The notes: generated by a model from the sequence alone, not told the origin. A stretch of DNA of 64,000 nucleotides from Planctomycetota bacterium (GCA_965223265.1 OZ244999.1:6176001-6240000), one strand, 5' to 3'. Shown: positions 1-64,000, counted from the first letter of the stretch. Numbers and translations are program-made.

Positions 1-267
1 ATCCTTCCCGTCTTGCGGCAGTGTCGCGACAAACAGGCCGGACGGTCGCAGATAGACTGCGTTGACTGGATGGTCCGTCGGATCGGGCTCGTTGTGCCAA
101 AGCGTCTCGAAGCCGCTCTCGGCGAGAACCTCTTCCGGAATGCGAGCGGGAGCGGCTCTTTTTCCGACTCCGGCCTGCGCGGAACTCCCACTCTCATGGG
201 TTTGGCAGCCGATGCTGGCGAGGCCGGTCACGCTGACCAGTGTCAAGTAGGCAACCCAGAGTCTCAT
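1..267 (-). CDS. Lipoprotein, N-terminal part only (runs off window edge)
   Basis: ATG at 267 preceded by AAGGAG; open to position 1: MRLWVAYLTLVSVTGLASIGCQTH..., hydrophobic signal with lipobox-like SIGC. Not in the ORF track because it is truncated. Confidence 0.65.
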   Translation of the reverse strand, partial: MRLWVAYLTLVSVTGLASIGCQTHESGSSAQAGVGKRAAPARIPEEVLAESGFETLWHNEPDPTDHPVNAVYLRPSGLFVATLPQDGKD

Positions 268-392
268 CCATTTCTCCTTAAGCAATCTGCGGCTTTGAGT
301 GAAGCCGCATCTACGTCGCAATTTCAATTCGTTTCGATTTTTCGAGTCATCGTCGCGGTTCGTTCCCACTCCGGAACGACTCTCTACAACCG

Positions 393-689
393 TTAGCTGG
401 TCTCGGATTCTTGTCTTTCGGCCCGCGACTCTTGAGCCGGCTGGTCGGCAGGCACGAATTCCGAGAGGTCCACGCCGTGTTCGGTCTCGTACGCCTTGAG
501 CTTCCGAATCCTATCGAGATCTTCGTCAATTCGGCTCTGAAGCTTAAAAATAAAGGGTTTACCATCGCGGCGCGCAGTGAGATCGGCCTCCATCTCCTCC
601 CAGAGCCCCTCGTAGAGGATCTTTCTGATCACGAGAAGCTGGAATTCTTCCGGGGGCAAGCCACGGACGAACTCGCGGTGCGGATCCAT
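393..689 (-). CDS. Conserved-looking hypothetical protein
   Basis: MDPHREFVRGLPPEEFQLLVIRKILYEGLWEEMEADL...; protein-like helical composition; same strand as neighbours. Start placed at ATG 689 (track ORF extends to 731). Confidence 0.7.
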   Translation of the reverse strand: MDPHREFVRGLPPEEFQLLVIRKILYEGLWEEMEADLTARRDGKPFIFKLQSRIDEDLDRIRKLKAYETEHGVDLSEFVPADQPAQESRAERQESETS

Positions 690-849
690 GCAACGTTCCG
701 AATAAGCAAAACCCAAGAGGCGGGGAGACACGACGGGCCCAACAGCTTACACAAACGCACGAACCTCGGGCAGGGAGAACTTGTCATTTCGCCTCGAGCC
801 TGGCGCCTCAACACCCCCCACAGGCTCCCGGGTCGTCGTTCGTAGTCGC

Positions 850-1560
850 CTATTTCGAGTCGCGCGCCACCGCAGTGAGCGGCGTCTCGACTTTCGTCCA
901 AGTCGCCCGCTGCCGATCAAATTTGTCCTTGAGGATCTCGAACTCGTCACCGACCCGATGAAACGTCACCTCATAGACGCGCGACACGATCACTTCCGTG
1001 CCGTCGTCGCGTGTCTCAACGCGAATGTCGTTCGACAGTCCAGCCAGGCGCACCCTGACCCGCGTCGCCGCGGGGTCGAACCGGTTGAACACCGCGATAC
1101 ACTCGCGCTGCTGGTCAGCGCCAAGTGGGAAGTACTGATACACAGGGCTCTTTGGGTCACGCTTTGCTAACTCACGATTCTCGTCGGTCTTGCCCCAGAG
1201 CGAGCGCCCTTCCTTTCTCTCAGCAGCAAGTTCGACATTCGGGAGGTACATGTCGCTGTAATGCCGTTTGTTGTCGGTGGTCGCGGTGACGTTGACGTAG
1301 ATCTCTCGATCTTCGCCAGTCTTGTTCCTGAGCGAATAGACGAGATACCAGTACACGCGCCCGGAGCCGAAACCCGTACGCGGCGAGATGAGTTTGAGAC
1401 GCGTGATCTCTGGATCGATGATCCAAGAGTCTCCCGCAACCGACGTGGGACGAGAATCACTCGGACTCTCCTCTTCCTGAGCCGACACCGGTGTCGCGAT
1501 GCCGACGAAGAGCAGAGCGGCGAAGCAGTAAATGAGTGATGGGCGACGAGATGCAGGCAT
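850..1560 (-). CDS. Secreted hypothetical protein
   Basis: Signal peptide MPASRRPSLIYCFAALLFVGIATPVSA|Q then beta-rich body (YWYLVYSLRNKTG). Alternative GTG start at 1638. Confidence 0.75.
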   Translation of the reverse strand: MPASRRPSLIYCFAALLFVGIATPVSAQEEESPSDSRPTSVAGDSWIIDPEITRLKLISPRTGFGSGRVYWYLVYSLRNKTGEDREIYVNVTATTDNKRHYSDMYLPNVELAAERKEGRSLWGKTDENRELAKRDPKSPVYQYFPLGADQQRECIAVFNRFDPAATRVRVRLAGLSNDIRVETRDDGTEVIVSRVYEVTFHRVGDEFEILKDKFDRQRATWTKVETPLTAVARDSK

Positions 1561-1720
1561 GATCCGATCAACCTTTCTCAGAAGAGTCAACGCGACGCAT
1601 TCCCCTGGGTGGAAATCGAGCCAGACGGAGGCTTCCACCCGGATCTCCCTTTGCTGCGTATTTTAGTATTCGGTAGACGTGAAGATAGGCTTGGGCAAAA
1701 GCCCGAAATGCAGGCACGTC

Positions 1721-1803
1721 ACGGTGCCTCAAAGACGGTGCCTCAAAGACGGGGCCTCAAAGACGGGGCTTCAAGACGATCGCTTCAAGACGGTGTGTTC
1801 AAG
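1721..1803. repeat. Degenerating tandem repeat, 6 x ~14 bp (ACGGTGCCTCAAAG-like)
   Basis: acggtgcctcaaag, acggtgcctcaaag, acggggcctcaaag, acggggcttcaag, acgatcgcttcaag, acggtgtgttcaag. Confidence 0.85.
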
Positions 1804-2009
1804 CCCAACTGGCGCTCGTGATCGACCGGCCGCTACAGTTAAAAGTCGCCCCAGAAGGATTATCCGACAGCGCCGGGACGCGGCGGCGGACGCTCCGAGG
1901 CAGCGACCCAACGGCGAGTGAAGACGGTTTCTCTGCAGGCCTTCTCACCTGCCGGGAGACGAGACCACCAGCCGGGCTGGAACAGCGCCAGACATGGCTC
2001 AAAGAGGGA

Positions 2010-2038
2010 ATTCTATTCACTTTATCGATCCTTGTCAA
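2010..2038 (-). promoter_or_regulatory. Sigma70-type promoter
   Basis: Minus strand TTGACA-N17-TAGAAT, near consensus. Confidence 0.7.
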
Positions 2039-2352
2039 AAACGACGCCGAGAGCGCGGCGGCGACCGGGCCAGCATCGCAGTTGCCAACCGGGGGTCGTT
2101 CCCGGCCAGCGCGCTAACTCCAGCAGGCAAGCGCGAAATCTTTCGCCACCACGGCATCCGCGGCGCGCCCGGACGGCATCCGAATGGAAGCCAGCACAAC
2201 GACGTGGGAGATCACTCGCGGCTCGATCAAAGGACGGCTGCGCCGCGAGCAGGGGTCAGACGGGCTATTGTTGGCAGGCGCGCGAGCTGCTACCATAAGC
2301 GGGTGGGGTTGAAGTGCCCCCGAAAAATCTCGCTAACTGCAACAGTTGGCGG

Positions 2353-2394
2353 CCGCAGGACGTCCTGCGGATGAGAGACGTCCTGCGGATGAGA
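2353..2394. repeat. 18-bp palindrome overlapping an 18-bp tandem duplication
   Basis: CCGCAGGACGTCCTGCGG (2353-2370) is a perfect palindrome; GACGTCCTGCGGATGAGA occurs at 2359-2376 and 2377-2394. Confidence 0.8.
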
Positions 2395-2525
2395 GGACGG
2401 GCGGCAACACGGTCGTGGCGTGGGGAGAATCCAAGAGGATCGCTCGACGGTGAATCGCCGTTGTCTGCGTGAAATCACATAGAAAGCTTTCCCGAACAGA
2501 ATTGCCCGAACTACTGGAGGTTTCG

Positions 2526-3110
2526 ATGAACTCTCGCAAGCAAGGATTTACCCTGATTGAGCTGCTGGTCGTGATCGCGATCATCGGCATCATCGCCGGC
2601 GTCTTGTTGCCGTCGCTCTCAAGTGGCCGCGAACGCGCCTACGTCGTCTCGTGCTCAAGCAACCTGAAGAACATCTACACGTTCGCGATGATGTATTCTG
2701 ACGACGACAAGAGCAAAGCGTTCCCGATCGCCAAAGGCAAGAAGAGGCCCAAAGCGCACGAGTCGCTTCAGCGCCTCGTTGATTTCTACCCGGATGACTT
2801 CAAGCCGCAGACCTTCATGTGCCCGGTGTACTTCGGCACGCAGGCCGAGGCGGATGCAGACGGCAAGTTCGTTTTGGATGACGAAACGAACGCCTACGCC
2901 TGGACCGGCAAGCGCCTCAAGAGTACAGCGAAAAACAAGGCTCTCGCCTCCGACAAGTATCACAAGAACTCGAAGATCAGCGGCAGGCCGGACGAGACGA
3001 GTGGGCACCCACGTGGGTTGAACGTCGTTTACACCGACGGTTCCGTTTCTTTCGTCAATGCGGTCGACCTCGACAAAGACACGGACCTGCCTCCGGGCCT
3101 CGTTCGCTAA
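2526..3110 (+). CDS. Prepilin-type N-terminal cleavage/methylation protein with H-X9-DG motif (DUF1559-like)
   Basis: G|[15 protein letters not shown] motif; C-terminal [12 protein letters not shown]; GGAGG RBS before ATG 2526. Confidence 0.9.
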
Positions 3111-3162
3111 GTTAGACAAAAGAGTTTCATCGGGGGAGGAAGCCCCCAGTCGAGTTGTAGAT

Positions 3163-3198
3163 GGCCTGCCTTCCATAGCTGGAAGGCAGGCCTTTTTT
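3163..3198 (+). terminator. Intrinsic terminator
   Basis: Perfect 13-bp stem GGCCTGCCTTCCA-tagc-TGGAAGGCAGGCC followed by T6, downstream of the first pilin-like gene. Confidence 0.85.
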
Positions 3199-3364
3199 CA
3201 TCGACCTCTGTGGAGACCGCTGCAACGCAGAGTGCACAGCCATCGTCCTCAGGTGCGAATTCTTGACCAGGCGATGCCTCAGCTCCCAGGGCCCAAGGGG
3301 CGCATAGAGCATCGCGACAGAACGTCCCCGACCCATTTCTCAACTGTTTTGGCGGAGGTTCTCT

Positions 3365-3943
3365 ATGCACCGGCGTAGCGACGGTTTCACGTTGATCGAG
3401 CTGCTCGTTGTCATTGCGATCATTGGCACGCTTGCTGGCGTCCTGCTGCCCTCGATCCAGGAAGGCCTAGCGCGCGGCGAGGTCGTCACGTGCGCGAACA
3501 ATCTGAAGAACATCTATGCGTTCTCCCTCCTCTACGCGGAAGACCATAAGAGTTCGGCGTATCCATTGGCCAGTGGCAAATCGAAACCAAAGGCCCACGA
3601 GTCCCTGCAAGCGCTAGTCGACGTCTACCCGGAAGACTTACCGCCCGAGCTCTTCGTCTGTCCCGCTGCAGACAGCTCCCCGGCCGAGCGCGGGCCAGAT
3701 GGCAGGCTCGTGCTGAGCGCAGAGTCAAACTCCTACGCCTGGACTAGCCGCAGGCTGAAGAGCACCGCGCGCAACAAGCCACTCGCAGCTGACAAATACT
3801 ATGACGGCTATCGAGACGGAGGCGAAGAACAGGCCGGCCATCGGCGAGGAGTCAACGTCGCGCGAACCGATGGCTCCGTGAGCTTCATGCCGAAGTCCGA
3901 ACTGGACGAAAGTCTCGGGTTGCCACCGGGTCTCGTGCGTTAA
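3365..3943 (+). CDS. Prepilin-type N-terminal cleavage/methylation protein with H-X9-DG motif (paralog)
   Basis: G|[14 protein letters not shown]; HRRGVNVARTDG; same LPPGLVR C-terminus as the upstream paralog; GGAGG RBS. Confidence 0.9.
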   Translation: MHRRSDGFTLIELLVVIAIIGTLAGVLLPSIQEGLARGEVVTCANNLKNIYAFSLLYAEDHKSSAYPLASGKSKPKAHESLQALVDVYPEDLPPELFVCPAADSSPAERGPDGRLVLSAESNSYAWTSRRLKSTARNKPLAADKYYDGYRDGGEEQAGHRRGVNVARTDGSVSFMPKSELDESLGLPPGLVR

Positions 3944-4102
3944 CAGCCTGTTGAAGAAGTGCTTCGAGCCGAAAACTGGTCTCTTCGCGTCCAGATCGGC
4001 TGCGGCAAACGCAGGTAATCTCCGAGATTTTTGAGTATTGACGCCGTCGAGCTGGGCGTGAAGAGGCCAGTTTCTCGGCCGAATGACTTTTTCAACGGGC
4101 TG
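3944..4102 (+). mobile_element. MITE copy 1 (159 bp, non-autonomous)
   Basis: Terminal inverted repeats CAGCCTGTTGAAGAAGT / ACTTTTTCAACGGGCTG; flanks TTAA/GTAA; near identical to 33213-33371. Confidence 0.85.
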
Positions 4103-4220
4103 GTAAGGCGTCCGGTGGGCGCCTTGTGAGGCCAAGCCGCTCGCGCGCTGGCACCGAAAGCGATGACCGGCGCGTGAGCAGGACGCGGCAGGTCAGAACG
4201 CCTGACGCGCCAAGGCAGGC

Positions 4221-4445
4221 TCACTCGTTGTCGAGGTGCGTCTCGTCATCCTGGAAGTTCGCGAAATCGCGCCCGAGCTCCTCCTCGAGAGCCGGCCACA
4301 GCGACGTCGAGACCTTGTAGTCGCCCTCGAACCAGCGCCCCAGGTCGACCAGACGGCAGCGCTCGGAGCAAAACGGAAAAAACTCTCCCGACGCAACGAT
4401 GCGCCGACGACAAGTGCGACAAGCAAATGACTCTGGTTCGTTCAT
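4221..4445 (-). CDS. yacG: DNA gyrase inhibitor YacG
   Basis: CRTC...[17 protein letters not shown] zinc-finger signature. Confidence 0.9.
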
Positions 4446-4484
4446 CGCGTGAGGCCTCTCGTCGAGTCAGAAAAACGCGAGCTG

Positions 4485-4868
4485 TTACTCCTTTGAGCCC
4501 TTCGACGAGCTCGACGCCGAGGAGCCCCCACTCGATGCGTCGCCGCCTGACTTCGCTCCCCCGCTATCCGAGGTCGAGCTTCCACTGGAGGAGTCGCCAG
4601 AGCTCTTCGATTCCGATCCAGACTTGCCACTCTCCGATTTGGAGCCGCCCTCTTTCTCCGCTTTCGCCTGCTTCTGGTAGTCGCTGCTGCGGTAGTCGGT
4701 GATGTAGAACCCATCGCCCTTGAAGAGAAAACCGCCCCCTGCGCTGATCAAGCGCTTGAGCTTGAGTTCTCCACACTTAGGGCACTTCCTCTTCGGGTTC
4801 TCCTTGATGGACTGAAAAATCTCGAAGAGCTCTTCACAAGCTGAACATTGATACTCGTAAGTCGGCAC
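4485..4868 (-). CDS. FmdB-family zinc-ribbon regulatory protein
   Basis: GTG start; PTYEYQCSAC...KCPKCG...FKGDGFYITDY, then a Ser/Gly low-complexity tail. Confidence 0.9.
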   Translation of the reverse strand: MPTYEYQCSACEELFEIFQSIKENPKRKCPKCGELKLKRLISAGGGFLFKGDGFYITDYRSSDYQKQAKAEKEGGSKSESGKSGSESKSSGDSSSGSSTSDSGGAKSGGDASSGGSSASSSSKGSKE

Positions 4869-5067
4869 CAGAGTCTCTCCAATGATCACCGTCAAGCGGC
4901 TGGCGCGGGCACTCTTCCGAACGCTCGCTCCGCAACACGACATGACCCGAACCGCACCGGTTCGCGTCGAGAACAAGATCTCACGATTGTAACCGCGCAC
5001 TGCCACCCAAGAGGAACAGAAAGGTCATACCCTCCCGAGCCGCAGGCGCCACCGCGACCGCCCATTC

Positions 5068-5763
5068 TCACGATGACTCTTCGGAGGCGTCGGGAGGCGC
5101 ATCCTCCGCGCCCTCCTGCGGTTCGCTGTCGCCGCGGACATTGCGGGAGACCTGCACCTTCGTCGGGCGCATCACGACGCCGCGGTGGGTGTAGCCTTTT
5201 TGCAGCACCCCGACCACTTCCCCGGTCGGTCGGTCATCAACCTCCACCTGCAGCATGGCTTCGTGAAACTCGGGATTGAAGGCTGTCCCCACAGCCTCGA
5301 TCTCTTCAACACCGTGATCGGTCAGAAGCTGCAAAAGTTGCTGGTGGATCAGCTCGACTCCCTGACGAAAACCTGAATCGTCCACCGCGGCTTCGCCTTC
5401 GACGCTGGCGAGAGCGCGTTCGAAGTTGTCGACCACCGCAAGCATGTCGGTCAGGACAGCGCGTGCGCCGTATTCTTCAAGCTGCGGCCGCTCACGATGC
5501 ATACGCTTGCGCAGATTCTCAAAGTCGGCCTTAGCGCGACGGAGTTCGTCGAGAAACGTATCACGCTCGTCGGCGCGTACCTTCAAATCCTGGAACTCGG
5601 CCGCCGTCACCTCACTGGTTTGTTCGCAGTCACCGTCGGAATCGTTGCCGGCCTCGCCGTCGGCATTGGCGCTAGCGTCGATCGGAGCGCTGTCGCAACC
5701 AGAATCTTCGGCGGCGTTTTGGCCCTGCACGGAAAGCTTACTCTCTTCTCGTTCGGTGTTCAT
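5068..5763 (-). CDS. grpE: Nucleotide exchange factor GrpE
   Basis: RAKADFENLRKR, VVDNFERAL, FNPEFHEAM, LQKGY...RPTKVQVS. Confidence 0.95.
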   Translation of the reverse strand: MNTEREESKLSVQGQNAAEDSGCDSAPIDASANADGEAGNDSDGDCEQTSEVTAAEFQDLKVRADERDTFLDELRRAKADFENLRKRMHRERPQLEEYGARAVLTDMLAVVDNFERALASVEGEAAVDDSGFRQGVELIHQQLLQLLTDHGVEEIEAVGTAFNPEFHEAMLQVEVDDRPTGEVVGVLQKGYTHRGVVMRPTKVQVSRNVRGDSEPQEGAEDAPPDASEESS

Positions 5764-5814
5764 AGCAGTTGACGAATAGGTGCTGTGTCGCGCGACCACA
5801 ACCGCGCCGCACGA

Positions 5815-6948
5815 TCACGCGTCTCGGTTCTTGAAATACTGAGTCAACTTCTTGAAGAAGCCGCTACGCTCGGGGTGAGCACTCGCGGTGGCTTCCTCCT
5901 CGCGAAGCTCGTCCAAGAGTTCCTTCATGCGGGGCGTCAAGCGTTTCGGAGTCTCGACGACAACCCGGATCAGCTGGTTTCCGACGGCCGAACCATTGAG
6001 GCTTGGTAGGCCTTGACCGCGCAGCCGCAGAACATCTCCGCTCTGCGTGCCAGCCGGAATGGACACCTTCGCCCGATCGCGCAGCGTCGGCACTTCGATC
6101 TTGGCGCCGAGGGCAACGTCGGTGTAGCTAACAGGAATCTCGCAAAGAATGTCGTCCTCGTAGCGCTCGAAGAAATCGTGATTCTTGACGCGCACGCGGC
6201 AGTAGAGGTTACCGGCGGGCGCGCCGCGCAGGCCGGCGTCACCTTGCTGCGCCACACGGATCTGGACACCACTGTGGATTCCTGGAGGTATGTCGACCTC
6301 AACGCTCGAACCTGCGGGGCGTCGTCCCTCGCCGTCGCACTTCGGGCACGCATCTGCGACCACAGCCCCCTCACCGCGGCAACGACTACAAGGTCGACGG
6401 ATCGAGAAGAACCCCTGCACGCTTTCGACTTCACCGTAGCCGTCGCACTGTGTACAAGTCGCGAGTTCGCCGCTCTCGCTTCCCGACCCAGCACATGCCT
6501 CACATGGAGCTTGCCGACGCAACTCGAGAGTGCGCTTCGTACCCGTTGCGACCTCTTCGAGTGTCAGTTCAATCTCTACACGCAGGTCACTGCCGGCTTG
6601 ACGCCCCGAACTCGAACGCCGACCGCTGCCGAAAAAGCCATCGAAAACCGAATCCGAAAAAATATCACCGAAGTGACGAAAGATATCTTCGACGTGCGTA
6701 AAATTCGGTTGGCTATAACCCCGAGCCTTGAGGCCCTCATGCCCGTAGCGGTCGTACAGCTGACGCCGCTCCGAGTCATTCAAAACCTCGTACGCTTCCG
6801 CGACTTCTTTGAATCGTTTCGCCGCGTCGGGGTCGTCGGGATTCTTGTCCGGATGATATTGGATCGCCAGACGACGGTAGGCTTTCTTGAGCTCGGCTTC
6901 GCTCGCCTCGCGCGTCACCCCCAAGACGTCGTAGTAGTCTTTCTGCAT
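5815..6948 (-). CDS. dnaJ: Chaperone DnaJ
   Basis: J domain DYYDVLGV...HPDKN; four CxxCxGxG repeats; DnaJ C-terminal domain. Confidence 0.96.
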   Translation of the reverse strand: MQKDYYDVLGVTREASEAELKKAYRRLAIQYHPDKNPDDPDAAKRFKEVAEAYEVLNDSERRQLYDRYGHEGLKARGYSQPNFTHVEDIFRHFGDIFSDSVFDGFFGSGRRSSSGRQAGSDLRVEIELTLEEVATGTKRTLELRRQAPCEACAGSGSESGELATCTQCDGYGEVESVQGFFSIRRPCSRCRGEGAVVADACPKCDGEGRRPAGSSVEVDIPPGIHSGVQIRVAQQGDAGLRGAPAGNLYCRVRVKNHDFFERYEDDILCEIPVSYTDVALGAKIEVPTLRDRAKVSIPAGTQSGDVLRLRGQGLPSLNGSAVGNQLIRVVVETPKRLTPRMKELLDELREEEATASAHPERSGFFKKLTQYFKNRDA

Positions 6949-7240
6949 GGAAGCGGTCAACTCTCAACCTCTCGCTTCGGGCTCCATCGGGCGTGGTTCC
7001 GCACGCCACCGACTTGGCGCTTCGACTCGTCACGGTCTGCGGCTGGTGTTGCTCCCGCGCCCCAGAAGAACGCAACCAACGCCGAGCAGCAGCTCTCGCA
7101 TCAACTTGGCTCACTACCGACTCTTCGGCAAAAACACCTCAACTTCCGTCGCGCCGGCATGCCAGTCGGACGACGAGAGCCGCGGAGCCGCCCGGGTCGC
7201 CGCTCCCAAAGAGGGGTCTCGCAGGATAGAGAACACTCGC

Positions 7241-8845
7241 TTACGAAACAGTGCCCTGCTGGGGCTCCTTTTCTTTGTCGACTTCCGTTATCAGTACGTC
7301 GGCGGTGAGACTCAGCGAGGCGGCACTCACGGCGTTCTGCAGCGACGTCATCGCCACTTTGGCGGGATCGATGACCCCTGCCTTCACCAGATCCGTGTAC
7401 TCACGGGCTTTCGCGTCGTAGCCATTGTTGCCCTTGCGGTCGTAAACCTCTGCGACCACTTCGCCGCCGTCGAGCCCGCCATTCTCGGCGATTCTCCGCA
7501 GCGGCTCCTCGAGAGCAGCCTTGACGACTTCGACGCCGAACTGCTCGTCGCCGCGCGCCTTGAAATCCTCAAGCTCACGGCAAGCACGCAAATACGCGGT
7601 ACCACCGCCGGCGACGACTCCCTCTTCCACGGCCGCGCGCGTGGCGTGGAGAGCGTCGGTGGCGCGGTCCTTGCGCTCCTTCATTTCGATCTCGGTGTGA
7701 CCACCGATGTAAAGCACACCGATGCCTTCCGACAGCTTGGCTTTACGTTCGATGAACTTTTCCTTGTCGTATGTCGACGTGGTCTGCTCGATCTGAGCGT
7801 TGATCTGATCGATGCGGTCTTGTACGGCTGACTTCTTACCAGCGCCGTTGAGAATCGTCGTCTTGTCCTTGGTGACGACGATTTTCTTCGCACTGCCAAG
7901 ATGAGAGAGCTCAATGTTTTGGAGCGTCAGACCCAGATCCTCGGAAATCAATGAACCACCGGTCAGAATCGCCATATCCTCGAGAAGGTTACGGCGACGA
8001 TCTCCGAACCCAGGCGACTTCACCGCAACGACTGGCAAAACGCCCTGAAGCTTGTTGATCACGAGTGCCGTGAGAACATCGCCTTCAACGTCCTCGGCGA
8101 CGATCACTAGTGGGCGATTCGACATCGCGATTTGCTCGAGAAACGGCACGAATTCCTGCAAGCTCGAGAGTTTCTTCTCGTAGAAGAGAATGTTCGGATT
8201 CTCGTACTCGACACTCATCGTGGCGGGCTCGGTGATGAAATACGGCGAGATGTACCCCTTGTCGAACTGTAGCCCTTGAACCAGCTCGAGATAAGTTTCC
8301 GTTCCAGTGCTCTCTTCGATCGTGATGACGCCGTCGTTACCAACCTTCTCCATGGCTTCCGCCAAGTGGTCAGCGACGACTTCGTCGGAATTCGATGAGA
8401 TATATGCCACGTTGCGGACGTCGGTGTAGTTCTTGATCGGAATGCTGAGCCCTTCAATCACGCCAAGAGCCTTCTTCAGCGCGCGCTCCATGCCGCGCCG
8501 CAGGTCCGTGGGGTGGACTCCGCCAGCGAGATACTTCTGACCTTCCGAGAGCATGCGGTCCGCGAGGACAACGGCGGTCGTCGTGCCGTCGCCAACCTGG
8601 TCGTTCGTGCGCGATGCGACTTCATTGAGGAGCTTCGCACCCATGTGCTCAAACGGATCGGGCAGCTCCACCTCCTTCGACACGGTGATGCCGTCTTTCG
8701 TCGTCACCGGCTTGCCGAAACTCTTCTCCAAAATGACGTTCTTGCCCGTCGGTCCGAGTGTCGAGCGAACGGTCTTCGCCAGGATACTCATACCCGCGGT
8801 GAGTTTTTCACGCCCCCGCGCTTCGTACAGCAGCTGTTTCGCCAT
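7241..8845 (-). CDS. groEL: Chaperonin GroEL paralog (no GGM tail)
   Basis: TLGPTGKNV, TKDG, GDGTTTA, FDKGYISPYF, DALHATRAAVEEG. Confidence 0.95.
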   Translation of the reverse strand: MAKQLLYEARGREKLTAGMSILAKTVRSTLGPTGKNVILEKSFGKPVTTKDGITVSKEVELPDPFEHMGAKLLNEVASRTNDQVGDGTTTAVVLADRMLSEGQKYLAGGVHPTDLRRGMERALKKALGVIEGLSIPIKNYTDVRNVAYISSNSDEVVADHLAEAMEKVGNDGVITIEESTGTETYLELVQGLQFDKGYISPYFITEPATMSVEYENPNILFYEKKLSSLQEFVPFLEQIAMSNRPLVIVAEDVEGDVLTALVINKLQGVLPVVAVKSPGFGDRRRNLLEDMAILTGGSLISEDLGLTLQNIELSHLGSAKKIVVTKDKTTILNGAGKKSAVQDRIDQINAQIEQTTSTYDKEKFIERKAKLSEGIGVLYIGGHTEIEMKERKDRATDALHATRAAVEEGVVAGGGTAYLRACRELEDFKARGDEQFGVEVVKAALEEPLRRIAENGGLDGGEVVAEVYDRKGNNGYDAKAREYTDLVKAGVIDPAKVAMTSLQNAVSAASLSLTADVLITEVDKEKEPQQGTVS

Positions 8846-8990
8846 GCTTTGACTCTCTCCTTCCCTCGACCGGCCTCGTGCCGACCAGGGTCGCTATTTG
8901 AATGATTCGTTTTTCTGACGGACTTTCGTGATACGCGCGCAGACGCGATCGAATGCGCCGCGGCGGTTCATGCCAGACGGCTCGGGCACG

Positions 8991-10748
8991 TCACATGCCC
9001 ATTCCCATTCCGCCCATGCCTCCCATTCCACCCATGCCTCCCATTCCACCCATGCCTCCCATTCCGCCCATGCCACCCATTCCGCCCATGCCACCCATTC
9101 CGCCCATGCCACCCATTTCGTCGTGGTGATGGTGGTGGTGGTCATCGTCATCGTCTTCTTCTTGCGGGATATTCGCCACAAGGGTGTCCGACGTCAAAAG
9201 CACGGTCGCAACGCTCAAGGCGTTCTCAAAGGCGGAGCGGACAACCTTCGTGGCGTCAATCACGCCTTCTTTGACGAGATCACAAAACTCGTCGCGCACG
9301 ATGTCGTAGCCGATGCGGCGGTTCTTGCCGCCTCGGATGTTCCGCGTCACGGTTGCTGGCTCGATCCCGCCATTAGCACACAGCTGCCGAATCGGGGCTT
9401 CAAGCGCCTTGCGAACAATCTCAAGGCCATGAGCATCTTCAACGCCCTTACCTTTGACCGCAGCGAGGTCTTCAGCGGCTCGAAAGAGAGCCACACCGCC
9501 GCCCGGCAAAATGCCCTCTGCGACGGCAGCACGTGTCGCGTTGAGTGCGGACTCGTAGCGCGACTTCTTTTCCTTCATGTCGCTCTCGGTCGGCGCACCA
9601 ACGCGGATGACCGCGACGCCTCCCGCCAGCTTGGCGAGCCGCTCTTGCAGTTTCTCCTGGTCGTACTCGCTGGTCGTATCCTCGAGCTCCCGGCGAATCT
9701 CGTTGGCCCGCGCTTCAATATCGCGCTTTTTGCCGCCGCCCTGCACCACCGTCGTTGCCTCTGACGTGATGCGAACCTTCTTCGCGGACCCAAGATCGGC
9801 GATCTCGACCTTGTCCAGCTCGATCCCCAAGTCCTTGAAGATCGCGCGGCCGCCCGTGAGCGCAGCAAGATCTTGCAGCATCGCTTTGCGCCGATCGCCG
9901 TACGCGGGCGCCTTGACGGCAGCACACTTGAGGACGCCTTTAAGCGTGTTGACGACAAGCGTCGCCAGCACCTCGCCCTCGATATCCTCTGCGACGATCA
10001 GAAGCGGCCGTTTTTTCTGCAGCACCTTCTCGAGAAGCGGCAACACTTTCGGCAGGGTTGTGATCTTCTCTTCGAAGATGAGGATCAACGGATCGTTGAG
10101 CTCGCAAACCATCTTGTCGGGATTGGTGACGAAGTGCGGCGACAGATAGCCGCGGTCAAATTCCATTCCCTCAACGACTTCTACAGTCGTGTCGAGCTCC
10201 TTACCTTCCTCGATCGTGACGACGCCATCGCGTCCGACCTTCTCGAGGGCTTCCGCAAGTCGCGAACCGATGTTCTTGTCATTGTTGCTTGCGATCGTTG
10301 CCACGGCTCGAATCTGGTCGTGCGACGACACCGAGCTCGAGAGACTCCGCAGCGATTTGACAACGTGCTCGGCACCGCGCCGCATGCCGCGCGCCAGGAG
10401 CATCGGATTGAATCCCGCGGTGACCAGTTTGAGCCCCTGCAGGTAGAGGGCTTCCGCAAGCACCGTGCTGGTGGTGCTGCCGTCTCCCGCTGCGTCGCTC
10501 GTCTTCTCCGCCGATTCGCGGACCAAGCGAGCCGCTAAGTTCTCGTAGGCATCAATGAGTTCGATCTCGTCTGCGACGCTGGCGCCGTCCTTGGTTACCA
10601 GCGGCTCGCCCCAGCCACGATCGATGCAGGCGTTCCGCCCCGATGGCCCGAGCGTGGTTTTCACGGCCTTGGCCAGCTTCGTGACCCCCTGGCGGAGGCT
10701 CGCATTGGCCTCGTCGCCGAATGCCAGTTGCTTCGGATTCTGCGGCAT
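8991..10748 (-). CDS. groEL: Chaperonin GroEL paralog with acidic/His6/(GGM)12 tail
   Basis: TLGPSGRN, TKDG, GDGSTTS, FDRGYLSPHF, EKLQERLAKLAGGVAVI. Confidence 0.95.
   Translation of the reverse strand: MPQNPKQLAFGDEANASLRQGVTKLAKAVKTTLGPSGRNACIDRGWGEPLVTKDGASVADEIELIDAYENLAARLVRESAEKTSDAAGDGSTTSTVLAEALYLQGLKLVTAGFNPMLLARGMRRGAEHVVKSLRSLSSSVSSHDQIRAVATIASNNDKNIGSRLAEALEKVGRDGVVTIEEGKELDTTVEVVEGMEFDRGYLSPHFVTNPDKMVCELNDPLILIFEEKITTLPKVLPLLEKVLQKKRPLLIVAEDIEGEVLATLVVNTLKGVLKCAAVKAPAYGDRRKAMLQDLAALTGGRAIFKDLGIELDKVEIADLGSAKKVRITSEATTVVQGGGKKRDIEARANEIRRELEDTTSEYDQEKLQERLAKLAGGVAVIRVGAPTESDMKEKKSRYESALNATRAAVAEGILPGGGVALFRAAEDLAAVKGKGVEDAHGLEIVRKALEAPIRQLCANGGIEPATVTRNIRGGKNRRIGYDIVRDEFCDLVKEGVIDATKVVRSAFENALSVATVLLTSDTLVANIPQEEDDDDDHHHHHHDEMGGMGGMGGMGGMGGMGGMGGMGGMGGMGGMGGMGGMGMGM
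8994..9116 (-). repeat. 9-bp coding repeat encoding (MGG)12-MGMGM
   Basis: Seen directly in the DNA and in the translation. Confidence 0.95.
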
Positions 10749-10902
10749 GGAAAGGATTTCCTCTTCTAATAAGGAGACGTCTTGTAAGTTGCCGTGTGGC
10801 GTCCGCCGAAAGAGCCGAGTGTCGCGGCAAGCTGGAGGAACCTGCCGCCGAGCGCACGGCGCGGTTTTTCGGACTCGTTAAACTACCAAGTCCGACCGAT
10901 TA

Positions 10903-10919
10903 TGCAAACGCGTAGCCAA
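10903..10919 (-). promoter_or_regulatory. Sigma54 (-24/-12) promoter upstream of the groEL operon
   Basis: Minus strand TTGGCTACGCGTTTGCA = GG-N10-GC with TTGCA, about 155 bp upstream of the groEL start. Confidence 0.65.
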
Positions 10920-10973
10920 CAGAACGCGGACGCCAACGTGTTACTGTCAGAAAGGTTATGGCTGACGCCACAT

Positions 10974-11028
10974 CTGCCAACTTGGCAGCAAGGGCGAACA
11001 AACGCCGCCGCACTCTGCCAGAGTGACA
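10974..11028. promoter_or_regulatory. Two TGCCA-N3-TGRCA palindromes (candidate enhancer/UAS sites)
   Basis: CTGCCAACTTGGCAG at 10974-10988 and TGCCAGAGTGACA at 11016-11028, 55-110 bp upstream of the sigma54 motif. Confidence 0.5.
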
Positions 11029-11144
11029 CACGGAAGTTCCGGTAGCTGCGGTTGACCGGTCTCAATTTCGTCGCAGGTTGAACCGATACAAGAGAGAGAC
11101 TGGGACCATGTATAGAAACCAGCGCCTACTTCAGCGAGCGGACA

Positions 11145-11360
11145 GTGAACGACCGTTACAAATTCTTCGGTGAGATTGCTCTCGAAAAGCGGTTCGTCAC
11201 CCCAGACCAACTCTACGAAGCGCTCACCACGCAGGCGCGGACCAAGGTCGACGGCGGACAAGAAAAGCTTCTTGGACAGATCCTCCTCGAGCTCGGATAC
11301 ATCACCGAGGAAGAGGTGCAGCAAGTCCTCGATATCCTCTACCCGGTCAACGACACGTAG
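11145..11360 (+). CDS. Small stand-alone MshEN-like domain protein
   Basis: Two tandem motifs FGEIALEKRFVTPDQLYEALTTQ and LGQILLELGYITEEEVQQVL resemble RLGxxLxxxGxxxxxxLxxxLxxQ. Confidence 0.7.
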   Translation: MNDRYKFFGEIALEKRFVTPDQLYEALTTQARTKVDGGQEKLLGQILLELGYITEEEVQQVLDILYPVNDT

Positions 11361-11556
11361 AGGCCTTCTCACGGCGGGAACCTCGGCCCACGCTGGCGTG
11401 AGCGCTCTCAGTATGTCCCGGGGTACAACCGGCTCATGTCTCGGCTCGTCTGACCCTGAAACGAGCTCTCTCGGCCGAGTGGCTCAACTCGGGACCGGCG
11501 CGCCCAGATCATCCGCTTTGCCGACGGCAGCCCGATCTTCCCCAGGTGGGCTCTAT

Positions 11557-12357
11557 CTATCGCCACAGCGCCGTCACCGGGGCGCCCCTCCCGACGCCGA
11601 GCTCACGAGCAGCGCTGCCGCCGTTGACCGCGACCTCCACAAAGCCGCTCGAGCCGACGAGAGCCAGCGCCCGTCCCACGGGCGCCGAGCCGTAGGTGCG
11701 ACGCAGCCGCCGCGCTGCGAACCCGGCGCAGTGCAGCTCGGCGAGTTTCTCTCCGGCACGCGGCCGGAGGTTCGAGATCAAATTGCCGAATCGGTCAACA
11801 CAAATGATCTCTCCGCGTTCCTGGGCACCGCCTTCAACCCGTCGCCGCCGTGGCCGCGGCAAACGGCTGGCGAGAAATCGTTTCGTACGTGGCCCTAGAT
11901 CCTTCACGGTTGCGGCGCCAGACGCCAAATGCGCGGCAACTGGCGCAAAGATGTCGCGGCCGTGAAACGTAGCACTCACCTGCGGCAAGAAGAAACGTCG
12001 ACGCCGAACCTCGACGACACGGTCGATGGCGGCGGCCGGCAGTACGTAGCCGATGAGCCCATTGTCCGGCGCCAGGAAAACAGATCCGCGCGACTCGAAG
12101 GCGAGGATGCGGCGTCCCGTCCCAACTCCCGGGTCCACGACGGCGACGTGGATCGTGCCCGGCGGGAAGTAAGGCGCCGCGGCACTCCATACGATGCCCG
12201 CCTGCTGCAGGTCCTGCGGCGCGATGCTGTGACAAATATCGACGACCGAGACGCCAGGTGCGATGCGCGAGAGCACCCCTTTCATCGCCGCAACGTACCC
12301 GTCCTGATCGCCGAAATCAGTCAGCAGCGACACTTGCGAGGATGGCGCCAAAGCCAT
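11557..12357 (-). CDS. SAM hydroxide adenosyltransferase / SAM-dependent halogenase family (DUF62)
   Basis: LLTDFG..DGYVAAMKGV, VVDPGVGT.R, APDNGL, SATFHGRDIFAPVAA, VDRFGNLI. Confidence 0.93.
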   Translation of the reverse strand: MALAPSSQVSLLTDFGDQDGYVAAMKGVLSRIAPGVSVVDICHSIAPQDLQQAGIVWSAAAPYFPPGTIHVAVVDPGVGTGRRILAFESRGSVFLAPDNGLIGYVLPAAAIDRVVEVRRRRFFLPQVSATFHGRDIFAPVAAHLASGAATVKDLGPRTKRFLASRLPRPRRRRVEGGAQERGEIICVDRFGNLISNLRPRAGEKLAELHCAGFAARRLRRTYGSAPVGRALALVGSSGFVEVAVNGGSAARELGVGRGAPVTALWR

Positions 12358-12362
12358 TGGCG

Positions 12363-13415
12363 CTACCGAGGTTCGCCCAGCGAATGGAGTGGTCCGGACG
12401 ACGGCACTGGTGCTGCCGTGTTGCCGCCGTCCTCCGACGTGTCGAAGGTGCGGCGCGGTTGCCGCCGCACGCCGGTCATTTCAAGTCGGTGCAAGTGAAT
12501 CTCGGCGTACTCACCGAAACGCTCCGGGCGCGCGACGATGTAACGAAGGTGCTGGAGTACGCGATCGTCACCGATCGTGCGCGGCGCTATCGAGAGAGGA
12601 GAGCGCCCCCAAGCGACGCGACAGCCCTGCCAGTAGAGGGCGACTTCGCTGCGGCTTGGATCTCGACGACCATCAACGTTGCCGACGTCGATCCGCTCGA
12701 TCGGGTGATCTAAAAAGCGCCCGAGAAATCCGTGTTCGGACAGAATCTTGGCGACAGCCAGACCGCTCAAAACGTCGTAATCAGACCAGTGCTCGCCCGC
12801 GGGCGGCACCCGGGCCGCGGTCGCTGAGGCGTGCGTGATCGCCGGCACGCCAAACCAATCTGTCGGTGCGTCAGCGTAAGCATCTCCGACGCGGCGGCCC
12901 TCGGCATCGATGAGGTAGAAGCTCCCTTCGACATCCACCAGCGCGGCGGGACGTCGCAGTTCCACCTCGAGCAAGAGCGCACCTTTTTTCTGCGCGGTCG
13001 GATAGACGACATCTACGGATTCGACCCTCTCAACCCACGCGTTCGTCTCGAAGCGCTCGCGGACCACATCGAGGACGCCCCGATTGAAGAGTGTCAATCC
13101 AACTCCAGAGAGGTCCGTCGATTCCACTTGGCTTTGAATCTCCGGCGTCACCCAATCGGGGAGCTCCGAGAGGCCGACCTGCCAGTCCTCGATCGAATAG
13201 CGCGGCTGCGAACCGACGTGCCGCCGGACCTCCACCGAACCCCAAACCGCCGCAATCACACTCGCCACCGCCAAAACGGCAAGGAGAATGCGCGCTGCAC
13301 TACGCAAAATGCCGCCGGAGTCGGCTCCGGTCCCCGATCTTTTGGCTCGTCTCGTTTTCGCCACGTTGTCTGCGTTTCTTTCCTTCGTACCGCTGCTCTG
13401 GCGTTGCGTGCTCAA
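12363..13415 (-). CDS. FtsQ/DivIB-like cell division protein (divergent)
   Basis: Basic N-terminus, single TM, POTRA-like segment (FETNAWVERVESV...ELRRPAALV...YLIDAEG); position after murB. Confidence 0.65.
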   Translation of the reverse strand: MSTQRQSSGTKERNADNVAKTRRAKRSGTGADSGGILRSAARILLAVLAVASVIAAVWGSVEVRRHVGSQPRYSIEDWQVGLSELPDWVTPEIQSQVESTDLSGVGLTLFNRGVLDVVRERFETNAWVERVESVDVVYPTAQKKGALLLEVELRRPAALVDVEGSFYLIDAEGRRVGDAYADAPTDWFGVPAITHASATAARVPPAGEHWSDYDVLSGLAVAKILSEHGFLGRFLDHPIERIDVGNVDGRRDPSRSEVALYWQGCRVAWGRSPLSIAPRTIGDDRVLQHLRYIVARPERFGEYAEIHLHRLEMTGVRRQPRRTFDTSEDGGNTAAPVPSSGPLHSLGEPR

Positions 13416-13418
13416 TTC

Positions 13419-14327
13419 TCAGGCAAGCACGACTTCCGTCTCGAGCTCGATTCCAGTCCTGCTCGCGACGCGCTCGATGACATCGGCCACAAGCGCCTTG
13501 ACGTCAGCGGCTGTCGCCTCACCGCTAGCGTTGACGATAAAGTTCGCGTGTCGCTGCGAGATGGCAGCACCTCCGCGGCGAACGCCTTTGAGCCCAAGTC
13601 TTTCGATCAACTGCCCCGCAGCGCCACCGTTTGGGTTACGGAAGATACACCCGGCACTCGGCGAGTGGAGGGGCTGCGTCGCGACCTTGCGGCGCATCAG
13701 GCGGCTGGCGCGCTCCTTCAGCCGAGCGCGCTGGTCGCGGCACAGCTGCAGTCGTGCCCACGCGACCACGCAGTCGTCCAGACCTGACGTCCGATAGGCC
13801 CAGGGTACGTCGCTGCCCTTAAGGCGTTGGAGGCCACCGCCGCGCAGAGGTACGACGCCAAGCTCAACGACGCGCTCGCCAAACGCCCACCCGGCGCCGC
13901 CGGCGTTCATACTGACGGCACCACCGCACGTGCCCGGGATGCCGACAAAGCCCTCAAGACCGCCCAACCCCGCCTGAATCGACGACCGGATCAATGCGTT
14001 GAGACGTGCCCCAGCGCTCACCGTCATCAACTCGCCGCGGATTTCGAAATCGCGCAAGCCGCCGGTCGAAATCACCGGACGGTCATAGTCGCCGTCTGGA
14101 AAAAGAACGTTCGCCCCACCACCCAGTACAAAGGGGTCCTTCCCCTCACCTGCCAGGCGCGTCAAAAGCGAGTCGAGCTCGTCGACGCCGCGCGGAGCAT
14201 AGAATTCCCGAGCGCGACCGCCAATGCGAAACGTCGTGAGCGGACCCAGCTCAACGAACCGGCCCCGCGCGCCGGGGGCGACAGAACGATCGTCTCTGGG
14301 TTGTCGACTTGCCAGCTTGGGTCTCAT
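13419..14327 (-). CDS. murB: UDP-N-acetylenolpyruvoylglucosamine reductase
   Basis: TTFRIGG.A, LGGGANVL, GIPGTCGGAVSMNAG, SAGCIFRNP, HANFIVN, LETEV. Start trimmed to ATG 14327. Confidence 0.95.
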   Translation of the reverse strand: MRPKLASRQPRDDRSVAPGARGRFVELGPLTTFRIGGRAREFYAPRGVDELDSLLTRLAGEGKDPFVLGGGANVLFPDGDYDRPVISTGGLRDFEIRGELMTVSAGARLNALIRSSIQAGLGGLEGFVGIPGTCGGAVSMNAGGAGWAFGERVVELGVVPLRGGGLQRLKGSDVPWAYRTSGLDDCVVAWARLQLCRDQRARLKERASRLMRRKVATQPLHSPSAGCIFRNPNGGAAGQLIERLGLKGVRRGGAAISQRHANFIVNASGEATAADVKALVADVIERVASRTGIELETEVVLA

Positions 14328-14401
14328 CGTCTTCCTGCGTGCTGCGGCGACTTCAGCCACCACTTCAACGAGTCTGAGCGTTGGTCCAGGGACTCGATCA
14401 G

Positions 14402-15883
14402 TCACGCGATCAGAAGACGTGGATCCGACCTCTGTCGCGACGCTTCCGGCTCGAGCGGCTGAGATCCGATGCGCTCGCGGAGACTCGCCGCATAGTATTT
14501 TGCCAGATCGGTGATGTCCCCAGCGCCTAAGAAAAGGATTGCCGCTTCGTCGGAGACCTCTTCGATCTCCGCGAGAGCGTGGTGAAACTTCGGCGCCAGA
14601 CATGCATCAACACCGCGGGCTCGCAGTCGGTCGACCAGTTGTCCGGAGCGGACGCTGCTCGCGTCTTGATCGGAATCTCGAGCTCGATAGACGTCGACAA
14701 CGATGACTTGGTCAAAGCCGACGAGAGCCGCCGCAAACTCTTCCATGAAATGCTTCAAGCGCGAATGCTGGTGTGGTTGAAAGACGGCGATGCGGCGCTT
14801 GTGGGGAAACCGCGACCGCGCCGCTTCCGCTAGCGACTCGACCTCAGCGGGGTGGTGAGCGTAGTCGTCTACGACCGTCACCGCCCCCGAAGCCAGGACG
14901 TCAAAACGACGTCGCACTCCGGCGAACGCCGCGAGGCCGTGGACAATGGCATCCAATGACACTCCAAGCTGTTGGCAGGTCACGAGCGCCGCCATGGCGT
15001 TCTTGACGTTGTGGACTCCTGGAACGCGGAGCTGCACCCTGGCCTCCGAGCCGCCGCGATGGCGGGCAACGAATTGACAGCCTTCGCCGCGGTGAGTGAT
15101 TTCCTCAGCCCACCATTCGGCCGTGCCGCGCCGCAAACTGAAGGAAGTCACCGGACAACGACACCGGTCCCAGAGGTAGCTTGAGTTCGGATCGTCACGG
15201 TTCAGCACCAGGACGCCATCGGCGGGAAGCAGGCCAACGAATTCGCCAAATGCCGTCTGGATATCAGCCACTGACTCAAAGTAGTCGAGGTGGTCCTGAT
15301 CGATGTTCGTGACGACCGCGATGTTCGGCTTCAAGTTGAGAAAACTGCGGTCGTACTCGCACGCTTCAGCGACGAAGTGAGGGCCACTGCCCCAGCGGGC
15401 TCCGCCGCCGAGAGCGGGGTAATCGCCTCCGATGAGAAACGACGGGTCTAGGTTTGCAGCGTGCAGAATCTGTGACACCATCGCCGTGGTGGTCGTCTTG
15501 CCATGCGTGCCGGCAACGGCAACGCCTGTCTTCTCAGACATCAGATAGCCGAGACACTGCGAGTACTTCCACACCGGAATGCTACGGCTCTGTGCGGCCT
15601 TGACCTCGGGGTTGTCGGAGTCGATCGCCGCCGACACAACCACCAGCTGCGTGCCCTCGTCGACGTTCGTCTCGTTGTGGCCGACGCGGCAGTCGATATT
15701 CTTGCTGCGGAGTCGCTCGAGGACCGGACTGTCGGTCATCTCCGACCCAGACACGGTCGCGCCGCGCTGGTTCAGGAGCATGACCATGCCACGCAGCCCC
15801 GCACCGCCGATACCGACCACGTGCACACGATCAGCGTCATGCGGTGACGCCTCGCGGGAGAGGACAGGTACGTCTCTCTTCAC
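14402..15883 (-). CDS. murC: UDP-N-acetylmuramate--L-alanine ligase
   Basis: HVVGIGGAG, GTHGKTTTT, EACEYDRSFL, DHLDYF, DDYAHHP, FQPH. Start approximate. Confidence 0.95.
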   Translation of the reverse strand: MKRDVPVLSREASPHDADRVHVVGIGGAGLRGMVMLLNQRGATVSGSEMTDSPVLERLRSKNIDCRVGHNETNVDEGTQLVVVSAAIDSDNPEVKAAQSRSIPVWKYSQCLGYLMSEKTGVAVAGTHGKTTTTAMVSQILHAANLDPSFLIGGDYPALGGGARWGSGPHFVAEACEYDRSFLNLKPNIAVVTNIDQDHLDYFESVADIQTAFGEFVGLLPADGVLVLNRDDPNSSYLWDRCRCPVTSFSLRRGTAEWWAEEITHRGEGCQFVARHRGGSEARVQLRVPGVHNVKNAMAALVTCQQLGVSLDAIVHGLAAFAGVRRRFDVLASGAVTVVDDYAHHPAEVESLAEAARSRFPHKRRIAVFQPHQHSRLKHFMEEFAAALVGFDQVIVVDVYRARDSDQDASSVRSGQLVDRLRARGVDACLAPKFHHALAEIEEVSDEAAILFLGAGDITDLAKYYAASLRERIGSQPLEPEASRQRSDPRLLIA

Positions 15884-16012
15884 CTTCAACTTCCTCTCTA
15901 ACTTCTTCTCACAAAGCTGTACGCATCGAATCAGAAAACCCTTGCCGCTGCCACCCAAAAGTGTGCAGCGAATCACCTCGGCCGCTCAGCAGAGCGCTCA
16001 AGCTCAAAGCCG

Positions 16013-16906
16013 TCACCCACCCTCGCGTGGCGGAATCACCAAGACTTGTCCCTCACGAATTCGGTCTGGCGACGACACTTGGTCGCGGTTCGCCTCGAAG
16101 ATCAGATCGGCCCCGCGTGGATCACCGGGAAAGTATCGTCGAGCGATTTTAGTCAGAGTCTCGCGTGCGGCGACCCGGTGTGTCCGGCGCGCTGGCCTGC
16201 TTCCGTTCAGATCAGACGAAGGCTCAACGGTAGTATCGTTTTCTTCGCGCTCGAACTTTAGCCTGTCTGGAATTTTCTCGGCGCCCTTCGGCTCGCCGGT
16301 GCCGAAGGGAATCCTCAGCACCATGCCAGCGCGTAGATCATGCTCGCTTTCGAGTTGGTCGCGGTTCAGCGCGATCAACTCGGGGTAACGGTCGCCGCGC
16401 CCAAGGAACTGCTCCGCAAGCGTCCACAGGCGGTCGTCCTGCTCGACCTTGTAGACCCCGAGACGCCGTGGTTCGACGAGCCCGTCGCCGGTGGCTCTCT
16501 CCCCCTCGAGGTCGGCTCCTTCGATGAGGTCAGGATCCGCCTCGTGTCGCTCCGTCGGCTCCGGGACGGCGTCCGGCACGTCATCGACGAGCTCCGAGCC
16601 ACCAAAGGCGACCCCGTCGTCGCCGTCCCATGGGATCAGCTCCAGTTGGGATTCGGGTCTCCAGACTCCCTCACGCCAGCGGCTCGGGCCCTCGTCCGCC
16701 AGCTGCAGCGGCTCGGCGAATGGATTCTCGGCCGGCGGCCTCGCCGCACCGCGCGCGCGGTCCGTCGACGTTGACGTCGCTCCGGCGTCGACGTGGGGCG
16801 TGATGCCGTAAAGGATTTGGTCGAGCTCCGGCCGCCGAAATCGGTACATGGCAATGGCACCGGAGGCCAACAGAATCAGGAGAAAGATACGGAAGCCGTT
16901 GGACAT
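16013..16906 (-). CDS. Membrane-anchored protein with two LysM domains
   Basis: N-terminal TM; YKVEQDDRLWTLAEQFLG...LRAGMVLRIP and HRVAARETLTKIARRYF...IREGQVLVIP. Confidence 0.9.
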   Translation of the reverse strand: MSNGFRIFLLILLASGAIAMYRFRRPELDQILYGITPHVDAGATSTSTDRARGAARPPAENPFAEPLQLADEGPSRWREGVWRPESQLELIPWDGDDGVAFGGSELVDDVPDAVPEPTERHEADPDLIEGADLEGERATGDGLVEPRRLGVYKVEQDDRLWTLAEQFLGRGDRYPELIALNRDQLESEHDLRAGMVLRIPFGTGEPKGAEKIPDRLKFEREENDTTVEPSSDLNGSRPARRTHRVAARETLTKIARRYFPGDPRGADLIFEANRDQVSSPDRIREGQVLVIPPREGG

Positions 16907-18015
16907 GAGCGCCTCAATTCCAGTGCAAGGTCAACTACTCTGTCCGCCGCCATGGGGCGAGCGAGCCGCCGTGCAGCAGCGGACATCGACGCGAGCCGAG
17001 CCGGACTCGCGATCAATTGTTCCAGCTCGTCATGAAGCCTTTCGCCGTCGAGCTCTTCGTCCTCGATCACCACCCCAGCGCCCGCAGCGGCGAACGCCTC
17101 GGCGTTACGCAGCTGGTGTTGATCACGGTGATGCGGATATGGCACGAGCAAGGCGGGGACGCCGACAACGGCCAACTCCGAAAGCGTCGTGCCGCCCGCG
17201 CGCGTGACGACGACGTCGGCGTCGGCCATGAGGTCGGGCAGGCGCTGCGCGAAGCGGAGCACCTGAGCGCGCCAACCACCTTGGACATACGCCCGGTTGA
17301 GTTCGTCGAAGTCCGCCTCGCCGGTGACGTGGATCCAGCGCAAGCGTTCGCGCCACGGCGTCGCAGCCGGAGCGAGCTCGAGCAGACGCGCGATCGCAGA
17401 GTTCAGGGATCGCGCCCCTTGGCTGCCGCCGACGACAAGCACCGTCAGCGGGTCGTCCATGGCGCTGCGACGGCAGCGCCGGCGCATGCCGGCTTCCACG
17501 ACCGTCCTGCGCACCGGGTTCCCCGTCACAGCGCGCCGCATTCCGGCACCCAAAGAGACGTCAGGGTAGGGGCACGAGACCGCATCGGCGAATCGCCCGA
17601 GCCAGCGATTCACACGGCCGGCGACGAGATTCTGCTCAAGGAGAATGACCGGCAGATGCAGCGCTTTGGCGGCGAGGATCCCCGGCACAGAGGCATACCC
17701 GCCGAGCCCGAAGACGACGTCGAAGTCTCGCGCCAGCAGCTTTCGATGCCGCCGCACCGCGTCAGCCACCTCAAAGGAATAGCGCACCCAGTTAGTCGGC
17801 CGGCGGCCGGGTGGCAGCAGCTCGAGCGATCGCACGTCGAACCCGCCAGTGGCAAAGATCCGCTGCTCGACGTCGCGCCCCGATGTAAAGAAGACGATGC
17901 GCGCCGCCGGAAAACGTTCCCGGAGCTTCTCTGCAACGGCGATCCCGGGAAAGAGGTGCCCGCCGGAACCGCCGCCAAAAAATGCCGCCCCTCTGAGATG
18001 GCCCGGCGCAATCAT
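16876..18015 (-). CDS. murG: Lipid I N-acetylglucosaminyltransferase MurG
   Basis: GGGSGGHLFPG, GLGGYAS, EQN, TGNPVR, GGSQGA, RAGGTT.SE, HQLRNA. Confidence 0.95.
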   Translation of the reverse strand: MIAPGHLRGAAFFGGGSGGHLFPGIAVAEKLRERFPAARIVFFTSGRDVEQRIFATGGFDVRSLELLPPGRRPTNWVRYSFEVADAVRRHRKLLARDFDVVFGLGGYASVPGILAAKALHLPVILLEQNLVAGRVNRWLGRFADAVSCPYPDVSLGAGMRRAVTGNPVRRTVVEAGMRRRCRRSAMDDPLTVLVVGGSQGARSLNSAIARLLELAPAATPWRERLRWIHVTGEADFDELNRAYVQGGWRAQVLRFAQRLPDLMADADVVVTRAGGTTLSELAVVGVPALLVPYPHHRDQHQLRNAEAFAAAGAGVVIEDEELDGERLHDELEQLIASPARLASMSAAARRLARPMAADRVVDLALELRRSCPTASVSFS

Positions 18016-19226
18016 GAGGTTCCTCCCTGGAGCGGCTGGGCCGCTGCACCCGGCGCGGAATCTGCGGCGAGCACTTCTAGGGCGCGTTCCTCGCGCCAGA
18101 CGCGGTCGATCGAGAGAAGAATTCCCACCTGACAAAGACTCATGAGCAGGCCAGAGCCGCCAAAGGTGACGAACGGCAGTGCGATCCCCTTCGTCGGCGC
18201 GCTCGCCGTGACGACAGCGACGTTCAATACCGCCTGGACGCAGAGCCCGATCACGATTCCGGAGCCGAGCAAGAAACCGAAGAGGTCCCGGGCGTTCCAA
18301 AGTATTCCGACACCGCCCCAGAGGAGCCCGACGTAGAGAAGGACGATCAGAATTGAGCCGACCAGACCGAGTTCCTCCCCGATCACCGCCAAGATGAAAT
18401 CGGTGTGCGGCTCAGGCAAGAAGTTCAACTTTTGCCCGCTGGCCCCAAGCCCCTTGCCGAACCAGCTGCCGGCGCCGAGAGCCGTGAGCGAATGTCGCAC
18501 CTGATACACCTTGTCGGGATCGAGAAAACCCATGAGCCGTACGGTGACCTGCTCCCAGCGTGAGTGCACCGCGAGGGCCATGAGCGGGACAAAGATGAGA
18601 GACGACACCAGCAGGTAGTGAAGCTTGACGCCACCGAGCACAAGCAACATCAATGCCAAGCCGAGCACGAAGACCGACGTGCCGAAATCGGGCTCAAGAA
18701 GAATCAACACAAAGATGGGCAGCACTGCAAAACATGCCGCCACGAAACCACCGAGGAAGCGGTGACGCCGGCTCGGATCGCCGGCGAGAAAAGCACTCAC
18801 GAAGATGATCACCGCCAACTTGCCCAACTCGGACGGCTGAAATTGAAGTCCGCCACCGAGGCGCAGCCAACGCCGCGACTTATTGACGACGGTCCCAAAC
18901 TGTGGAATCAGCACAAGAATGAGAAGGATCGTCGCGATGATGAGAATGTACCAGTACCACCGCTGCAGTAGTCGGTAGTCGACTTGATAGAAAAAGAGCG
19001 CCCCGAGGGCCCCGATCGCCACCCAAGCGATCTGCTTACGCAGAAACAGATAACTGTCATCCTCTACAGTCCAGTGAAACGCGGTAGCGCTGAACACCAT
19101 GACCGTTCCTATGCTGACCAGCAGGAAGACACACGTAAGAAAGACGTTCCGTGCCACGTCAGAATCGCGATGCGGCAGCAGCCATCCAAGCCAAGAGCGC
19201 GGTTGGAACACGTTTCGAGCCTTCAT
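18012..19226 (-). CDS. ftsW: SEDS peptidoglycan glycosyltransferase FtsW
   Basis: RRWLRLG..FQPSELGK, EPDFGT, YQV..SL.A.G.G..GKGLG, LPEPHTDFI..VIGEELG, PFVTFGGS. Confidence 0.93.
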   Translation of the reverse strand: MKARNVFQPRSWLGWLLPHRDSDVARNVFLTCVFLLVSIGTVMVFSATAFHWTVEDDSYLFLRKQIAWVAIGALGALFFYQVDYRLLQRWYWYILIIATILLILVLIPQFGTVVNKSRRWLRLGGGLQFQPSELGKLAVIIFVSAFLAGDPSRRHRFLGGFVAACFAVLPIFVLILLEPDFGTSVFVLGLALMLLVLGGVKLHYLLVSSLIFVPLMALAVHSRWEQVTVRLMGFLDPDKVYQVRHSLTALGAGSWFGKGLGASGQKLNFLPEPHTDFILAVIGEELGLVGSILIVLLYVGLLWGGVGILWNARDLFGFLLGSGIVIGLCVQAVLNVAVVTASAPTKGIALPFVTFGGSGLLMSLCQVGILLSIDRVWREERALEVLAADSAPGAAAQPLQGGTS

Positions 19227-19311
19227 GCGGCGGGTCAGACTCCGACGATCTCAGTTTCTCTCCGACAGATCTGCATATCAGCCGACGTGCAGACCTTCGA
19301 AGGCCAATCGA

Positions 19312-20430
19312 TCAGTACAGCAGGACGACGATGGAAAAAAACGCGCAGATGGCACCGGCGATCCAAAATCGGACGGTAATCCGCGTCTCTCTGAGCCCTT
19401 TGAATTGAAAGTGATGATGCAGCGGCGCGATTAAAAAGATGCGCCGCCGCCACAGCTTGAAACTCGACACTTGGAGGACGACCGAGAGGACTTCGGCGAC
19501 GAGCACAGCGGCGACCATGACGAGGAGAACCTCTTGACGCAACATCACGCCTGCAAGGCCGAGGCAGGCGCCCAGCGGCAGCGCACCCGTATCGCCCATA
19601 AAAATCTGCGCCGGATGGCAGTTGAACCAAAGAAACCCGAGCCCACCGCCAATGAGCGCTGCCAACACAACACCGATCTCTGCGGCGCCGTGCACATGAG
19701 CAAGCGACAGACGCTCACTCAGCGCTGGATCGCCAGTGATGAGCGCAACCGCAAGGAAGGCGCCGGCGACCAAGAGGCTGCAGCCGACCGCGAGGCCATC
19801 GAGCCCATCGGTGAGGTTGACGGCGTTCGACATGCCGGCGATCGCCAGCAGTGCAAGCGGTACAAACATGACGCCGAGCGGCACGTAGACGCCACGCCAA
19901 AAGGGCAGCAAAAGCGGTGTGTTCTCCGAAGTGCCTCCCCACGCAGGCTTCAGGCCGCCCAGCTCGATTGTCGGCGGGAAGGAGTAGAGGCAAAGCGCCA
20001 CGGCCGCGGCGATGAGAAGCTGCCACGCCAGCTTGTGACGCGCCAAGATGCCCTTGCGCCCGCTGCGCAACTTCGTGAGATCGTCCGCTAGCCCGAGTAG
20101 ACCGAACGCCAAGATCGTGCCCGCGAAGAGCCAAACCTCAAGGCGATCTGGACGCGCCACCAAAACGAGCGCGCCCAGCACCCCGCCGAAGAGAAGGAGA
20201 CCGCCGAGCGTCGGTGTCGACTCTTTGCTCACGCTCAAAGCGTCGAGGCGTCTCGAGTCGCCTTTCGCCACCTGATCGGTGACGCGGCGTCCTCTGAGCC
20301 ATGGAATCATGAGGCGACCGGAGATGAGCACCAAAGAAAACGCCACTAGCGCTGCGAGCGCGGCTCGCACCGCCGGGGCGAGTGCCCAAGTCGGCGACGA
20401 AATGGACTGCTCAACGACCAGGACCAGCAC
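19312..20430 (-). CDS. mraY: Phospho-N-acetylmuramoyl-pentapeptide transferase
   Basis: TPTLGG, GLADD, SNAVNLTDGLDGLA, IFMGDTG, APLHHHF; AGGAGG RBS. Confidence 0.95.
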   Translation of the reverse strand: MLVLVVEQSISSPTWALAPAVRAALAALVAFSLVLISGRLMIPWLRGRRVTDQVAKGDSRRLDALSVSKESTPTLGGLLLFGGVLGALVLVARPDRLEVWLFAGTILAFGLLGLADDLTKLRSGRKGILARHKLAWQLLIAAAVALCLYSFPPTIELGGLKPAWGGTSENTPLLLPFWRGVYVPLGVMFVPLALLAIAGMSNAVNLTDGLDGLAVGCSLLVAGAFLAVALITGDPALSERLSLAHVHGAAEIGVVLAALIGGGLGFLWFNCHPAQIFMGDTGALPLGACLGLAGVMLRQEVLLVMVAAVLVAEVLSVVLQVSSFKLWRRRIFLIAPLHHHFQFKGLRETRITVRFWIAGAICAFFSIVVLLY

Positions 20431-20472
20431 GGTGAGTGCCTCCTAACAATACCAACATTCCGCCACCGTTAG

Positions 20473-20632
20473 CAGCCCGCCTGAAAAAGTCATTCGGCCG
20501 AAGAAATTGGCCTCTTCACGCCCAGACGGGCCGCGTCAATACTCGAATCCCGAAGATTGCCTGCGTTTGCCGCGGCCGATCTGGACGCGAAGAGAGCCAG
20601 TTTTCGGCTCGAGGCACCTCTTCAACAGGCTG
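20473..20632 (-). mobile_element. MITE copy 2 (inverted), between murF and mraY
   Basis: Reverse-complement match to copy 1; ends CAGCCCGCCTGAAAAAGT...TTCAACAGGCTG; flanks TTAG/TCAG. Confidence 0.8.
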
Positions 20633-22183
20633 TCAGCCGTAGTTGGTGATCGACGCACCTAACTGTGCTGGCGTTTCCCCCACCTGCACATGAAGCGATG
20701 GTAGGCGTGGGCCGAACAGCTTCGTCCAGCGCGCCAGATCCTTGAAACAAGACTCGACGCCGATCCGGCGCGACCCCTTAAAGAGAAGAACGTCGCCGGG
20801 GTAAATCTGGCCACGCAGAAACCTTGTCACGTCTTCGACGCGCGGGAAGTGGCGTCCGATGGCCTTGCCGCCGGCGGCACGGTAACCGTCTTGAATCGCA
20901 CGACTCTCATCGCCGACGGTGACGAGCAGACGCAAGTTCTGCTTGGCGAGCCGGCGCCCGATCTGCTCATGCAAAAGCCTCGACTTGCTGCCAAGCTCGA
21001 GCATGTCGCCAAGAACGACGATGCCGCTGCGCGGGGCAACGTCGCCAGAGCTCAATCGCGTCGAGATGCTGCCACCGATGGGCTCCTGCGTCAACTCGAT
21101 CCACTCCTCGATCGCCGACTCGACACTGCGCGGGTTGGCGTTGTAGCTATCGTTGATCATGACGATGCCCTTGACTTCAACCACTTCCAAACGCAGCGGT
21201 GGGAGTCGGCACGTGGTCAATGCCGCGCGCAGCTCGTTCGTCGTCAGGCCGAACTCGCGCGCGACCGCCATCGCAGCGACCGCGTTGATCACGTTGTGGC
21301 GCCCGGGAAGCGGCAGCAGAAAGTTCTCACTCTCATTAAGCGTAAAGTGATAGCCGTACGCCTTGGCTCCGGTCGTCGAGCGGACGTCTCCAAGTGAGAC
21401 ACGCTGGCAGCTGCTGACTCGCAGGTCTCCCTCGCCCCAGCCGAACGTGCGCACCTCCCCTTTTGCCAGGCTGCAAAGGGTGTTGAAACCAAAGACGCCG
21501 TGGCGCAGGAACGTCGTGCCGCCCGGTTTCAGGCCCGTGAAGATCTCCGACTTAGCGGCCAAGACGCCAGCTAGGTCGTTCAAGCCGTCGAGATGCGCCG
21601 GCGCGATCTCCGTCACAACGACATGGTCAGGTCGCACGAGACGCGACAGAGCTGCGAGCTCGCCCGGACCCGACGTTCCGAGCTCCGTGACGAGCACCTC
21701 GGTGTGAGCTCCCGCAGAGAGCAACGTCAGGGCGACGCCAAGGCGGTTGTTGTAACTCTTCGGTGCCTGCGAGACCTGGAAACGCTCGCGCAAGACGCTG
21801 GCGACGAACTCCTTCGTGCTTGTCTTGCCGACGCTACCGGTGATGGCAACCACCTTCATGTCGAGTCGATCGCGATTCCAGCGCGCCAAACGCTCAAGCG
21901 CGTCGAGAGGATCCGGTACGGACACGTAGGGACCGGAGTCTCGCGGCAGCCGCGACAGTTCGCTGCTGGCAACGACACATGCCACCGCGCCGTTTTTCCG
22001 TGCAGCTTCGACGTAGCGGTGCCCGTCAAACCGCTCACCCTTGAGCGCGAAGAAGAGCGGCTGTCCGGTGAGACCACGTGAGTCGGTGCTCACTTCTGCA
22101 ACGAGCGTCTTCGGAGGCGTCGCGGTCCCAACCCACTGCCCACCCATCTGTTCGACGATCCGGCTGAGTTCAACGGGTTCCAT
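20633..22183 (-). CDS. murF: UDP-MurNAc-tripeptide--D-Ala-D-Ala ligase
   Basis: LKGERFDGH, ITGSVGKTSTKE, SYNNRLG, INDSYNANP, VLGDMLELG, FKGSR. Confidence 0.95.
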   Translation of the reverse strand: MEPVELSRIVEQMGGQWVGTATPPKTLVAEVSTDSRGLTGQPLFFALKGERFDGHRYVEAARKNGAVACVVASSELSRLPRDSGPYVSVPDPLDALERLARWNRDRLDMKVVAITGSVGKTSTKEFVASVLRERFQVSQAPKSYNNRLGVALTLLSAGAHTEVLVTELGTSGPGELAALSRLVRPDHVVVTEIAPAHLDGLNDLAGVLAAKSEIFTGLKPGGTTFLRHGVFGFNTLCSLAKGEVRTFGWGEGDLRVSSCQRVSLGDVRSTTGAKAYGYHFTLNESENFLLPLPGRHNVINAVAAMAVAREFGLTTNELRAALTTCRLPPLRLEVVEVKGIVMINDSYNANPRSVESAIEEWIELTQEPIGGSISTRLSSGDVAPRSGIVVLGDMLELGSKSRLLHEQIGRRLAKQNLRLLVTVGDESRAIQDGYRAAGGKAIGRHFPRVEDVTRFLRGQIYPGDVLLFKGSRRIGVESCFKDLARWTKLFGPRLPSLHVQVGETPAQLGASITNYG

Positions 22184-22189
22184 CGAGTC

Positions 22190-23719
22190 TCAATTCCCTC
22201 CGATACCTTCGCTCAAAAACTCCGCCGCCACTTCGCGATCGTCAAAGTGCAGTTTGCTGCCGTCGAACTCCTGGTACGTCTCATGTCCCTTCCCCGCTAT
22301 GAGCACCGTGTCTCCAGCGCGTGCCATACGAATCGCGAGTGCAATTGCATCGCGCCGATTGGGCTCCAAGACGACATCGTCGGGGCGCGCCAGTCCGCAG
22401 CGAATGTCCGACAGGATCGACTCTGGATTCTCAGAGCGTGGGTTGTCAGAAGTGACGACGATGTGATCGGAGCCGCGTTCCGCCACGCGGCCCATGCGCG
22501 GTCGCTTCTCGCGATCGCGGTCGCCGCCGCAGCCAAAGACCGTGATGACCCGCCCCGTCGTCACGCCGCGAACTGCACTGAGCACGGTCTCGAGCGCACC
22601 GTCGGTGTGGGCGTAGTCGACGAAGACGCGGACATTGCGGCGATTCGGCACCTCCTGCAGCCGCCCAGGAGGTGCTGCCGCCACTTCGACGCCGGCAGCG
22701 ATCTCGGCCGCCGTCAAGCCGAGGCAATCCGCCGCCGTCACCGCCGCCAGGATGTTGAGCAGATTGTGCTCGCCCCAAAGACGCGTTCGCATCGGCTCGC
22801 CCCGCCAGACAAACGAAGTTCCATCCGGCGCCATGCGCACGTCTTCGACGCCATCTTGAGGCTCTGTTCCGTACCATACGACCTCGGCCGGAGTCGCACT
22901 GCGGAGCACCGCTGCGTACTCGTCCTCACGCGGCAAAATGGCGTGCGCGTCGGGTCGAAGATCGCAGAAAAGCTGCTTCTTGGTGGCGAAGTAGTTCTCG
23001 AACGTGCCGTGATAGTCGAGGTGCTCAGGCGCAATGTTCGTGAAGATCGCGGACGAGAGGTCGAAACCGGCGGTTCTCTTTTGCGCGATGCCGTGTGAAG
23101 AGACCTCCATGACGACGTGCGAGCCACCGGAGTCGACCAGCTGTCGGAACGCCTCATGCAATTCAAGGCTTGACGGTGTCGTGTTGTGCGCCGGCGTCGC
23201 GGTCATGCCAACGCGATTGTGCACGGTACCGAACAGCCCCGTGATCCGCCCACTCGTGCGCAGGATCGCCTCCAAAATCCAGGCCGTCGTCGTTTTCCCC
23301 TTGGTGCCAGTAATGCCGACGATCTCGAGGGCACCATGCGCGTGGCCATAAAACGTGGCTCCGAGCGCACCGAGGGCGGTGCGCGCGTCGTCGACGCGGA
23401 AGTACGGCACGGGAAAGGGCGCCGTCTCGCAGCGACCATTGGCCCCACCGCGCGTCGCGTTCGGCTGCGCCGCCTCGGACCTGCCGGCACCCACCGTCGA
23501 AACGAGGCGCCGCACGGGCTGCTCCCCGACAATCGCAACGGCGCCTGCAGCGACCGCCTGCCTCACAAAACCGTGTCCGTCCACTTGCTCGCCGGGCACC
23601 GCAACGAACAGCGAACCAGGTCTCACCTGACGTGAATCGCACGTCAGATGTTCGACTTCGACGTCGCGACGAGCTGCCGAAACCTTCAAGCAGCCCTCGC
23701 CCAATTCCTCGAGTCGCAT
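22190..23719 (-). CDS. murE: UDP-MurNAc-L-Ala-D-Glu--meso-DAP ligase
   Basis: GITGTKGKTT, TTP, MEVSSH, HLDYH, VDYAHT, FGCGGDRD, DNPR (DAP-type), AGKGHE. Confidence 0.95.
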   Translation of the reverse strand: MRLEELGEGCLKVSAARRDVEVEHLTCDSRQVRPGSLFVAVPGEQVDGHGFVRQAVAAGAVAIVGEQPVRRLVSTVGAGRSEAAQPNATRGGANGRCETAPFPVPYFRVDDARTALGALGATFYGHAHGALEIVGITGTKGKTTTAWILEAILRTSGRITGLFGTVHNRVGMTATPAHNTTPSSLELHEAFRQLVDSGGSHVVMEVSSHGIAQKRTAGFDLSSAIFTNIAPEHLDYHGTFENYFATKKQLFCDLRPDAHAILPREDEYAAVLRSATPAEVVWYGTEPQDGVEDVRMAPDGTSFVWRGEPMRTRLWGEHNLLNILAAVTAADCLGLTAAEIAAGVEVAAAPPGRLQEVPNRRNVRVFVDYAHTDGALETVLSAVRGVTTGRVITVFGCGGDRDREKRPRMGRVAERGSDHIVVTSDNPRSENPESILSDIRCGLARPDDVVLEPNRRDAIALAIRMARAGDTVLIAGKGHETYQEFDGSKLHFDDREVAAEFLSEGIGGN

Positions 23720-23994
23720 GTTCACCTCTCCACTCCGTTGACTCTCGTTACGCGTCGCTGCAACCGCACCACCGTAGGTCAACCGCTCTTCTTGCCGTCG
23801 AGCGCTCCACGGATCCGTGCTCGCAGACGCCGCCGAGCCTCCTCTGCTCGTTAGTCGCGGCACGTGTCTTCGCGAAGACACCCGCGGCGCCGGGTCCACA
23901 GCGGTCGCTATCGTACTGAAAACCTCTCTGCCTCGAGCGAGAAATTCAGTTCATTTCACTCGATCTGCTGACATTCAGACTCCAAGCTCCAAGA

Positions 23995-25839
23995 CTACTG
24001 TTCATTCCCCTTCCAAACTGCGAAACTCGCCAGATGGCACTCCTCGGCGACGTTGAAAATCCCACGTAGCACCTCAACGACCACCGGTCCGGCGACCATC
24101 GCGCCGTAGATGCTCTTCTTCGGCCGCTCGACCATGCAAACCACGACGACCTGGGGATCATCGTGTGGTGCGAACGCCTCGAACGATGCTAGGTAGTAGC
24201 GCCCGTAGGATCCGCCGCGTGCCATCCTCGCGGTGCCCGTTTTGGCGCCGAACCGAAAGCCCTCGACGCGGAGCCACTTCGCGGTTCCTGTCTCGACGAC
24301 TTCGGTCAAGAGCTCCCGCATGGTGGCGGACGTCGCCGGCGAGATCGGGTGCCCGATGACCTCCGCCTTCGGCGCCCTGTAGTTGCCGCCGGCATGCTCG
24401 ATGCGTTTGACGATGTACGGCTTGAGAAGCTTGCCGCCGTTGACGACGGCCGCGAAGGCACGCGCCAGTTGAATGGGCGTCACACGAATGGCGTAACCGA
24501 ACGAGACGGACACCGTCGCAAGGAACGGCTTCCATCTCTCGGGGCTACGATGTTCGCCGTTCACCTCGGCGGGCAGCGCCAGCCCGGTACGACGACAGAA
24601 CTGAAAACGTTCGATCATGTCGAGAATGCGATCCTTACCGAGTCGCAACCCGAGCACTGACATGCCGATGTTGGAGGACCTCGTCAATGCATCGCGAACT
24701 CGCATGTCGGGTGTCGGCTTCACATCGCGCACCGTTCGAGAACCAAATTTCGCGCGCTCGCTCCCGTCCCAAGTCACGCCGGGCGGCATGAGGGAGCGAA
24801 TCGACTGATCGAGGCTCGCAAGACCGTGCTCCAGCACACTCGCCATGAGAAACGGCTTCATAACCGAACCCGACTCGTAGGTGCTCTCCACGATCCGGTT
24901 GGTTCTTCGAAGCTCACGTTCAGCCTTCGGATAGTCGTGGAAACGGTTCGGGTTGAACGTGGGGAAATTCGCCAGCGCCAAGACCTCGCCGGTACGACAG
25001 TCGAGGACCACACAGGAACCCGCTTGCGCGTTCATGCGGCGAACGCCCCACTCGAGTTTCTCTTCGACGATCGCCTGGATCCGGCTATCAATCGTCGTGT
25101 AGACGACACCCCCATCGACCGGCAAGATCTGTGGGTTACCGGGGTTAAAAATCCGTAGCGGCCCGACGCGCTTGCCGCCGACCTGAACCTGTCTGACGCC
25201 ATCGCGCGGCGATAGGTGCCGATCGAGCTGGCGTTCGACACCCTCGATGCCCTCCCCTTCTCGGTTCGTCACACCGATCACTGACGCGGCGAACGTGTCG
25301 CGGGGATACGTACGTCGCACGTACGACGACCTGCAAAAGCTGCGAGCGGCTGCTGGTAAGACCTCGGAGATCTGCTTCTGCAGAGAATCGACGACGTCGT
25401 AGTCGAGATCGCGGTCAAGTGCAACGTACTTGCGACCACTCGCGTGCGCCTCAAGGGCGACCCTGAGTCGGCGTCGCCGGTACTCATTCGACTTCCCAAG
25501 CTCCGCGCACACCAGTTGAATGACGCGGTGAATGTTCTCCGATGCGATCTTCGATGGATCTAGCCCAATCTCGTACTTTTTGACGTCCCGGGCCAAGAGG
25601 ACACCGTCTGATGTGAACACATCGCCGCGATATCCGTGCAGCGGATCATGTCGCGTCTGCATGCTTGCTGCGGAGAGGTCTCGACGTTCGTGATCGACGA
25701 CTTGCACGAAAAACAGGCGCCAGCCTAAAAGGCCAAAACCTAACGTCACGAAGCAGGCGATCATGATCAGACGCACACGCAATCCGAGTCTCGACACCTC
25801 CGCTCCTCGCGGCGCCCGTCGTTTCGTCTTAGTCTTCAC
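23995..25839 (-). CDS. ftsI: Class B penicillin-binding protein FtsI/PBP3
   Basis: N-terminal TM, dimerisation domain, SxxK (ESGSVMKP), SSN, KTGTA. Start approximate (GTG 25839). Confidence 0.9.
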   Translation of the reverse strand: MKTKTKRRAPRGAEVSRLGLRVRLIMIACFVTLGFGLLGWRLFFVQVVDHERRDLSAASMQTRHDPLHGYRGDVFTSDGVLLARDVKKYEIGLDPSKIASENIHRVIQLVCAELGKSNEYRRRRLRVALEAHASGRKYVALDRDLDYDVVDSLQKQISEVLPAAARSFCRSSYVRRTYPRDTFAASVIGVTNREGEGIEGVERQLDRHLSPRDGVRQVQVGGKRVGPLRIFNPGNPQILPVDGGVVYTTIDSRIQAIVEEKLEWGVRRMNAQAGSCVVLDCRTGEVLALANFPTFNPNRFHDYPKAERELRRTNRIVESTYESGSVMKPFLMASVLEHGLASLDQSIRSLMPPGVTWDGSERAKFGSRTVRDVKPTPDMRVRDALTRSSNIGMSVLGLRLGKDRILDMIERFQFCRRTGLALPAEVNGEHRSPERWKPFLATVSVSFGYAIRVTPIQLARAFAAVVNGGKLLKPYIVKRIEHAGGNYRAPKAEVIGHPISPATSATMRELLTEVVETGTAKWLRVEGFRFGAKTGTARMARGGSYGRYYLASFEAFAPHDDPQVVVVCMVERPKKSIYGAMVAGPVVVEVLRGIFNVAEECHLASFAVWKGNEQ

Positions 25840-26075
25840 CTCATCGACTCCCGGATTCGTCGCTCGAGCTGCCGCACCCGAAAAGGAGGGAGAAGGGGGA
25901 CAAAGTCCCCCTTCACGTTGGTAGGAAAGATGGGAGTTCCAAGGCACCGCCGCAGGGGCGACGGCAGCTGAATTCTCACGTTTCGATGTCGTCTCGAGCC
26001 GGCGTTCTCCCCACTGCTCCCAAAAACTGGCGAGCGAAGTGGTTTCTTACCGTCATGTGTTAGCAGGCATTCAGA

Positions 26076-26342
26076 TCACTCAAGGCGGTCGGAACCTTCC
26101 TGTTCGCCAGCGGTCGACCGCAATCGTTCTTCTGGCACTTCTTGCAGCAGCAGATCAGGACTGCAGAGGGTGAGTAAACGGGCTTCGAGGCGTCGCAGGC
26201 TCTCACGCCGCTCCTCCTCTTCGACGAGAAGCTCACGAAGCCTCACTCCACAGCGAACACGCTCCACCTGGAGATACACCGCAGCCAGGCCGATCGTCAC
26301 GATGGTGAGTGCGACGAGCAGCCCCCTGAGCCACGCAGACAT
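26076..26342 (-). CDS. FtsL-like small bitopic coiled-coil protein
   Basis: TM plus leucine heptads, located between rsmH and ftsI; GGAG RBS. Confidence 0.65.
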   Translation of the reverse strand: MSAWLRGLLVALTIVTIGLAAVYLQVERVRCGVRLRELLVEEEERRESLRRLEARLLTLCSPDLLLQEVPEERLRSTAGEQEGSDRLE

Positions 26343-26569
26343 CAGTCCGCTCCTCCACCCAGGGGAACCACCGTCGACAACGTCGCTTCACTTCTCTTCA
26401 CGTCCTCTTGCCTCGTCACCCCTCAAGAGAGGCCACAGCATGAGGCGACCGCCGTAGCTGGCCGCCTCATGCCGCGCCCGAGCTTCTACCTTCACTTCGT
26501 TTCTAAGAGCGTCTCCTCCTCTGAGACTCCGTCCCTCTCCTCTTTCGTTTCAGATCATTCCGTCACGTC

Positions 26570-27496
26570 CTACTTCTCTTCCGAGTCGCCTCCAGCTGCG
26601 ACCCGAATCGCAAAGCGCAGTCGAGCGCTGCGCGCCCGTGGGTTCGCTTCGACCTCCTCAGCCGAAGGCCGAAGCGGCTGGTCACTAGGTACGGAAAAGA
26701 GCCCACTGCGACGCATTTGTGTGCACCACCTCTTGACGAGGCGGTCCTCGAGCGAGTGGTAGCTGAGAATCGCCACTCGGCCTCCCGGTCGCAGGACCCG
26801 GTCCAGTCGCGGCAAGAGTCGCTCAAGTTCGCCCAGCTCGTCGTTGACGGCGATGCGAATGGCTTGAAACACGCGCGTCGCTGGATGGATTCTTCCGCGC
26901 CGGCCTGGTACGACGTCCTCGACCAACCGCGCCAACTCGCTGCAATGTCGCAAGGGAGCACGCTGACGCGTGGCGTCGATGCGTTCGGCAATGCGGCGCG
27001 CTGCCGGCTCCTCTCCGAAGCGCCGCAGGACCTGCTCGATCTCTCGGCGGGTGGCCGTGCGCAAGAAATCCGCAGCGCGCTGGCCGGAACCTCGGTCCAT
27101 GCGCATATCGAGCGGCCCCTCACGCGCGAAGCTGAAGCCGCGTTCGGCGCGGTCGAGCTGCATCGACGAAACTCCCAGGTCGAGTAATAGACCATCAACC
27201 GCGCCCTCCGCTGGCAGCCCGACCTGCCGCAGGCATTCCTGTAGCTGCGAGAAACGCCCCTGAGCGACATGGAACGTGCCGCCACCTGTCTCGAGGCGGC
27301 TGGCGGCAAGCTCGAGAGCGTCCTCGTCGCGATCGACTCCTAGCAGAAACCCAGACGGAGCGACCCGCTGCGAAAGCGCGACCGCGTGCCCCCCGGCGCC
27401 GAGCGTCGCGTCGACAAACGTCTCCCCGGGCGCCGGCCGCAAGACCGCCAGCACTTCGGTCAGCATCACTGGCTGGTGAGGCAGTCTTTTGGTCAT
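26570..27496 (-). CDS. rsmH: 16S rRNA m4C1402 methyltransferase RsmH
   Basis: HQPVML, DATLGAGGH, DLGVSSMQLD..RGFSF..GPLDMRM, SYHSLEDR, NPRARSA. Confidence 0.97.
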   Translation of the reverse strand: MTKRLPHQPVMLTEVLAVLRPAPGETFVDATLGAGGHAVALSQRVAPSGFLLGVDRDEDALELAASRLETGGGTFHVAQGRFSQLQECLRQVGLPAEGAVDGLLLDLGVSSMQLDRAERGFSFAREGPLDMRMDRGSGQRAADFLRTATRREIEQVLRRFGEEPAARRIAERIDATRQRAPLRHCSELARLVEDVVPGRRGRIHPATRVFQAIRIAVNDELGELERLLPRLDRVLRPGGRVAILSYHSLEDRLVKRWCTQMRRSGLFSVPSDQPLRPSAEEVEANPRARSARLRFAIRVAAGGDSEEK

Positions 27497-27571
27497 AGCG
27501 GCCGTGGGGTCGAAGGTCGAAGTACATTCTCGGCACTACCAACTCTCGTTGAATACAGAATTCTTGAACGA

Positions 27572-27952
27572 CTACCAGGGAAACGGTGGATGGTGACTCG
27601 GGCGAAGAGGACGCTGCGCGTGCAGATCGAGGCCGGTCCGGCCCCCCTCGTCCGCCTCTCGATCGTCGCCGAGGTCGAGCGCGGGATTTAGCTCCACCCG
27701 AGAGGCGATGCGCGGAGCCAGCTGGCACAAGCTGTGCAGTCGGCGACGAAACTCCGAGGCTTCCGCGTCCGTCAGACGGAGATTGACAACGGCGCAGGCG
27801 GGGCTCTCGTCATCAGACGCGCCGACCGGCGACGGCTCGGAATCGATCTGTTCACCGTGCCGCAGGCTCTGCGCACGTTCACTAGCGTCCAGCCGGCGAA
27901 GTGCGTTGGCGACTACGGAACCCCGACTCAGCGGCGGCTCACGTCGATCCAT
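27572..27952 (-). CDS. Possible hypothetical protein between mraZ and rsmH
   Basis: Fills the gap on the operon strand; no recognisable motif. Confidence 0.35.
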   Translation of the reverse strand: MDRREPPLSRGSVVANALRRLDASERAQSLRHGEQIDSEPSPVGASDDESPACAVVNLRLTDAEASEFRRRLHSLCQLAPRIASRVELNPALDLGDDREADEGGRTGLDLHAQRPLRPSHHPPFPW

Positions 27953-28049
27953 GGAAAGCTCTCCTCATACTGTGCGGCAGAGATCCACGCTTCAGCCCCA
28001 AGCGGGGCCCGAATTTCGCGTGCCGTATTTCGATCTCGCTGTCCCCCTC

Positions 28050-28475
28050 TCAAAGCGGCGGATTCGGCGTCTTCGACTCGAGCCGCCTGCGCCAAGACTC
28101 CCGCGGCCAGATTTCGACGAAGTCGACAAGGCCGACGAACTGTACGTCCCGTTCGATGCCGACGGCTTGCCGGCAGCTCTCCGGGACGAGGAAACGGCCT
28201 TGGTTGTCACACTGCACGCGTGTCGCGCGGCCTGCGTAGTCACGCAGGAACTCGCGCGCGGCGCTGCTGCGGTGTGGATCGTGGGTCGCCTTGAGTTCTT
28301 GGATGCGAGCCTCGAAGGCGCGCCAGGGATGGAGTTCGAGGCACTCGCCAGTATCCTTGGGGACGAGAACGAACCCTTGCTCGACTTCGGACTCGTGCAT
28401 CCAGCGCCGAATTGCCGAAGGTAAGACGACACGCGATTTGTCGTCGAGGGCGTGCTCGAATTCACCGAGAAACAT
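28050..28475 (-). CDS. mraZ: Transcriptional regulator MraZ
   Basis: MFLGEFEHALDDKSRVVLP and DNQGRFLVP (two DxxxR motifs), GLVDFVEIW. Confidence 0.96.
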   Translation of the reverse strand: MFLGEFEHALDDKSRVVLPSAIRRWMHESEVEQGFVLVPKDTGECLELHPWRAFEARIQELKATHDPHRSSAAREFLRDYAGRATRVQCDNQGRFLVPESCRQAVGIERDVQFVGLVDFVEIWPRESWRRRLESKTPNPPL

Positions 28476-28514
28476 GCGTCTGATCGCGACCCGAAAGCCA
28501 TCTTGAGGTCCAAC

Positions 28515-28618
28515 CCACCAGAGAGGCGCTCAAAACCACTCAGCCCCACCAACGAGTTTTAGTCTCCCACTCTCTACCACCAAGGCCCCGAGTTTAACCA
28601 CCCGGGGAACCGTGTCAA
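28515..28618 (-). promoter_or_regulatory. dcw promoter with MraZ-box-like GTGG repeats
   Basis: Minus strand TTGACA-N16-TAAACT (28618-28591); CCAC at 28515, 28536, 28546, 28567, 28577, 28598. Confidence 0.7.
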
Positions 28619-28847
28619 CCTGGGTGTTCGTTTTTTTTACGGCGCACGAAAACACTACTATATGTCGCGCCACTGGCTGCAACGACACCACCACAAAAGC
28701 TGCCGACCCTGGCTCCGCCGGAGGCCTCGACTCCTCCGACGAGGTGCGATGTCGCATTTCGGGACGTCTAGCGCGCACCACTGCATTCCACCCACCCCCA
28801 CGCAGGGCGCGCGCCCCGGTTCGCTGCGCGCGGGCTTCGATCGCGTT

Positions 28848-29987
28848 TCAGCGATTGCAGGTGAGAGAGTCCTCGGTCGGATCGACTCCAGCGGTCGGGA
28901 ACGGGGCCGGGACCGGATCTTTTTCGCCTGGCTCGAAGAGAAAATTCAGGATCGAGATCGGATCCGAAATATCGACCGAACCGCTGTCATCGAAGTCTCC
29001 CGCGTCCTCGCAGTCGATCGTCACGTTGGCGACGAAGAGATGGTCCAAAACTGCGATCGCGTCGGAGATATTCACGTCGTTGTCGTCATTCGCATCGCCA
29101 CGGAGGAAGACCGGACCGGTACGAGACACGACGCAGCGCACGCGACACCCCTCAGAGCCGCCGTCAAGAAGCGGCGCCACTTCGTAGACGATGTCACCCG
29201 CAGGCGGCGTTTCGTCGATGAACGATTGCACGCTCGGGATCGGAAAACTCGCCAAGCGTTCACCGTCGCGGTAGATCACCGAACCGCGGACCGCGCCGCC
29301 GTCCGGAATCAGCCATTGAAGCTCGACCGTCGCGTCACGATCGATGCAAGTGACCGCCTCGATCTGCGCTCCGGCGTCGGCGACCGTCACGATCGACGGC
29401 GACGAGAGTGAGGTGTTGAGCGCCAATCCATCGGCGCCGAACACTTTGGAGACCTGATCGATCGGGGGATGACAAGATTCGCTGTTGAACGCAAAACTGG
29501 CTTCGCCGCTCATCGCGCCACGGACACGAAAGACCAGGCGTCCGACGTCAACGGCGTCGCTTTCAAACGGTTGTCCTCCCAGCTCACCAAAACTCGACCC
29601 AATGACCGCAACCACATCGTCAAGACTCCCGTCGTCCCATAAATCCGACACCGTGATCGTGCAATCGGCGAAACCGGAGCCGAAGGGTCGAGCCCCCGCG
29701 GTAGCGACAAACGCATCCACCGCGAGCGATTCGAAACGCACTGGTTCGAAGATCTCTGCCGGATAGCTCACGAAGGCCTGATATCCAGTGACGGACGCCA
29801 CGCTAGGGTTCGTCAGCTGGACCATGACTGCGAGCTCTTCGCCGGCACAGCCGCCGAGGCTCTCCACGCCTGCGATGAGGGACAGGCCCGCGTCCTGAGC
29901 TGAGGCGGTCCTTGCGAGCGTTAGGGACACCACAAGAAAAAGTGCGATCGCGCGGACAAACGGCACGCTTCGACGTCGAGGGAACAT
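28848..29987 (-). CDS. Secreted protein: cohesin-like + Fn3-like + C-terminal dockerin-like domain
   Basis: Signal peptide ...TASA|Q; GEELAVMVQL...VTGYQAFVSYPAEIF; FLRGDANDDNDVNISDAIAVLDHLF...CEDAGDFDDSGSVDISDPISILNFLF. Confidence 0.85.
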   Translation of the reverse strand: MFPRRRSVPFVRAIALFLVVSLTLARTASAQDAGLSLIAGVESLGGCAGEELAVMVQLTNPSVASVTGYQAFVSYPAEIFEPVRFESLAVDAFVATAGARPFGSGFADCTITVSDLWDDGSLDDVVAVIGSSFGELGGQPFESDAVDVGRLVFRVRGAMSGEASFAFNSESCHPPIDQVSKVFGADGLALNTSLSSPSIVTVADAGAQIEAVTCIDRDATVELQWLIPDGGAVRGSVIYRDGERLASFPIPSVQSFIDETPPAGDIVYEVAPLLDGGSEGCRVRCVVSRTGPVFLRGDANDDNDVNISDAIAVLDHLFVANVTIDCEDAGDFDDSGSVDISDPISILNFLFEPGEKDPVPAPFPTAGVDPTEDSLTCNR

Positions 29988-30266
29988 GATGCCTCGCGAG
30001 GGGAAAACGGTCCAAGGTCGCGCCGCAGCTACGACTCCACAGCAGCCTACACAAGAGCTACCTACACCGAAGAGATGCGACGCCCGACAACTGACGCGCG
30101 TTTCTCGTGAGCGTGAAGCTCCCGCCTTGCCTGCGACCATTCGAAGTCTGGCGACAAAGCCAAGAAAACGCGTTGGCTCAACGTTACCACACGCAAACCG
30201 CCGCCAAGAGGCTAAAAAAAAGGCGAACGTGAACGCTTGAGCTGAACAGCGGCGCTGTCGGTTGAA

Positions 30267-30394
30267 CAGCCGCCTGAAAGATCATTCGGCCGAGGAAACT
30301 GGCCTCTTCACGCCCAGACGGACTGCGTCAATACTCGAGAATCCCGATTGCCTGCGTTTGTCGCGGCGAATCTGGACGCGACCCGAACTCGAGG
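30267..30394 (-). mobile_element. MITE copy 3 (inverted, truncated, diverged)
   Basis: CAGCCGCCTGAAAGATCATTCGGCCGAGGAAACTGGCCTCTTCACGCCCAG... matches copy 2; the second TIR is lost. Confidence 0.75.
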
Positions 30395-31219
30395 TTAGAG
30401 GTCCAGGCCCTGCTTGCAATCAAGCCGGCTGAAGTAATCGAGGCTGCCGGGTGCGGGAAACGGGTGCGGCGGAGGCGGCATCGACGGCTCGAACAGGAAC
30501 CTAAGGAGATAGATCGCGTCGGAGATGTCGACCCAATCGTCTAGATTCACATCGCACGCAACCAGACACGAAGGCGGTTCGAATCCGTATGAAAACTGGT
30601 AGTTCAGCACCGCGATCGGATCGGCAATGTCGACCAAAACATCGGAGTTCGCGTCGCCGCGGATAAACATTGTCTTGCGCAGAAGCGTAATCGAACCACC
30701 GCCAAGCTCGTCGACAGGGACGGAAACATCGTCAACGACAAAGAGATTCTGCACGGGTGGTTGAAAGAGGCCGTCGCGAAACTCGAGCTGAATGTCCTCG
30801 GACGCGTCGCTGGAGACTTCCACCAACATGCGCGCCAGGGCCAACGGTTGGCCGATCGCAGGAATCAACTCGCTTTCAAAGGGTGGTTTCACGTCGACAA
30901 GAGCCGCGAGAAAGACGTGACCTTGCTCGCGATCGACTTCGCTGACGAGGAAGTCCGCGCCGATAGCACCGAGGATGGTCTGCGTGAAGTCGATGTTGAC
31001 GATCTCGAGAGCGTCGACGGGATAACTGAACGCAAGCGAGAAGCCCTGGACCGAAACCGCATAGTCGCCTTCGACCGTCAGCTCGATCTGTTGGCCCGGA
31101 AACGCCTCCGCTTCGGGTATCAAGAAACGGAATCCTTCAGCCCGCAATTGAGCCGCACCCAAGACGACCGCGAGAACTGCGGAGACACTGACACTCGTGT
31201 TTCTCACCGCTCTGCACAT
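30395..31219 (-). CDS. Secreted protein: cohesin-like + dockerin-like domain
   Basis: Signal peptide; PGQQIELTV...VQGFSLAFSYPVDALEIV; FIRGDANSDVLVDIADPIAVLNYQF...CDVNLDDWVDISDAIYLLRFLF. Confidence 0.85.
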   Translation of the reverse strand: MCRAVRNTSVSVSAVLAVVLGAAQLRAEGFRFLIPEAEAFPGQQIELTVEGDYAVSVQGFSLAFSYPVDALEIVNIDFTQTILGAIGADFLVSEVDREQGHVFLAALVDVKPPFESELIPAIGQPLALARMLVEVSSDASEDIQLEFRDGLFQPPVQNLFVVDDVSVPVDELGGGSITLLRKTMFIRGDANSDVLVDIADPIAVLNYQFSYGFEPPSCLVACDVNLDDWVDISDAIYLLRFLFEPSMPPPPHPFPAPGSLDYFSRLDCKQGLDL

Positions 31220-31415
31220 GAATCCTCCCCGTTCGACGTCGTAGCCAGACGGTTACGTCAGCAGCCTGTTAGATCAAGAGCGAGACCAAGAACCCGCGCG
31301 TGTCACGGCAGCGGTCACCCGACCGCAGTGGCGCGCCACACACCTAAAGATAAGGTGTTTGGGACGCGAACCGTCCGTAACCAAACCCTTTCGATCATCC
31401 ACGCGACGAAACGAT

Positions 31416-31445
31416 CCAAAACCAGACGGCCCAAAACCAGACGGC
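31416..31445. repeat. 15-bp tandem duplication CCAAAACCAGACGGC x2
   Basis: Seen directly. Confidence 0.75.
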
Positions 31446-31648
31446 CTGTCGTCAGCAAGCCAAATGGCGCTCAAGAGGCCGAGCTAGGTGCGTGATCGGA
31501 CCCAGTGTCGATGTAGCGGATGGACCCTTAGTGTACTGGGACTCCCGGGAGTTGAAAAACTCTAAATCCCCGAAAAGCCACCGTACAACGAGGGCTGGCG
31601 GTCGAATGGCGCGTGAAACCGTTCAGCTAGGCCAAGCTAGGCCAAGCT

Positions 31649-33056
31649 CATAGATTGGGAGGTTAGCCGTAACCGATTATGGGATCGATGTCTACGGTCT
31701 CGAAGGCGTTCTTCGTTTGCGGATTCGTTCGTCCGGCTGTCGATCGCAAGAGGAGAAGAACGCGTTTGAGCATCGCGACAAGGGAGCGCGGCTTCGAGAT
31801 GCAAGCTCGCCCGACGTCCCTGAAGAATGTCCAGCTCAGGTCGGCGGCGATGAACGGTGCGGCATGCTTCCCTGTGTTTCGAAACGCTGAATAGAGTAGG
31901 AACCTTCGGACAAGCACGGCGAGCATGCTCGCCCAGACGAGTCCCTCGACGATGTGAGGATCCTTTGTCTGGAACTTCCGCAAGTTGGTGAACGACTTGC
32001 ATTCTTTGAAAAAGAGCTCGATCTGCCAACGCAGTCTGTAGAGAGCCGCGACGATGCTCGGTGGAAACGCTCTAGGGCACAGCGTAGTCAACAGGTACAC
32101 GTGGACGTCCTTGTGTCTCACATAGAAGATGACGAGCCGAAGGCAGTGGCCTTTCCCTTCGATAAGCAGATCGACGTTGCTCTTGGGAAGTTTCAGATCG
32201 CGAAGTTTCATCCCTTCCGTTGTGCGGTGCTTGAAGGGACCACGGTAGCACTTGCGGATCTTGGGATTGAACGCCTTGTGGCTCATGCGGCCGAGGAAAT
32301 CCCCGCCCGCGGCTCTCACCCGAGCGGGATACTCGTAACTGGTGTACCCCTTGTCCCCCAGGATGAGTTTGCCGGCAACCTCTTCCGGCTCAGGAAGGAA
32401 GTCTCGCTCTGTTTCACTATCGGGCGCGACAGCCACCGCTACCGGTTGGCCGTCGTAGAGACTGTACGTGCAGTGCACTTCGATCGCTGCAGGGGAGATC
32501 TTCGTAAATCGTCCTGGGAAGTAATCGACGAGTGAATCATTTACCTCGAACGAGCTCCCGTCCTGCGCAACGATGTCTTCGAATCGCCGAAGATACCGTG
32601 ATCTGCCGTGTCGAATGGGATCGGACAACTCGCTCATGAACAAGGCCAGCGTCTTACGCATGAACTCCGGAAAGCCGGGAACTGAAAGGCGATCGTGGAA
32701 CGGCTTGTAGGACATCGACTCGCCCGTCAGATCGGTAAACAGTCTCAAGACTGCCGCGAGACTGTTTGTCGTTCCCGATCCCATCGCGGTCACGAACGTC
32801 CAGACCGCACGAATAGGCGTGAACTTTCGCAGCCGCTCGAAGAAAACTGCTTCGGACGCGATCGTGTTGATGCTTTTTTCCGAGAGGACCCGTTTCAACG
32901 CAGACGCACACCGGATAAAATCGTGGCTCATTGTTTGCCCTCCACTTCTTGTTTGGCGATGAGCTGTGGAGGGTTTTTTTACGCGAAAACCAGCGCCCCG
33001 TCGATGAATCGTCGTAAGTCATCGCCACGATGAGACTTACTAACATCCAATCTATG
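31649..33056 (-). mobile_element. IS4-family insertion sequence (1408 bp, ISH8-like ends)
   Basis: Imperfect TIRs CATAGATTGGGAGGTTAG / CTAACATCCAATCTATG; 10-bp target duplication AGGCCAAGCT at 31639-31648 and 33057-33066. Confidence 0.9.
31663..32931 (-). CDS. IS4-family DDE transposase
   Basis: AQDGSS, GDKGY, YRLRWQIELFFKECK (YREK motif); stop codon lies within the TIR. Confidence 0.95.
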   Translation of the reverse strand: MSHDFIRCASALKRVLSEKSINTIASEAVFFERLRKFTPIRAVWTFVTAMGSGTTNSLAAVLRLFTDLTGESMSYKPFHDRLSVPGFPEFMRKTLALFMSELSDPIRHGRSRYLRRFEDIVAQDGSSFEVNDSLVDYFPGRFTKISPAAIEVHCTYSLYDGQPVAVAVAPDSETERDFLPEPEEVAGKLILGDKGYTSYEYPARVRAAGGDFLGRMSHKAFNPKIRKCYRGPFKHRTTEGMKLRDLKLPKSNVDLLIEGKGHCLRLVIFYVRHKDVHVYLLTTLCPRAFPPSIVAALYRLRWQIELFFKECKSFTNLRKFQTKDPHIVEGLVWASMLAVLVRRFLLYSAFRNTGKHAAPFIAADLSWTFFRDVGRACISKPRSLVAMLKRVLLLLRSTAGRTNPQTKNAFETVDIDPIIGYG

Positions 33057-33212
33057 AGGCCAAGCTAAGTCGCGCCCCCTCTTAGCTCGCCGGTTCGGCG
33101 CGTCGTCCTGCCTCTTTGTGGCCTTCCCATGGAAGGCAACGAAGGCGGCTCAAGCGACAGCCTCACCTCGGACGCTGTCTTTCAACGAGCTGATGCGCTA
33201 GCTCGAGGTTAA

Positions 33213-33371
33213 CAGCCTGTTGAAAAAGTGCTTCGAGCCGAAAACTGGTCTCTTCGCGTCCAGATCGGCCGCGGCAAACGCAGGTAATCTCCGAGATTTT
33301 CGAGTATTGACGCGGTCGAGCTGGGCGTGAAGAGGCCGGTTTCTCGGCCGAATGACTTTTTCAACGGGCTG
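33213..33371 (+). mobile_element. MITE copy 4 (159 bp) with perfect TTAA duplication
   Basis: TTAA|CAGCCTGTTGAAAAAGT...ACTTTTTCAACGGGCTG|TTAA. Confidence 0.9.
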
Positions 33372-34268
33372 TTAAGGCGCACACAAGAGCCCGTCCTCGG
33401 TGCGGTCGGCGCCAGGAAAAGGGTAGGGCGCCGGCACGTCAGCGCCGCGCAAGAAGAGAAACTCAAGCGCGAAGATGGCGTCAGCGAGGTCGACGACACC
33501 GTCGTCATTCGTGTCCATGGCGTCGGCACAGCCGGCCACCGTTTGGCCGGCGAAGAGTCGAATGAGGGTCGCAATTGGATCGCCGATGTCGATTTCCCCG
33601 TCCCCTGAAGCGTCGCCGCGGACGAAGTTTTCCTGCACGCGTACCAAACCTGTCATCCCCATCACCTCGTGCGGTCGACAAAAGTAGGGCTGCTCGCCGG
33701 GCGCATCAAATTGGTAGACGAACACCGGCTTGGCGTCGGAAGATTCTTCGTCGAAGAGCGCGCCCGGATCGTCGGCCGGGTTCGACGAAAGTCCGCTAGT
33801 CACCGTGTGAAAATCCTCGTTCGGCTCGTGTTCCCAACGCACCGAGTCGCCCGCAAAGATGCTGACGACTTGGGGCAAGAAAGCGTTGTCGACGACGCCG
33901 ACGCGCACAGTCCTAGCTCCAGATTCGACCTGAATGAATCCCAGCTGACCGGGATTCATGGCGTCAAAGAAACTCACGCCGCTGGCGAGCGCCGCGTCGA
34001 GTTCGAAACGAAAAACCGGATGCATCGCATCGAGTGGCGCAGAGAAGAGGCGTCCTGGCTCATCGGGCGTATCCGGGTCGCCGTCCGGTCGACCGCTCAT
34101 GACAAGGTGTTCCCCAGACCGCCACTCAAAAACCACCTCGCCGCCGCGGGGCACAGTCACGCTCTGCGGCAAGAACGCCGTGCTAAAGAATTGAACCAGC
34201 GCGTCGTCGGCGACTCCGGCAGGAGTCAACAGACAGGCGGCCGCAAGCCACGCAGATCGGCACCGCAT
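33372..34268 (-). CDS. Secreted tandem cupredoxin (plastocyanin-like) + dockerin-like protein
   Basis: Second domain has FHTVTS...YFCRPHEVMGM (H,C,H,M type-1 Cu ligands); first lacks Cys; FVRGDASGDGEIDIGD...DTNDDGVVDLAD. Alternative start 34337. Confidence 0.85.
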   Translation of the reverse strand: MRCRSAWLAAACLLTPAGVADDALVQFFSTAFLPQSVTVPRGGEVVFEWRSGEHLVMSGRPDGDPDTPDEPGRLFSAPLDAMHPVFRFELDAALASGVSFFDAMNPGQLGFIQVESGARTVRVGVVDNAFLPQVVSIFAGDSVRWEHEPNEDFHTVTSGLSSNPADDPGALFDEESSDAKPVFVYQFDAPGEQPYFCRPHEVMGMTGLVRVQENFVRGDASGDGEIDIGDPIATLIRLFAGQTVAGCADAMDTNDDGVVDLADAIFALEFLFLRGADVPAPYPFPGADRTEDGLLCAP

Positions 34269-34637
34269 ATGACGCCGCTCGTCCACGGCACGCGCCGGTT
34301 GGGTGCGATCAAACTTCGATCGAAAGATTGATTCCACGTGATCTCACTCGAGTTGGCTCTGTCGCGCTCAGACTCGGTCGGTGGCTACCCGCGACGGTCA
34401 ACGTACATACCGAGAAACGCTGACGCAGGTAGCCGCGAGCTCACGAAACGCACTGAATGGCGATCGGAGACGAACACGTTCAGGAAGAAAAAAAGAGCCG
34501 TGAAAATCGCAAACGTTCGAGAGACAGCATACCGCGTGCCACAGAGACGAGCGATGACTACTCGTGGGATTTCACGGATTTCCAGTGGCATTCGAAACGC
34601 AAATCGCGGCGCGCGTTGGGCGCAAACATGCCCTGGT

Positions 34638-34666
34638 TTGACAGCATGATGGAGGTATGATAACTT
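34638..34666 (+). promoter_or_regulatory. Sigma70-type promoter with extended -10
   Basis: TTGACA-N17-TAACTT with TG immediately upstream of the -10 (TGaTAACTT). Confidence 0.6.
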
Positions 34667-34968
34667 TCTTCCGAGATCGAAAAACGCAGAACAAAGCGGC
34701 GTGACGGCAGAGAAAGACGCCAAACAAACGACCACGCTGATGCCGACAGTAGAGATGATCATTGTCGAGGTTGAGTCTTCGCGCCAAGTGTTCCGAGGGA
34801 GCCTCCTCGGTTGAATCTTCAACTTCAGATGCTGAGTCTGGTCAGTAGGTCACCTCGAAGCGCTCGGCGCGAAACCTTTTCGTCGAGACCGCCCTCATCG
34901 GCGGCAATCTTCACCACGCGCTGACTCGCCTCCCGCCGGCGAGCCCACCACCAAATCGGGAACACACG

Positions 34969-35301
34969 ATGTGCCACAACTGCCCCCTACGTCGTACGTG
35001 CACTTGCATCTGCATGTACGTCGAAGGCGAGCTCCCGAGTATGGAGGCTGGCCGCGTCGACCATGAAGATCTCCAGCGTCTCCACCACGGCATGACTATG
35101 ACGCGGGCGCTCCTCGACCACGAAGCGCTTCTGACGCGTCGCCAGCGCGAGGTCGTCCAGCTCTACTTCCGCGAGAACCTGCAGCAGCAACAAATCGCGG
35201 AACGCCTTGGGATCTCGCAGCAGGCTGTCGGAGATTCGCTCGCGCGCGCTCGAAGCGCTGTTGGCGCGCGCCTCAAGAGCACGATGACCAGCGTCGATTG
35301 A
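34969..35301 (+). CDS. Small Cys-rich protein with sigma70 region-4-like HTH
   Basis: N-terminal CHNCPLRRTCTCIC; LTRRQREVVQLYFRENLQQQQIAERLGISQQAVGDSLARAR. Confidence 0.8.
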   Translation: MCHNCPLRRTCTCICMYVEGELPSMEAGRVDHEDLQRLHHGMTMTRALLDHEALLTRRQREVVQLYFRENLQQQQIAERLGISQQAVGDSLARARSAVGARLKSTMTSVD

Positions 35302-35495
35302 CGATCTGGGCATAGACCCGGGGCGAGCACCCCCGCAGGCGTGCATAGTGCCCTCAGCCATGGCGCAGTGGTGCCACAGCAAGCCGCAGACAAGAGCTGC
35401 GGAGGACGCCGGGTGCTCACGCCCGAACAGCCACCTGCCAGACGCGGCGCGCCCACGCGATTTGTTGCCCCAGCGCCGACACCGTGCGAGAGAAA

Positions 35496-35524
35496 TTGAC
35501 TAGAGTTAGCAGCGTCAGTATACT
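35496..35524 (+). promoter_or_regulatory. Sigma70-type promoter
   Basis: TTGACT-N17-TATACT, about 130 bp upstream of ATG 35655. Confidence 0.7.
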
Positions 35525-35654
35525 CGCAGCGGGAAACTTCTCCGGAAGAAGCACCGGAGAGATGGGTATTCCCGCCGATGGCCTCTCCCCGGCACCCGAA
35601 TCTATCCTTCCGCCTCCTTCGAGACACAACTCGCCAGTTCGTGTGGAGAAATCT

Positions 35655-37937
35655 ATGCTAGCAGCCGATTTATGGCGCTTGTTTCGTCTTGCACTCGTGT
35701 TGATCGCCGTCACCTCAGCACAGATCGTCCTGACAGAGTCCGCCTTCGCTCAGTGCTCGTGCTCGTCGGACGCCGCATTGGGTACTTGTGCGATCCGTGT
35801 ACTGCAACCAGGCGACAACAGTGCACTCGGATCCGACGCCTACCCAGATCAGTTCCCCGGTCCCGGAACGGTAGTTTCAGGCGATAGCGGCGACTTTCTC
35901 TACGTGGCTGATTTCTTCAGCGGTCGAGCCTACGTTTTCGAGTACGTCGTTTCGCCCATCGCCGCGGTGAAAATCGTCGATCGGGTCGTTCCCTCGCCGG
36001 CCGGTACCGCGCAGCTCAGTGGTCTGACTGCCGTGGGCGAGACGCTGATCTGGGCTGCCGGCAACAGTCTCTGGAGCACGAACTCCGAGGGCGGTGAGGT
36101 AGCCGAATTGGGCACGATCAATCTGACAGCAGTCGCCGATGCCATTTCAGCGGCGACGGGCCAGACGTTGAGCGCGGGGGCGCTCGGCGGCATCGTTTAC
36201 CATCCCTCGCGTGAGTCGCTGTGGGCTGTCGATATCGTCAACGACCTTTACTTCGAAGTTCAGCTCGACGGCCAACTCGTTCTCGACGCCGGCGACCGCC
36301 CGAACTTTTTCTTCAACCCGATGCGCGCGCCGCTTGGCGGAGCGTACGGCAACGATCTGACCTATGTGGCCAACGAGCAAGGCGAGTTTTTCGACGTTCT
36401 CGCTGGCCCCCTGAGTGCGGGTCGCCCGAATCATGTGTTTCGCCTGCATGCCGTCGCCGGCGCGGACTTCGAGATCGGCGACGAGACTGGCGTGCGCTAC
36501 GCGCTGGACGATCAGCTCGAGTCGCCCGAATTCCCAACGGGAATCGTCCACTGGCAAGATTCCTGCTCCAGCGGCCAGGGAAGCGAATTTGTTTTCGACC
36601 TCAGTCTCTCCGGCGCATCGCCGAGGCTGATCGAGGTAGCGGGTGATACTCCACAGTTCGGCACCCCTGCAGACTTTCAGTGCACACCGATCTCGGACAC
36701 CTCCGCAGAACTGACTTGGCGAAAAGATCTGCCGTACGAGACGCTGACGATCGTCCGGAGGAACCTCTCGACAGGAGTCGAGACCGAGATCCTATCGACA
36801 ACGTTTGAGGAAGACTCAGGCAGTACGCTCGATGAGGGAATTCCGCCCGGCACCTACGAATATATCGCGACCACCAGCACGGAGACCGCTGACGTCCCCG
36901 AACTGCGCTGCCGCCTAAACATCGGGCGCGGTCGAAGCGTCAACTTGGGCGCGGCCGGCGACAACCCATACGGCGTGACCCTGGCTGACGGCGAAATCGT
37001 CGTCGCCGACTTGAGCGGCACGGCGTCGATTCTCGACTCCGGCCTGCAGGTGCAATCGACCCTTCCGAGTCCGTTCACTGAGTCAGGCACAACGACCGGC
37101 ATCGCCTATCGACCCGCCAACCAGCGCCTCTTCTGGATGCAAGATACCGGTAGCGCCTACTTGCTTGCTGCCACCAACATGGCAGGCGAAGTGCAGGGCG
37201 ACGTGGCTCTGATTGAGAGCCCGCTCAACTTTGTCCGTGGAATGCAGCTCGGAGACGTCGCGTACGATGGCGCCAACGACTATTTTTGGACGGTCGATCG
37301 TCTGACGTCGACCGTTTTTCCGATCTCGCCGTCGGGAACCATCCCGACGCCGTTCGAAACGCAGCAGCTTTCGCTGGGCGAAGGCACCATCCTTGGTGGC
37401 GGCGTCTCGGTGTTTGAGTCGTCGCCAACCTCGGTGACCCTCGATCTCACAGCTGGCACGGTCGATCGCGGTTTCGCGTCGGACTTCGTGCGCGTCGAGT
37501 TCAACCTAGACGACCTCACGTTCACGGAGCGCTTTCGCTTCGATCTTACGGCTTCGTTCGACGCAGCCAGCCCCGGCAGCATCGCTGTGAATGGTGACAC
37601 AGCCTTCGTGACGGCGCTCGATACCGGCGCGGTCTATGAGCTTGCCGTGAGTTCCCGCGATCTACCGTTCTTCCGACGCGGCGACGTCAACGACGACGAA
37701 GCCATCAATATCTCCGATCCGAGCGCGCTCCTTCTGCACCTCTTCCGCAGCGCTCCAGAGCCGACTTGCCCGGCAGCCGCGGACGCCAACCGCGACGACG
37801 CCCTGCAGCTCGCGGACGCGGTTTTCCTCTTCAACTATCTCTTCGTCAGCGGCGAGGCTCCGCCGGCTCCGTTCCCCAGCTGTGGGCCGGATCCAGACAC
37901 TGCACTGGATTGTTCCGCTTCGTCCTGTTCGCCCTGA
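35655..37937 (+). CDS. Large secreted protein: beta-propeller-like regions, Fn3-like linker, C-terminal dockerin-like domain
   Basis: GGAG RBS and signal peptide ...ESAFA|Q; blade-like repeats (GGIVYHPSRESLWAVD, GIAYRPANQRLFW, DVAYDGANDYFWTVD); FRRGDVNDDEAINISD...DANRDDALQLAD. Confidence 0.85.
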   Translation: MLAADLWRLFRLALVLIAVTSAQIVLTESAFAQCSCSSDAALGTCAIRVLQPGDNSALGSDAYPDQFPGPGTVVSGDSGDFLYVADFFSGRAYVFEYVVSPIAAVKIVDRVVPSPAGTAQLSGLTAVGETLIWAAGNSLWSTNSEGGEVAELGTINLTAVADAISAATGQTLSAGALGGIVYHPSRESLWAVDIVNDLYFEVQLDGQLVLDAGDRPNFFFNPMRAPLGGAYGNDLTYVANEQGEFFDVLAGPLSAGRPNHVFRLHAVAGADFEIGDETGVRYALDDQLESPEFPTGIVHWQDSCSSGQGSEFVFDLSLSGASPRLIEVAGDTPQFGTPADFQCTPISDTSAELTWRKDLPYETLTIVRRNLSTGVETEILSTTFEEDSGSTLDEGIPPGTYEYIATTSTETADVPELRCRLNIGRGRSVNLGAAGDNPYGVTLADGEIVVADLSGTASILDSGLQVQSTLPSPFTESGTTTGIAYRPANQRLFWMQDTGSAYLLAATNMAGEVQGDVALIESPLNFVRGMQLGDVAYDGANDYFWTVDRLTSTVFPISPSGTIPTPFETQQLSLGEGTILGGGVSVFESSPTSVTLDLTAGTVDRGFASDFVRVEFNLDDLTFTERFRFDLTASFDAASPGSIAVNGDTAFVTALDTGAVYELAVSSRDLPFFRRGDVNDDEAINISDPSALLLHLFRSAPEPTCPAAADANRDDALQLADAVFLFNYLFVSGEAPPAPFPSCGPDPDTALDCSASSCSP

Positions 37938-38442
37938 CACCCCGCCGCACTCGATCCACGGCGCCGAGAAACAGAAGCGACACCTTGTGCCGTCGTTTTG
38001 AAGTCTTGCTGCGGGTTTGTTGCGGGCAGCCGTCCCGGGGCTGCTACGCGCAGGGTGGCGCTTCGAAAGCGGCGCCTCTCCCGCCCAGATCGACTTCGGG
38101 ATCTGCCAGGTCATCGCCGCAGTTAACGAGTCTGGACGCGATCGGGCCGGGCGTGACGACGACGTTCTTCGCCGCGATGAACCATACGGCGACAGGTTGA
38201 ACCTCTTTCAACTTTCCCGGAACGTCGGCCGCGGGATCACATCGCCTGCGTCGACCGGCGTGAAACTTTTTCGGCCGCCGGCAGGTGAAAAAAAAGCGTC
38301 GGTCCGTTACTCTTCCATGGACCGAAAAAAAGGCAAAGAAATCGCCCCTCGGGTCCGAAGGAAGCAGGAGAAGAATCATTACGGGCAGTTCGTGACTCGA
38401 TGAGGGCTCTTCTTTGCACGACGAAGGGAAGTGAAAGACGGA

Positions 38443-39648
38443 ATGAAGCGAGCACAGACTCTCCGCCTCGTGGTGCCGTTCGTGGCACTCTGGTTCTGCG
38501 CCTGCGCGGCCACATCGCATCACGGCTCGTCGACACGACGCGCGACAGAGCTGTTTTCTTCCGGGGATTACGCTGCCGCGGCAACGCATTTTCGCGACGC
38601 TGCCGACAGCGCCCGCACCGATGCGGCGCGGTATCGCGCTTTTGTGGGTCTTGGCCGCGCTCAACTTCACGCCGACCAGCCCATGGCGGCACTCCAATCT
38701 CTCTACAAGGCACAGGGCTTCAGCCGCGCCGAACAAGAGTCTGAAGTTTATCGTCTGATCGGTGTCTGCTACCTAGCTACCGGAGACTACAAACTGGCCA
38801 GCAACTATCTGCTCAAAAGGCTGGCGCGTGGTGGCTGGGAGCGCGAAGTCGCTCTCGCGTACACGAGCTTTTGTCTGAGCGAGCTGGGCGACAAGGTCGG
38901 CGCCGCTCGGTATCGACGTAAGCTCGCCTCGCCGCTCTCTCAAAGAGTGAAGGACATCATCGACGGGCGGGACGCCATGACGGTGAAGTCACGCACGGCG
39001 GCGCGCGATCGACACGTGCGGAGCCAGCTGGCAACGATGCGTCGCCCGGTACAGCGCCGCCCCCAAGTCGCCAAACGCCAGCCAAAACCACAGCGACGTC
39101 CTGAGAGCAGGAAACCGCTGTCGATCTTACCCCGCAACTTGTGGAAACCGCGCCCGAGGAAGGCGAACGTCGAACACATGGGGAAGATTTATCGCTTGAC
39201 GATTCATCACAGCGCTGGAGACGCGTTCTGGGAACACGACTTCTCGGCGACTGCGGCGCACATCAAGAACATTCAACGCTTTCACCAGGTCAAGAATCGC
39301 TGGGCGGATATCGGCTACCACTTCATCGTCGACCGCACTGGAAACGTCTGGGAAGGTCGCAAGCTCCACTATCAGGGCGCCCATGCTGGCGGCGTCGCCA
39401 ACCACGGCAACATCGGCATCGTCGTGCTCGGAAACTACACTCGCCAGAAACTCCACCCACGGCAGAGGACACGCCTCGCGACCTTCGTCAAAAGTCTTTG
39501 CGAGCGCTACGGCATACCGGCAAATCGGGTTCACACCCACAATGAGCTGCAGCCAGGTCACACGGAATGTCCGGGCTCGGCCCTATCGCACTTCGTCGCC
39601 GGACTGCGCCGGCACCTACGGGCGTCGCAAATCGCACTCGGCAAGTAA
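38443..39648 (+). CDS. Lipoprotein with TPR-like repeats and Amidase_2/PGRP N-acetylmuramoyl-L-alanine amidase domain
   Basis: Signal with CACA; helical repeats; LTIHHSAG, WADIGYHFIVD, GAHAG, NIGIVVLGNY, HTHNE...TECPG zinc ligands. Confidence 0.9.
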   Translation: MKRAQTLRLVVPFVALWFCACAATSHHGSSTRRATELFSSGDYAAAATHFRDAADSARTDAARYRAFVGLGRAQLHADQPMAALQSLYKAQGFSRAEQESEVYRLIGVCYLATGDYKLASNYLLKRLARGGWEREVALAYTSFCLSELGDKVGAARYRRKLASPLSQRVKDIIDGRDAMTVKSRTAARDRHVRSQLATMRRPVQRRPQVAKRQPKPQRRPESRKPLSILPRNLWKPRPRKANVEHMGKIYRLTIHHSAGDAFWEHDFSATAAHIKNIQRFHQVKNRWADIGYHFIVDRTGNVWEGRKLHYQGAHAGGVANHGNIGIVVLGNYTRQKLHPRQRTRLATFVKSLCERYGIPANRVHTHNELQPGHTECPGSALSHFVAGLRRHLRASQIALGK

Positions 39649-39735
39649 CGTGCGGCCACGGAGCTGAATCCTCAGTGACGCTAGCGACTCGGCGTCCCGC
39701 AGCGACGAAGGTGCCCGCACGCGAGCCCCCGAGGG

Positions 39736-40089
39736 CTAGCGCGAAGCGGTTGACAGCTCGATCACCCGATCCCAGTCGTCGGGCTGCAGCGGATCGTCAA
39801 GCGCCAGCCGGTTGCGGCGCTCGATCCCGCAGCCTTCGCAGACGTGGATGACGAACCACGTCTGCCGCTCCTGATCGATCCGAACCGGCCTCATCAGCCC
39901 TTGGCAGTGCGCAGCACGGTCGCCGGGTACGACGTCAACGTGTCGAGACCAGAGGCAGGCTGGACAGTGGCTGCGAAAGCCGCGACGCAGCGGCTTCACC
40001 TCGACGCCGCAGGCGAGACAAGCGAAGGGATCGTTCCCGCGACCGAGAAAGTTTCGCCGTTCGCCGCTGCGGCGCTCACTTTGGCTCAC
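39736..40089 (-). CDS. RNHCP-domain protein
   Basis: FACLACG...RSHCPACLWSRHVD..PGDRAAHCQGLM...HVCEGCG. Confidence 0.88.
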   Translation of the reverse strand: MSQSERRSGERRNFLGRGNDPFACLACGVEVKPLRRGFRSHCPACLWSRHVDVVPGDRAAHCQGLMRPVRIDQERQTWFVIHVCEGCGIERRNRLALDDPLQPDDWDRVIELSTASR

Positions 40090-40354
40090 GTCGAACTCCC
40101 TGCCGGATCTCCCGCGTTTCCGCACCAGACCATTCCCGCCAGCCCGAACCCCAGGCCAACAGCACAACTATGGGCAAACAAATGACTTAACACCATCGAG
40201 AAGCGACCACAAAAAGCGCTGTGATGACGATTTTCCTTCAGAGCCGTCCGGGCGTCGAGGTACGACCTTACAGAAGGCGACGGCGACAGCTCCGCGCCGA
40301 CTCGCTCAGATGCTAAAATAACCGCTTCCCCGCCGATCGAAAACCGAACAGCGC

Positions 40355-40927
40355 ATGAACTCCCCCGACGCCCAAACGCGAGCCAGAAAGTCCGAAGACT
40401 GCGAGCTCGTCCATCGAACCCGCCGCGGCGAGACGGCTGCCTTCGAGGCTCTCATCGCCAAATACCAACGCGCTGTCTTCAACATCGCGCTCTACAAGAG
40501 TAAGAATCATTTCGACGCCGAAGATCTAGTCCAAGACATCTTTCTCGCCGCGTACCGCGCCCTCGAGACGCTTCGTTCGCCGGAGAACTTTTCGAGCTGG
40601 CTGTTCGGGATCGCATACAACCGCTGCCACAAATGGTTCCAGCGCGAGCGAACGAAAGTCGTCAAGTTTGAAGTGCTGCGGCAGCGCGTTGCACGCGAGA
40701 CACGCCTACAGCAGCGTGCGAACTCCAGTGAGGACGTGCCGCTGTCCGAGTCACTGGCGCGCGTGCCGACCGAGATCCGCACGGTGCTTCGTTTTAAATA
40801 CCTCGAAGGATTGAGCTACCAAGAAATCGAAGAGCGAATGGGAATCAATGCGCACCGGATCGACTATCTGATTCGCAAAGGCAAACAAATGCTCCGTGAG
40901 CGCATGACGAAGAGCGAAGAACGATGA
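40355..40927 (+). CDS. ECF RNA polymerase sigma factor
   Basis: AFEALIAKYQ, DAEDLVQDIFLAAY, FSSWLFGIAYN, EGLSYQEI region 4. Confidence 0.93.
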   Translation: MNSPDAQTRARKSEDCELVHRTRRGETAAFEALIAKYQRAVFNIALYKSKNHFDAEDLVQDIFLAAYRALETLRSPENFSSWLFGIAYNRCHKWFQRERTKVVKFEVLRQRVARETRLQQRANSSEDVPLSESLARVPTEIRTVLRFKYLEGLSYQEIEERMGINAHRIDYLIRKGKQMLRERMTKSEER

Positions 40928-41940
40928 CGAAGCGAAGCGACGACAACCTCAGTAAGCCGAACTTCTCCTTGGACGACTCCGCATCGGGCAAGGCAGATCA
41001 CCTTGACCCGAGCGACGATGCGTTCGACTCGTCACTGGTCGATCTGACCGCCCGCCGCTGCGATGCGCTGCGCTCTCACTATCATCACTACGTCGAGAAT
41101 GAGCTGGACCCGCTGCGAGTCCGGATGGTGGATGCCCACCTCGGAGCTTGCGACAAATGTCGCGAGGAAGTGGAGTACCTCCAGCTCGAGAAGCTGTGGG
41201 TTATGGAGACCGTGCTCGACGCGCCAGAGCTCTCGGACCGCCTGACGGAGAAGATCGTTGCGGCTGTTCATGCAGAACGCCGCGACCTCAACTCACGGTG
41301 GTTTTTGCGCGTCAGCGCGAGCATTGCGGCTGTAGCGCTTGCCGGCGTGCTCGCCGTGTTCGCCGGAGGCGCCTCGATCGAGACGCCCGAAATCGTCTCC
41401 GAGAAGCAGATACACCTGCCGCCCGGAACCATCCACGTACGCTCTGCCGGTAAAAGTCGCGACAGAAACGAGCTCCCGCGAGCTCGGCTCGTCCATTACA
41501 ACGCGTCATCGGGCATCTCGACGACGCATGGCTACCCTTGGACACTTCCGGCACCGCGCCGCCATGCAGCTCGCTGCGACTACCCGGCCTCGGCGTACCG
41601 CGTCGCTGTGCGGGTCAAATCGCCGCGCGACCGTATCCGCAAGCTCACTCCGCTCGCCTCGCGCGCAGACGTCGTCGTCTTCGTGCGGATGCCTCGGCGA
41701 GGACGTATCAGCTTGAGGGATACGGTCAACGTCGCTCTACGTTTCGCTCGCGGCACTCCTGCGGTCGAACGCGATCTCGAGTCGTGCGAGCCAGACCCGA
41801 ACGCGGACGGCAAACTGGATATCGATGACATCGCATACGGTCTCCAGGTACTATACGGGGCTCAAACGCCGGAGGCCGTCGCCTTGGGTGACGAGTCATC
41901 GCAGGAGAACGAGTGCGATGCCGCGTGCGCTCGTGCGTGA
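40924..41940 (+). CDS. Zinc-finger (HxxxCxxC) transmembrane anti-sigma factor with C-terminal dockerin-like domain
   Basis: HLGACDKC; TM ASIAAVALAGVLAVFA; CEPDPNADGKLDIDDIAYGLQVLYG; ATGA overlap with the sigma gene. Confidence 0.85.
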   Translation: MTKRSDDNLSKPNFSLDDSASGKADHLDPSDDAFDSSLVDLTARRCDALRSHYHHYVENELDPLRVRMVDAHLGACDKCREEVEYLQLEKLWVMETVLDAPELSDRLTEKIVAAVHAERRDLNSRWFLRVSASIAAVALAGVLAVFAGGASIETPEIVSEKQIHLPPGTIHVRSAGKSRDRNELPRARLVHYNASSGISTTHGYPWTLPAPRRHAARCDYPASAYRVAVRVKSPRDRIRKLTPLASRADVVVFVRMPRRGRISLRDTVNVALRFARGTPAVERDLESCEPDPNADGKLDIDDIAYGLQVLYGAQTPEAVALGDESSQENECDAACARA

Positions 41941-42075
41941 CGCTCCAATGCGTCCATCAACCATTTGAGGATGCCTGGAGGTCGAACTCAGCGGCGACGC
42001 GACTTATCATTCGGCCCTTACGAGTTCGATTCAAACAAGATGAACGTGTACCTATCGTTCGGAGGATCTTTGAAC

Positions 42076-43542
42076 GTGACTTTCCCTGAAAAACATCGAC
42101 AAGAACGAAGCCCTCGTCGCCACGCTCGTTCTTTCGTCGTGACCGCGCTGCTTTTCGGCTGCGCGCTGTTGCTAGTGAGCCAGCCGCCGACCGTGAGCTC
42201 GGCGAGCGAAGGCGAAAGCACGAAGCGATTCTTCTTGGCATACAGCGTCAACAACGCAGGTTTCACCGACACCTGTGGCTGACCAAAGAAAAAGATCAAG
42301 CTGGGCAGTTTGCCCAGACGCATGACTTACCTCCAGCAGCTTCGTGGCTTCGGTGTCCCAACACTCTTGGTTGACGGTGGCAACGTTTTCTATCGTACGC
42401 TCACGAAGAAAGCACCCGATCGAGGCAAAGAGCTGACGCTGTGGAACCACGCTCGCGTCATTCTCAATGCGTACAACCTACTCGGCTATCAGGCGGTCGC
42501 CGTCGGCCCGGAGGACCTCCAGCTTGGTTTGAACCGCCTGCAGGAACTGGCCAACAAGGCACACTTTCCGTTTGTCTGCGCAAACTTGGTGGACAAGAAG
42601 ACGAAACAACCGTATTTCGAGCCCTATACGATCGTGAACGTCAACGGTTTGCGCGTCGGCGTCTATGGCATGCTGCAACAGCGGCTCAATCCAACGATCC
42701 GCGAGCGGGCCATTCCGGACGGCGAAATCCTACCGCCGATCGAAACGACGAAGCGAATTGTTGCGGAGATGAAGGCGAAGTGTGACGCCATCATCGGTCT
42801 TTCCCACCTGCACGAAGAGACCAACTCCAAAATCCTCGAGGAAGTCCCAGAGATTACCGCACTCGTCGATCCGGCGTCGCGCCATGGGTTCAAGACCGTC
42901 TGGATCCACTCTGAGGAGGACTACAGCCGGGACTTCGGCGGACGTCCGCGCCTGCGCATCGATGGGCAAGGCTCGCGGATCGGCATCGCTGATCTCACCG
43001 TGTCAAAGTCGAGCAAGAAACCTTCGAGTTATACGGGATACCATGTACCGATCGAGCCGCACATCATGCGGCACCCGGTGATGACTGAATTGCTGACATT
43101 CGTGCGTGCTGGTCGCGACTACCCTCTTGATCGCAAGCGCGATGCCCATTCAATGTATCCGTTCGACGACGCACTCGGAGCAGCGACGTGCGGCTCATGC
43201 CATCCCGAACAACTCGAGTTCTGGAAGTCGACGTCCCACGCCTCAAATTTCCACACCCTTGAGGCGACCGGCGACCAAGCCAACTCCGATTGCGTTGGCT
43301 GCCATTCGCTTGGCTATGGCGTCACATTCGTGAACGCCGCCGACGCGAAGAATTTCAAGGAAGTGCAGTGCGAAAACTGCCACGGTATTGTACGGGGCCA
43401 CGCCGAGGACCCGGAGAAGCACCGATTCGGGGAGGTCGGCGAACGCACGTGCGTCGGCTGTCACAACAAGGATTACACACAGAAAGACTTCGACTACGAG
43501 GACGCGCGTCCGCGAGCGTCCTGCCCGACTTCGGCCAAGTAG
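42076..43542 (+). CDS. Probable selenoprotein: UshA/5'-nucleotidase-fold domain with C-G-U motif fused to tetraheme cytochrome c
   Basis: Track ORFs 41965-42282 and 42310-43542 are in one frame, separated only by TGA 42280-42282: DTCG*PKKKIKLGSLPRR aligns with DVCGCKHKQVRQGSLTRR of the next gene; signal peptide; four CxxCH; GGAGGA RBS at 42061. Confidence 0.85.
42301..42317 (+). promoter_or_regulatory. Candidate bacterial SECIS hairpin
   Basis: CTGGGCA-GTT-TGCCCAG perfect stem starting 18 nt after the TGA, with GU in the apical loop. Confidence 0.7.
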
Positions 43543-43575
43543 TCGCTGCGAACCCGCGTCAAGGAGTCAAGGACC

Positions 43576-45072
43576 ATGCGAAAATCAGCAGTCGTCGTGA
43601 CGCTTTTCGGCTTGACGGTTGTGCTGTCAGGAAGCGGTCAAGTCGAGGCAGAAAAACCAGCGCGATTCACCCTCGTCTACAACGTCAACAACTCCGGATA
43701 CATCGATGTCTGCGGCTGCAAGCACAAGCAGGTCCGCCAGGGAAGTCTGACGCGACGTTCGAGTTTCCTCAAACAGCTCCACGCGACGGGACGAAACCTA
43801 CTCCTCCTCGATGGCGGCAGCTCGCTCTTCAAGGTCGGCGAACTGATCAAGAAAGAACAGCGCGACGAAGCGATCCGCAAGGCTCAGCTCATCGTCGAAG
43901 CCTACAATCGGATGGGATACCATGCCATGGCTGTGGGCCCAGCCGATCTTTACGCCGGACTGGATGAAACTCTCGCCCTCAGGAAGAAGGCAAAATTCAA
44001 ATTCCTATCCGCGAACGCCTACGACAAGAACACGGGCAAGCTCCTCTTCGAGCCGCATGCTGTATTCGAAGTCGGCGGCGCGAGAGTCGGCGTGATCGGC
44101 CTCACGCTGCAGACGATTTCAAAACCGTTCTTACGGCGCATCGGCTCGCGATTTGAAGTGCGTGACGCAGAGACCGCTCTTAGGGAGTCTATCGAAGCCC
44201 TCAAACCAAAGACGGACTCGCTGATCGTCTTGTGCCACGAACGAGAAGAGGTCAGTAAGAAGTTCGCTGCAGCATTCCCGGAAATCCACATGTTGGTCGA
44301 TCCTTACATTCAGTACGGCAACCACCACACTTGGATCAAGAAACACGAGTGGCTCGACCGAGTCGAGGAGACTGTCTTCCTGCGCAGTGACGGACAAGGC
44401 GCTCGACTCGGCGTCGTTGACGTCGAGCTCAAACATGGTAGCCGTCCGCTCGTCTCACGCATCGACCTGGAAGATCTCGCTGCCGCGGTCGCCGCTGCCG
44501 ATGCCAATGTCACCGACGCCGACAAGGAGAAGCTGATTTCCTGGCGTGCGTTCAATCCCTTCGATTTTCAGCGCGTCTCGCTCGAGCCGCATCACCTCTC
44601 CGACCCCGACATCGATCGTCTCGTCGACGAATGGAAAAAGAATGTCGACCCGAGCAAAGTAGCGCGGCTAGAGGCAGAGCTGCCGCGGCGCGCTGAGTAC
44701 GCGACCGCAGACAAGTGCAAGGGCTGCCACGAAACGCAATACGACTGGTGGAAAAAGACGCGTCATGCGACAGCCTTCGCCACGCTGCAGCGCACAGGCG
44801 ATCATCAGCGCTTCGACTGTATTGGCTGCCACACGTTGGGTTACGGCGAAGCATTTCTCAACACGACCGCGGTCGGCGAATTCGCAGATGTGCAGTGTGA
44901 GTCGTGTCACGGCACGAACCCGAAACATCTCGAGAGCCCGGCGACCCATAGCTACCGCAAGATCACTAAGCACGATTGCCTTGTCTGTCACAACAAAGAG
45001 CAAACGCTAAAAGACTTTGCGTTCGCAGCGGCGCGGCGGAGAATCGCCTGTCCGAGCTCGAAGAAGTCATAA
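43576..45072 (+). CDS. UshA-fold (C-G-C) + tetraheme cytochrome c protein, Cys paralog
   Basis: Signal peptide; YIDVCGC; LLLDGGS; CKGCH, CIGCH, CESCH, CLVCH. Confidence 0.9.
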   Translation: MRKSAVVVTLFGLTVVLSGSGQVEAEKPARFTLVYNVNNSGYIDVCGCKHKQVRQGSLTRRSSFLKQLHATGRNLLLLDGGSSLFKVGELIKKEQRDEAIRKAQLIVEAYNRMGYHAMAVGPADLYAGLDETLALRKKAKFKFLSANAYDKNTGKLLFEPHAVFEVGGARVGVIGLTLQTISKPFLRRIGSRFEVRDAETALRESIEALKPKTDSLIVLCHEREEVSKKFAAAFPEIHMLVDPYIQYGNHHTWIKKHEWLDRVEETVFLRSDGQGARLGVVDVELKHGSRPLVSRIDLEDLAAAVAAADANVTDADKEKLISWRAFNPFDFQRVSLEPHHLSDPDIDRLVDEWKKNVDPSKVARLEAELPRRAEYATADKCKGCHETQYDWWKKTRHATAFATLQRTGDHQRFDCIGCHTLGYGEAFLNTTAVGEFADVQCESCHGTNPKHLESPATHSYRKITKHDCLVCHNKEQTLKDFAFAAARRRIACPSSKKS

Positions 45073-45099
45073 CGAGACGACAACTGCGAGACCGCCTGG

Positions 45100-46164
45100 A
45101 TGAACCAAAAAGGGCCCCGTGCGGTGGTCATCGGGGGAGGCGTGATCGGCCTGGCCGTCGCACGTGAGCTCGAAGCGTTGGAGTTCAACGTCACTGTGCT
45201 CGAACGGCGACAGTTCGGGCGTGAGGCTTCGTATGCGGCGGCCGGCATGCTCGCGCCGGAACTCGAATTCACGCCCGACGACGAACTCTTCACGATGGCT
45301 TCGGAGTCGCTCGCGCTCTACCCCGACTTCGCGGCGACGCTCGAGGCCGAAGTTTCGCAAATCGTCGACCTACGACTGAGTGGAATCGTTCGACCTCTCA
45401 TGGGGTCGCCCGCGGCTGGAGAGGTAGGAGAGTCGGAGGCAACGCATTCCTACCCAAGCGTCGAACGACTGGAAGGCAATGCGCTGCGCCGATTGGAACC
45501 GGAGTTGGCCAACGAATTCACGACGGCTGAGCTTTTTCATGGCCACGGCAGTGTCGACAACCGCGCCCTCGTCGACGCGCTTGCTCGGTCGTGCCAGTGC
45601 CGCGGCGTCGAGCTGCGCGCCGCTACGACCGCTACTGAAGTCACGAGTAAAAACGATCGCGTCACGGGTGTCATCACCGACGGCGGCCCGATCGCGGCGG
45701 ACATGGTGGTCAACTGCGCCGGCGCATGGGCCAGCGATGTTGCTGTCGATGGAGCGGCCGTCGCAACGCATCCGGTCAAAGGTCAGATGTTGCTCGTTCG
45801 CTGCCCGCAGCCGGTCCTCGAACACGTGATCTACTCGCACTTGGTCTACCTCGTGCCTCGTAGTGACGGCCGAGTCGTGGTCGGCACAACGGTCGAGGAA
45901 CGCGGTTACAATAAAGACGTGGAAGCGTGGGCACTCGAGCGACTTCTGAAGGGTGCTCTGACGGTGTGCCCGGCCCTCAAGGAATCGCGCTTCGTCGAAG
46001 CTTGGGCTGGGCTGCGACCTCAAATCGCTCAAAAGAGTCCGCAAATCTGTGCCGCCGGTCCGCTGGGCTACTTTCTCGCTTGTGGGCACTACCGAAACGG
46101 CGTACTGCTGGCGCCGATCACAGCGAAACGAGTTGCCGCATTAGTGCGGCAAGCCAGCGATTGA
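45100..46164 (+). CDS. thiO: Glycine oxidase ThiO / FAD-dependent oxidoreductase
   Basis: VIGGGVIG, ASYAAAGML, NCAGAWA, PVKGQM, YLVPR.DG, WAGLRP, GHYRNGVLLAPITA. Confidence 0.88.
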   Translation: MNQKGPRAVVIGGGVIGLAVARELEALEFNVTVLERRQFGREASYAAAGMLAPELEFTPDDELFTMASESLALYPDFAATLEAEVSQIVDLRLSGIVRPLMGSPAAGEVGESEATHSYPSVERLEGNALRRLEPELANEFTTAELFHGHGSVDNRALVDALARSCQCRGVELRAATTATEVTSKNDRVTGVITDGGPIAADMVVNCAGAWASDVAVDGAAVATHPVKGQMLLVRCPQPVLEHVIYSHLVYLVPRSDGRVVVGTTVEERGYNKDVEAWALERLLKGALTVCPALKESRFVEAWAGLRPQIAQKSPQICAAGPLGYFLACGHYRNGVLLAPITAKRVAALVRQASD

Positions 46165-46196
46165 CCCCTACTTCGCAGCCACGACTTCTCGCCGTC

Positions 46197-46892
46197 TCAG
46201 CTACCTGCCGCGACTTCCTCGCGTTTGGGCTCTGCGGATTCCTCAGAGGCAGTTGACGACGCTTCCTGCTCCGGTGTGCTGCTGGGATCAGAAGCGCTCG
46301 CAGACTTGTTGGTCGCCGACTCCTCCTGCGAGAAGTGCTTTTTGTACAGCTCGTCGCTACGTTCCAGCGAGTCTTTCACTCGCTGCAGGCGGCCACCGTC
46401 AGCAGCAAGGAGCTCGGGATCGGCGCTGTCGAGAAAAGCTCTCATGTCGACGACCGCCTTCTGCGTCTCGTCAACGTAGGAACAGGCCGTTGTCACGGCG
46501 TCATTGATGGCGTCACGGATGTCCGTGAGATCGTCGCCAGCGCGCAGAGTGCACGGTCGACGCCAGGAGCCGTTGACCAGCTCACCAAAATAGATCTTAA
46601 AACGATGGATTGGACCACAAAACTTGAACGAGTAGAGAATGCCGACCGACGCTGCGAACGGCACCCCGACGCCCACTGAAAGTAGAAACTTCTGGTACAG
46701 AACCCGCTTCAACTCAGCAACAATCAGGTCGGAACTTGTGTACTGCGGAATGCCTTCGGCCAAGCTCCAGAGGGCGGCGAGGCTGAGCTGGAAATTGATC
46801 AGGAGCACAAGGCACGTCACCAAAAGCGTGACAAAAACGATCTTGAGCTGGAGATCAACGCGGATCAGCTTCTTCTTTCGTCGGTTCTTCAA
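46197..46892 (-). CDS. Two-TM membrane protein with HAMP-like segment
   Basis: TTG start after GAGGAGG; NRRKKKLI..LQLK, two TMs, GPIHRF...LRAGDDL..I.DAIN. Confidence 0.75.
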   Translation of the reverse strand: MKNRRKKKLIRVDLQLKIVFVTLLVTCLVLLINFQLSLAALWSLAEGIPQYTSSDLIVAELKRVLYQKFLLSVGVGVPFAASVGILYSFKFCGPIHRFKIYFGELVNGSWRRPCTLRAGDDLTDIRDAINDAVTTACSYVDETQKAVVDMRAFLDSADPELLAADGGRLQRVKDSLERSDELYKKHFSQEESATNKSASASDPSSTPEQEASSTASEESAEPKREEVAAGS

Positions 46893-47150
46893 CTTCGACC
46901 TCCTCGGAATCGCAGCGTTCGTGATCGCGCGATCACGATGCGGTACGGCGAGCTTCGAGACATTCAGTCCACGAATTACGTATCGGTCAGCAATGAACGA
47001 CGCTTGATTCCGAATCGTCGAGGTCAAGCGAGGAGCAGCAAAGAAGAAGTTGTGTCAGCGCGATAACGAGAAAGCGCGTCGCGTTATCGGAGACGGGTGG
47101 TCTCTCATCGCTTGGGAGACAACCCGGTAGCGGACCTGACCTCAAGACCG

Positions 47151-48170
47151 TCAACCAAAACGTTCCGCAAAACAGTCGTAGAGCGCGTCGAGCGACTGCA
47201 CTCGATCAGGATCGATACAGAGCACCACCTGATCGCGTTGCCGAAACGCGCCGTGGCGACGCTGGCGAGTGAATTCTACAACAACCTCAGGAACCTCTGC
47301 GGGCCTCATTGCGGCGACCTTCGCAAGGCTTTCAGGCGCGTCATCAGCGAGGCTAAACGTGACTCCTTGCGGCGAACGTGGCTCCAATCCACGGAGTGGT
47401 CGGACCAGGTAATCGCCCTCCTTGAAAAGCCGGTAGTTCGCCGAGCCGCGGGCGCTCGGACGGTGCGAGACATGGACCGGGTGGAACAGATGGAGCATGC
47501 GACTGGCTCGAGAGCCATCCGCCACCTTGACCCCGACACGCCGCAGGCGTCGGGCGATATCTTCGTCCTCGTAGCCCCACCCTTCGAAGCGCTCATCGAA
47601 GCCGTTGACGCGCTCGAAGTCTTGACGCCACACCGCAGCATTCGCGGTCGTCAACTTGGGACGCACCTTGAGACGTGTGCGCGAGTAGAGCTGATTCTTC
47701 AGCCACAGAGTCGCCAGTGCCCGCCGGGAGCGACGCGCAAGTCGTTGGAAGAGCCCGAGGTCGACGCTGCCGCGCTGCAGAACGATTGACGTCTCCTGCT
47801 CCGTCAACCAACATCGCGCGCCCACAGTCGCCACTCCAAGGCGGCACTTGCACGCATGGAACACCAAACTGTCGGCGAAGGGCACACAGTCACCATCGGT
47901 GAACAGGAGTACATCGCCTGCGGCCGCCTCACGCACAGCTCGATTGCGCACTGCGGCAAGACGAAAGCCACGATCCTCCTGCCAAACGTGCTTGAGCGCA
48001 AATCGCGCCACGCGCCGGTGCGCGTCGATCACCTCGCGGGTGCGCTCGTCGGACCCGTCGTCGGCCACAACCACCTCGAAGTCGTCAGGGTTGACGACTT
48101 CGTCGTAGCCACGGAGCACGACCGCAAGCGCCGAAGGTCGGTTGTAGGTCGACAGGATCACGGAAATCAC
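47151..48170 (-). CDS. Glycosyltransferase family 2
   Basis: ISVILSTYNR, VVADDGSD, FTDGDC, VNGFDERFEGWGYEDED. Confidence 0.93.
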   Translation of the reverse strand: MISVILSTYNRPSALAVVLRGYDEVVNPDDFEVVVADDGSDERTREVIDAHRRVARFALKHVWQEDRGFRLAAVRNRAVREAAAGDVLLFTDGDCVPFADSLVFHACKCRLGVATVGARCWLTEQETSIVLQRGSVDLGLFQRLARRSRRALATLWLKNQLYSRTRLKVRPKLTTANAAVWRQDFERVNGFDERFEGWGYEDEDIARRLRRVGVKVADGSRASRMLHLFHPVHVSHRPSARGSANYRLFKEGDYLVRPLRGLEPRSPQGVTFSLADDAPESLAKVAAMRPAEVPEVVVEFTRQRRHGAFRQRDQVVLCIDPDRVQSLDALYDCFAERFG

Positions 48171-48256
48171 AGCAGCCGCTCCGCGTCGCTGATACCCGCG
48201 AGTTTGGTCATGTTGCGTTTCGAGACTGTTTCGGAACTACACTGCGCCGGACGAGC

Positions 48257-49471
48257 TCAGGCGCCGAACTTCTTCAGTCGCGAAGCATGTGCGAGGGCGA
48301 GTGGCATGAGCTGAGTCGCCGGAAAGATTCCCAGATCACCGCTCATCGCGCCCTGCTCGTCGAAGCGGCTACCCTTTCGAGGCAGGCTAAGTGGCGAGTG
48401 GATGAGCGTCGGCACAGGATGCCAGCTGTGCTCCTTGTGAATGCATGGAGTCGAGTGATCCCCGGTCACGATCAACACCTCTGGCTTGAGCGCTAGGAGA
48501 CGCTCAAGCGACGCATCGACGATTTCAAGATGCCGCACCTTCTCTTCGAAGAGCCCCGAGTGACCAGCACTATCCGTACCCTTGTAGTGCAGAAAGAAAA
48601 AGTCGTAGGCATCGAACTGCTGTTCGAGAAGTGCCAACTCCGCGTCCCAACCTTTCGGCGCCCCGAGCACCTTCATTCCGACCATGCGAGCGACGCCGCG
48701 GTACATCGGATACGCGGCGATCGCCCCCGCGGCGAGCCCAAAGCGCTCGTCGAACGGCATGACCTCCGGCAGTCCTGAGAAACCTCGCAGGAGCATCCCA
48801 GAGGCCTGCGGTTCGTCCGCGAGGATCTCTCGAGCGCGACGCAGAAACGTCGCCACAATCGCAGCGGCGCGCTCAGCACCGGGTGCTTGAGCGGTGATGT
48901 CGAGAAGTGACCTTCCTTCACGCTGCGGGTCGTTGTCGTTGAGCGCTGCACTCAGGCCATCACCTCTGAACACCACGGTAAAGCGGTGCTCCTTGCCTGG
49001 AAGAATCTTCACCTCGGCGCCGTCCACACCGTCGCGAAACCCTTCTACGAGTTTGGTGCACAGGCGAAGATTCTCGCTGTCCGGCGGGCGCCCGGCGCGG
49101 CGATCGTGCACGATACCGTCGGCATCGACGGTGGCGTAGTTGGCGCGCGCTGCGACGTCAGTCGGTCGGAGGTCGAAGTCGCTGCCAAGCGCCTCGAGCG
49201 CGCCACGGCCGAACGTGATCGTGTACGGGTGATACCCAAAGAGGGCGAGGTGAGCCGGACCGCTGCCCGGCGTGACGCCGTAGTCAACGACCTGCATGCG
49301 GCCAAGAGAAGATCGAGACGCCAGCGCGTCGAGGGCTGGGAGCTTTGCGGTTTCGAGCTCGCTCAGCCCCGTCTCGGGGTCAGGGAGCCCCCCAAGCCCG
49401 TCACAAACCAAAAGAATGATCTTCTGACCCTGAGGACGAGTGATCAGGGTGCGGGTTTCGTCGTGAATCAT
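48257..49471 (-). CDS. apgM: 2,3-bisphosphoglycerate-independent phosphoglycerate mutase (ApgM type)
   Basis: LVCDGLGG, PGSGPAHLALFGY, GRGALEALG, DRRAGR, TDSAGH, TGDHSTP, HSWHPVP. Confidence 0.93.
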   Translation of the reverse strand: MIHDETRTLITRPQGQKIILLVCDGLGGLPDPETGLSELETAKLPALDALASRSSLGRMQVVDYGVTPGSGPAHLALFGYHPYTITFGRGALEALGSDFDLRPTDVAARANYATVDADGIVHDRRAGRPPDSENLRLCTKLVEGFRDGVDGAEVKILPGKEHRFTVVFRGDGLSAALNDNDPQREGRSLLDITAQAPGAERAAAIVATFLRRAREILADEPQASGMLLRGFSGLPEVMPFDERFGLAAGAIAAYPMYRGVARMVGMKVLGAPKGWDAELALLEQQFDAYDFFFLHYKGTDSAGHSGLFEEKVRHLEIVDASLERLLALKPEVLIVTGDHSTPCIHKEHSWHPVPTLIHSPLSLPRKGSRFDEQGAMSGDLGIFPATQLMPLALAHASRLKKFGA

Positions 49472-49703
49472 GAGCTTAAAGTCACATATGAGGGCTGAAT
49501 TGATCAAAAGCAGGTAGCCGCGTATTAGGCATCAGCCGGCGGCAAACGGCAAGGGTGGAGCGGTCGTTCACCGTCGGCCTCAGGGGGCAATCCACCCAAT
49601 CCACCCAACACGACAAGAAACCAAAAGGAGTGACCAATTTTTGGCCACAACAACCTTGGCCTCTTCGCAACGCCCCGTAAAATGAGAAGAAGCGGCCAAG
49701 GTC

Positions 49704-52700
49704 TTGCCACTTTGGCAACGACCCGCGGGAATCCTTTCAGCGGCAACGGCGACGAGAACTTCTGTGGACCCTTCTGCGGCGGCGCCCTCGGGCGCTCAGA
49801 TCCCGGCACGATACACCGTCCTCGGCGACTTGGGTGGAGGCGGCATGGGGCAGGTGTATCGCGTCCGCGACCACTTCACAGGTCAAGTTGTGGCACTCAA
49901 AGTTGTGCGCGAGACCTCCCCGGAGGACGTTCAGCTCTTTCGGCGGGAGATCGTCACGCTCAGCTCCCTCTGGCACGAGTCGATTGTGCGCTTCTTCGAC
50001 GCCGGTGTCTGCGGTGACGATTTCTACTTCACAATGGAGCTCGTCGAGGGTTCGTCTCTTGAGCAGTTCATCAGCCCTGCCGCGGCTGCGGCTGCCGATG
50101 TGAAATGGATCTTGGCGGTCGTCGTTCAGCTCCTGGACGCACTCAGCCATCTCCACGAGAGAGGCTTGCTGCACCGCGACATCAAGCCAAGCAACGTCGT
50201 CGCGTTGACGGCGCCGCCCCAGAGCGCCCTCCAGTCCACAAGCGCGGCGCAAATCAAATTGATCGACTTCGGCCTAGCTGCCCAGCGACGCTCCATCGCC
50301 TCCGGACCAGACGCGAGCGTCGGCACACCAGTCTACATGGCGCCGGAACAACTACGCGGCCACACGACGATCGACGAACGCGCCGACCTCTTCTCCGTCG
50401 GCGCAATGGCCTATCACCTTCTCACGGGGTCTCCCCCGCGAACCTCGCTGCGGGATGCGGTCGCCGGCGAGCCACCGATCGACCGCTATCCGCAAGACTG
50501 CCCGAGGCGAGCCGTCGACCTCATCCGTGAGCTGCTTGCGAACGAGCGACATGAACGCCCAGCGTCCGCCGCAGCTGCGCGTGAACGCCTACTCGCCGCG
50601 CTGGAGCCCGAAGACCGGCGCCGCATCGAAGCGCCGCGTATCCGTTTGCCATCGTTCGTCGGTCGTCAAGGCGAAGTCGCCGCGCTCACCAACGTCGTGC
50701 GGAGCGCTGCCGACGGTCGTAGTGGATTCGTTCGGCTGACAGGAGATCGCGGAAGCGGCAAGTCCTGGGTGCTCCACCACAGCGGTCTCAAGGCGGTCGC
50801 CTTCGGCGACCTCGGGACACTCACCGTCGGCTGTCGATTTCGTGCCGACGACTCCGGGGCAGGCCTGCGTGAGCTCTATTCCCAGCTCCTGGCGCACTTC
50901 GACGAGCATTCCGCCTCTGACGCACTCCGCGACCATCACGGCGCCGAGGCAGTTGACGACTTTGTCTCGACGTTTGGAGTGCAGACGCGGCCAGACGCTA
51001 CGACGACGGCGACGTCGCTGGCCGATGACATCCCCCCACACGTGCGTCGAGAACGGCTGCTCACTCTTGCCATCGAAATCGTCCGCGCGGCAAGCGGGCG
51101 ACAACCCCTACTTCTCGTCGTCGACGATGTGCATCACGCCGGCGAGTTCGCGCTCGAGTTTTTTTCTCGCTTGCGGCATTCGATCGGCACCATGCGCGTC
51201 GCGGTCGTGCTCAGTCATCGCCCACAACCCGAGAGCTCCGCCGTACAGATCGATTCCACGCCGTTCGCGTCGTTTCTTGAGCAACTAGACGATGTCGACG
51301 TCGTGACACTGCCTCCGCTGACTGACGGCGAGGTGAGTCAACTGATCGACTCGATGCTCTTCCCGTCAGTGATCTCCAAAACATGCCGCGACGCGCTGAC
51401 CCAACGCTCCGGGGGGTGGCCTGGTGCAGTCGTCAGCGACATCCAGCTGGTGTGGAGCAGGCGACGACTCCGATTCCAGGACGGTGCGTGGTGCTGGGAC
51501 CGGAAGGAGAGCGCAGGTGCCGACGCGAGTCTCGAGAAAGTCGAGCTCGACGGCCTCACAGACCTCGAGCGCGACGTGCTCCTCGGCGTGAAAGTCCTTG
51601 GCCCCCCGGTGACGAGACTTCATCTGGCAACGTTCGTGACGATCCTCAGAGAGCTCTCGACCTCATCAGGTCGTGACATAGCGACAGCCGAAGTGAACGA
51701 CGATGGGCGCCTCGACACCACGGCAGCACGCCTGAGCGCCGAGCGAATCGAAGCAGTCGGCGGCAGAGTCGCAGCACAACCGGCGGTTCAGAGACTGATC
51801 TCACAAGGCCTCCTTGTCGAGGCAGAAGACGGGATTGACATGTCTCCCACGCTGAGGGACACGAAGCTCGAATCGACTCGCCAGCCGAGACTTCTTGAAG
51901 TCGCAGGTGCGCAGGCACTCATCGCGCTGCATGCAAGCGACCTCGAGGCGAACGCTCTGAGAATCGCCCAACTCCTCCACGCCGGCGGCGAAATCGCTAT
52001 AGCGCACGGCTACTTCGTACTCTCCGCTCGCAGCGCGAGTAGGCTCTACGCCAACAGTCGCGCGCGCCACAGCTATCAGGCAGCCATCGAAACGGCCCCC
52101 GATGTAGGACGCCAACGTGCGGTCTACATCGAGTTCGGCGAGTTTCTGCTGCGTCTTGGCGAATACGACGAAGCGCTTCGAGCATTCCAGGACTCCAGCG
52201 GGGTCGACATCGAGACGTTCGACGCAGGACGCACACTGGCAGCAGACGTCGACCCGGGGATGCTCGAGCGCATCGGCAAGGTACTCCACTTACAAGGTCA
52301 CTACGAAACGGCGCTACGCGTATTCGAAACCTATCTCGAGCTCGCAGGATCCGACTCGATACATCTTGCGAAGGCGCAGCTTCGTTTGGGAGAGATTCAC
52401 TTCGAAAGCGGTGACAGCCAACGCGCGAGCGAATGCTTCGAACACAGCCTCAAGCTCTACGAGTCGCTGGGTGACGCGCCGAACATCGCCAAGGTGCAGA
52501 GCCAACTCGGTCTTGTCGCTAAGCAGCGAGGAGACATCCGCGCAGCAATCGAACGGTTCGAGAGCGCGCTGGAGAACGCAGAGCGAGCCGGTCACGCCGT
52601 CGCGACCGCCACGGCTCTGAACAACCTCGGAAACATCCACCGCGCACAAGGTGACGATGAGCTCGCTTTGGACTTCTTACGGCGCTCAGTTGAATCACGC

Positions 52701-53606
52701 CGCCGGGCTGGTGACCGTGGCGGCGTCGCGATTTCTTTAACCAGTATCGCGCAGGTGCATTTTTATCGAGGCGAATTCAAGAACGCAGTTGAACGCAATG
52801 AAAGCGCGCTTCGTGTCTTTCGTGAAGTTGGCAACCAGAAGGGCGTCCTCGTGGCCGGCTGCAATCTGGCTGAGTCGCAGCGCATGGTCGGCGATTTCAA
52901 ATTGGCACGAGAGCAAACTGAACAAAACCTTCAACTCGCCGACGATCTTAAGATGACGTCGATTCGGCCAGCAGCCCTCACAAGCCTCGCCAACTTGGAG
53001 GTGGACATCGGCAACTATGGCGCTGCGGTCGAGATTCTCGAGCGCTGCCTGAGCGAGCTACCGCCGGGCAAGCTGCCACAGCACCGCCTCGAAGCGCTCA
53101 CCGCGTTGAGCTGGGCGCACTTACGCCTGAGGGATTACTCAAGAGCACGCCAGCTGTTCGACGACTGCGAGTCGGCGCTTCAGTCGAGCAACGCGAATGA
53201 AAAACGTGGCGAACTGACTGCCGTGCGCGTTCGCCTCGAGAACGAAGCCGGTGACGCCGAAAGGGCCGTCAAGGTTGGCCGTCAGTTTCTCGAGCACACG
53301 GAGTTCGGCGTCGAGCGCTTTGGATCGGCGTGTCTACGGCGCGAGCTCGGAAGAGCGTTCCGGAGTGTTGGGCCGGAGTGGGCTGATCAGACCGAGAAGC
53401 ATCTCTTCGCAGCTCGAAAGGAGTTCCAAGACATGTCGAGCCCCCACAACGTCGCTGAAATCGACTTCGAGATCGGCGTCTACTGGGGTCTCTTTGGCGA
53501 GAACGAAGAGGCCGGGGAATTCTTCAGCCGCTCAAAGCAGACTTTTTTGCGTCTCAACGCGCCACTGCGCTCCGCTTTGATCGGCAAATCGAGGAGTCGC
53601 GCATGA
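49704..53606 (+). CDS. Ser/Thr protein kinase with AAA/STAND-like ATPase and TPR repeats
   Basis: [31 protein letters not shown]; Walker A GDRGSGKS; Walker B LLVVDDVH; C-terminal TPRs. Start uncertain. Confidence 0.92.
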
Positions 53607-55378
53607 GCCAGGTAAGCTACCGAAGAAAAGCGATTCTAAGCCGCGTCCACAGCGCCCTCGACGCGTTCTATCTGCTCCAAGACATCGATTGGGACTATGA
53701 CGTCTATGCAACGCTCGAGAGGATCGTGGCTCTAGCCGTCGAAGAAATCGAGCTCGAAGACGACGCCCAGATCGAACGTGGATTGATTATTCTGCGAAAC
53801 CGCGGTGTTGGCGAGCTGGAAGTTCACGCGGGCTGGAAGACAGAAGAACTGGACCTGCAGTTCAGCCGCACGGTCGTGGAAGAAACGATCGCAACGCAGC
53901 AGCCGATTTTGTGCGAGAACGCCAAAGACGATCCGCGCTTCATGGAAGCTGAGAGCATCAAGGAGCTGGCGACTCTCTCGCTCATCTCTGTGCCGTTGAG
54001 CTTCGAGCAGCAATGTATCGGTGCGTTCTACATCGAGAGTAAGAGCCCGGGCAATCTCTTCAGCCCGTCGGATCTCGAGTTCCTTCAGGATTTCGCCAGA
54101 ACGATCGCCCCCTACTTGAAGACCGCTCTCACGCATCAAGGTCACCTCGGAACGATCCGCAAGCTACGAGAAGAGATTCAAGACTCGTATCGATTTCGCA
54201 ATCTGATCGGAAGAAGCGAATCGATGCACGCGATCTTTGAACTTATGCGCATAGCGGCGGACGTTGACCGAACCGTCCTTTTGACGGGAGAATCGGGCTG
54301 CGGCAAGGAGCTGATTGCTCATGCGATTCACTACAACGGCCGGCGCCGCAACCACCCCTTCGTGGTCGTCGATTGCTCCGGTCTGTCGGAGAACTTGCTC
54401 GAGAGTGAGCTCTTTGGTCACTGCCGCGGCGCTTTCACTGGCGCCTCGACCGACAAGACGGGAGCGTTCGAGGCCGCCAACCAAGGCACGATCTTCCTCG
54501 ACGAGATTAGCGATGCATCGAAGTCGATGCAGCAGAAGCTACGAAGAGTCTTACAGGAAGGCGAGATTCGGCGCGTCGGCGACAATCAAGTACGCGAAGT
54601 CGACGTTCGTGTTATCTGTGCGACCAACAAGAACCTTGACGACCTGGTGCGCGCCGGCGAATTCATTCGCGACCTCTACTTCAGAATCAACAAGTTCCCG
54701 ATCCGCATTCCCCCGCTTCGAGACCGGCGGGAGGATGTCCCTGCACTCGTCGACCACTTCGTCAAGAACGCAGCGGAGCAAGTCGACAAACCCGTGCCGA
54801 GTGTTGCCCCGAGCGCAATGGCGGCCCTGATGAGTCGTGACTGGTCAGAGAACAACGTGCGCGAACTGCGCAACGTCGTCGAGCTCGCAATCGATCTTTC
54901 GTCTAACGACGAAGTTTCCGCAAAGACGATCGAACGCGTCTTCAGCATCCAGGCCGGCACGTACACCCCGCGACGCTCCAGCAGTAAAACGACGCCCACG
55001 ACCCACAATGACCGAAGTGCGCTCGTTCAAATCCACACGGATTCCTTCCGCCGCCTTCTTGAGGAGTCGGAAGCGAACGAAAGTCCACGCGACAAGAAAG
55101 AAACACCTTTCTATCTGCTCCAGCTCGAGTCAGCCGCACGTGCGATCCTGGAGGGCCTTCGATCGTCGAAGTGGAAACTACGTCCGGCCGCACGCCTCCT
55201 CGGCATCAGCCCCACAAAGCTGCGCACTGAGCTGAGGGACTTTCTCGAACGCAGCTTGGCGGAAGACGATGGCGACCTCTCCCGCACCTCACGCCGCCTC
55301 GACATCCCCGAAGAGGTGCTCCAAAAGAAGGCGCGAGATCTTGGGCTCGAGTCGTTGGCTTCAGGAGAACAGAAATGA
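53603..55378 (+). CDS. GAF-domain sigma54-dependent enhancer-binding protein
   Basis: GAF domain (NAKDDPRF), [42 protein letters not shown]; C-terminal HTH(s). Confidence 0.95.
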
Positions 55379-55656
55379 CGATAGGGTCCCTTCGCGTCTC
55401 GATCATGATCTTCGACGCTCAATCGCTCAAAGACAAACGTCGCGTCATGAACTCCGTCAAGTCGCGCCTACTCAACAACTTCAACATCTCCGTTGCGGAA
55501 GTTGGGTCCAACGATAAGTGGCAAATTGGAGAGCTCGGCATCGTCACAGTCGCCAACGATACGGGTTTCGTGCAGCGTGTGATGCAAAAGGTCGAAGATT
55601 TCCTCGAGGAGACTCCTTCCATTCGGGTACTCGACCGCGAGCTCGAGCTCCTCTGA
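55375..55656 (+). CDS. DUF503 (YlxP-like) protein
   Basis: [22 protein letters not shown]...DKWQ; ATGA overlap with the upstream gene. Confidence 0.9.
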
Positions 55657-55846
55657 CACTGCTCGGTAGTCAGGTGCCCAACTCGCGCTGTCCATTCGAC
55701 GTTGAGCCGCCAAGGCACCAGGAGCGTCGAGCCCCAAAAGCAGGCGAGCACACGACCTCCCGGGCCGAAAGGCCGACCAGCTCGTCCGATCAGGCCGGCG
55801 CGAGGTGGCCAGACTCAAGGCCAAACCGCGCCGGCGTCGCTCCGAC

Positions 55847-57859
55847 TCAGTCCTCGTCCTTCTCGAGCTCGGACTTCGCCGCGTCGCAGATCTTCTGCTG
55901 CAAGTTCGACGGCACTTCTTCGTAATGTGACAGCTCGATGCCGTAGGAGCCTTGACCTCCCGTCAAGGACCCGAGCGTCGTTGCGTAGTCCGAGACTTCC
56001 GCCAATGGCACCTGCGCTTTCAATGTCTGAAAGCTACCGACCGCGTCCATGCCCACGACGCGTCCGCGGCGCCGATTGAGGTCTCCCTGAATGTCGCCCA
56101 TGTTCTCCACTGGAAAGGTCACCTCAAGGTCGACGATCGGCTCAAGGAGTACCGGCTTGGCGTTCTTAACGGCTAACTTAAACGCCTCACGTCCTGCCTT
56201 CTGAAACGCAATATCTTTGGAGTCGACGGGGTGCTCTTTGCCGTCGAAGACTTCGACGCGAATGTCGACTGCTGGATAGCCGGCGATGACGCCGCGCTCC
56301 ATCGTGGCACGAACGCCCTTCTCGACGGATTGCACGTAACTGGCACTGATCGCGCCGCCGAAGATCGAGTTTTTGAATTCCGTACCAGCACCGCGCTCCA
56401 GCGGCTCGATGCGCAGGTGCACTTCGGCGAATTCGCCAGCGCCGCCGCTCTGTTTCTTGTGACGGTAGCTGCTCTCTGCTTTGGAGCTGATCGTTTCCAG
56501 GTATGGGGTCTTCGGCTCCTTCGTCGACACCTCAACTCCATACCTCGATTTGAGTCGATCCCAGATGATCGAAAGATGAAGCTGGCTAACGCCCGACACA
56601 ACCATCTCGTTAGTGCGGGTATCGCGCACCGAAGAAATCATCGGATCCTCATCGACGACCTTCGTGATGCCTTCAGCAAACTTCTTCTCATCCGCCTTCG
56701 ACTTGGGTTCAACCGCGCGACTATACATCGGTGTTGGCAATTGCGGCGGCTTCACCACTAGCGGCTTGTCAGTCGTCAGCGTGTCAAAGGCTTGCAGCCC
56801 TTCGACTTTGACGAATGCGATGATGTCGCCCGCGACCGCTTCGTCGACAGCGGCTTGATCTTTCCCCTGTAGCCGCACGAACTTCCCCGCCTTATCGTTC
56901 TTGCCAGTGTGCGGATTGAGAAACGACCCATTCGCCGGTAGCGTCCCAGAAAAAATGCGTATGTAGCTCAACTTGCCCACGTACGGGTCGCTCGCGACAC
57001 GAAAGACGAACCCACAGAGAGGATCATCAGAGCCAGTAGCCACTGGCTTCACCGTTTCCGGGTCATCCGGCGAGCTGACTGTTCGGCTGAGAGGCGTCGA
57101 AGCCGGCGGCGCGAAGCTGACGATTCCCTCAAGGAGCTCCTGAACGCCAATATCCTTCTCACCCGCAGCGAAAAAAACGGGGAACACTGAACGCGTGGAG
57201 ACAGCCTCTACCATCTGCGCCTTCAGTTCTTCAGGCGAGATCTCCTCACCACCCAAGTAGCGCTCCATCAGTTCATCGTTCGATTCGATGACGCTCTCCA
57301 TCAGCTCCTCGCCACCCTCGGCGCCAAGCGTTGAAGTGACAGCGCTAAAACCAGGCCCGACCGCATCGGGAACATTCACGGGGTGTGCGGCGGAACTGAG
57401 CTGTTCTCGAATCTCTGCCACAATCTCGTCGCCCTTGGCGTGTTCCCGGTCACACCGGTTGATCACGAAAAAGCACGGTAGCTCCGCCTGCGCCGCAATC
57501 TCCCACACCTTTCGCGTGTTCGGGCGGACGCCATCGTTGGCATCGACACAGATGACCATGCACTCGGCGGCACTCGCGGCTGAGTAGGCGTGTCCGACGA
57601 AGTCGCGATAGCCCGGCGTATCGATAATGTTGACCGTGACACCGTCGTGCTCCAGGTAGGCGGTGGACAAGTCGATCGAATGCTGTCGTTCCTTTTCTTG
57701 CTCATCAAAGTCGCAAACCGTCGATCCATCCGCGATGCTGCCCTTGCGGGAGATCGCACCGGCCTTGAAAAGCAGACCCTCAATCAGGCTGGTCTTGCCA
57801 CATGTTCCGTGGCCACAGACAGCAATGTTTCGTGTGTTCTGCGGTGACCGTGATGCCAT
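55847..57859 (-). CDS. fusA: Elongation factor G paralog (EF-G2 type)
   Basis: RNIAVCGHGTCGKTSL, DTPGYRDF, HKKQSGGAGEF, HPVDS, LLEPI; divergent G1 motif. Confidence 0.9.
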   Translation of the reverse strand: MASRSPQNTRNIAVCGHGTCGKTSLIEGLLFKAGAISRKGSIADGSTVCDFDEQEKERQHSIDLSTAYLEHDGVTVNIIDTPGYRDFVGHAYSAASAAECMVICVDANDGVRPNTRKVWEIAAQAELPCFFVINRCDREHAKGDEIVAEIREQLSSAAHPVNVPDAVGPGFSAVTSTLGAEGGEELMESVIESNDELMERYLGGEEISPEELKAQMVEAVSTRSVFPVFFAAGEKDIGVQELLEGIVSFAPPASTPLSRTVSSPDDPETVKPVATGSDDPLCGFVFRVASDPYVGKLSYIRIFSGTLPANGSFLNPHTGKNDKAGKFVRLQGKDQAAVDEAVAGDIIAFVKVEGLQAFDTLTTDKPLVVKPPQLPTPMYSRAVEPKSKADEKKFAEGITKVVDEDPMISSVRDTRTNEMVVSGVSQLHLSIIWDRLKSRYGVEVSTKEPKTPYLETISSKAESSYRHKKQSGGAGEFAEVHLRIEPLERGAGTEFKNSIFGGAISASYVQSVEKGVRATMERGVIAGYPAVDIRVEVFDGKEHPVDSKDIAFQKAGREAFKLAVKNAKPVLLEPIVDLEVTFPVENMGDIQGDLNRRRGRVVGMDAVGSFQTLKAQVPLAEVSDYATTLGSLTGGQGSYGIELSHYEEVPSNLQQKICDAAKSELEKDED

Positions 57860-57890
57860 TCAGATTCCTCCGCAAGGTGACCACTATCAG

Positions 57891-57941
57891 AGCGGCGCTC
57901 GTAACGGCGAACTTCGCGGGCAGCGACGCTCGTAACGGCGA
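57891..57941. repeat. 20-bp direct repeat (1 mismatch), 31-bp period, upstream of the EF-G paralog
   Basis: AGCGGCGCTCGTAACGGCGA (57891-57910) and AGCGACGCTCGTAACGGCGA (57922-57941). Confidence 0.75.
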
Positions 57942-58381
57942 GTCGCAACAGCTTCGAACGAACACGTTCACCAGGCTGCGGCAAGCTCGCAGAGGGCCAC
58001 GAGAAATGTGCTTACGCAATTCCGCTCACAGAACCCCGGCGCCGGCAACCGTACGCCCCGGGCGTGCCACCTCGGGCCGAGACTGTCTCGCGACCGAATC
58101 CTGTGAGAAATCCGGGCTAAAATGTACAGAATGAGTTTTGCGCGAACAAGGAAAATGAGCCGCAGCGCCTCCGCGCCGATCCAGCCGTTGAAGAAAGGCT
58201 TTGGCGAGATCGACTGCGGCGAATGCAGGCCATCTCCCCGAACCCTGCCGTGGAGATGACGGCGGAGTTCGCCCCGGCCGGCGCGAAATGGTCCGAACTC
58301 GAGGTTCGGCGTGACGGGGCTCGGCGAGCTCTCGCCCAAATGACTCTTTCGGAGGCCGCTAGCCGAGCACAGGGCAGGATT

Positions 58382-59140
58382 CTAAATCCCATCCCCCAGT
58401 CGACTCGCAAGACGGTCATCGAGGTCCGATTCACGGCGAATCTTCGCTTGCGTCACCTCGACGGGATACTCGACGCGATGGAAGCGGAACTCGCCCGCCT
58501 TGAACCCCAAATAGCAGGCGCGCGCGTCCCCATCTCTCGGCTGTCCGACCGATCCGACGTTGATGATCCGTTTGCCTTCGCCAGGGAGGAACGGGCCGTC
58601 GAGATCCTTCTGGGGCTGGAAAGACGGCGTCTCGTCGAAGACCCCCGGCACGTGCGTGTGACCCACGAAGCAAATCGAGTTCACCAGCGCAAACAACTCG
58701 CCGAGCTTGCCCCCGCCCGGCCACTGCGCGTCCATCGGCAGGATGTACTCCGAAATCGGATCCCGTGGCGATCCGTGGACGAGCTGCCAGTCGTTCCACT
58801 CATGGCGCAGCGACAGCCCCTGGAGAAACTTCCAACGCTCGCGACTGCCGGGCCGCAGGAGACTAGGCTTCATCTGCTTTCTCGTCCACTCAATCGCGCT
58901 GCGAGCGACCGGATTGAACCCCCAGGCCTCCTTGGTCAACGCGTCGTCATGATTCCCCATGAGCACCGCCTCGCACCGCGCGCGCACGAGGTCAGTGCAG
59001 CCGACGGGGTCGGGCCCATAGCCGACAACATCGCCGAGGCAGAAGATAGTCTCGTAGCCGGTCTCATCGATGTGAGCTAAGACAGCTGTCAGGGCTTCAA
59101 GATTGCCGTGGATGTCGGAAATGAGCGCGACACTCTTCAT
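58382..59140 (-). CDS. Metallophosphoesterase family protein
   Basis: ISDIHGN, LGDVVGYG, GNHD, VHGSP, GHTH, NVGSVGQPRDGD. Confidence 0.93.
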   Translation of the reverse strand: MKSVALISDIHGNLEALTAVLAHIDETGYETIFCLGDVVGYGPDPVGCTDLVRARCEAVLMGNHDDALTKEAWGFNPVARSAIEWTRKQMKPSLLRPGSRERWKFLQGLSLRHEWNDWQLVHGSPRDPISEYILPMDAQWPGGGKLGELFALVNSICFVGHTHVPGVFDETPSFQPQKDLDGPFLPGEGKRIINVGSVGQPRDGDARACYLGFKAGEFRFHRVEYPVEVTQAKIRRESDLDDRLASRLGDGI

Positions 59141-59189
59141 CGCTGTGGTCGACCAAAATCACCGACGGACGGAGGGGAAGGTGGGAAGG

Positions 59190-59468
59190 TTAGGAAGACC
59201 ATGGAGACCGAGTCGGACTCTCAAGCTCGAGTTCCTCGCGGGTCGCGGCGGCCGCGATGTCTTGCAGGATGTCGTCGACAAGAGGGCGGCAAAGAGTGCA
59301 GCCTGCGCCCGCCAGAATAGCGTCAGCAATCTGCTGCGAATCCGTCAACCCGCTCTTCGCAGCGGCCTGCCGAATCTCTTCCGCGGTGCGGCCGTAGCAG
59401 TGGCAGACAACGGTTTCGTTCGCGCCTCCGGCAGCGGCGGTGGTCTCGTTGCGGCGTTCAGTCGTCAA
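59190..59468 (-). CDS. BFD-like [2Fe-2S]-binding protein
   Basis: VVCHCYG...AGAGCTLCRP. Confidence 0.8.
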   Translation of the reverse strand: MTTERRNETTAAAGGANETVVCHCYGRTAEEIRQAAAKSGLTDSQQIADAILAGAGCTLCRPLVDDILQDIAAAATREELELESPTRSPWSS

Positions 59469-59724
59469 ACTCGTCTCACGCCCTCGGCTGTGTCACGGAC
59501 AATCCGTGGACCCAAATCGGGAGGTTCTCGCGCGCCCCTCCAACTTCATCATACCCGGCGACATTCCAGACGACGGTAAAAGGCGGAGAGATTGTCCTAA
59601 AACGCAGTCACGAAAGCAACAACGACCTTCGAACCCACCATTCGTCGAGGTACGGCGGGTTGGCTTGGCCAACATTCTCGGCGCTTTGTCCCCGCGGCGC
59701 GGAAAAAAACTGGGGACTCTTCGC

Positions 59725-60216
59725 TCAGCGGCCGCCTTCTGCGCGGTCGGATGTGAACTGCAGCAAGGACATGTACTGGCGCTCTCGCGCGCGCATGAGC
59801 CGCCGCGTTGGCGTATCGACGTCGTCGTAGCCGACGATGTGCAGCGTACCGTGAATAGCGTAGAGAGCCGCCTCCTCGGCGACCGCCACCCCACGCCGCC
59901 GAGCCTCGCGCGCGGCAGTCTCGACAGAGACCACCACCTCGCCAACCGGTTCCTGGTGCAGCGCCAGCCGCGACGCGTCGGAAGTCTCCGAGACGGCCAG
60001 CGGGAAAGAGATCACATCCGTCGGCGTGTCGTCGTCGAAAAACTCGGCGTGCAACCGGCTGATCTCAGCGTCACCGACGAAGACAACGCTCAGCGTCCCG
60101 GCGACCTCGTGGTCTCGCAGTATCTTACTCAGGACGCGTCGCAGGGGCGGCCAAGGCGTTTTCACGCGACGCTCGCGGCGCGTCAGAAAGACTCGGGCTG
60201 CTGAGTTCGGTCGCAT
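59725..60216 (-). CDS. ybeY: rRNA maturation endoribonuclease YbeY
   Basis: PTDVISFP, GEVVVS, IHGTLHIVGYDD. Confidence 0.93.
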   Translation of the reverse strand: MRPNSAARVFLTRRERRVKTPWPPLRRVLSKILRDHEVAGTLSVVFVGDAEISRLHAEFFDDDTPTDVISFPLAVSETSDASRLALHQEPVGEVVVSVETAAREARRRGVAVAEEAALYAIHGTLHIVGYDDVDTPTRRLMRARERQYMSLLQFTSDRAEGGR

Positions 60217-60279
60217 ACTCGTTAGAAAAACAGTCCACCAAAGCGCGTCAAACGGCTCGCCTCGGGCGGCGTGCGAGCT

Positions 60280-61932
60280 TCAACGTACAGCGCCGACTTT
60301 GGTCGTCTTGCGCTCGGGGTCGCGAGCCGCCCCATTCGACTCCGCCGCTGGCGCCGAGCTTTTCTCAGCGGTATCCGACTGACCAGAGTCCCCAGAAGAA
60401 ACAGCCTTCGTTTCGACCGGACCGGGATACTTGATCCGCCCGTGGTACATCGTCGTCAAGGTGCGCACGAAGCTATCTTCAATCGCTCGCAGGTCACTGA
60501 GGGTCAAGTCGCTCTCGTCAAGCTGCCCGTCGAGAAGACGCTTGTGAATCTCCTCGTGCACCATGACGCGGAAACGGTAAGGATTCGGATGCGACTCGAC
60601 TTTGGCGCGCGCTTCGACCGAGTCGGCCAACATGAGCAGCGCCGCCTCGCGAAAACGCGGCTTGGGTCCAGGATAGCGGTACTCCACCTCCTCTGGGTCA
60701 TGCCCCTCGTTCGGATCATGGCTGTGACGCGCCTTGAAGTAGAAATACTCCACCACCGTCGTGCCGTGATGCATCGGGATCATGTCGATGATCTTCTGCG
60801 GCAGCTTCGCTTCTTTCGCGAACTGAATCCCTGTCTTGACGTGGGAAATGATGATCATCTTGGAGATAGAAGGCCGCAGGCGCTCATGAATGGACTTGTC
60901 CTCGCCCATGTTCTCGACGAAGTAATGCGGCTTTTCCATCTTGCCAATGTCGTGGTAGTACGCTCCGACGCGCGCCAGGAGAGGGTCGGCACCGATCGCA
61001 TCAGCCGCGCCGCTGGCAAGCAGCGAAACGCCAATAGAGTGCTGGTAGGTGCCGCTAGCGCGCTTCATGAGTGCTTGCAACACCTTGTTCGATGGGTCGG
61101 CAAGATCGAGCAACCGTCGCTCGGTGAGGATGCCTAACACCGATTCGATCCAAGGAAGCAGACTGGTGAGCAGGACGCCCGAAACGACACCACCTGCCAA
61201 GCCTGCGATCGGAGTGCTGAGTACGCGCGCGACTTGCTCGAGATTCTGGGTGCCGTCGAAACGGAGCTCCCCTCGCACGAGCGCAATGCAGACAAGTGCC
61301 AAGGCTTGGACCACACCCGCGATCAAACCAACGATCGCAGGACGTGACTGGCGTCGTACCCGTCGGATGCCGAGCACCGCAGTGACGGAGCCAAGGGCCA
61401 GAGTCAGGCTCAGCTTGGGGTCGACGATCATGACGTTCATGACTTCTGTACCCCGCGCCATCAAGCCGACATAGACCGAAAGGCCGACACTGATCAGCAG
61501 TGCCGCTCCTTGCGTGAACGTCATAGCGAAGATCATGGCGAAGAGCGGCAGCGGCAACAGGTATTCGTAATCATACTCCCACTCCGAAAACGCCAAGAAA
61601 ACCGAGGAGCAGGCGATGAAAATTAGAATCAGTAGGACGAATTGATTGAATGCTACGGGTCGTTTGAAGACACGTGGGTGAACGCGCTCCAAGCAAAGGC
61701 TAAAGAGTGTCGCGGAGACGAGCACGAACAGCGCCAGTCCCAGAGAACGCGCCGAAAAACCGTGTTGGTCACCAGCGACGGCGATCAAGATCAGAAGCGC
61801 AGTGAGAGACAGGCCGACGCCGAGGCGAAAGAGCCGATTCGAGACACGCGTGCCCTCCTCGAGGACGCGGTCCTCGCTGGCAGCTCGATCGGACAGGTAC
61901 TGATCCAGTTTGCGTCGTTTCTTTTTCGCCAT
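60280..61932 (-). CDS. 7TM-HD phosphohydrolase (PgpH-like, no large extracellular domain)
   Basis: Multiple TMs; GTYQHS, YYHDIGK, YFVEN, SHV, HHGT, YRYPGPKP, MLADSVEA. Confidence 0.92.
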   Translation of the reverse strand: MAKKKRRKLDQYLSDRAASEDRVLEEGTRVSNRLFRLGVGLSLTALLILIAVAGDQHGFSARSLGLALFVLVSATLFSLCLERVHPRVFKRPVAFNQFVLLILIFIACSSVFLAFSEWEYDYEYLLPLPLFAMIFAMTFTQGAALLISVGLSVYVGLMARGTEVMNVMIVDPKLSLTLALGSVTAVLGIRRVRRQSRPAIVGLIAGVVQALALVCIALVRGELRFDGTQNLEQVARVLSTPIAGLAGGVVSGVLLTSLLPWIESVLGILTERRLLDLADPSNKVLQALMKRASGTYQHSIGVSLLASGAADAIGADPLLARVGAYYHDIGKMEKPHYFVENMGEDKSIHERLRPSISKMIIISHVKTGIQFAKEAKLPQKIIDMIPMHHGTTVVEYFYFKARHSHDPNEGHDPEEVEYRYPGPKPRFREAALLMLADSVEARAKVESHPNPYRFRVMVHEEIHKRLLDGQLDESDLTLSDLRAIEDSFVRTLTTMYHGRIKYPGPVETKAVSSGDSGQSDTAEKSSAPAAESNGAARDPERKTTKVGAVR

Positions 61933-61956
61933 GAATCTGCGGCGAGAGTCGCCACG

Positions 61957-62940
61957 CTAACGCGTGGACTTCTTCTCGGCCTCCTCGTAGGCGTCGACGA
62001 TGCGACCAACCAATGGGTGACGGACAATGTCCACTTTCTCCATGTGCACCCACTCGATCCCTTTGATTCTGCGAACGACACGCTTCGCGTGAATGAGCCC
62101 AGAGCGCTGCTGGTCCGGCAGATCTACTTGTGTGATGTCCCCGTTGACAACGATCTTTGAATTCATCCCCATGCGCGTCAAAAACATCTTCATCTGAGAT
62201 ATCGTAGTGTTCTGCCCTTCATCGAGGATGATAAAGGCATTGTTGAGCGTCCGCCCGCGCATATACGCTAGCGGAATGATCTCGATAATCTCACGCTCCA
62301 TATAACGCCGCACTTGATCGTAGTCGAGGATGTCGTTGAGCGCGTCGTAAAGTGGACGCAGATAAGGGTTAATCTTCGCCTGAAAGTCTCCAGGGAGGAA
62401 CCCGAGCTTCTCACCCGCCTCCACCGCAGGCCGACAAAGAATCAATCGGCGAATTTCGCCTGCCCGCAGCAGGTGGACGGCCATCCGAACCGCCAAAAAC
62501 GTTTTCCCCGTACCAGCAGGGCCGATACAGAAGACAACGCCGTTGTCCAGAATCGCGTTCATGTACCGGGCCTGGCCAGCGGAACGCGCTGCGGCCTGGA
62601 TCAGACTGCGGGAGGCGCGATCCTGGTCGCCGCCGTTGCCGTTGCCGTCGTCTGTACCGTCGCCGGCAACCGCGTCCGGCTCCGCACCGTCGATTTCCTT
62701 CAAGCGACGCTCCAAGTAGCCCGGCTCAAGCTCACGACCGCTGCGATAAAGCTCCATCATGTCGTTGAGAACCGCCGCAGCGCTTTCAACGGGGGTCTGA
62801 TCGCCCGCGACCCGAAGAGTCTTGCCGCGGGCCGTTAACTCGACGTCGAGCCTGTCTCGCAGGAGCTTCAAGTTTTGGTCTCCGAGACCGAAAAGCACCA
62901 TGGCCTCGTCAGGCGACTGAACCTGAATCGTCACTTCCAT
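61957..62940 (-). CDS. phoH: PhoH-family ATPase
   Basis: GPAGTGKT, RPAVEAGEKLGFLPGD, PYLRPLYDAL, YMRGRTL, DEGQN, GDITQVDL. Confidence 0.95.
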   Translation of the reverse strand: MEVTIQVQSPDEAMVLFGLGDQNLKLLRDRLDVELTARGKTLRVAGDQTPVESAAAVLNDMMELYRSGRELEPGYLERRLKEIDGAEPDAVAGDGTDDGNGNGGDQDRASRSLIQAAARSAGQARYMNAILDNGVVFCIGPAGTGKTFLAVRMAVHLLRAGEIRRLILCRPAVEAGEKLGFLPGDFQAKINPYLRPLYDALNDILDYDQVRRYMEREIIEIIPLAYMRGRTLNNAFIILDEGQNTTISQMKMFLTRMGMNSKIVVNGDITQVDLPDQQRSGLIHAKRVVRRIKGIEWVHMEKVDIVRHPLVGRIVDAYEEAEKKSTR

Positions 62941-63229
62941 ACGGTCACATCCATACGTGGGCGTGTCGCTCCCAAAGCGCTGGCAGCTCCGCTGCCGGTG
63001 ATGTCTCTCCCGCGCTCCTTGGGGCCGGGGAGGCGTGTCCTGTCGGACTCATCGCCGCAAGTGCGTCGTCGTGCGTTCGAATCTCAGCGGTCGCCCCCGA
63101 AGTGCTCGTTGGAACAGGGTTGGCGACGACTTCTGTGGCATCGCTCAGGACAACGCTCCGTGAGGTCGGCTGGCGACAGGCGCGGCGAAAACAGCTGCCG
63201 CCTCTATCGCTCATGGCCGCGTCTGCAAT

Positions 63230-64000
63230 CTAAGTCGACAACTCGAGAAGGAACCAAAAGAAAATCCCACTAAAGACCGTGCTGTCGATCAAATCCAACA
63301 CGCCACCGAATTCGGGCAAGAGGACACTCGAGTCCTTGACGCCACACGAACGCTTCATCAGCGATTCGACGAGGTCCCCAAACTGAGTGACGACTGAAAA
63401 AATTATCCCCAACAGAATCGTTTGCGGCCAATCAAAAAAAATATCGGGCCATAGGCTACGGCCGAGCAAAAACCACAGCACGCTAAACAGAACCGCCGCG
63501 CTGCATCCTTCCAAAGTCTTCTTGGGACTGACCTTGAGAAAGGTGTGTCGTCCGAACGCGCGACCCGAAAAATACGCGACTATGTCATTTCCCTTGACAC
63601 CGAAAAGAAAAAAAACACTCAGCCACAATCCGTCGTTTCGGAAGTAGATGCGCAGAAGATAGGAGAAAAGAAAACCGTAGAGGAGGACTGCACACAAGCA
63701 GACGACGGCGAGACGGAAGCCCGCTTCATGGTCGGGGCGGAAAATCACCGCCGCAAACAGCACCAACAGCGTGGCGGCAATCCCAGCGGCAAGAAGCGCG
63801 GGATACATGACGCCGCGGCTGCTTTCGACCCACGCTTCCCCGAGAAAAAACGCCGCGGCGGCGCACGACGCGACCACGAGAAGCGGACCACCACCGGCGG
63901 CACGATCGTGAGCTCGACACATACGCGTCGCCTCGAAGACGCCAGCAACGCCCAAGACGCAAATCACCGCCGCCACGAAGACCCGGGTCTCGAGCGCCTG
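63230..64000 (-). CDS. cdsA: Phosphatidate cytidylyltransferase (5' end beyond window)
   Basis: DIVAYFSGRAFG, VSPKKTLEG, GDLVESLMKRSCGVKDS..LPEFGGVLDLIDS. Confidence 0.93.
   Translation of the reverse strand, partial: QALETRVFVAAVICVLGVAGVFEATRMCRAHDRAAGGGPLLVVASCAAAAFFLGEAWVESSRGVMYPALLAAGIAATLLVLFAAVIFRPDHEAGFRLAVVCLCAVLLYGFLFSYLLRIYFRNDGLWLSVFFLFGVKGNDIVAYFSGRAFGRHTFLKVSPKKTLEGCSAAVLFSVLWFLLGRSLWPDIFFDWPQTILLGIIFSVVTQFGDLVESLMKRSCGVKDSSVLLPEFGGVLDLIDSTVFSGIFFWFLLELST

Follow-up and report, generated by a model that had tools for sequence, protein, structure and literature searches.

Does the in-frame TGA at 42280–42282 close a short gene, or does it encode selenocysteine (Sec) within a longer one and, if so, what could the full-length protein do? 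In the window, the whole 64-kb stretch of Planctomycetota DNA analysed here, an open reading frame (ORF) at 41965–42282 closes with this TGA, and an ORF in the same frame, 42310–43542, opens 27 nt further on. The first-pass annotation had proposed that the two are one gene split by a single in-frame TGA, and the reading frame bears this out: with TGA read as U, it stays open for 500 codons from an ATG at 42040, or for 488 codons from a GTG at 42076, and the joined product is collinear with that of the next gene, a Cys-containing paralogue to which it is 35% identical (E 2e-87). Searching the window for further ORF pairs linked by one TGA gave just ordinary neighbouring genes. The features are as follows.

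42040–43542, + strand: putative selenoprotein gene, ~500 aa with TGA read as U81; start codon uncertain (candidates at 41965, 41971, 42040 and 42076)
42274–42282, + strand: codons TGT GGC TGA of the invariant C-G-U motif, with the candidate Sec codon at 42280–42282
42301–42317, + strand: SECIS-like hairpin with a 7-bp stem and a GUU loop, encoding L-G-S-L-P
43576–45072, + strand: Cys paralogue gene, 498 aa, with the CGC motif (C46-G47-C48) at 43711–43719

The TGA aligns with Cys48, the second Cys of the CGC motif in the paralogue (DTCG-U versus DVCG-C), exactly as had been claimed. We then applied the check proposed with that claim, namely that homologues should carry Cys or TGA at this codon, to 92 homologous gene copies drawn from the window and from 60 of 79 fetched loci. 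All 92 copies comply, with TGA in 46, TGC in 34, TGT in 12 and no other codon, and the 46 copies with TGA at the same site span many phyla. Conservation in this census continues in frame on both sides of the codon (for example, YTVNNLGYTxTCG upstream and PKKKIKLGSL downstream), and all 63 aligned family members have C79, G80 and U/C81. Elsewhere TGA acts as a stop, given that 23 of the 46 Sec genes themselves terminate with TGA, as do genes of the window such as that of the anti-sigma factor. Judged from the aligned copies, selection demonstrably maintains the UGA at 42280–42282 where every copy without it has Cys, and the stretch 42040–43542 is most likely a real, unannotated selenoprotein gene in which UGA specifies selenocysteine.

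Protein databases hold this gene in shortened form. The closest database proteins (44–57% identity, 342–418 aa) all start just past the TGA, and the matches of 487–564 aa are orthologues of the Cys paralogue. Of the best 150 representatives from a 1.84-billion-protein library, 38 (counted by eye) begin, within 10 residues of their own N-terminus, at query positions 56–79, that is, just past Cys48. The protein collection includes the 406-aa ORF of the window itself together with about 30 truncated orthologues.

Bacterial SECIS elements are stem-loops that lie shortly downstream of the UGA and carry G/U in the apical loop. A perfect GU-loop hairpin at a SECIS-like distance had been reported here, and it is indeed present: the sequence CTGGGCA-GTT-TGCCCAG at 42301–42317 forms a perfect 7-bp stem that begins 18 nt past the TGA (+19 to +35). 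It is conserved in 30 Planctomycetota Sec genes, across which 89.9% of the hairpin cells are paired, compared with 32–51% in slid controls. Pair 24–36 is compensatory (CG in 12, GC in 12 and GU in 2) and is the sole one of the seven pairs to have changed on both sides. Sec and Cys genes cannot be told apart by folding energy 3′ of the codon (means −11.5 versus −11.8 kcal/mol, one-sided p 0.90), in place of which synonymous sites served as the SECIS test. Over codons +1 to +12, third-position entropy in 28 genomes is 0.68 bits for the Sec genes and 1.35 bits for their Cys paralogues, whereas the flanks are equal (Sec/Cys 0.88/0.90 and 1.29/1.29), so that constraint on synonymous sites just 3′ of the TGA is roughly double in the Sec genes. 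All 28 Sec genes encode the loop Ser as AGT; its counterpart in the Cys genes is a mixture of Ser codons, of which TCC, TCG, TCT and AGC are the four commonest. A covariance model of the hairpin recovers just its own 30 training sites and matches none of 46 Cys-paralogue sites and none of 16 non-Planctomycete Sec sites, the latter indicating an element that is lineage-specific in sequence rather than general. With the distance and loop rules taken from general knowledge, the conserved hairpin appears to have the layout of a bacterial SECIS.

Two simpler readings have to be set against selenocysteine. The TGA could be a nonsense mutation in a pseudogene or a miscalled TGC or TGT, and it is a single isolated in-frame stop in a window in which the Sec machinery is not seen: there are no selA, selB or selD domains among the 46 window ORFs, ARAGORN finds no tRNA of any kind in the 64 kb and no tRNA-Sec in the 60 loci, and an Rfam scan of the window at gathering thresholds gives no match. 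For this organism, Sec decoding is accordingly inferred rather than seen; full sets of Sec-insertion genes are reported for several Planctomycetes (PMC4807772). However, neither decay nor miscalling would be expected to leave TGA in 46 copies and solely Cys codons in the others, open and conserved flanks, and constraint specifically at the synonymous sites past the TGA, and we regard this explanation as extremely improbable. Alternatively, the locus could hold two genes, as in the databases: a small exported peptide (41965–42282) and a 410-aa cytoplasmic protein (42310–43542). Gene callers yield exactly such a split, and the truncated orthologues in the protein collection agree with it, but the putative signal peptide and strand beta1 (residues 61–69), like the invariant C-G, are encoded upstream of the TGA, so the downstream ORF alone would have four CxxCH haem motifs and no export signal for them. 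Full-length Cys homologues are moreover collinear across the junction, which makes two genes very improbable as well.

The selenoprotein reading places the locus in a known family. Against NF041198, 'UshA-like (seleno)protein' (UshA_like_PCGU), which has a cut-off of 275, the Cys paralogue scores 299.8 bits and the Sec protein, scored with C in place of U, 276.1 bits, which passes by only 1.1 bits. The N-terminal parts match profile positions 9–236 (Sec) and 6–271 (Cys paralogue), and the isolated C-terminal parts match positions 406–519 and 397–513, respectively, of the 519-position profile. The family is the COG0737 UshA-like CxU selenoprotein, present in selenoproteome surveys since 2008, represented by 76 Sec and 92 Cys sequences in the Global Ocean Sampling (GOS) metagenomes (PMC2398784), and tabulated with the motif CxU in reviews from 2022 and 2026. 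Our literature search found no experiment on, or solved structure of, any NF041198 member. The earlier statement that UshA-like CxU/CxC families are known without an established function is thus in line with NF041198, the surveys and the reviews, but the presentation of the domain fusion and of the CxU/CxC duality as new was overstated, as a curated model spans both domains and reviews list the family. Given the scores, the survey listings and a profile that extends over the tetrahaem domain, the window pair belongs to a family already known, though uncharacterised.

The N-terminal domain has the fold of a phosphatase. An AlphaFold2 (AF2) model of the Sec protein (pLDDT 82.7, pTM 0.82) finds 2z1a as its best Foldseek match (E 2.7e-21, about 320 aligned columns), and the best 47 ranks listed comprise 5′-nucleotidases, related phosphoesterases and one uncharacterised YUND-SP5S integrative model. 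Query-normalised TM scores of 0.46–0.50 over the N-domain identify an N-terminal calcineurin-like fold. The metallophosphoesterase ligands had been described as degenerate, and alignment to 2z1a, 3jyf and 3gve, together with residue frequencies in 63 sequences, establishes that they are. Where 5′-nucleotidases have DxH, GD and GNHE, the window pair has VNN, GGN/GGS and GPED/GPAD. The DxH Asp is N or H in Planctomycetota and the DxH His varies, just 21 of 63 sequences keep the GD Asp, the GNH Asn and His are replaced, the motif IV His occurs in 29 of 63 and motif V is absent. None of the canonical di-metal ligand positions of UshA is conserved family-wide; C-G-U/C and the haem motifs alone are invariant throughout the family. 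Pfam matches in the two proteins are confined to cytochrome families; the 5′-nucleotidase C-terminal domain (PF02872) is not among them.

The C-terminal domain of the two proteins carries the haem motifs, located as follows.

43189–43203, 43291–43305, 43369–43383 and 43450–43464, + strand: the four CxxCH motifs of the Sec protein, inside a c554-like domain (43189–43464)
44716, 44818, 44896 and 44977, + strand: the four CxxCH motifs of the Cys paralogue

There are exactly four CxxCH motifs in each window protein, as the first-pass annotation had counted, and four also in 92 of 92 homologous copies. The Pfam family PF13435 matches with 47.2 bits (Sec) and 46.4 bits (Cys paralogue) against a gathering threshold of 20.8. 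Both proteins demonstrably combine a UshA-type metallophosphatase fold that lacks the di-metal ligands with a c554-like tetrahaem domain. In both, the N-terminus reads by eye as a basic and then a hydrophobic segment, in keeping with the putative signal peptides assigned earlier, and residues 1–53 of the Sec protein have pLDDT <50 in the AF2 model. Among 63 sequences, only two His residues outside CxxCH are invariant, H400 and H454, for four haems, and nowhere does a Met or Lys reach 70% conservation. Besides these two His and the haem-motif residues, the only invariant metal-capable side chains are C79 and U/C81; 56 of 63 sequences retain D112, and all 63 have D/E159.

The two genes travel together. 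The Cys paralogue starts 33 nt past the stop of the Sec gene, and in 28 of 28 loci the spacing is a gap of 1–53 nt or an overlap of up to 4 nt (median gap 3 nt). From 39600 to 46400 the + strand has no terminator-like site. In our tree the clade of the Cys paralogue is old and separate (99 SH-aLRT), and the Sec and Cys genes are co-inherited as distinct, 35%-identical lineages. Across the family, the tree shows at least 8 exchanges between Sec and Cys, at least 5 of them forced by well-supported branches, and tandem duplications have arisen independently elsewhere (L036, Sec+Sec sisters; L039, Cys+Sec sisters; each 100 SH-aLRT). Two loci (L028 and L029) have a lone Sec gene with no partner within 5.9–6 kb downstream, and many non-Planctomycete loci have one copy. 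Upstream of the window tandem lies a regulatory pair.

40355–40927, + strand: ECF-type sigma-70 factor gene (Pfam Sigma70_r2 and r4_2; TIGR02937, 87.6 bits)
40924–41940, + strand: anti-sigma factor gene of the HxxxCxxC zinc-finger type, with a weak match to the anti-sigma model NF052375

The anti-sigma gene overlaps the sigma gene by 4 nt, and its product has HLGACDKC at residues 72–79, one predicted membrane helix and an outer part of about 190 aa. In 26 loci an ECF sigma homologue precedes the Sec gene by 1–1.5 kb, and equivalent zf-HC2 anti-sigma ORFs form two clusters, in 16 and 8 Planctomycetota loci. An ECF sigma/anti-sigma pair followed by the Sec-then-Cys tandem is an arrangement conserved across Planctomycetota and apparently novel, with no published description of it found in our literature search. 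A downstream ThiO gene, syntenic in only 8 close loci, is treated as unrelated. The neighbour survey covered 138 of 145 candidate ORFs (left out were three scanned separately and four short ones). Outside Planctomycetota, an AhpC/TSA-redoxin gene adjoins the family gene in 2 loci; 4 loci have transsulfuration genes, 1 has multihaem cytochromes and several have sensor kinases. Gene content among these 138 ORFs is heterogeneous, with no common pathway.

The best overall explanation, which we consider likely, is a Sec gene and its Cys paralogue within NF041198, with a proposed redox role. Both proteins would be exported and would receive their haems in the periplasm. The pair, C-G-U or C-G-C, would sit in the beta1–alpha1 loop, the site of the DxH metal ligands in UshA, and could form the reactive centre, alternating between a selenol/thiol state and a selenenylsulfide or substrate-adduct state, while the four haems would connect this centre electronically with the respiratory chain. 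Taken jointly, export, periplasmic haems, a C-G-U/C redox centre and a haem electron path stand at roughly an even chance; a periplasmic selenol/thiol–haem redox enzyme is a reasonable candidate reading, and the best we can infer. ECF control and the occasional peroxiredoxin-type neighbours hint, more tentatively, at envelope redox stress or the reduction of sulfur or selenium compounds rather than energy metabolism, a role we find possible and would not yet favour.

How the two paralogues relate, and what the Cys/Sec pair does, can be read in other ways. The first-pass annotation had offered selenium-conditional isoenzymes as one option, with the Cys paralogue as a back-up under selenium scarcity. 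Sec and Cys have switched frequently in this family, and differentially expressed Sec/Cys pairs are known, such as FmdB of M. kandleri, cited in PMC4807772. Yet the genes are adjacent in all 28 loci with no terminator-like site between them, the Cys clade is old and well separated, and termination at the UGA under selenium shortage would presumably fall upstream of the back-up gene; tight tandem and distinct co-inherited lineages leave this the less likely option, and in our estimate an unlikely one. An obligate Sec/Cys heterodimer, in which the paralogues would form one enzyme and exchange electrons between their haem chains, fits the tight spacing, the co-inheritance across Planctomycetota and the independent duplications in L036 and L039, but lone Sec genes (L028, L029) and the many single-copy loci elsewhere speak against an obligate partner, so that we hold it possible and somewhat doubtful.

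The Cys/Sec pair could also be a ligand rather than a redox disulfide, either to a haem that lacks a distal His or to a metal in the former di-metal pocket. Cys-ligated haems occur in thiosulfate-oxidising cytochromes, and here H400 and H454 have to serve four haems with no conserved Met or Lys, while C79 and U/C81 are the sole other invariant metal-capable side chains, with D112 and D/E159 largely or fully kept. However, cytochrome c554 itself contains a five-coordinate haem, which explains one absent ligand, and CxU pairs in other selenoproteins are usually redox pairs (PMC13188914); a ligand role seems to us rather unlikely. Joining the ligand and heterodimer ideas, one may picture the phosphatase scaffold turned into a haem–selenolate/thiolate catalytic module within an obligate Sec/Cys heterodimer, an ECF-switched oxidoreductase of marine Planctomycetota. 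The C-G-U/C loop would then give a haem its missing ligand or a substrate-binding partner, and the ECF sigma/anti-sigma pair would switch on an oxidoreductase for envelope redox stress or for sulfur or selenium compounds; as a joint reading this is improbable. Finally, the proteins might still be phosphoesterases or nucleotidases with accessory haems, as their clear homology and fold match to 5′-nucleotidases and CpdB would suggest, but with no canonical ligand position conserved family-wide and no substrate domain found by Pfam this is most improbable, and the selenol/thiol–haem redox enzyme is the reading we retain.

The UshA-like selenoprotein is among the more frequent selenoproteins of surface-ocean metagenomes (PMC2398784). 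The longest contig recorded for the window's own ORF is about 9.2 Mb, so the window appears to lie on a large contig, which could make this a workable setting for experiments. At present the Sec gene and dozens of its orthologues are filed as N-terminally truncated, signal-less 'hypothetical proteins'; reading UGA as Sec would restore the full exported enzyme in annotation. The tandem and its ECF pair offer a handle, given that whatever induces the sigma factor should, once found, give a lead to the substrate. The family plainly illustrates how an enzyme fold can lose its metal site and acquire a Sec/Cys centre together with a haem wire.

Among known systems, UshA, 5′-nucleotidase and CpdB (PDB 2z1a, 1ush, 3jyf) share the fold of the window N-domain (profile E 1e-21 to 1e-23), and their structural motifs GGxARR and SAN are retained in the window family. 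In contrast to UshA, the nucleotide-binding C-domain is swapped for a tetrahaem domain, and C-G-U/C occupies the loop after strand beta1. The thiosulfohydrolase SoxB (TIGR04486; PDB 2wdc, 4uwq) belongs to the same superfamily and is a periplasmic enzyme with a sulfur-compound substrate, but its matches are weak (E 9.8e-15 for the Cys paralogue and about 1.5e-6 to PDB chains) and the TIGR04486 scores of 36.6 and 53.8 bits lie far under the cut-off of 550. SoxB retains a di-manganese site and is without haems. On the cytochrome side, the C-terminal ~125 residues match cytochrome c554 (PF13435; PDB 1bvb; E 1e-5) and the repeated module of OcwA (6i5b, named from the search listing; E 4e-12), and the four CxxCH motifs are shared with the tetrahaem module of c554 and NrfA type. 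Compared with the 211-aa c554, the window domain is shorter, is fused to an enzyme-like domain and has two invariant distal His only. Within the UshA-like selenoproteins, the NF041198 model is named for P-C-G-U, the motif of 26 of 28 non-Planctomycete members, whereas the window pair has T-C-G-U and V-C-G-C. The second such family, NF049981 (family 2, CxxU), gives a weak N-terminal match to both proteins (32.5 and 31.0 bits, far under its cut-off of 140) and differs in its CxxU motif and in a 262-position profile that has no haem domain.

The first-pass annotation correctly recognised the gene interrupted by an in-frame TGA as a true selenoprotein gene: the UGA/Cys position is conserved, the hairpin downstream of it is constrained, and the product is an exported protein of two domains from a known family of selenoproteins. 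The TGA at 42280-42282 closes an ORF at 41965..42282, and a second ORF (42310..43542) resumes in the same frame. The two do join as proposed, given that with the TGA read as selenocysteine (Sec, U81) the frame is open for 500 codons from ATG 42040; a start at GTG 42076 gives 488 codons, and the start codon is tentative. The next gene, the Cys paralogue (498 aa), encodes a protein that is collinear with the Sec protein and 35% identical to it (E 2e-87). In the protein alignment the TGA falls, as claimed, on the second cysteine of the paralogue's CGC, Cys48 (DTCG-U vs DVCG-C). The genes are arranged in the following order:

40355-40927, + strand: ECF sigma factor, first gene of the module
40924-41940, + strand: anti-sigma factor; HxxxCxxC motif, single membrane helix, outer domain
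42040-43542, + strand: Sec gene
43576-45072, + strand: Cys paralogue
45100-46164, + strand: ThiO, glycine oxidase (TIGR02352, 294.5 bits vs a cut-off of 250.8), directly 3' of the Cys paralogue

A protein search using the read-through product returned 71 matches. The closest (44-57% identical, 342-418 aa) are all restricted to the part after the TGA, and ten truncated orthologues in the alignment with this product (A1) have their first residue at or after query residue 93. Longer matches (487-564 aa) share only 33-37% identity with it and are hence orthologues of the Cys paralogue. With the Cys paralogue as query, a search of 1.84 billion representatives yielded 167 proteins at E <= 1e-30. Among the 150 best, 38 (counted by eye) have an alignment that opens within 10 residues of their own N-terminus and at positions 56-79 of the query, just past Cys48, which indicates that truncated annotation of Sec forms is widespread. 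From the genome collection 79 homologous loci were fetched and the codon opposite U81/Cys48 was read; the census covers the window and 60 loci with 92 gene copies alignable there, the 19 loci without N-terminal alignment being left out. Only three codons occur, TGA (46 copies), TGC (34) and TGT (12), in agreement with the prediction that homologues carry Cys or TGA here. The four CxxCH motifs described for both proteins were found in each, and exactly four occur in 92/92 copies. All 46 Sec copies code for an N-terminal hydrophobic or lipobox segment in frame upstream of the TGA. TGA is not generally reassigned, given that it is the real stop codon in 23 of these 46 copies and also terminates window genes, for example the anti-sigma gene.

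The perfect GU-loop hairpin reported at 42301-42317 is present (CTGGGCA-GTT-TGCCCAG; 7-bp stem, GUU loop), 18 nt past the TGA. In an alignment of Sec genes from Planctomycetota (30 genes, 27 distinct rows), 89.9% of cells across the seven stem positions are paired; sliding the 3' arm by 1-3 columns lowers this to 32-51%. Compensatory change is seen at one pair (CG 12, GC 12, GU 2), three pairs are invariant and two vary one-sidedly. Folding energy was rejected as evidence for a SECIS element, because in this G+C-rich region Cys genes fold as well as Sec genes (means -11.5 for Sec vs -11.8 for Cys genes, p 0.90). A paired synonymous-site control in 28 genomes with both genes is more telling: third-position entropy over codons +1 to +12 is 0.68 bits in Sec genes vs 1.35 in Cys paralogues, and it is the same outside that stretch (0.88 vs 0.90 upstream, 1.29 vs 1.29 further downstream). 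The Gly-Ser codons of the loop are GGC in 27/28 and AGT in 28/28 Sec genes, whereas in Cys genes four different codons for Gly and several for Ser occupy the same positions. When a covariance model was built on the hairpin, it recovered its training sites only, with 0 Cys sites and 0/16 Sec sites of other phyla, where Sec genes have hairpins at a similar distance but of different sequence. Scans of the 64-kb window gave no Rfam match and no tRNA. An inverted repeat with a 10-bp stem (42097-42119), within the part of the Sec gene that codes for the signal peptide, was picked up on the minus strand as terminator-like, as was the SECIS palindrome; no terminator-like site was found on the + strand of the module region.

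The conserved ECF-sigma/anti-sigma/Sec/Cys module in Planctomycetota appears to be new. In 26 loci an ECF sigma gene precedes the pair, and zf-HC2 ORF clusters are found in 16 and 8 Planctomycetota loci; ThiO keeps its place in only 8 loci, all of them close, and is therefore probably unrelated to the pair. From Sec stop to Cys start the gap is -4 to 53 nt (median 3, 28 loci). The Cys gene might be read as a selenium-dependent back-up, but so tight a tandem points to co-production, which would favour a heteromer or a pair of specialised enzymes instead.

In a quick maximum-likelihood tree (SH-aLRT support only), one clade holds all 35 Planctomycetota rows (100). Within it, 15 Cys paralogues form one sub-clade (99), and the Sec rows form two (100 and 99) plus locus L028, their mutual order being weakly supported. 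The Sec/Cys label changes at least 8 times, 5 of them forced by well-supported branches. Tandems at two loci, Sec+Sec in L036 (4327 and 6052) and Cys-then-Sec in L039 (1738 and 3286), each consist of sister copies and are independent duplications outside Planctomycetota. L028 and L029, both Planctomycetota, have one Sec gene each, nearer to the Cys-paralogue query, and no partner gene was found in 5.9-6 kb of downstream sequence. The family gene of L035, whose contig carries the label Thermoplasmata archaeon, is almost identical to its sister in L037, labelled Deltaproteobacteria (SH-aLRT 100, branches 0.16 and 0.10); the L035 contig is probably a mis-binned bacterial one. Outside Planctomycetota, gene neighbours vary: AhpC/TSA-redoxin genes adjoin the family gene in two loci of other phyla (L033 5355-5849; L075 4200-5552), cystathionine beta-synthase-like and Cys/Met PLP enzyme genes lie downstream in two distant lineages (L039, L041, L042, L054), and two multihaem cytochrome genes follow directly in L051 (2414-5773).

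Elsewhere in the window, the minus strand carries a chaperone block (5068-10748) of GrpE, DnaJ and two tandem GroEL paralogues (7241-8845; 8991-10748, ending in a Gly-Met repeat). It also carries a cell-wall synthesis cluster (14402-27496) with RsmH/MraW methylase, PBP transpeptidase, three Mur ligases, a LysM protein, GT4 (MraY-type) and GT28 (MurG-type); none of 46 window ORFs scanned has an FtsZ/FtsA domain. A DDE transposase (PF01609; 31663-32931, minus strand), possibly an insertion sequence, lies about 9 kb upstream of the module. The stretch 49704-55378 (+) encodes a 1300-aa Ser/Thr kinase-AAA-TPR protein and a GAF-sigma54 activator, with a 4-nt overlap between the stop of the first gene and the start of the second.

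The selenoprotein is a member of a curated, published family. Both proteins pass NCBIfam NF041198, 'UshA-like (seleno)protein' (276.1 bits for the Sec protein, 299.8 for the Cys paralogue; cut-off 275). Their isolated C-terminal ~130 residues align to profile positions 397-519 of 519; hence the two-domain architecture with its haem domain is already in the model. Pfam detects Cytochrome_C554 alone in both. 'COG0737, UshA-like, CxU' is counted among the previously characterised families of the Global Ocean Sampling selenoproteome (PMC2398784), where it has 76 Sec and 92 Cys sequences, and two reviews tabulate it (PMC9312934, PMC13188914), one naming NF041198. As had been stated, the family is known without an established function: the accessible parts of these three accounts give none. 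No paper was found that describes the haem fusion or the tandem pair, or that reports an experiment, although supplementary tables may hold more.

AlphaFold2 on a 63-sequence alignment gave a pLDDT of 82.7 and a pTM of 0.82 (residues 1-53 below 50). Apart from one uncharacterised integrative model, the matches listed by Foldseek are 5'-nucleotidases and related phosphoesterases, among them 2z1a (E 2.7e-21 over about 320 aligned columns). PDB profile matches are CpdB, UshA and CD73, then c554 and the nonahaem protein 6i5b (OcwA in the search listing), with SoxB weak. Sec would be inserted at U81 in a SelB-dependent manner, and the protein would be exported by the Sec pathway before haem attachment. 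C79/U81 may then act as a selenol/thiol centre reacting with a small periplasmic substrate, with the four haems passing electrons to or from the respiratory chain. To serve the four haems, the 63 sequences share only two invariant histidines outside the motifs (H400, H454) and no conserved Met or Lys, so that a haem may be five-coordinate or have an unusual ligand. More tentatively, ECF control, the zinc-finger anti-sigma factor and occasional peroxiredoxin-type neighbours suggest a role in envelope redox stress.

The metallophosphoesterase ligands, described as degenerate, are so relative to the canonical motifs and family-wide. Planctomycetota have N/H in place of the DxH Asp, 20/28 other sequences keep D, and the DxH His is replaced. 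Elsewhere, the GD Asp is kept in 21/63 sequences and the motif IV His in 29/63, Asn and His of GNH are both replaced, and motif V is absent. Judged from these residues, the di-metal site of the phosphatase fold has been lost across the family. C79, G80, U/C81, G89, G114, L407, E445, G449 and the four CxxCH are invariant along with the two histidines, and this family-wide view of lost metal ligands and an invariant C-G-U/C appears to be new. In UshA, the loop past strand beta1 (residues 61-69 here) carries the DxH metal ligands, whereas in the present family the same site is occupied by C-G-U/C.
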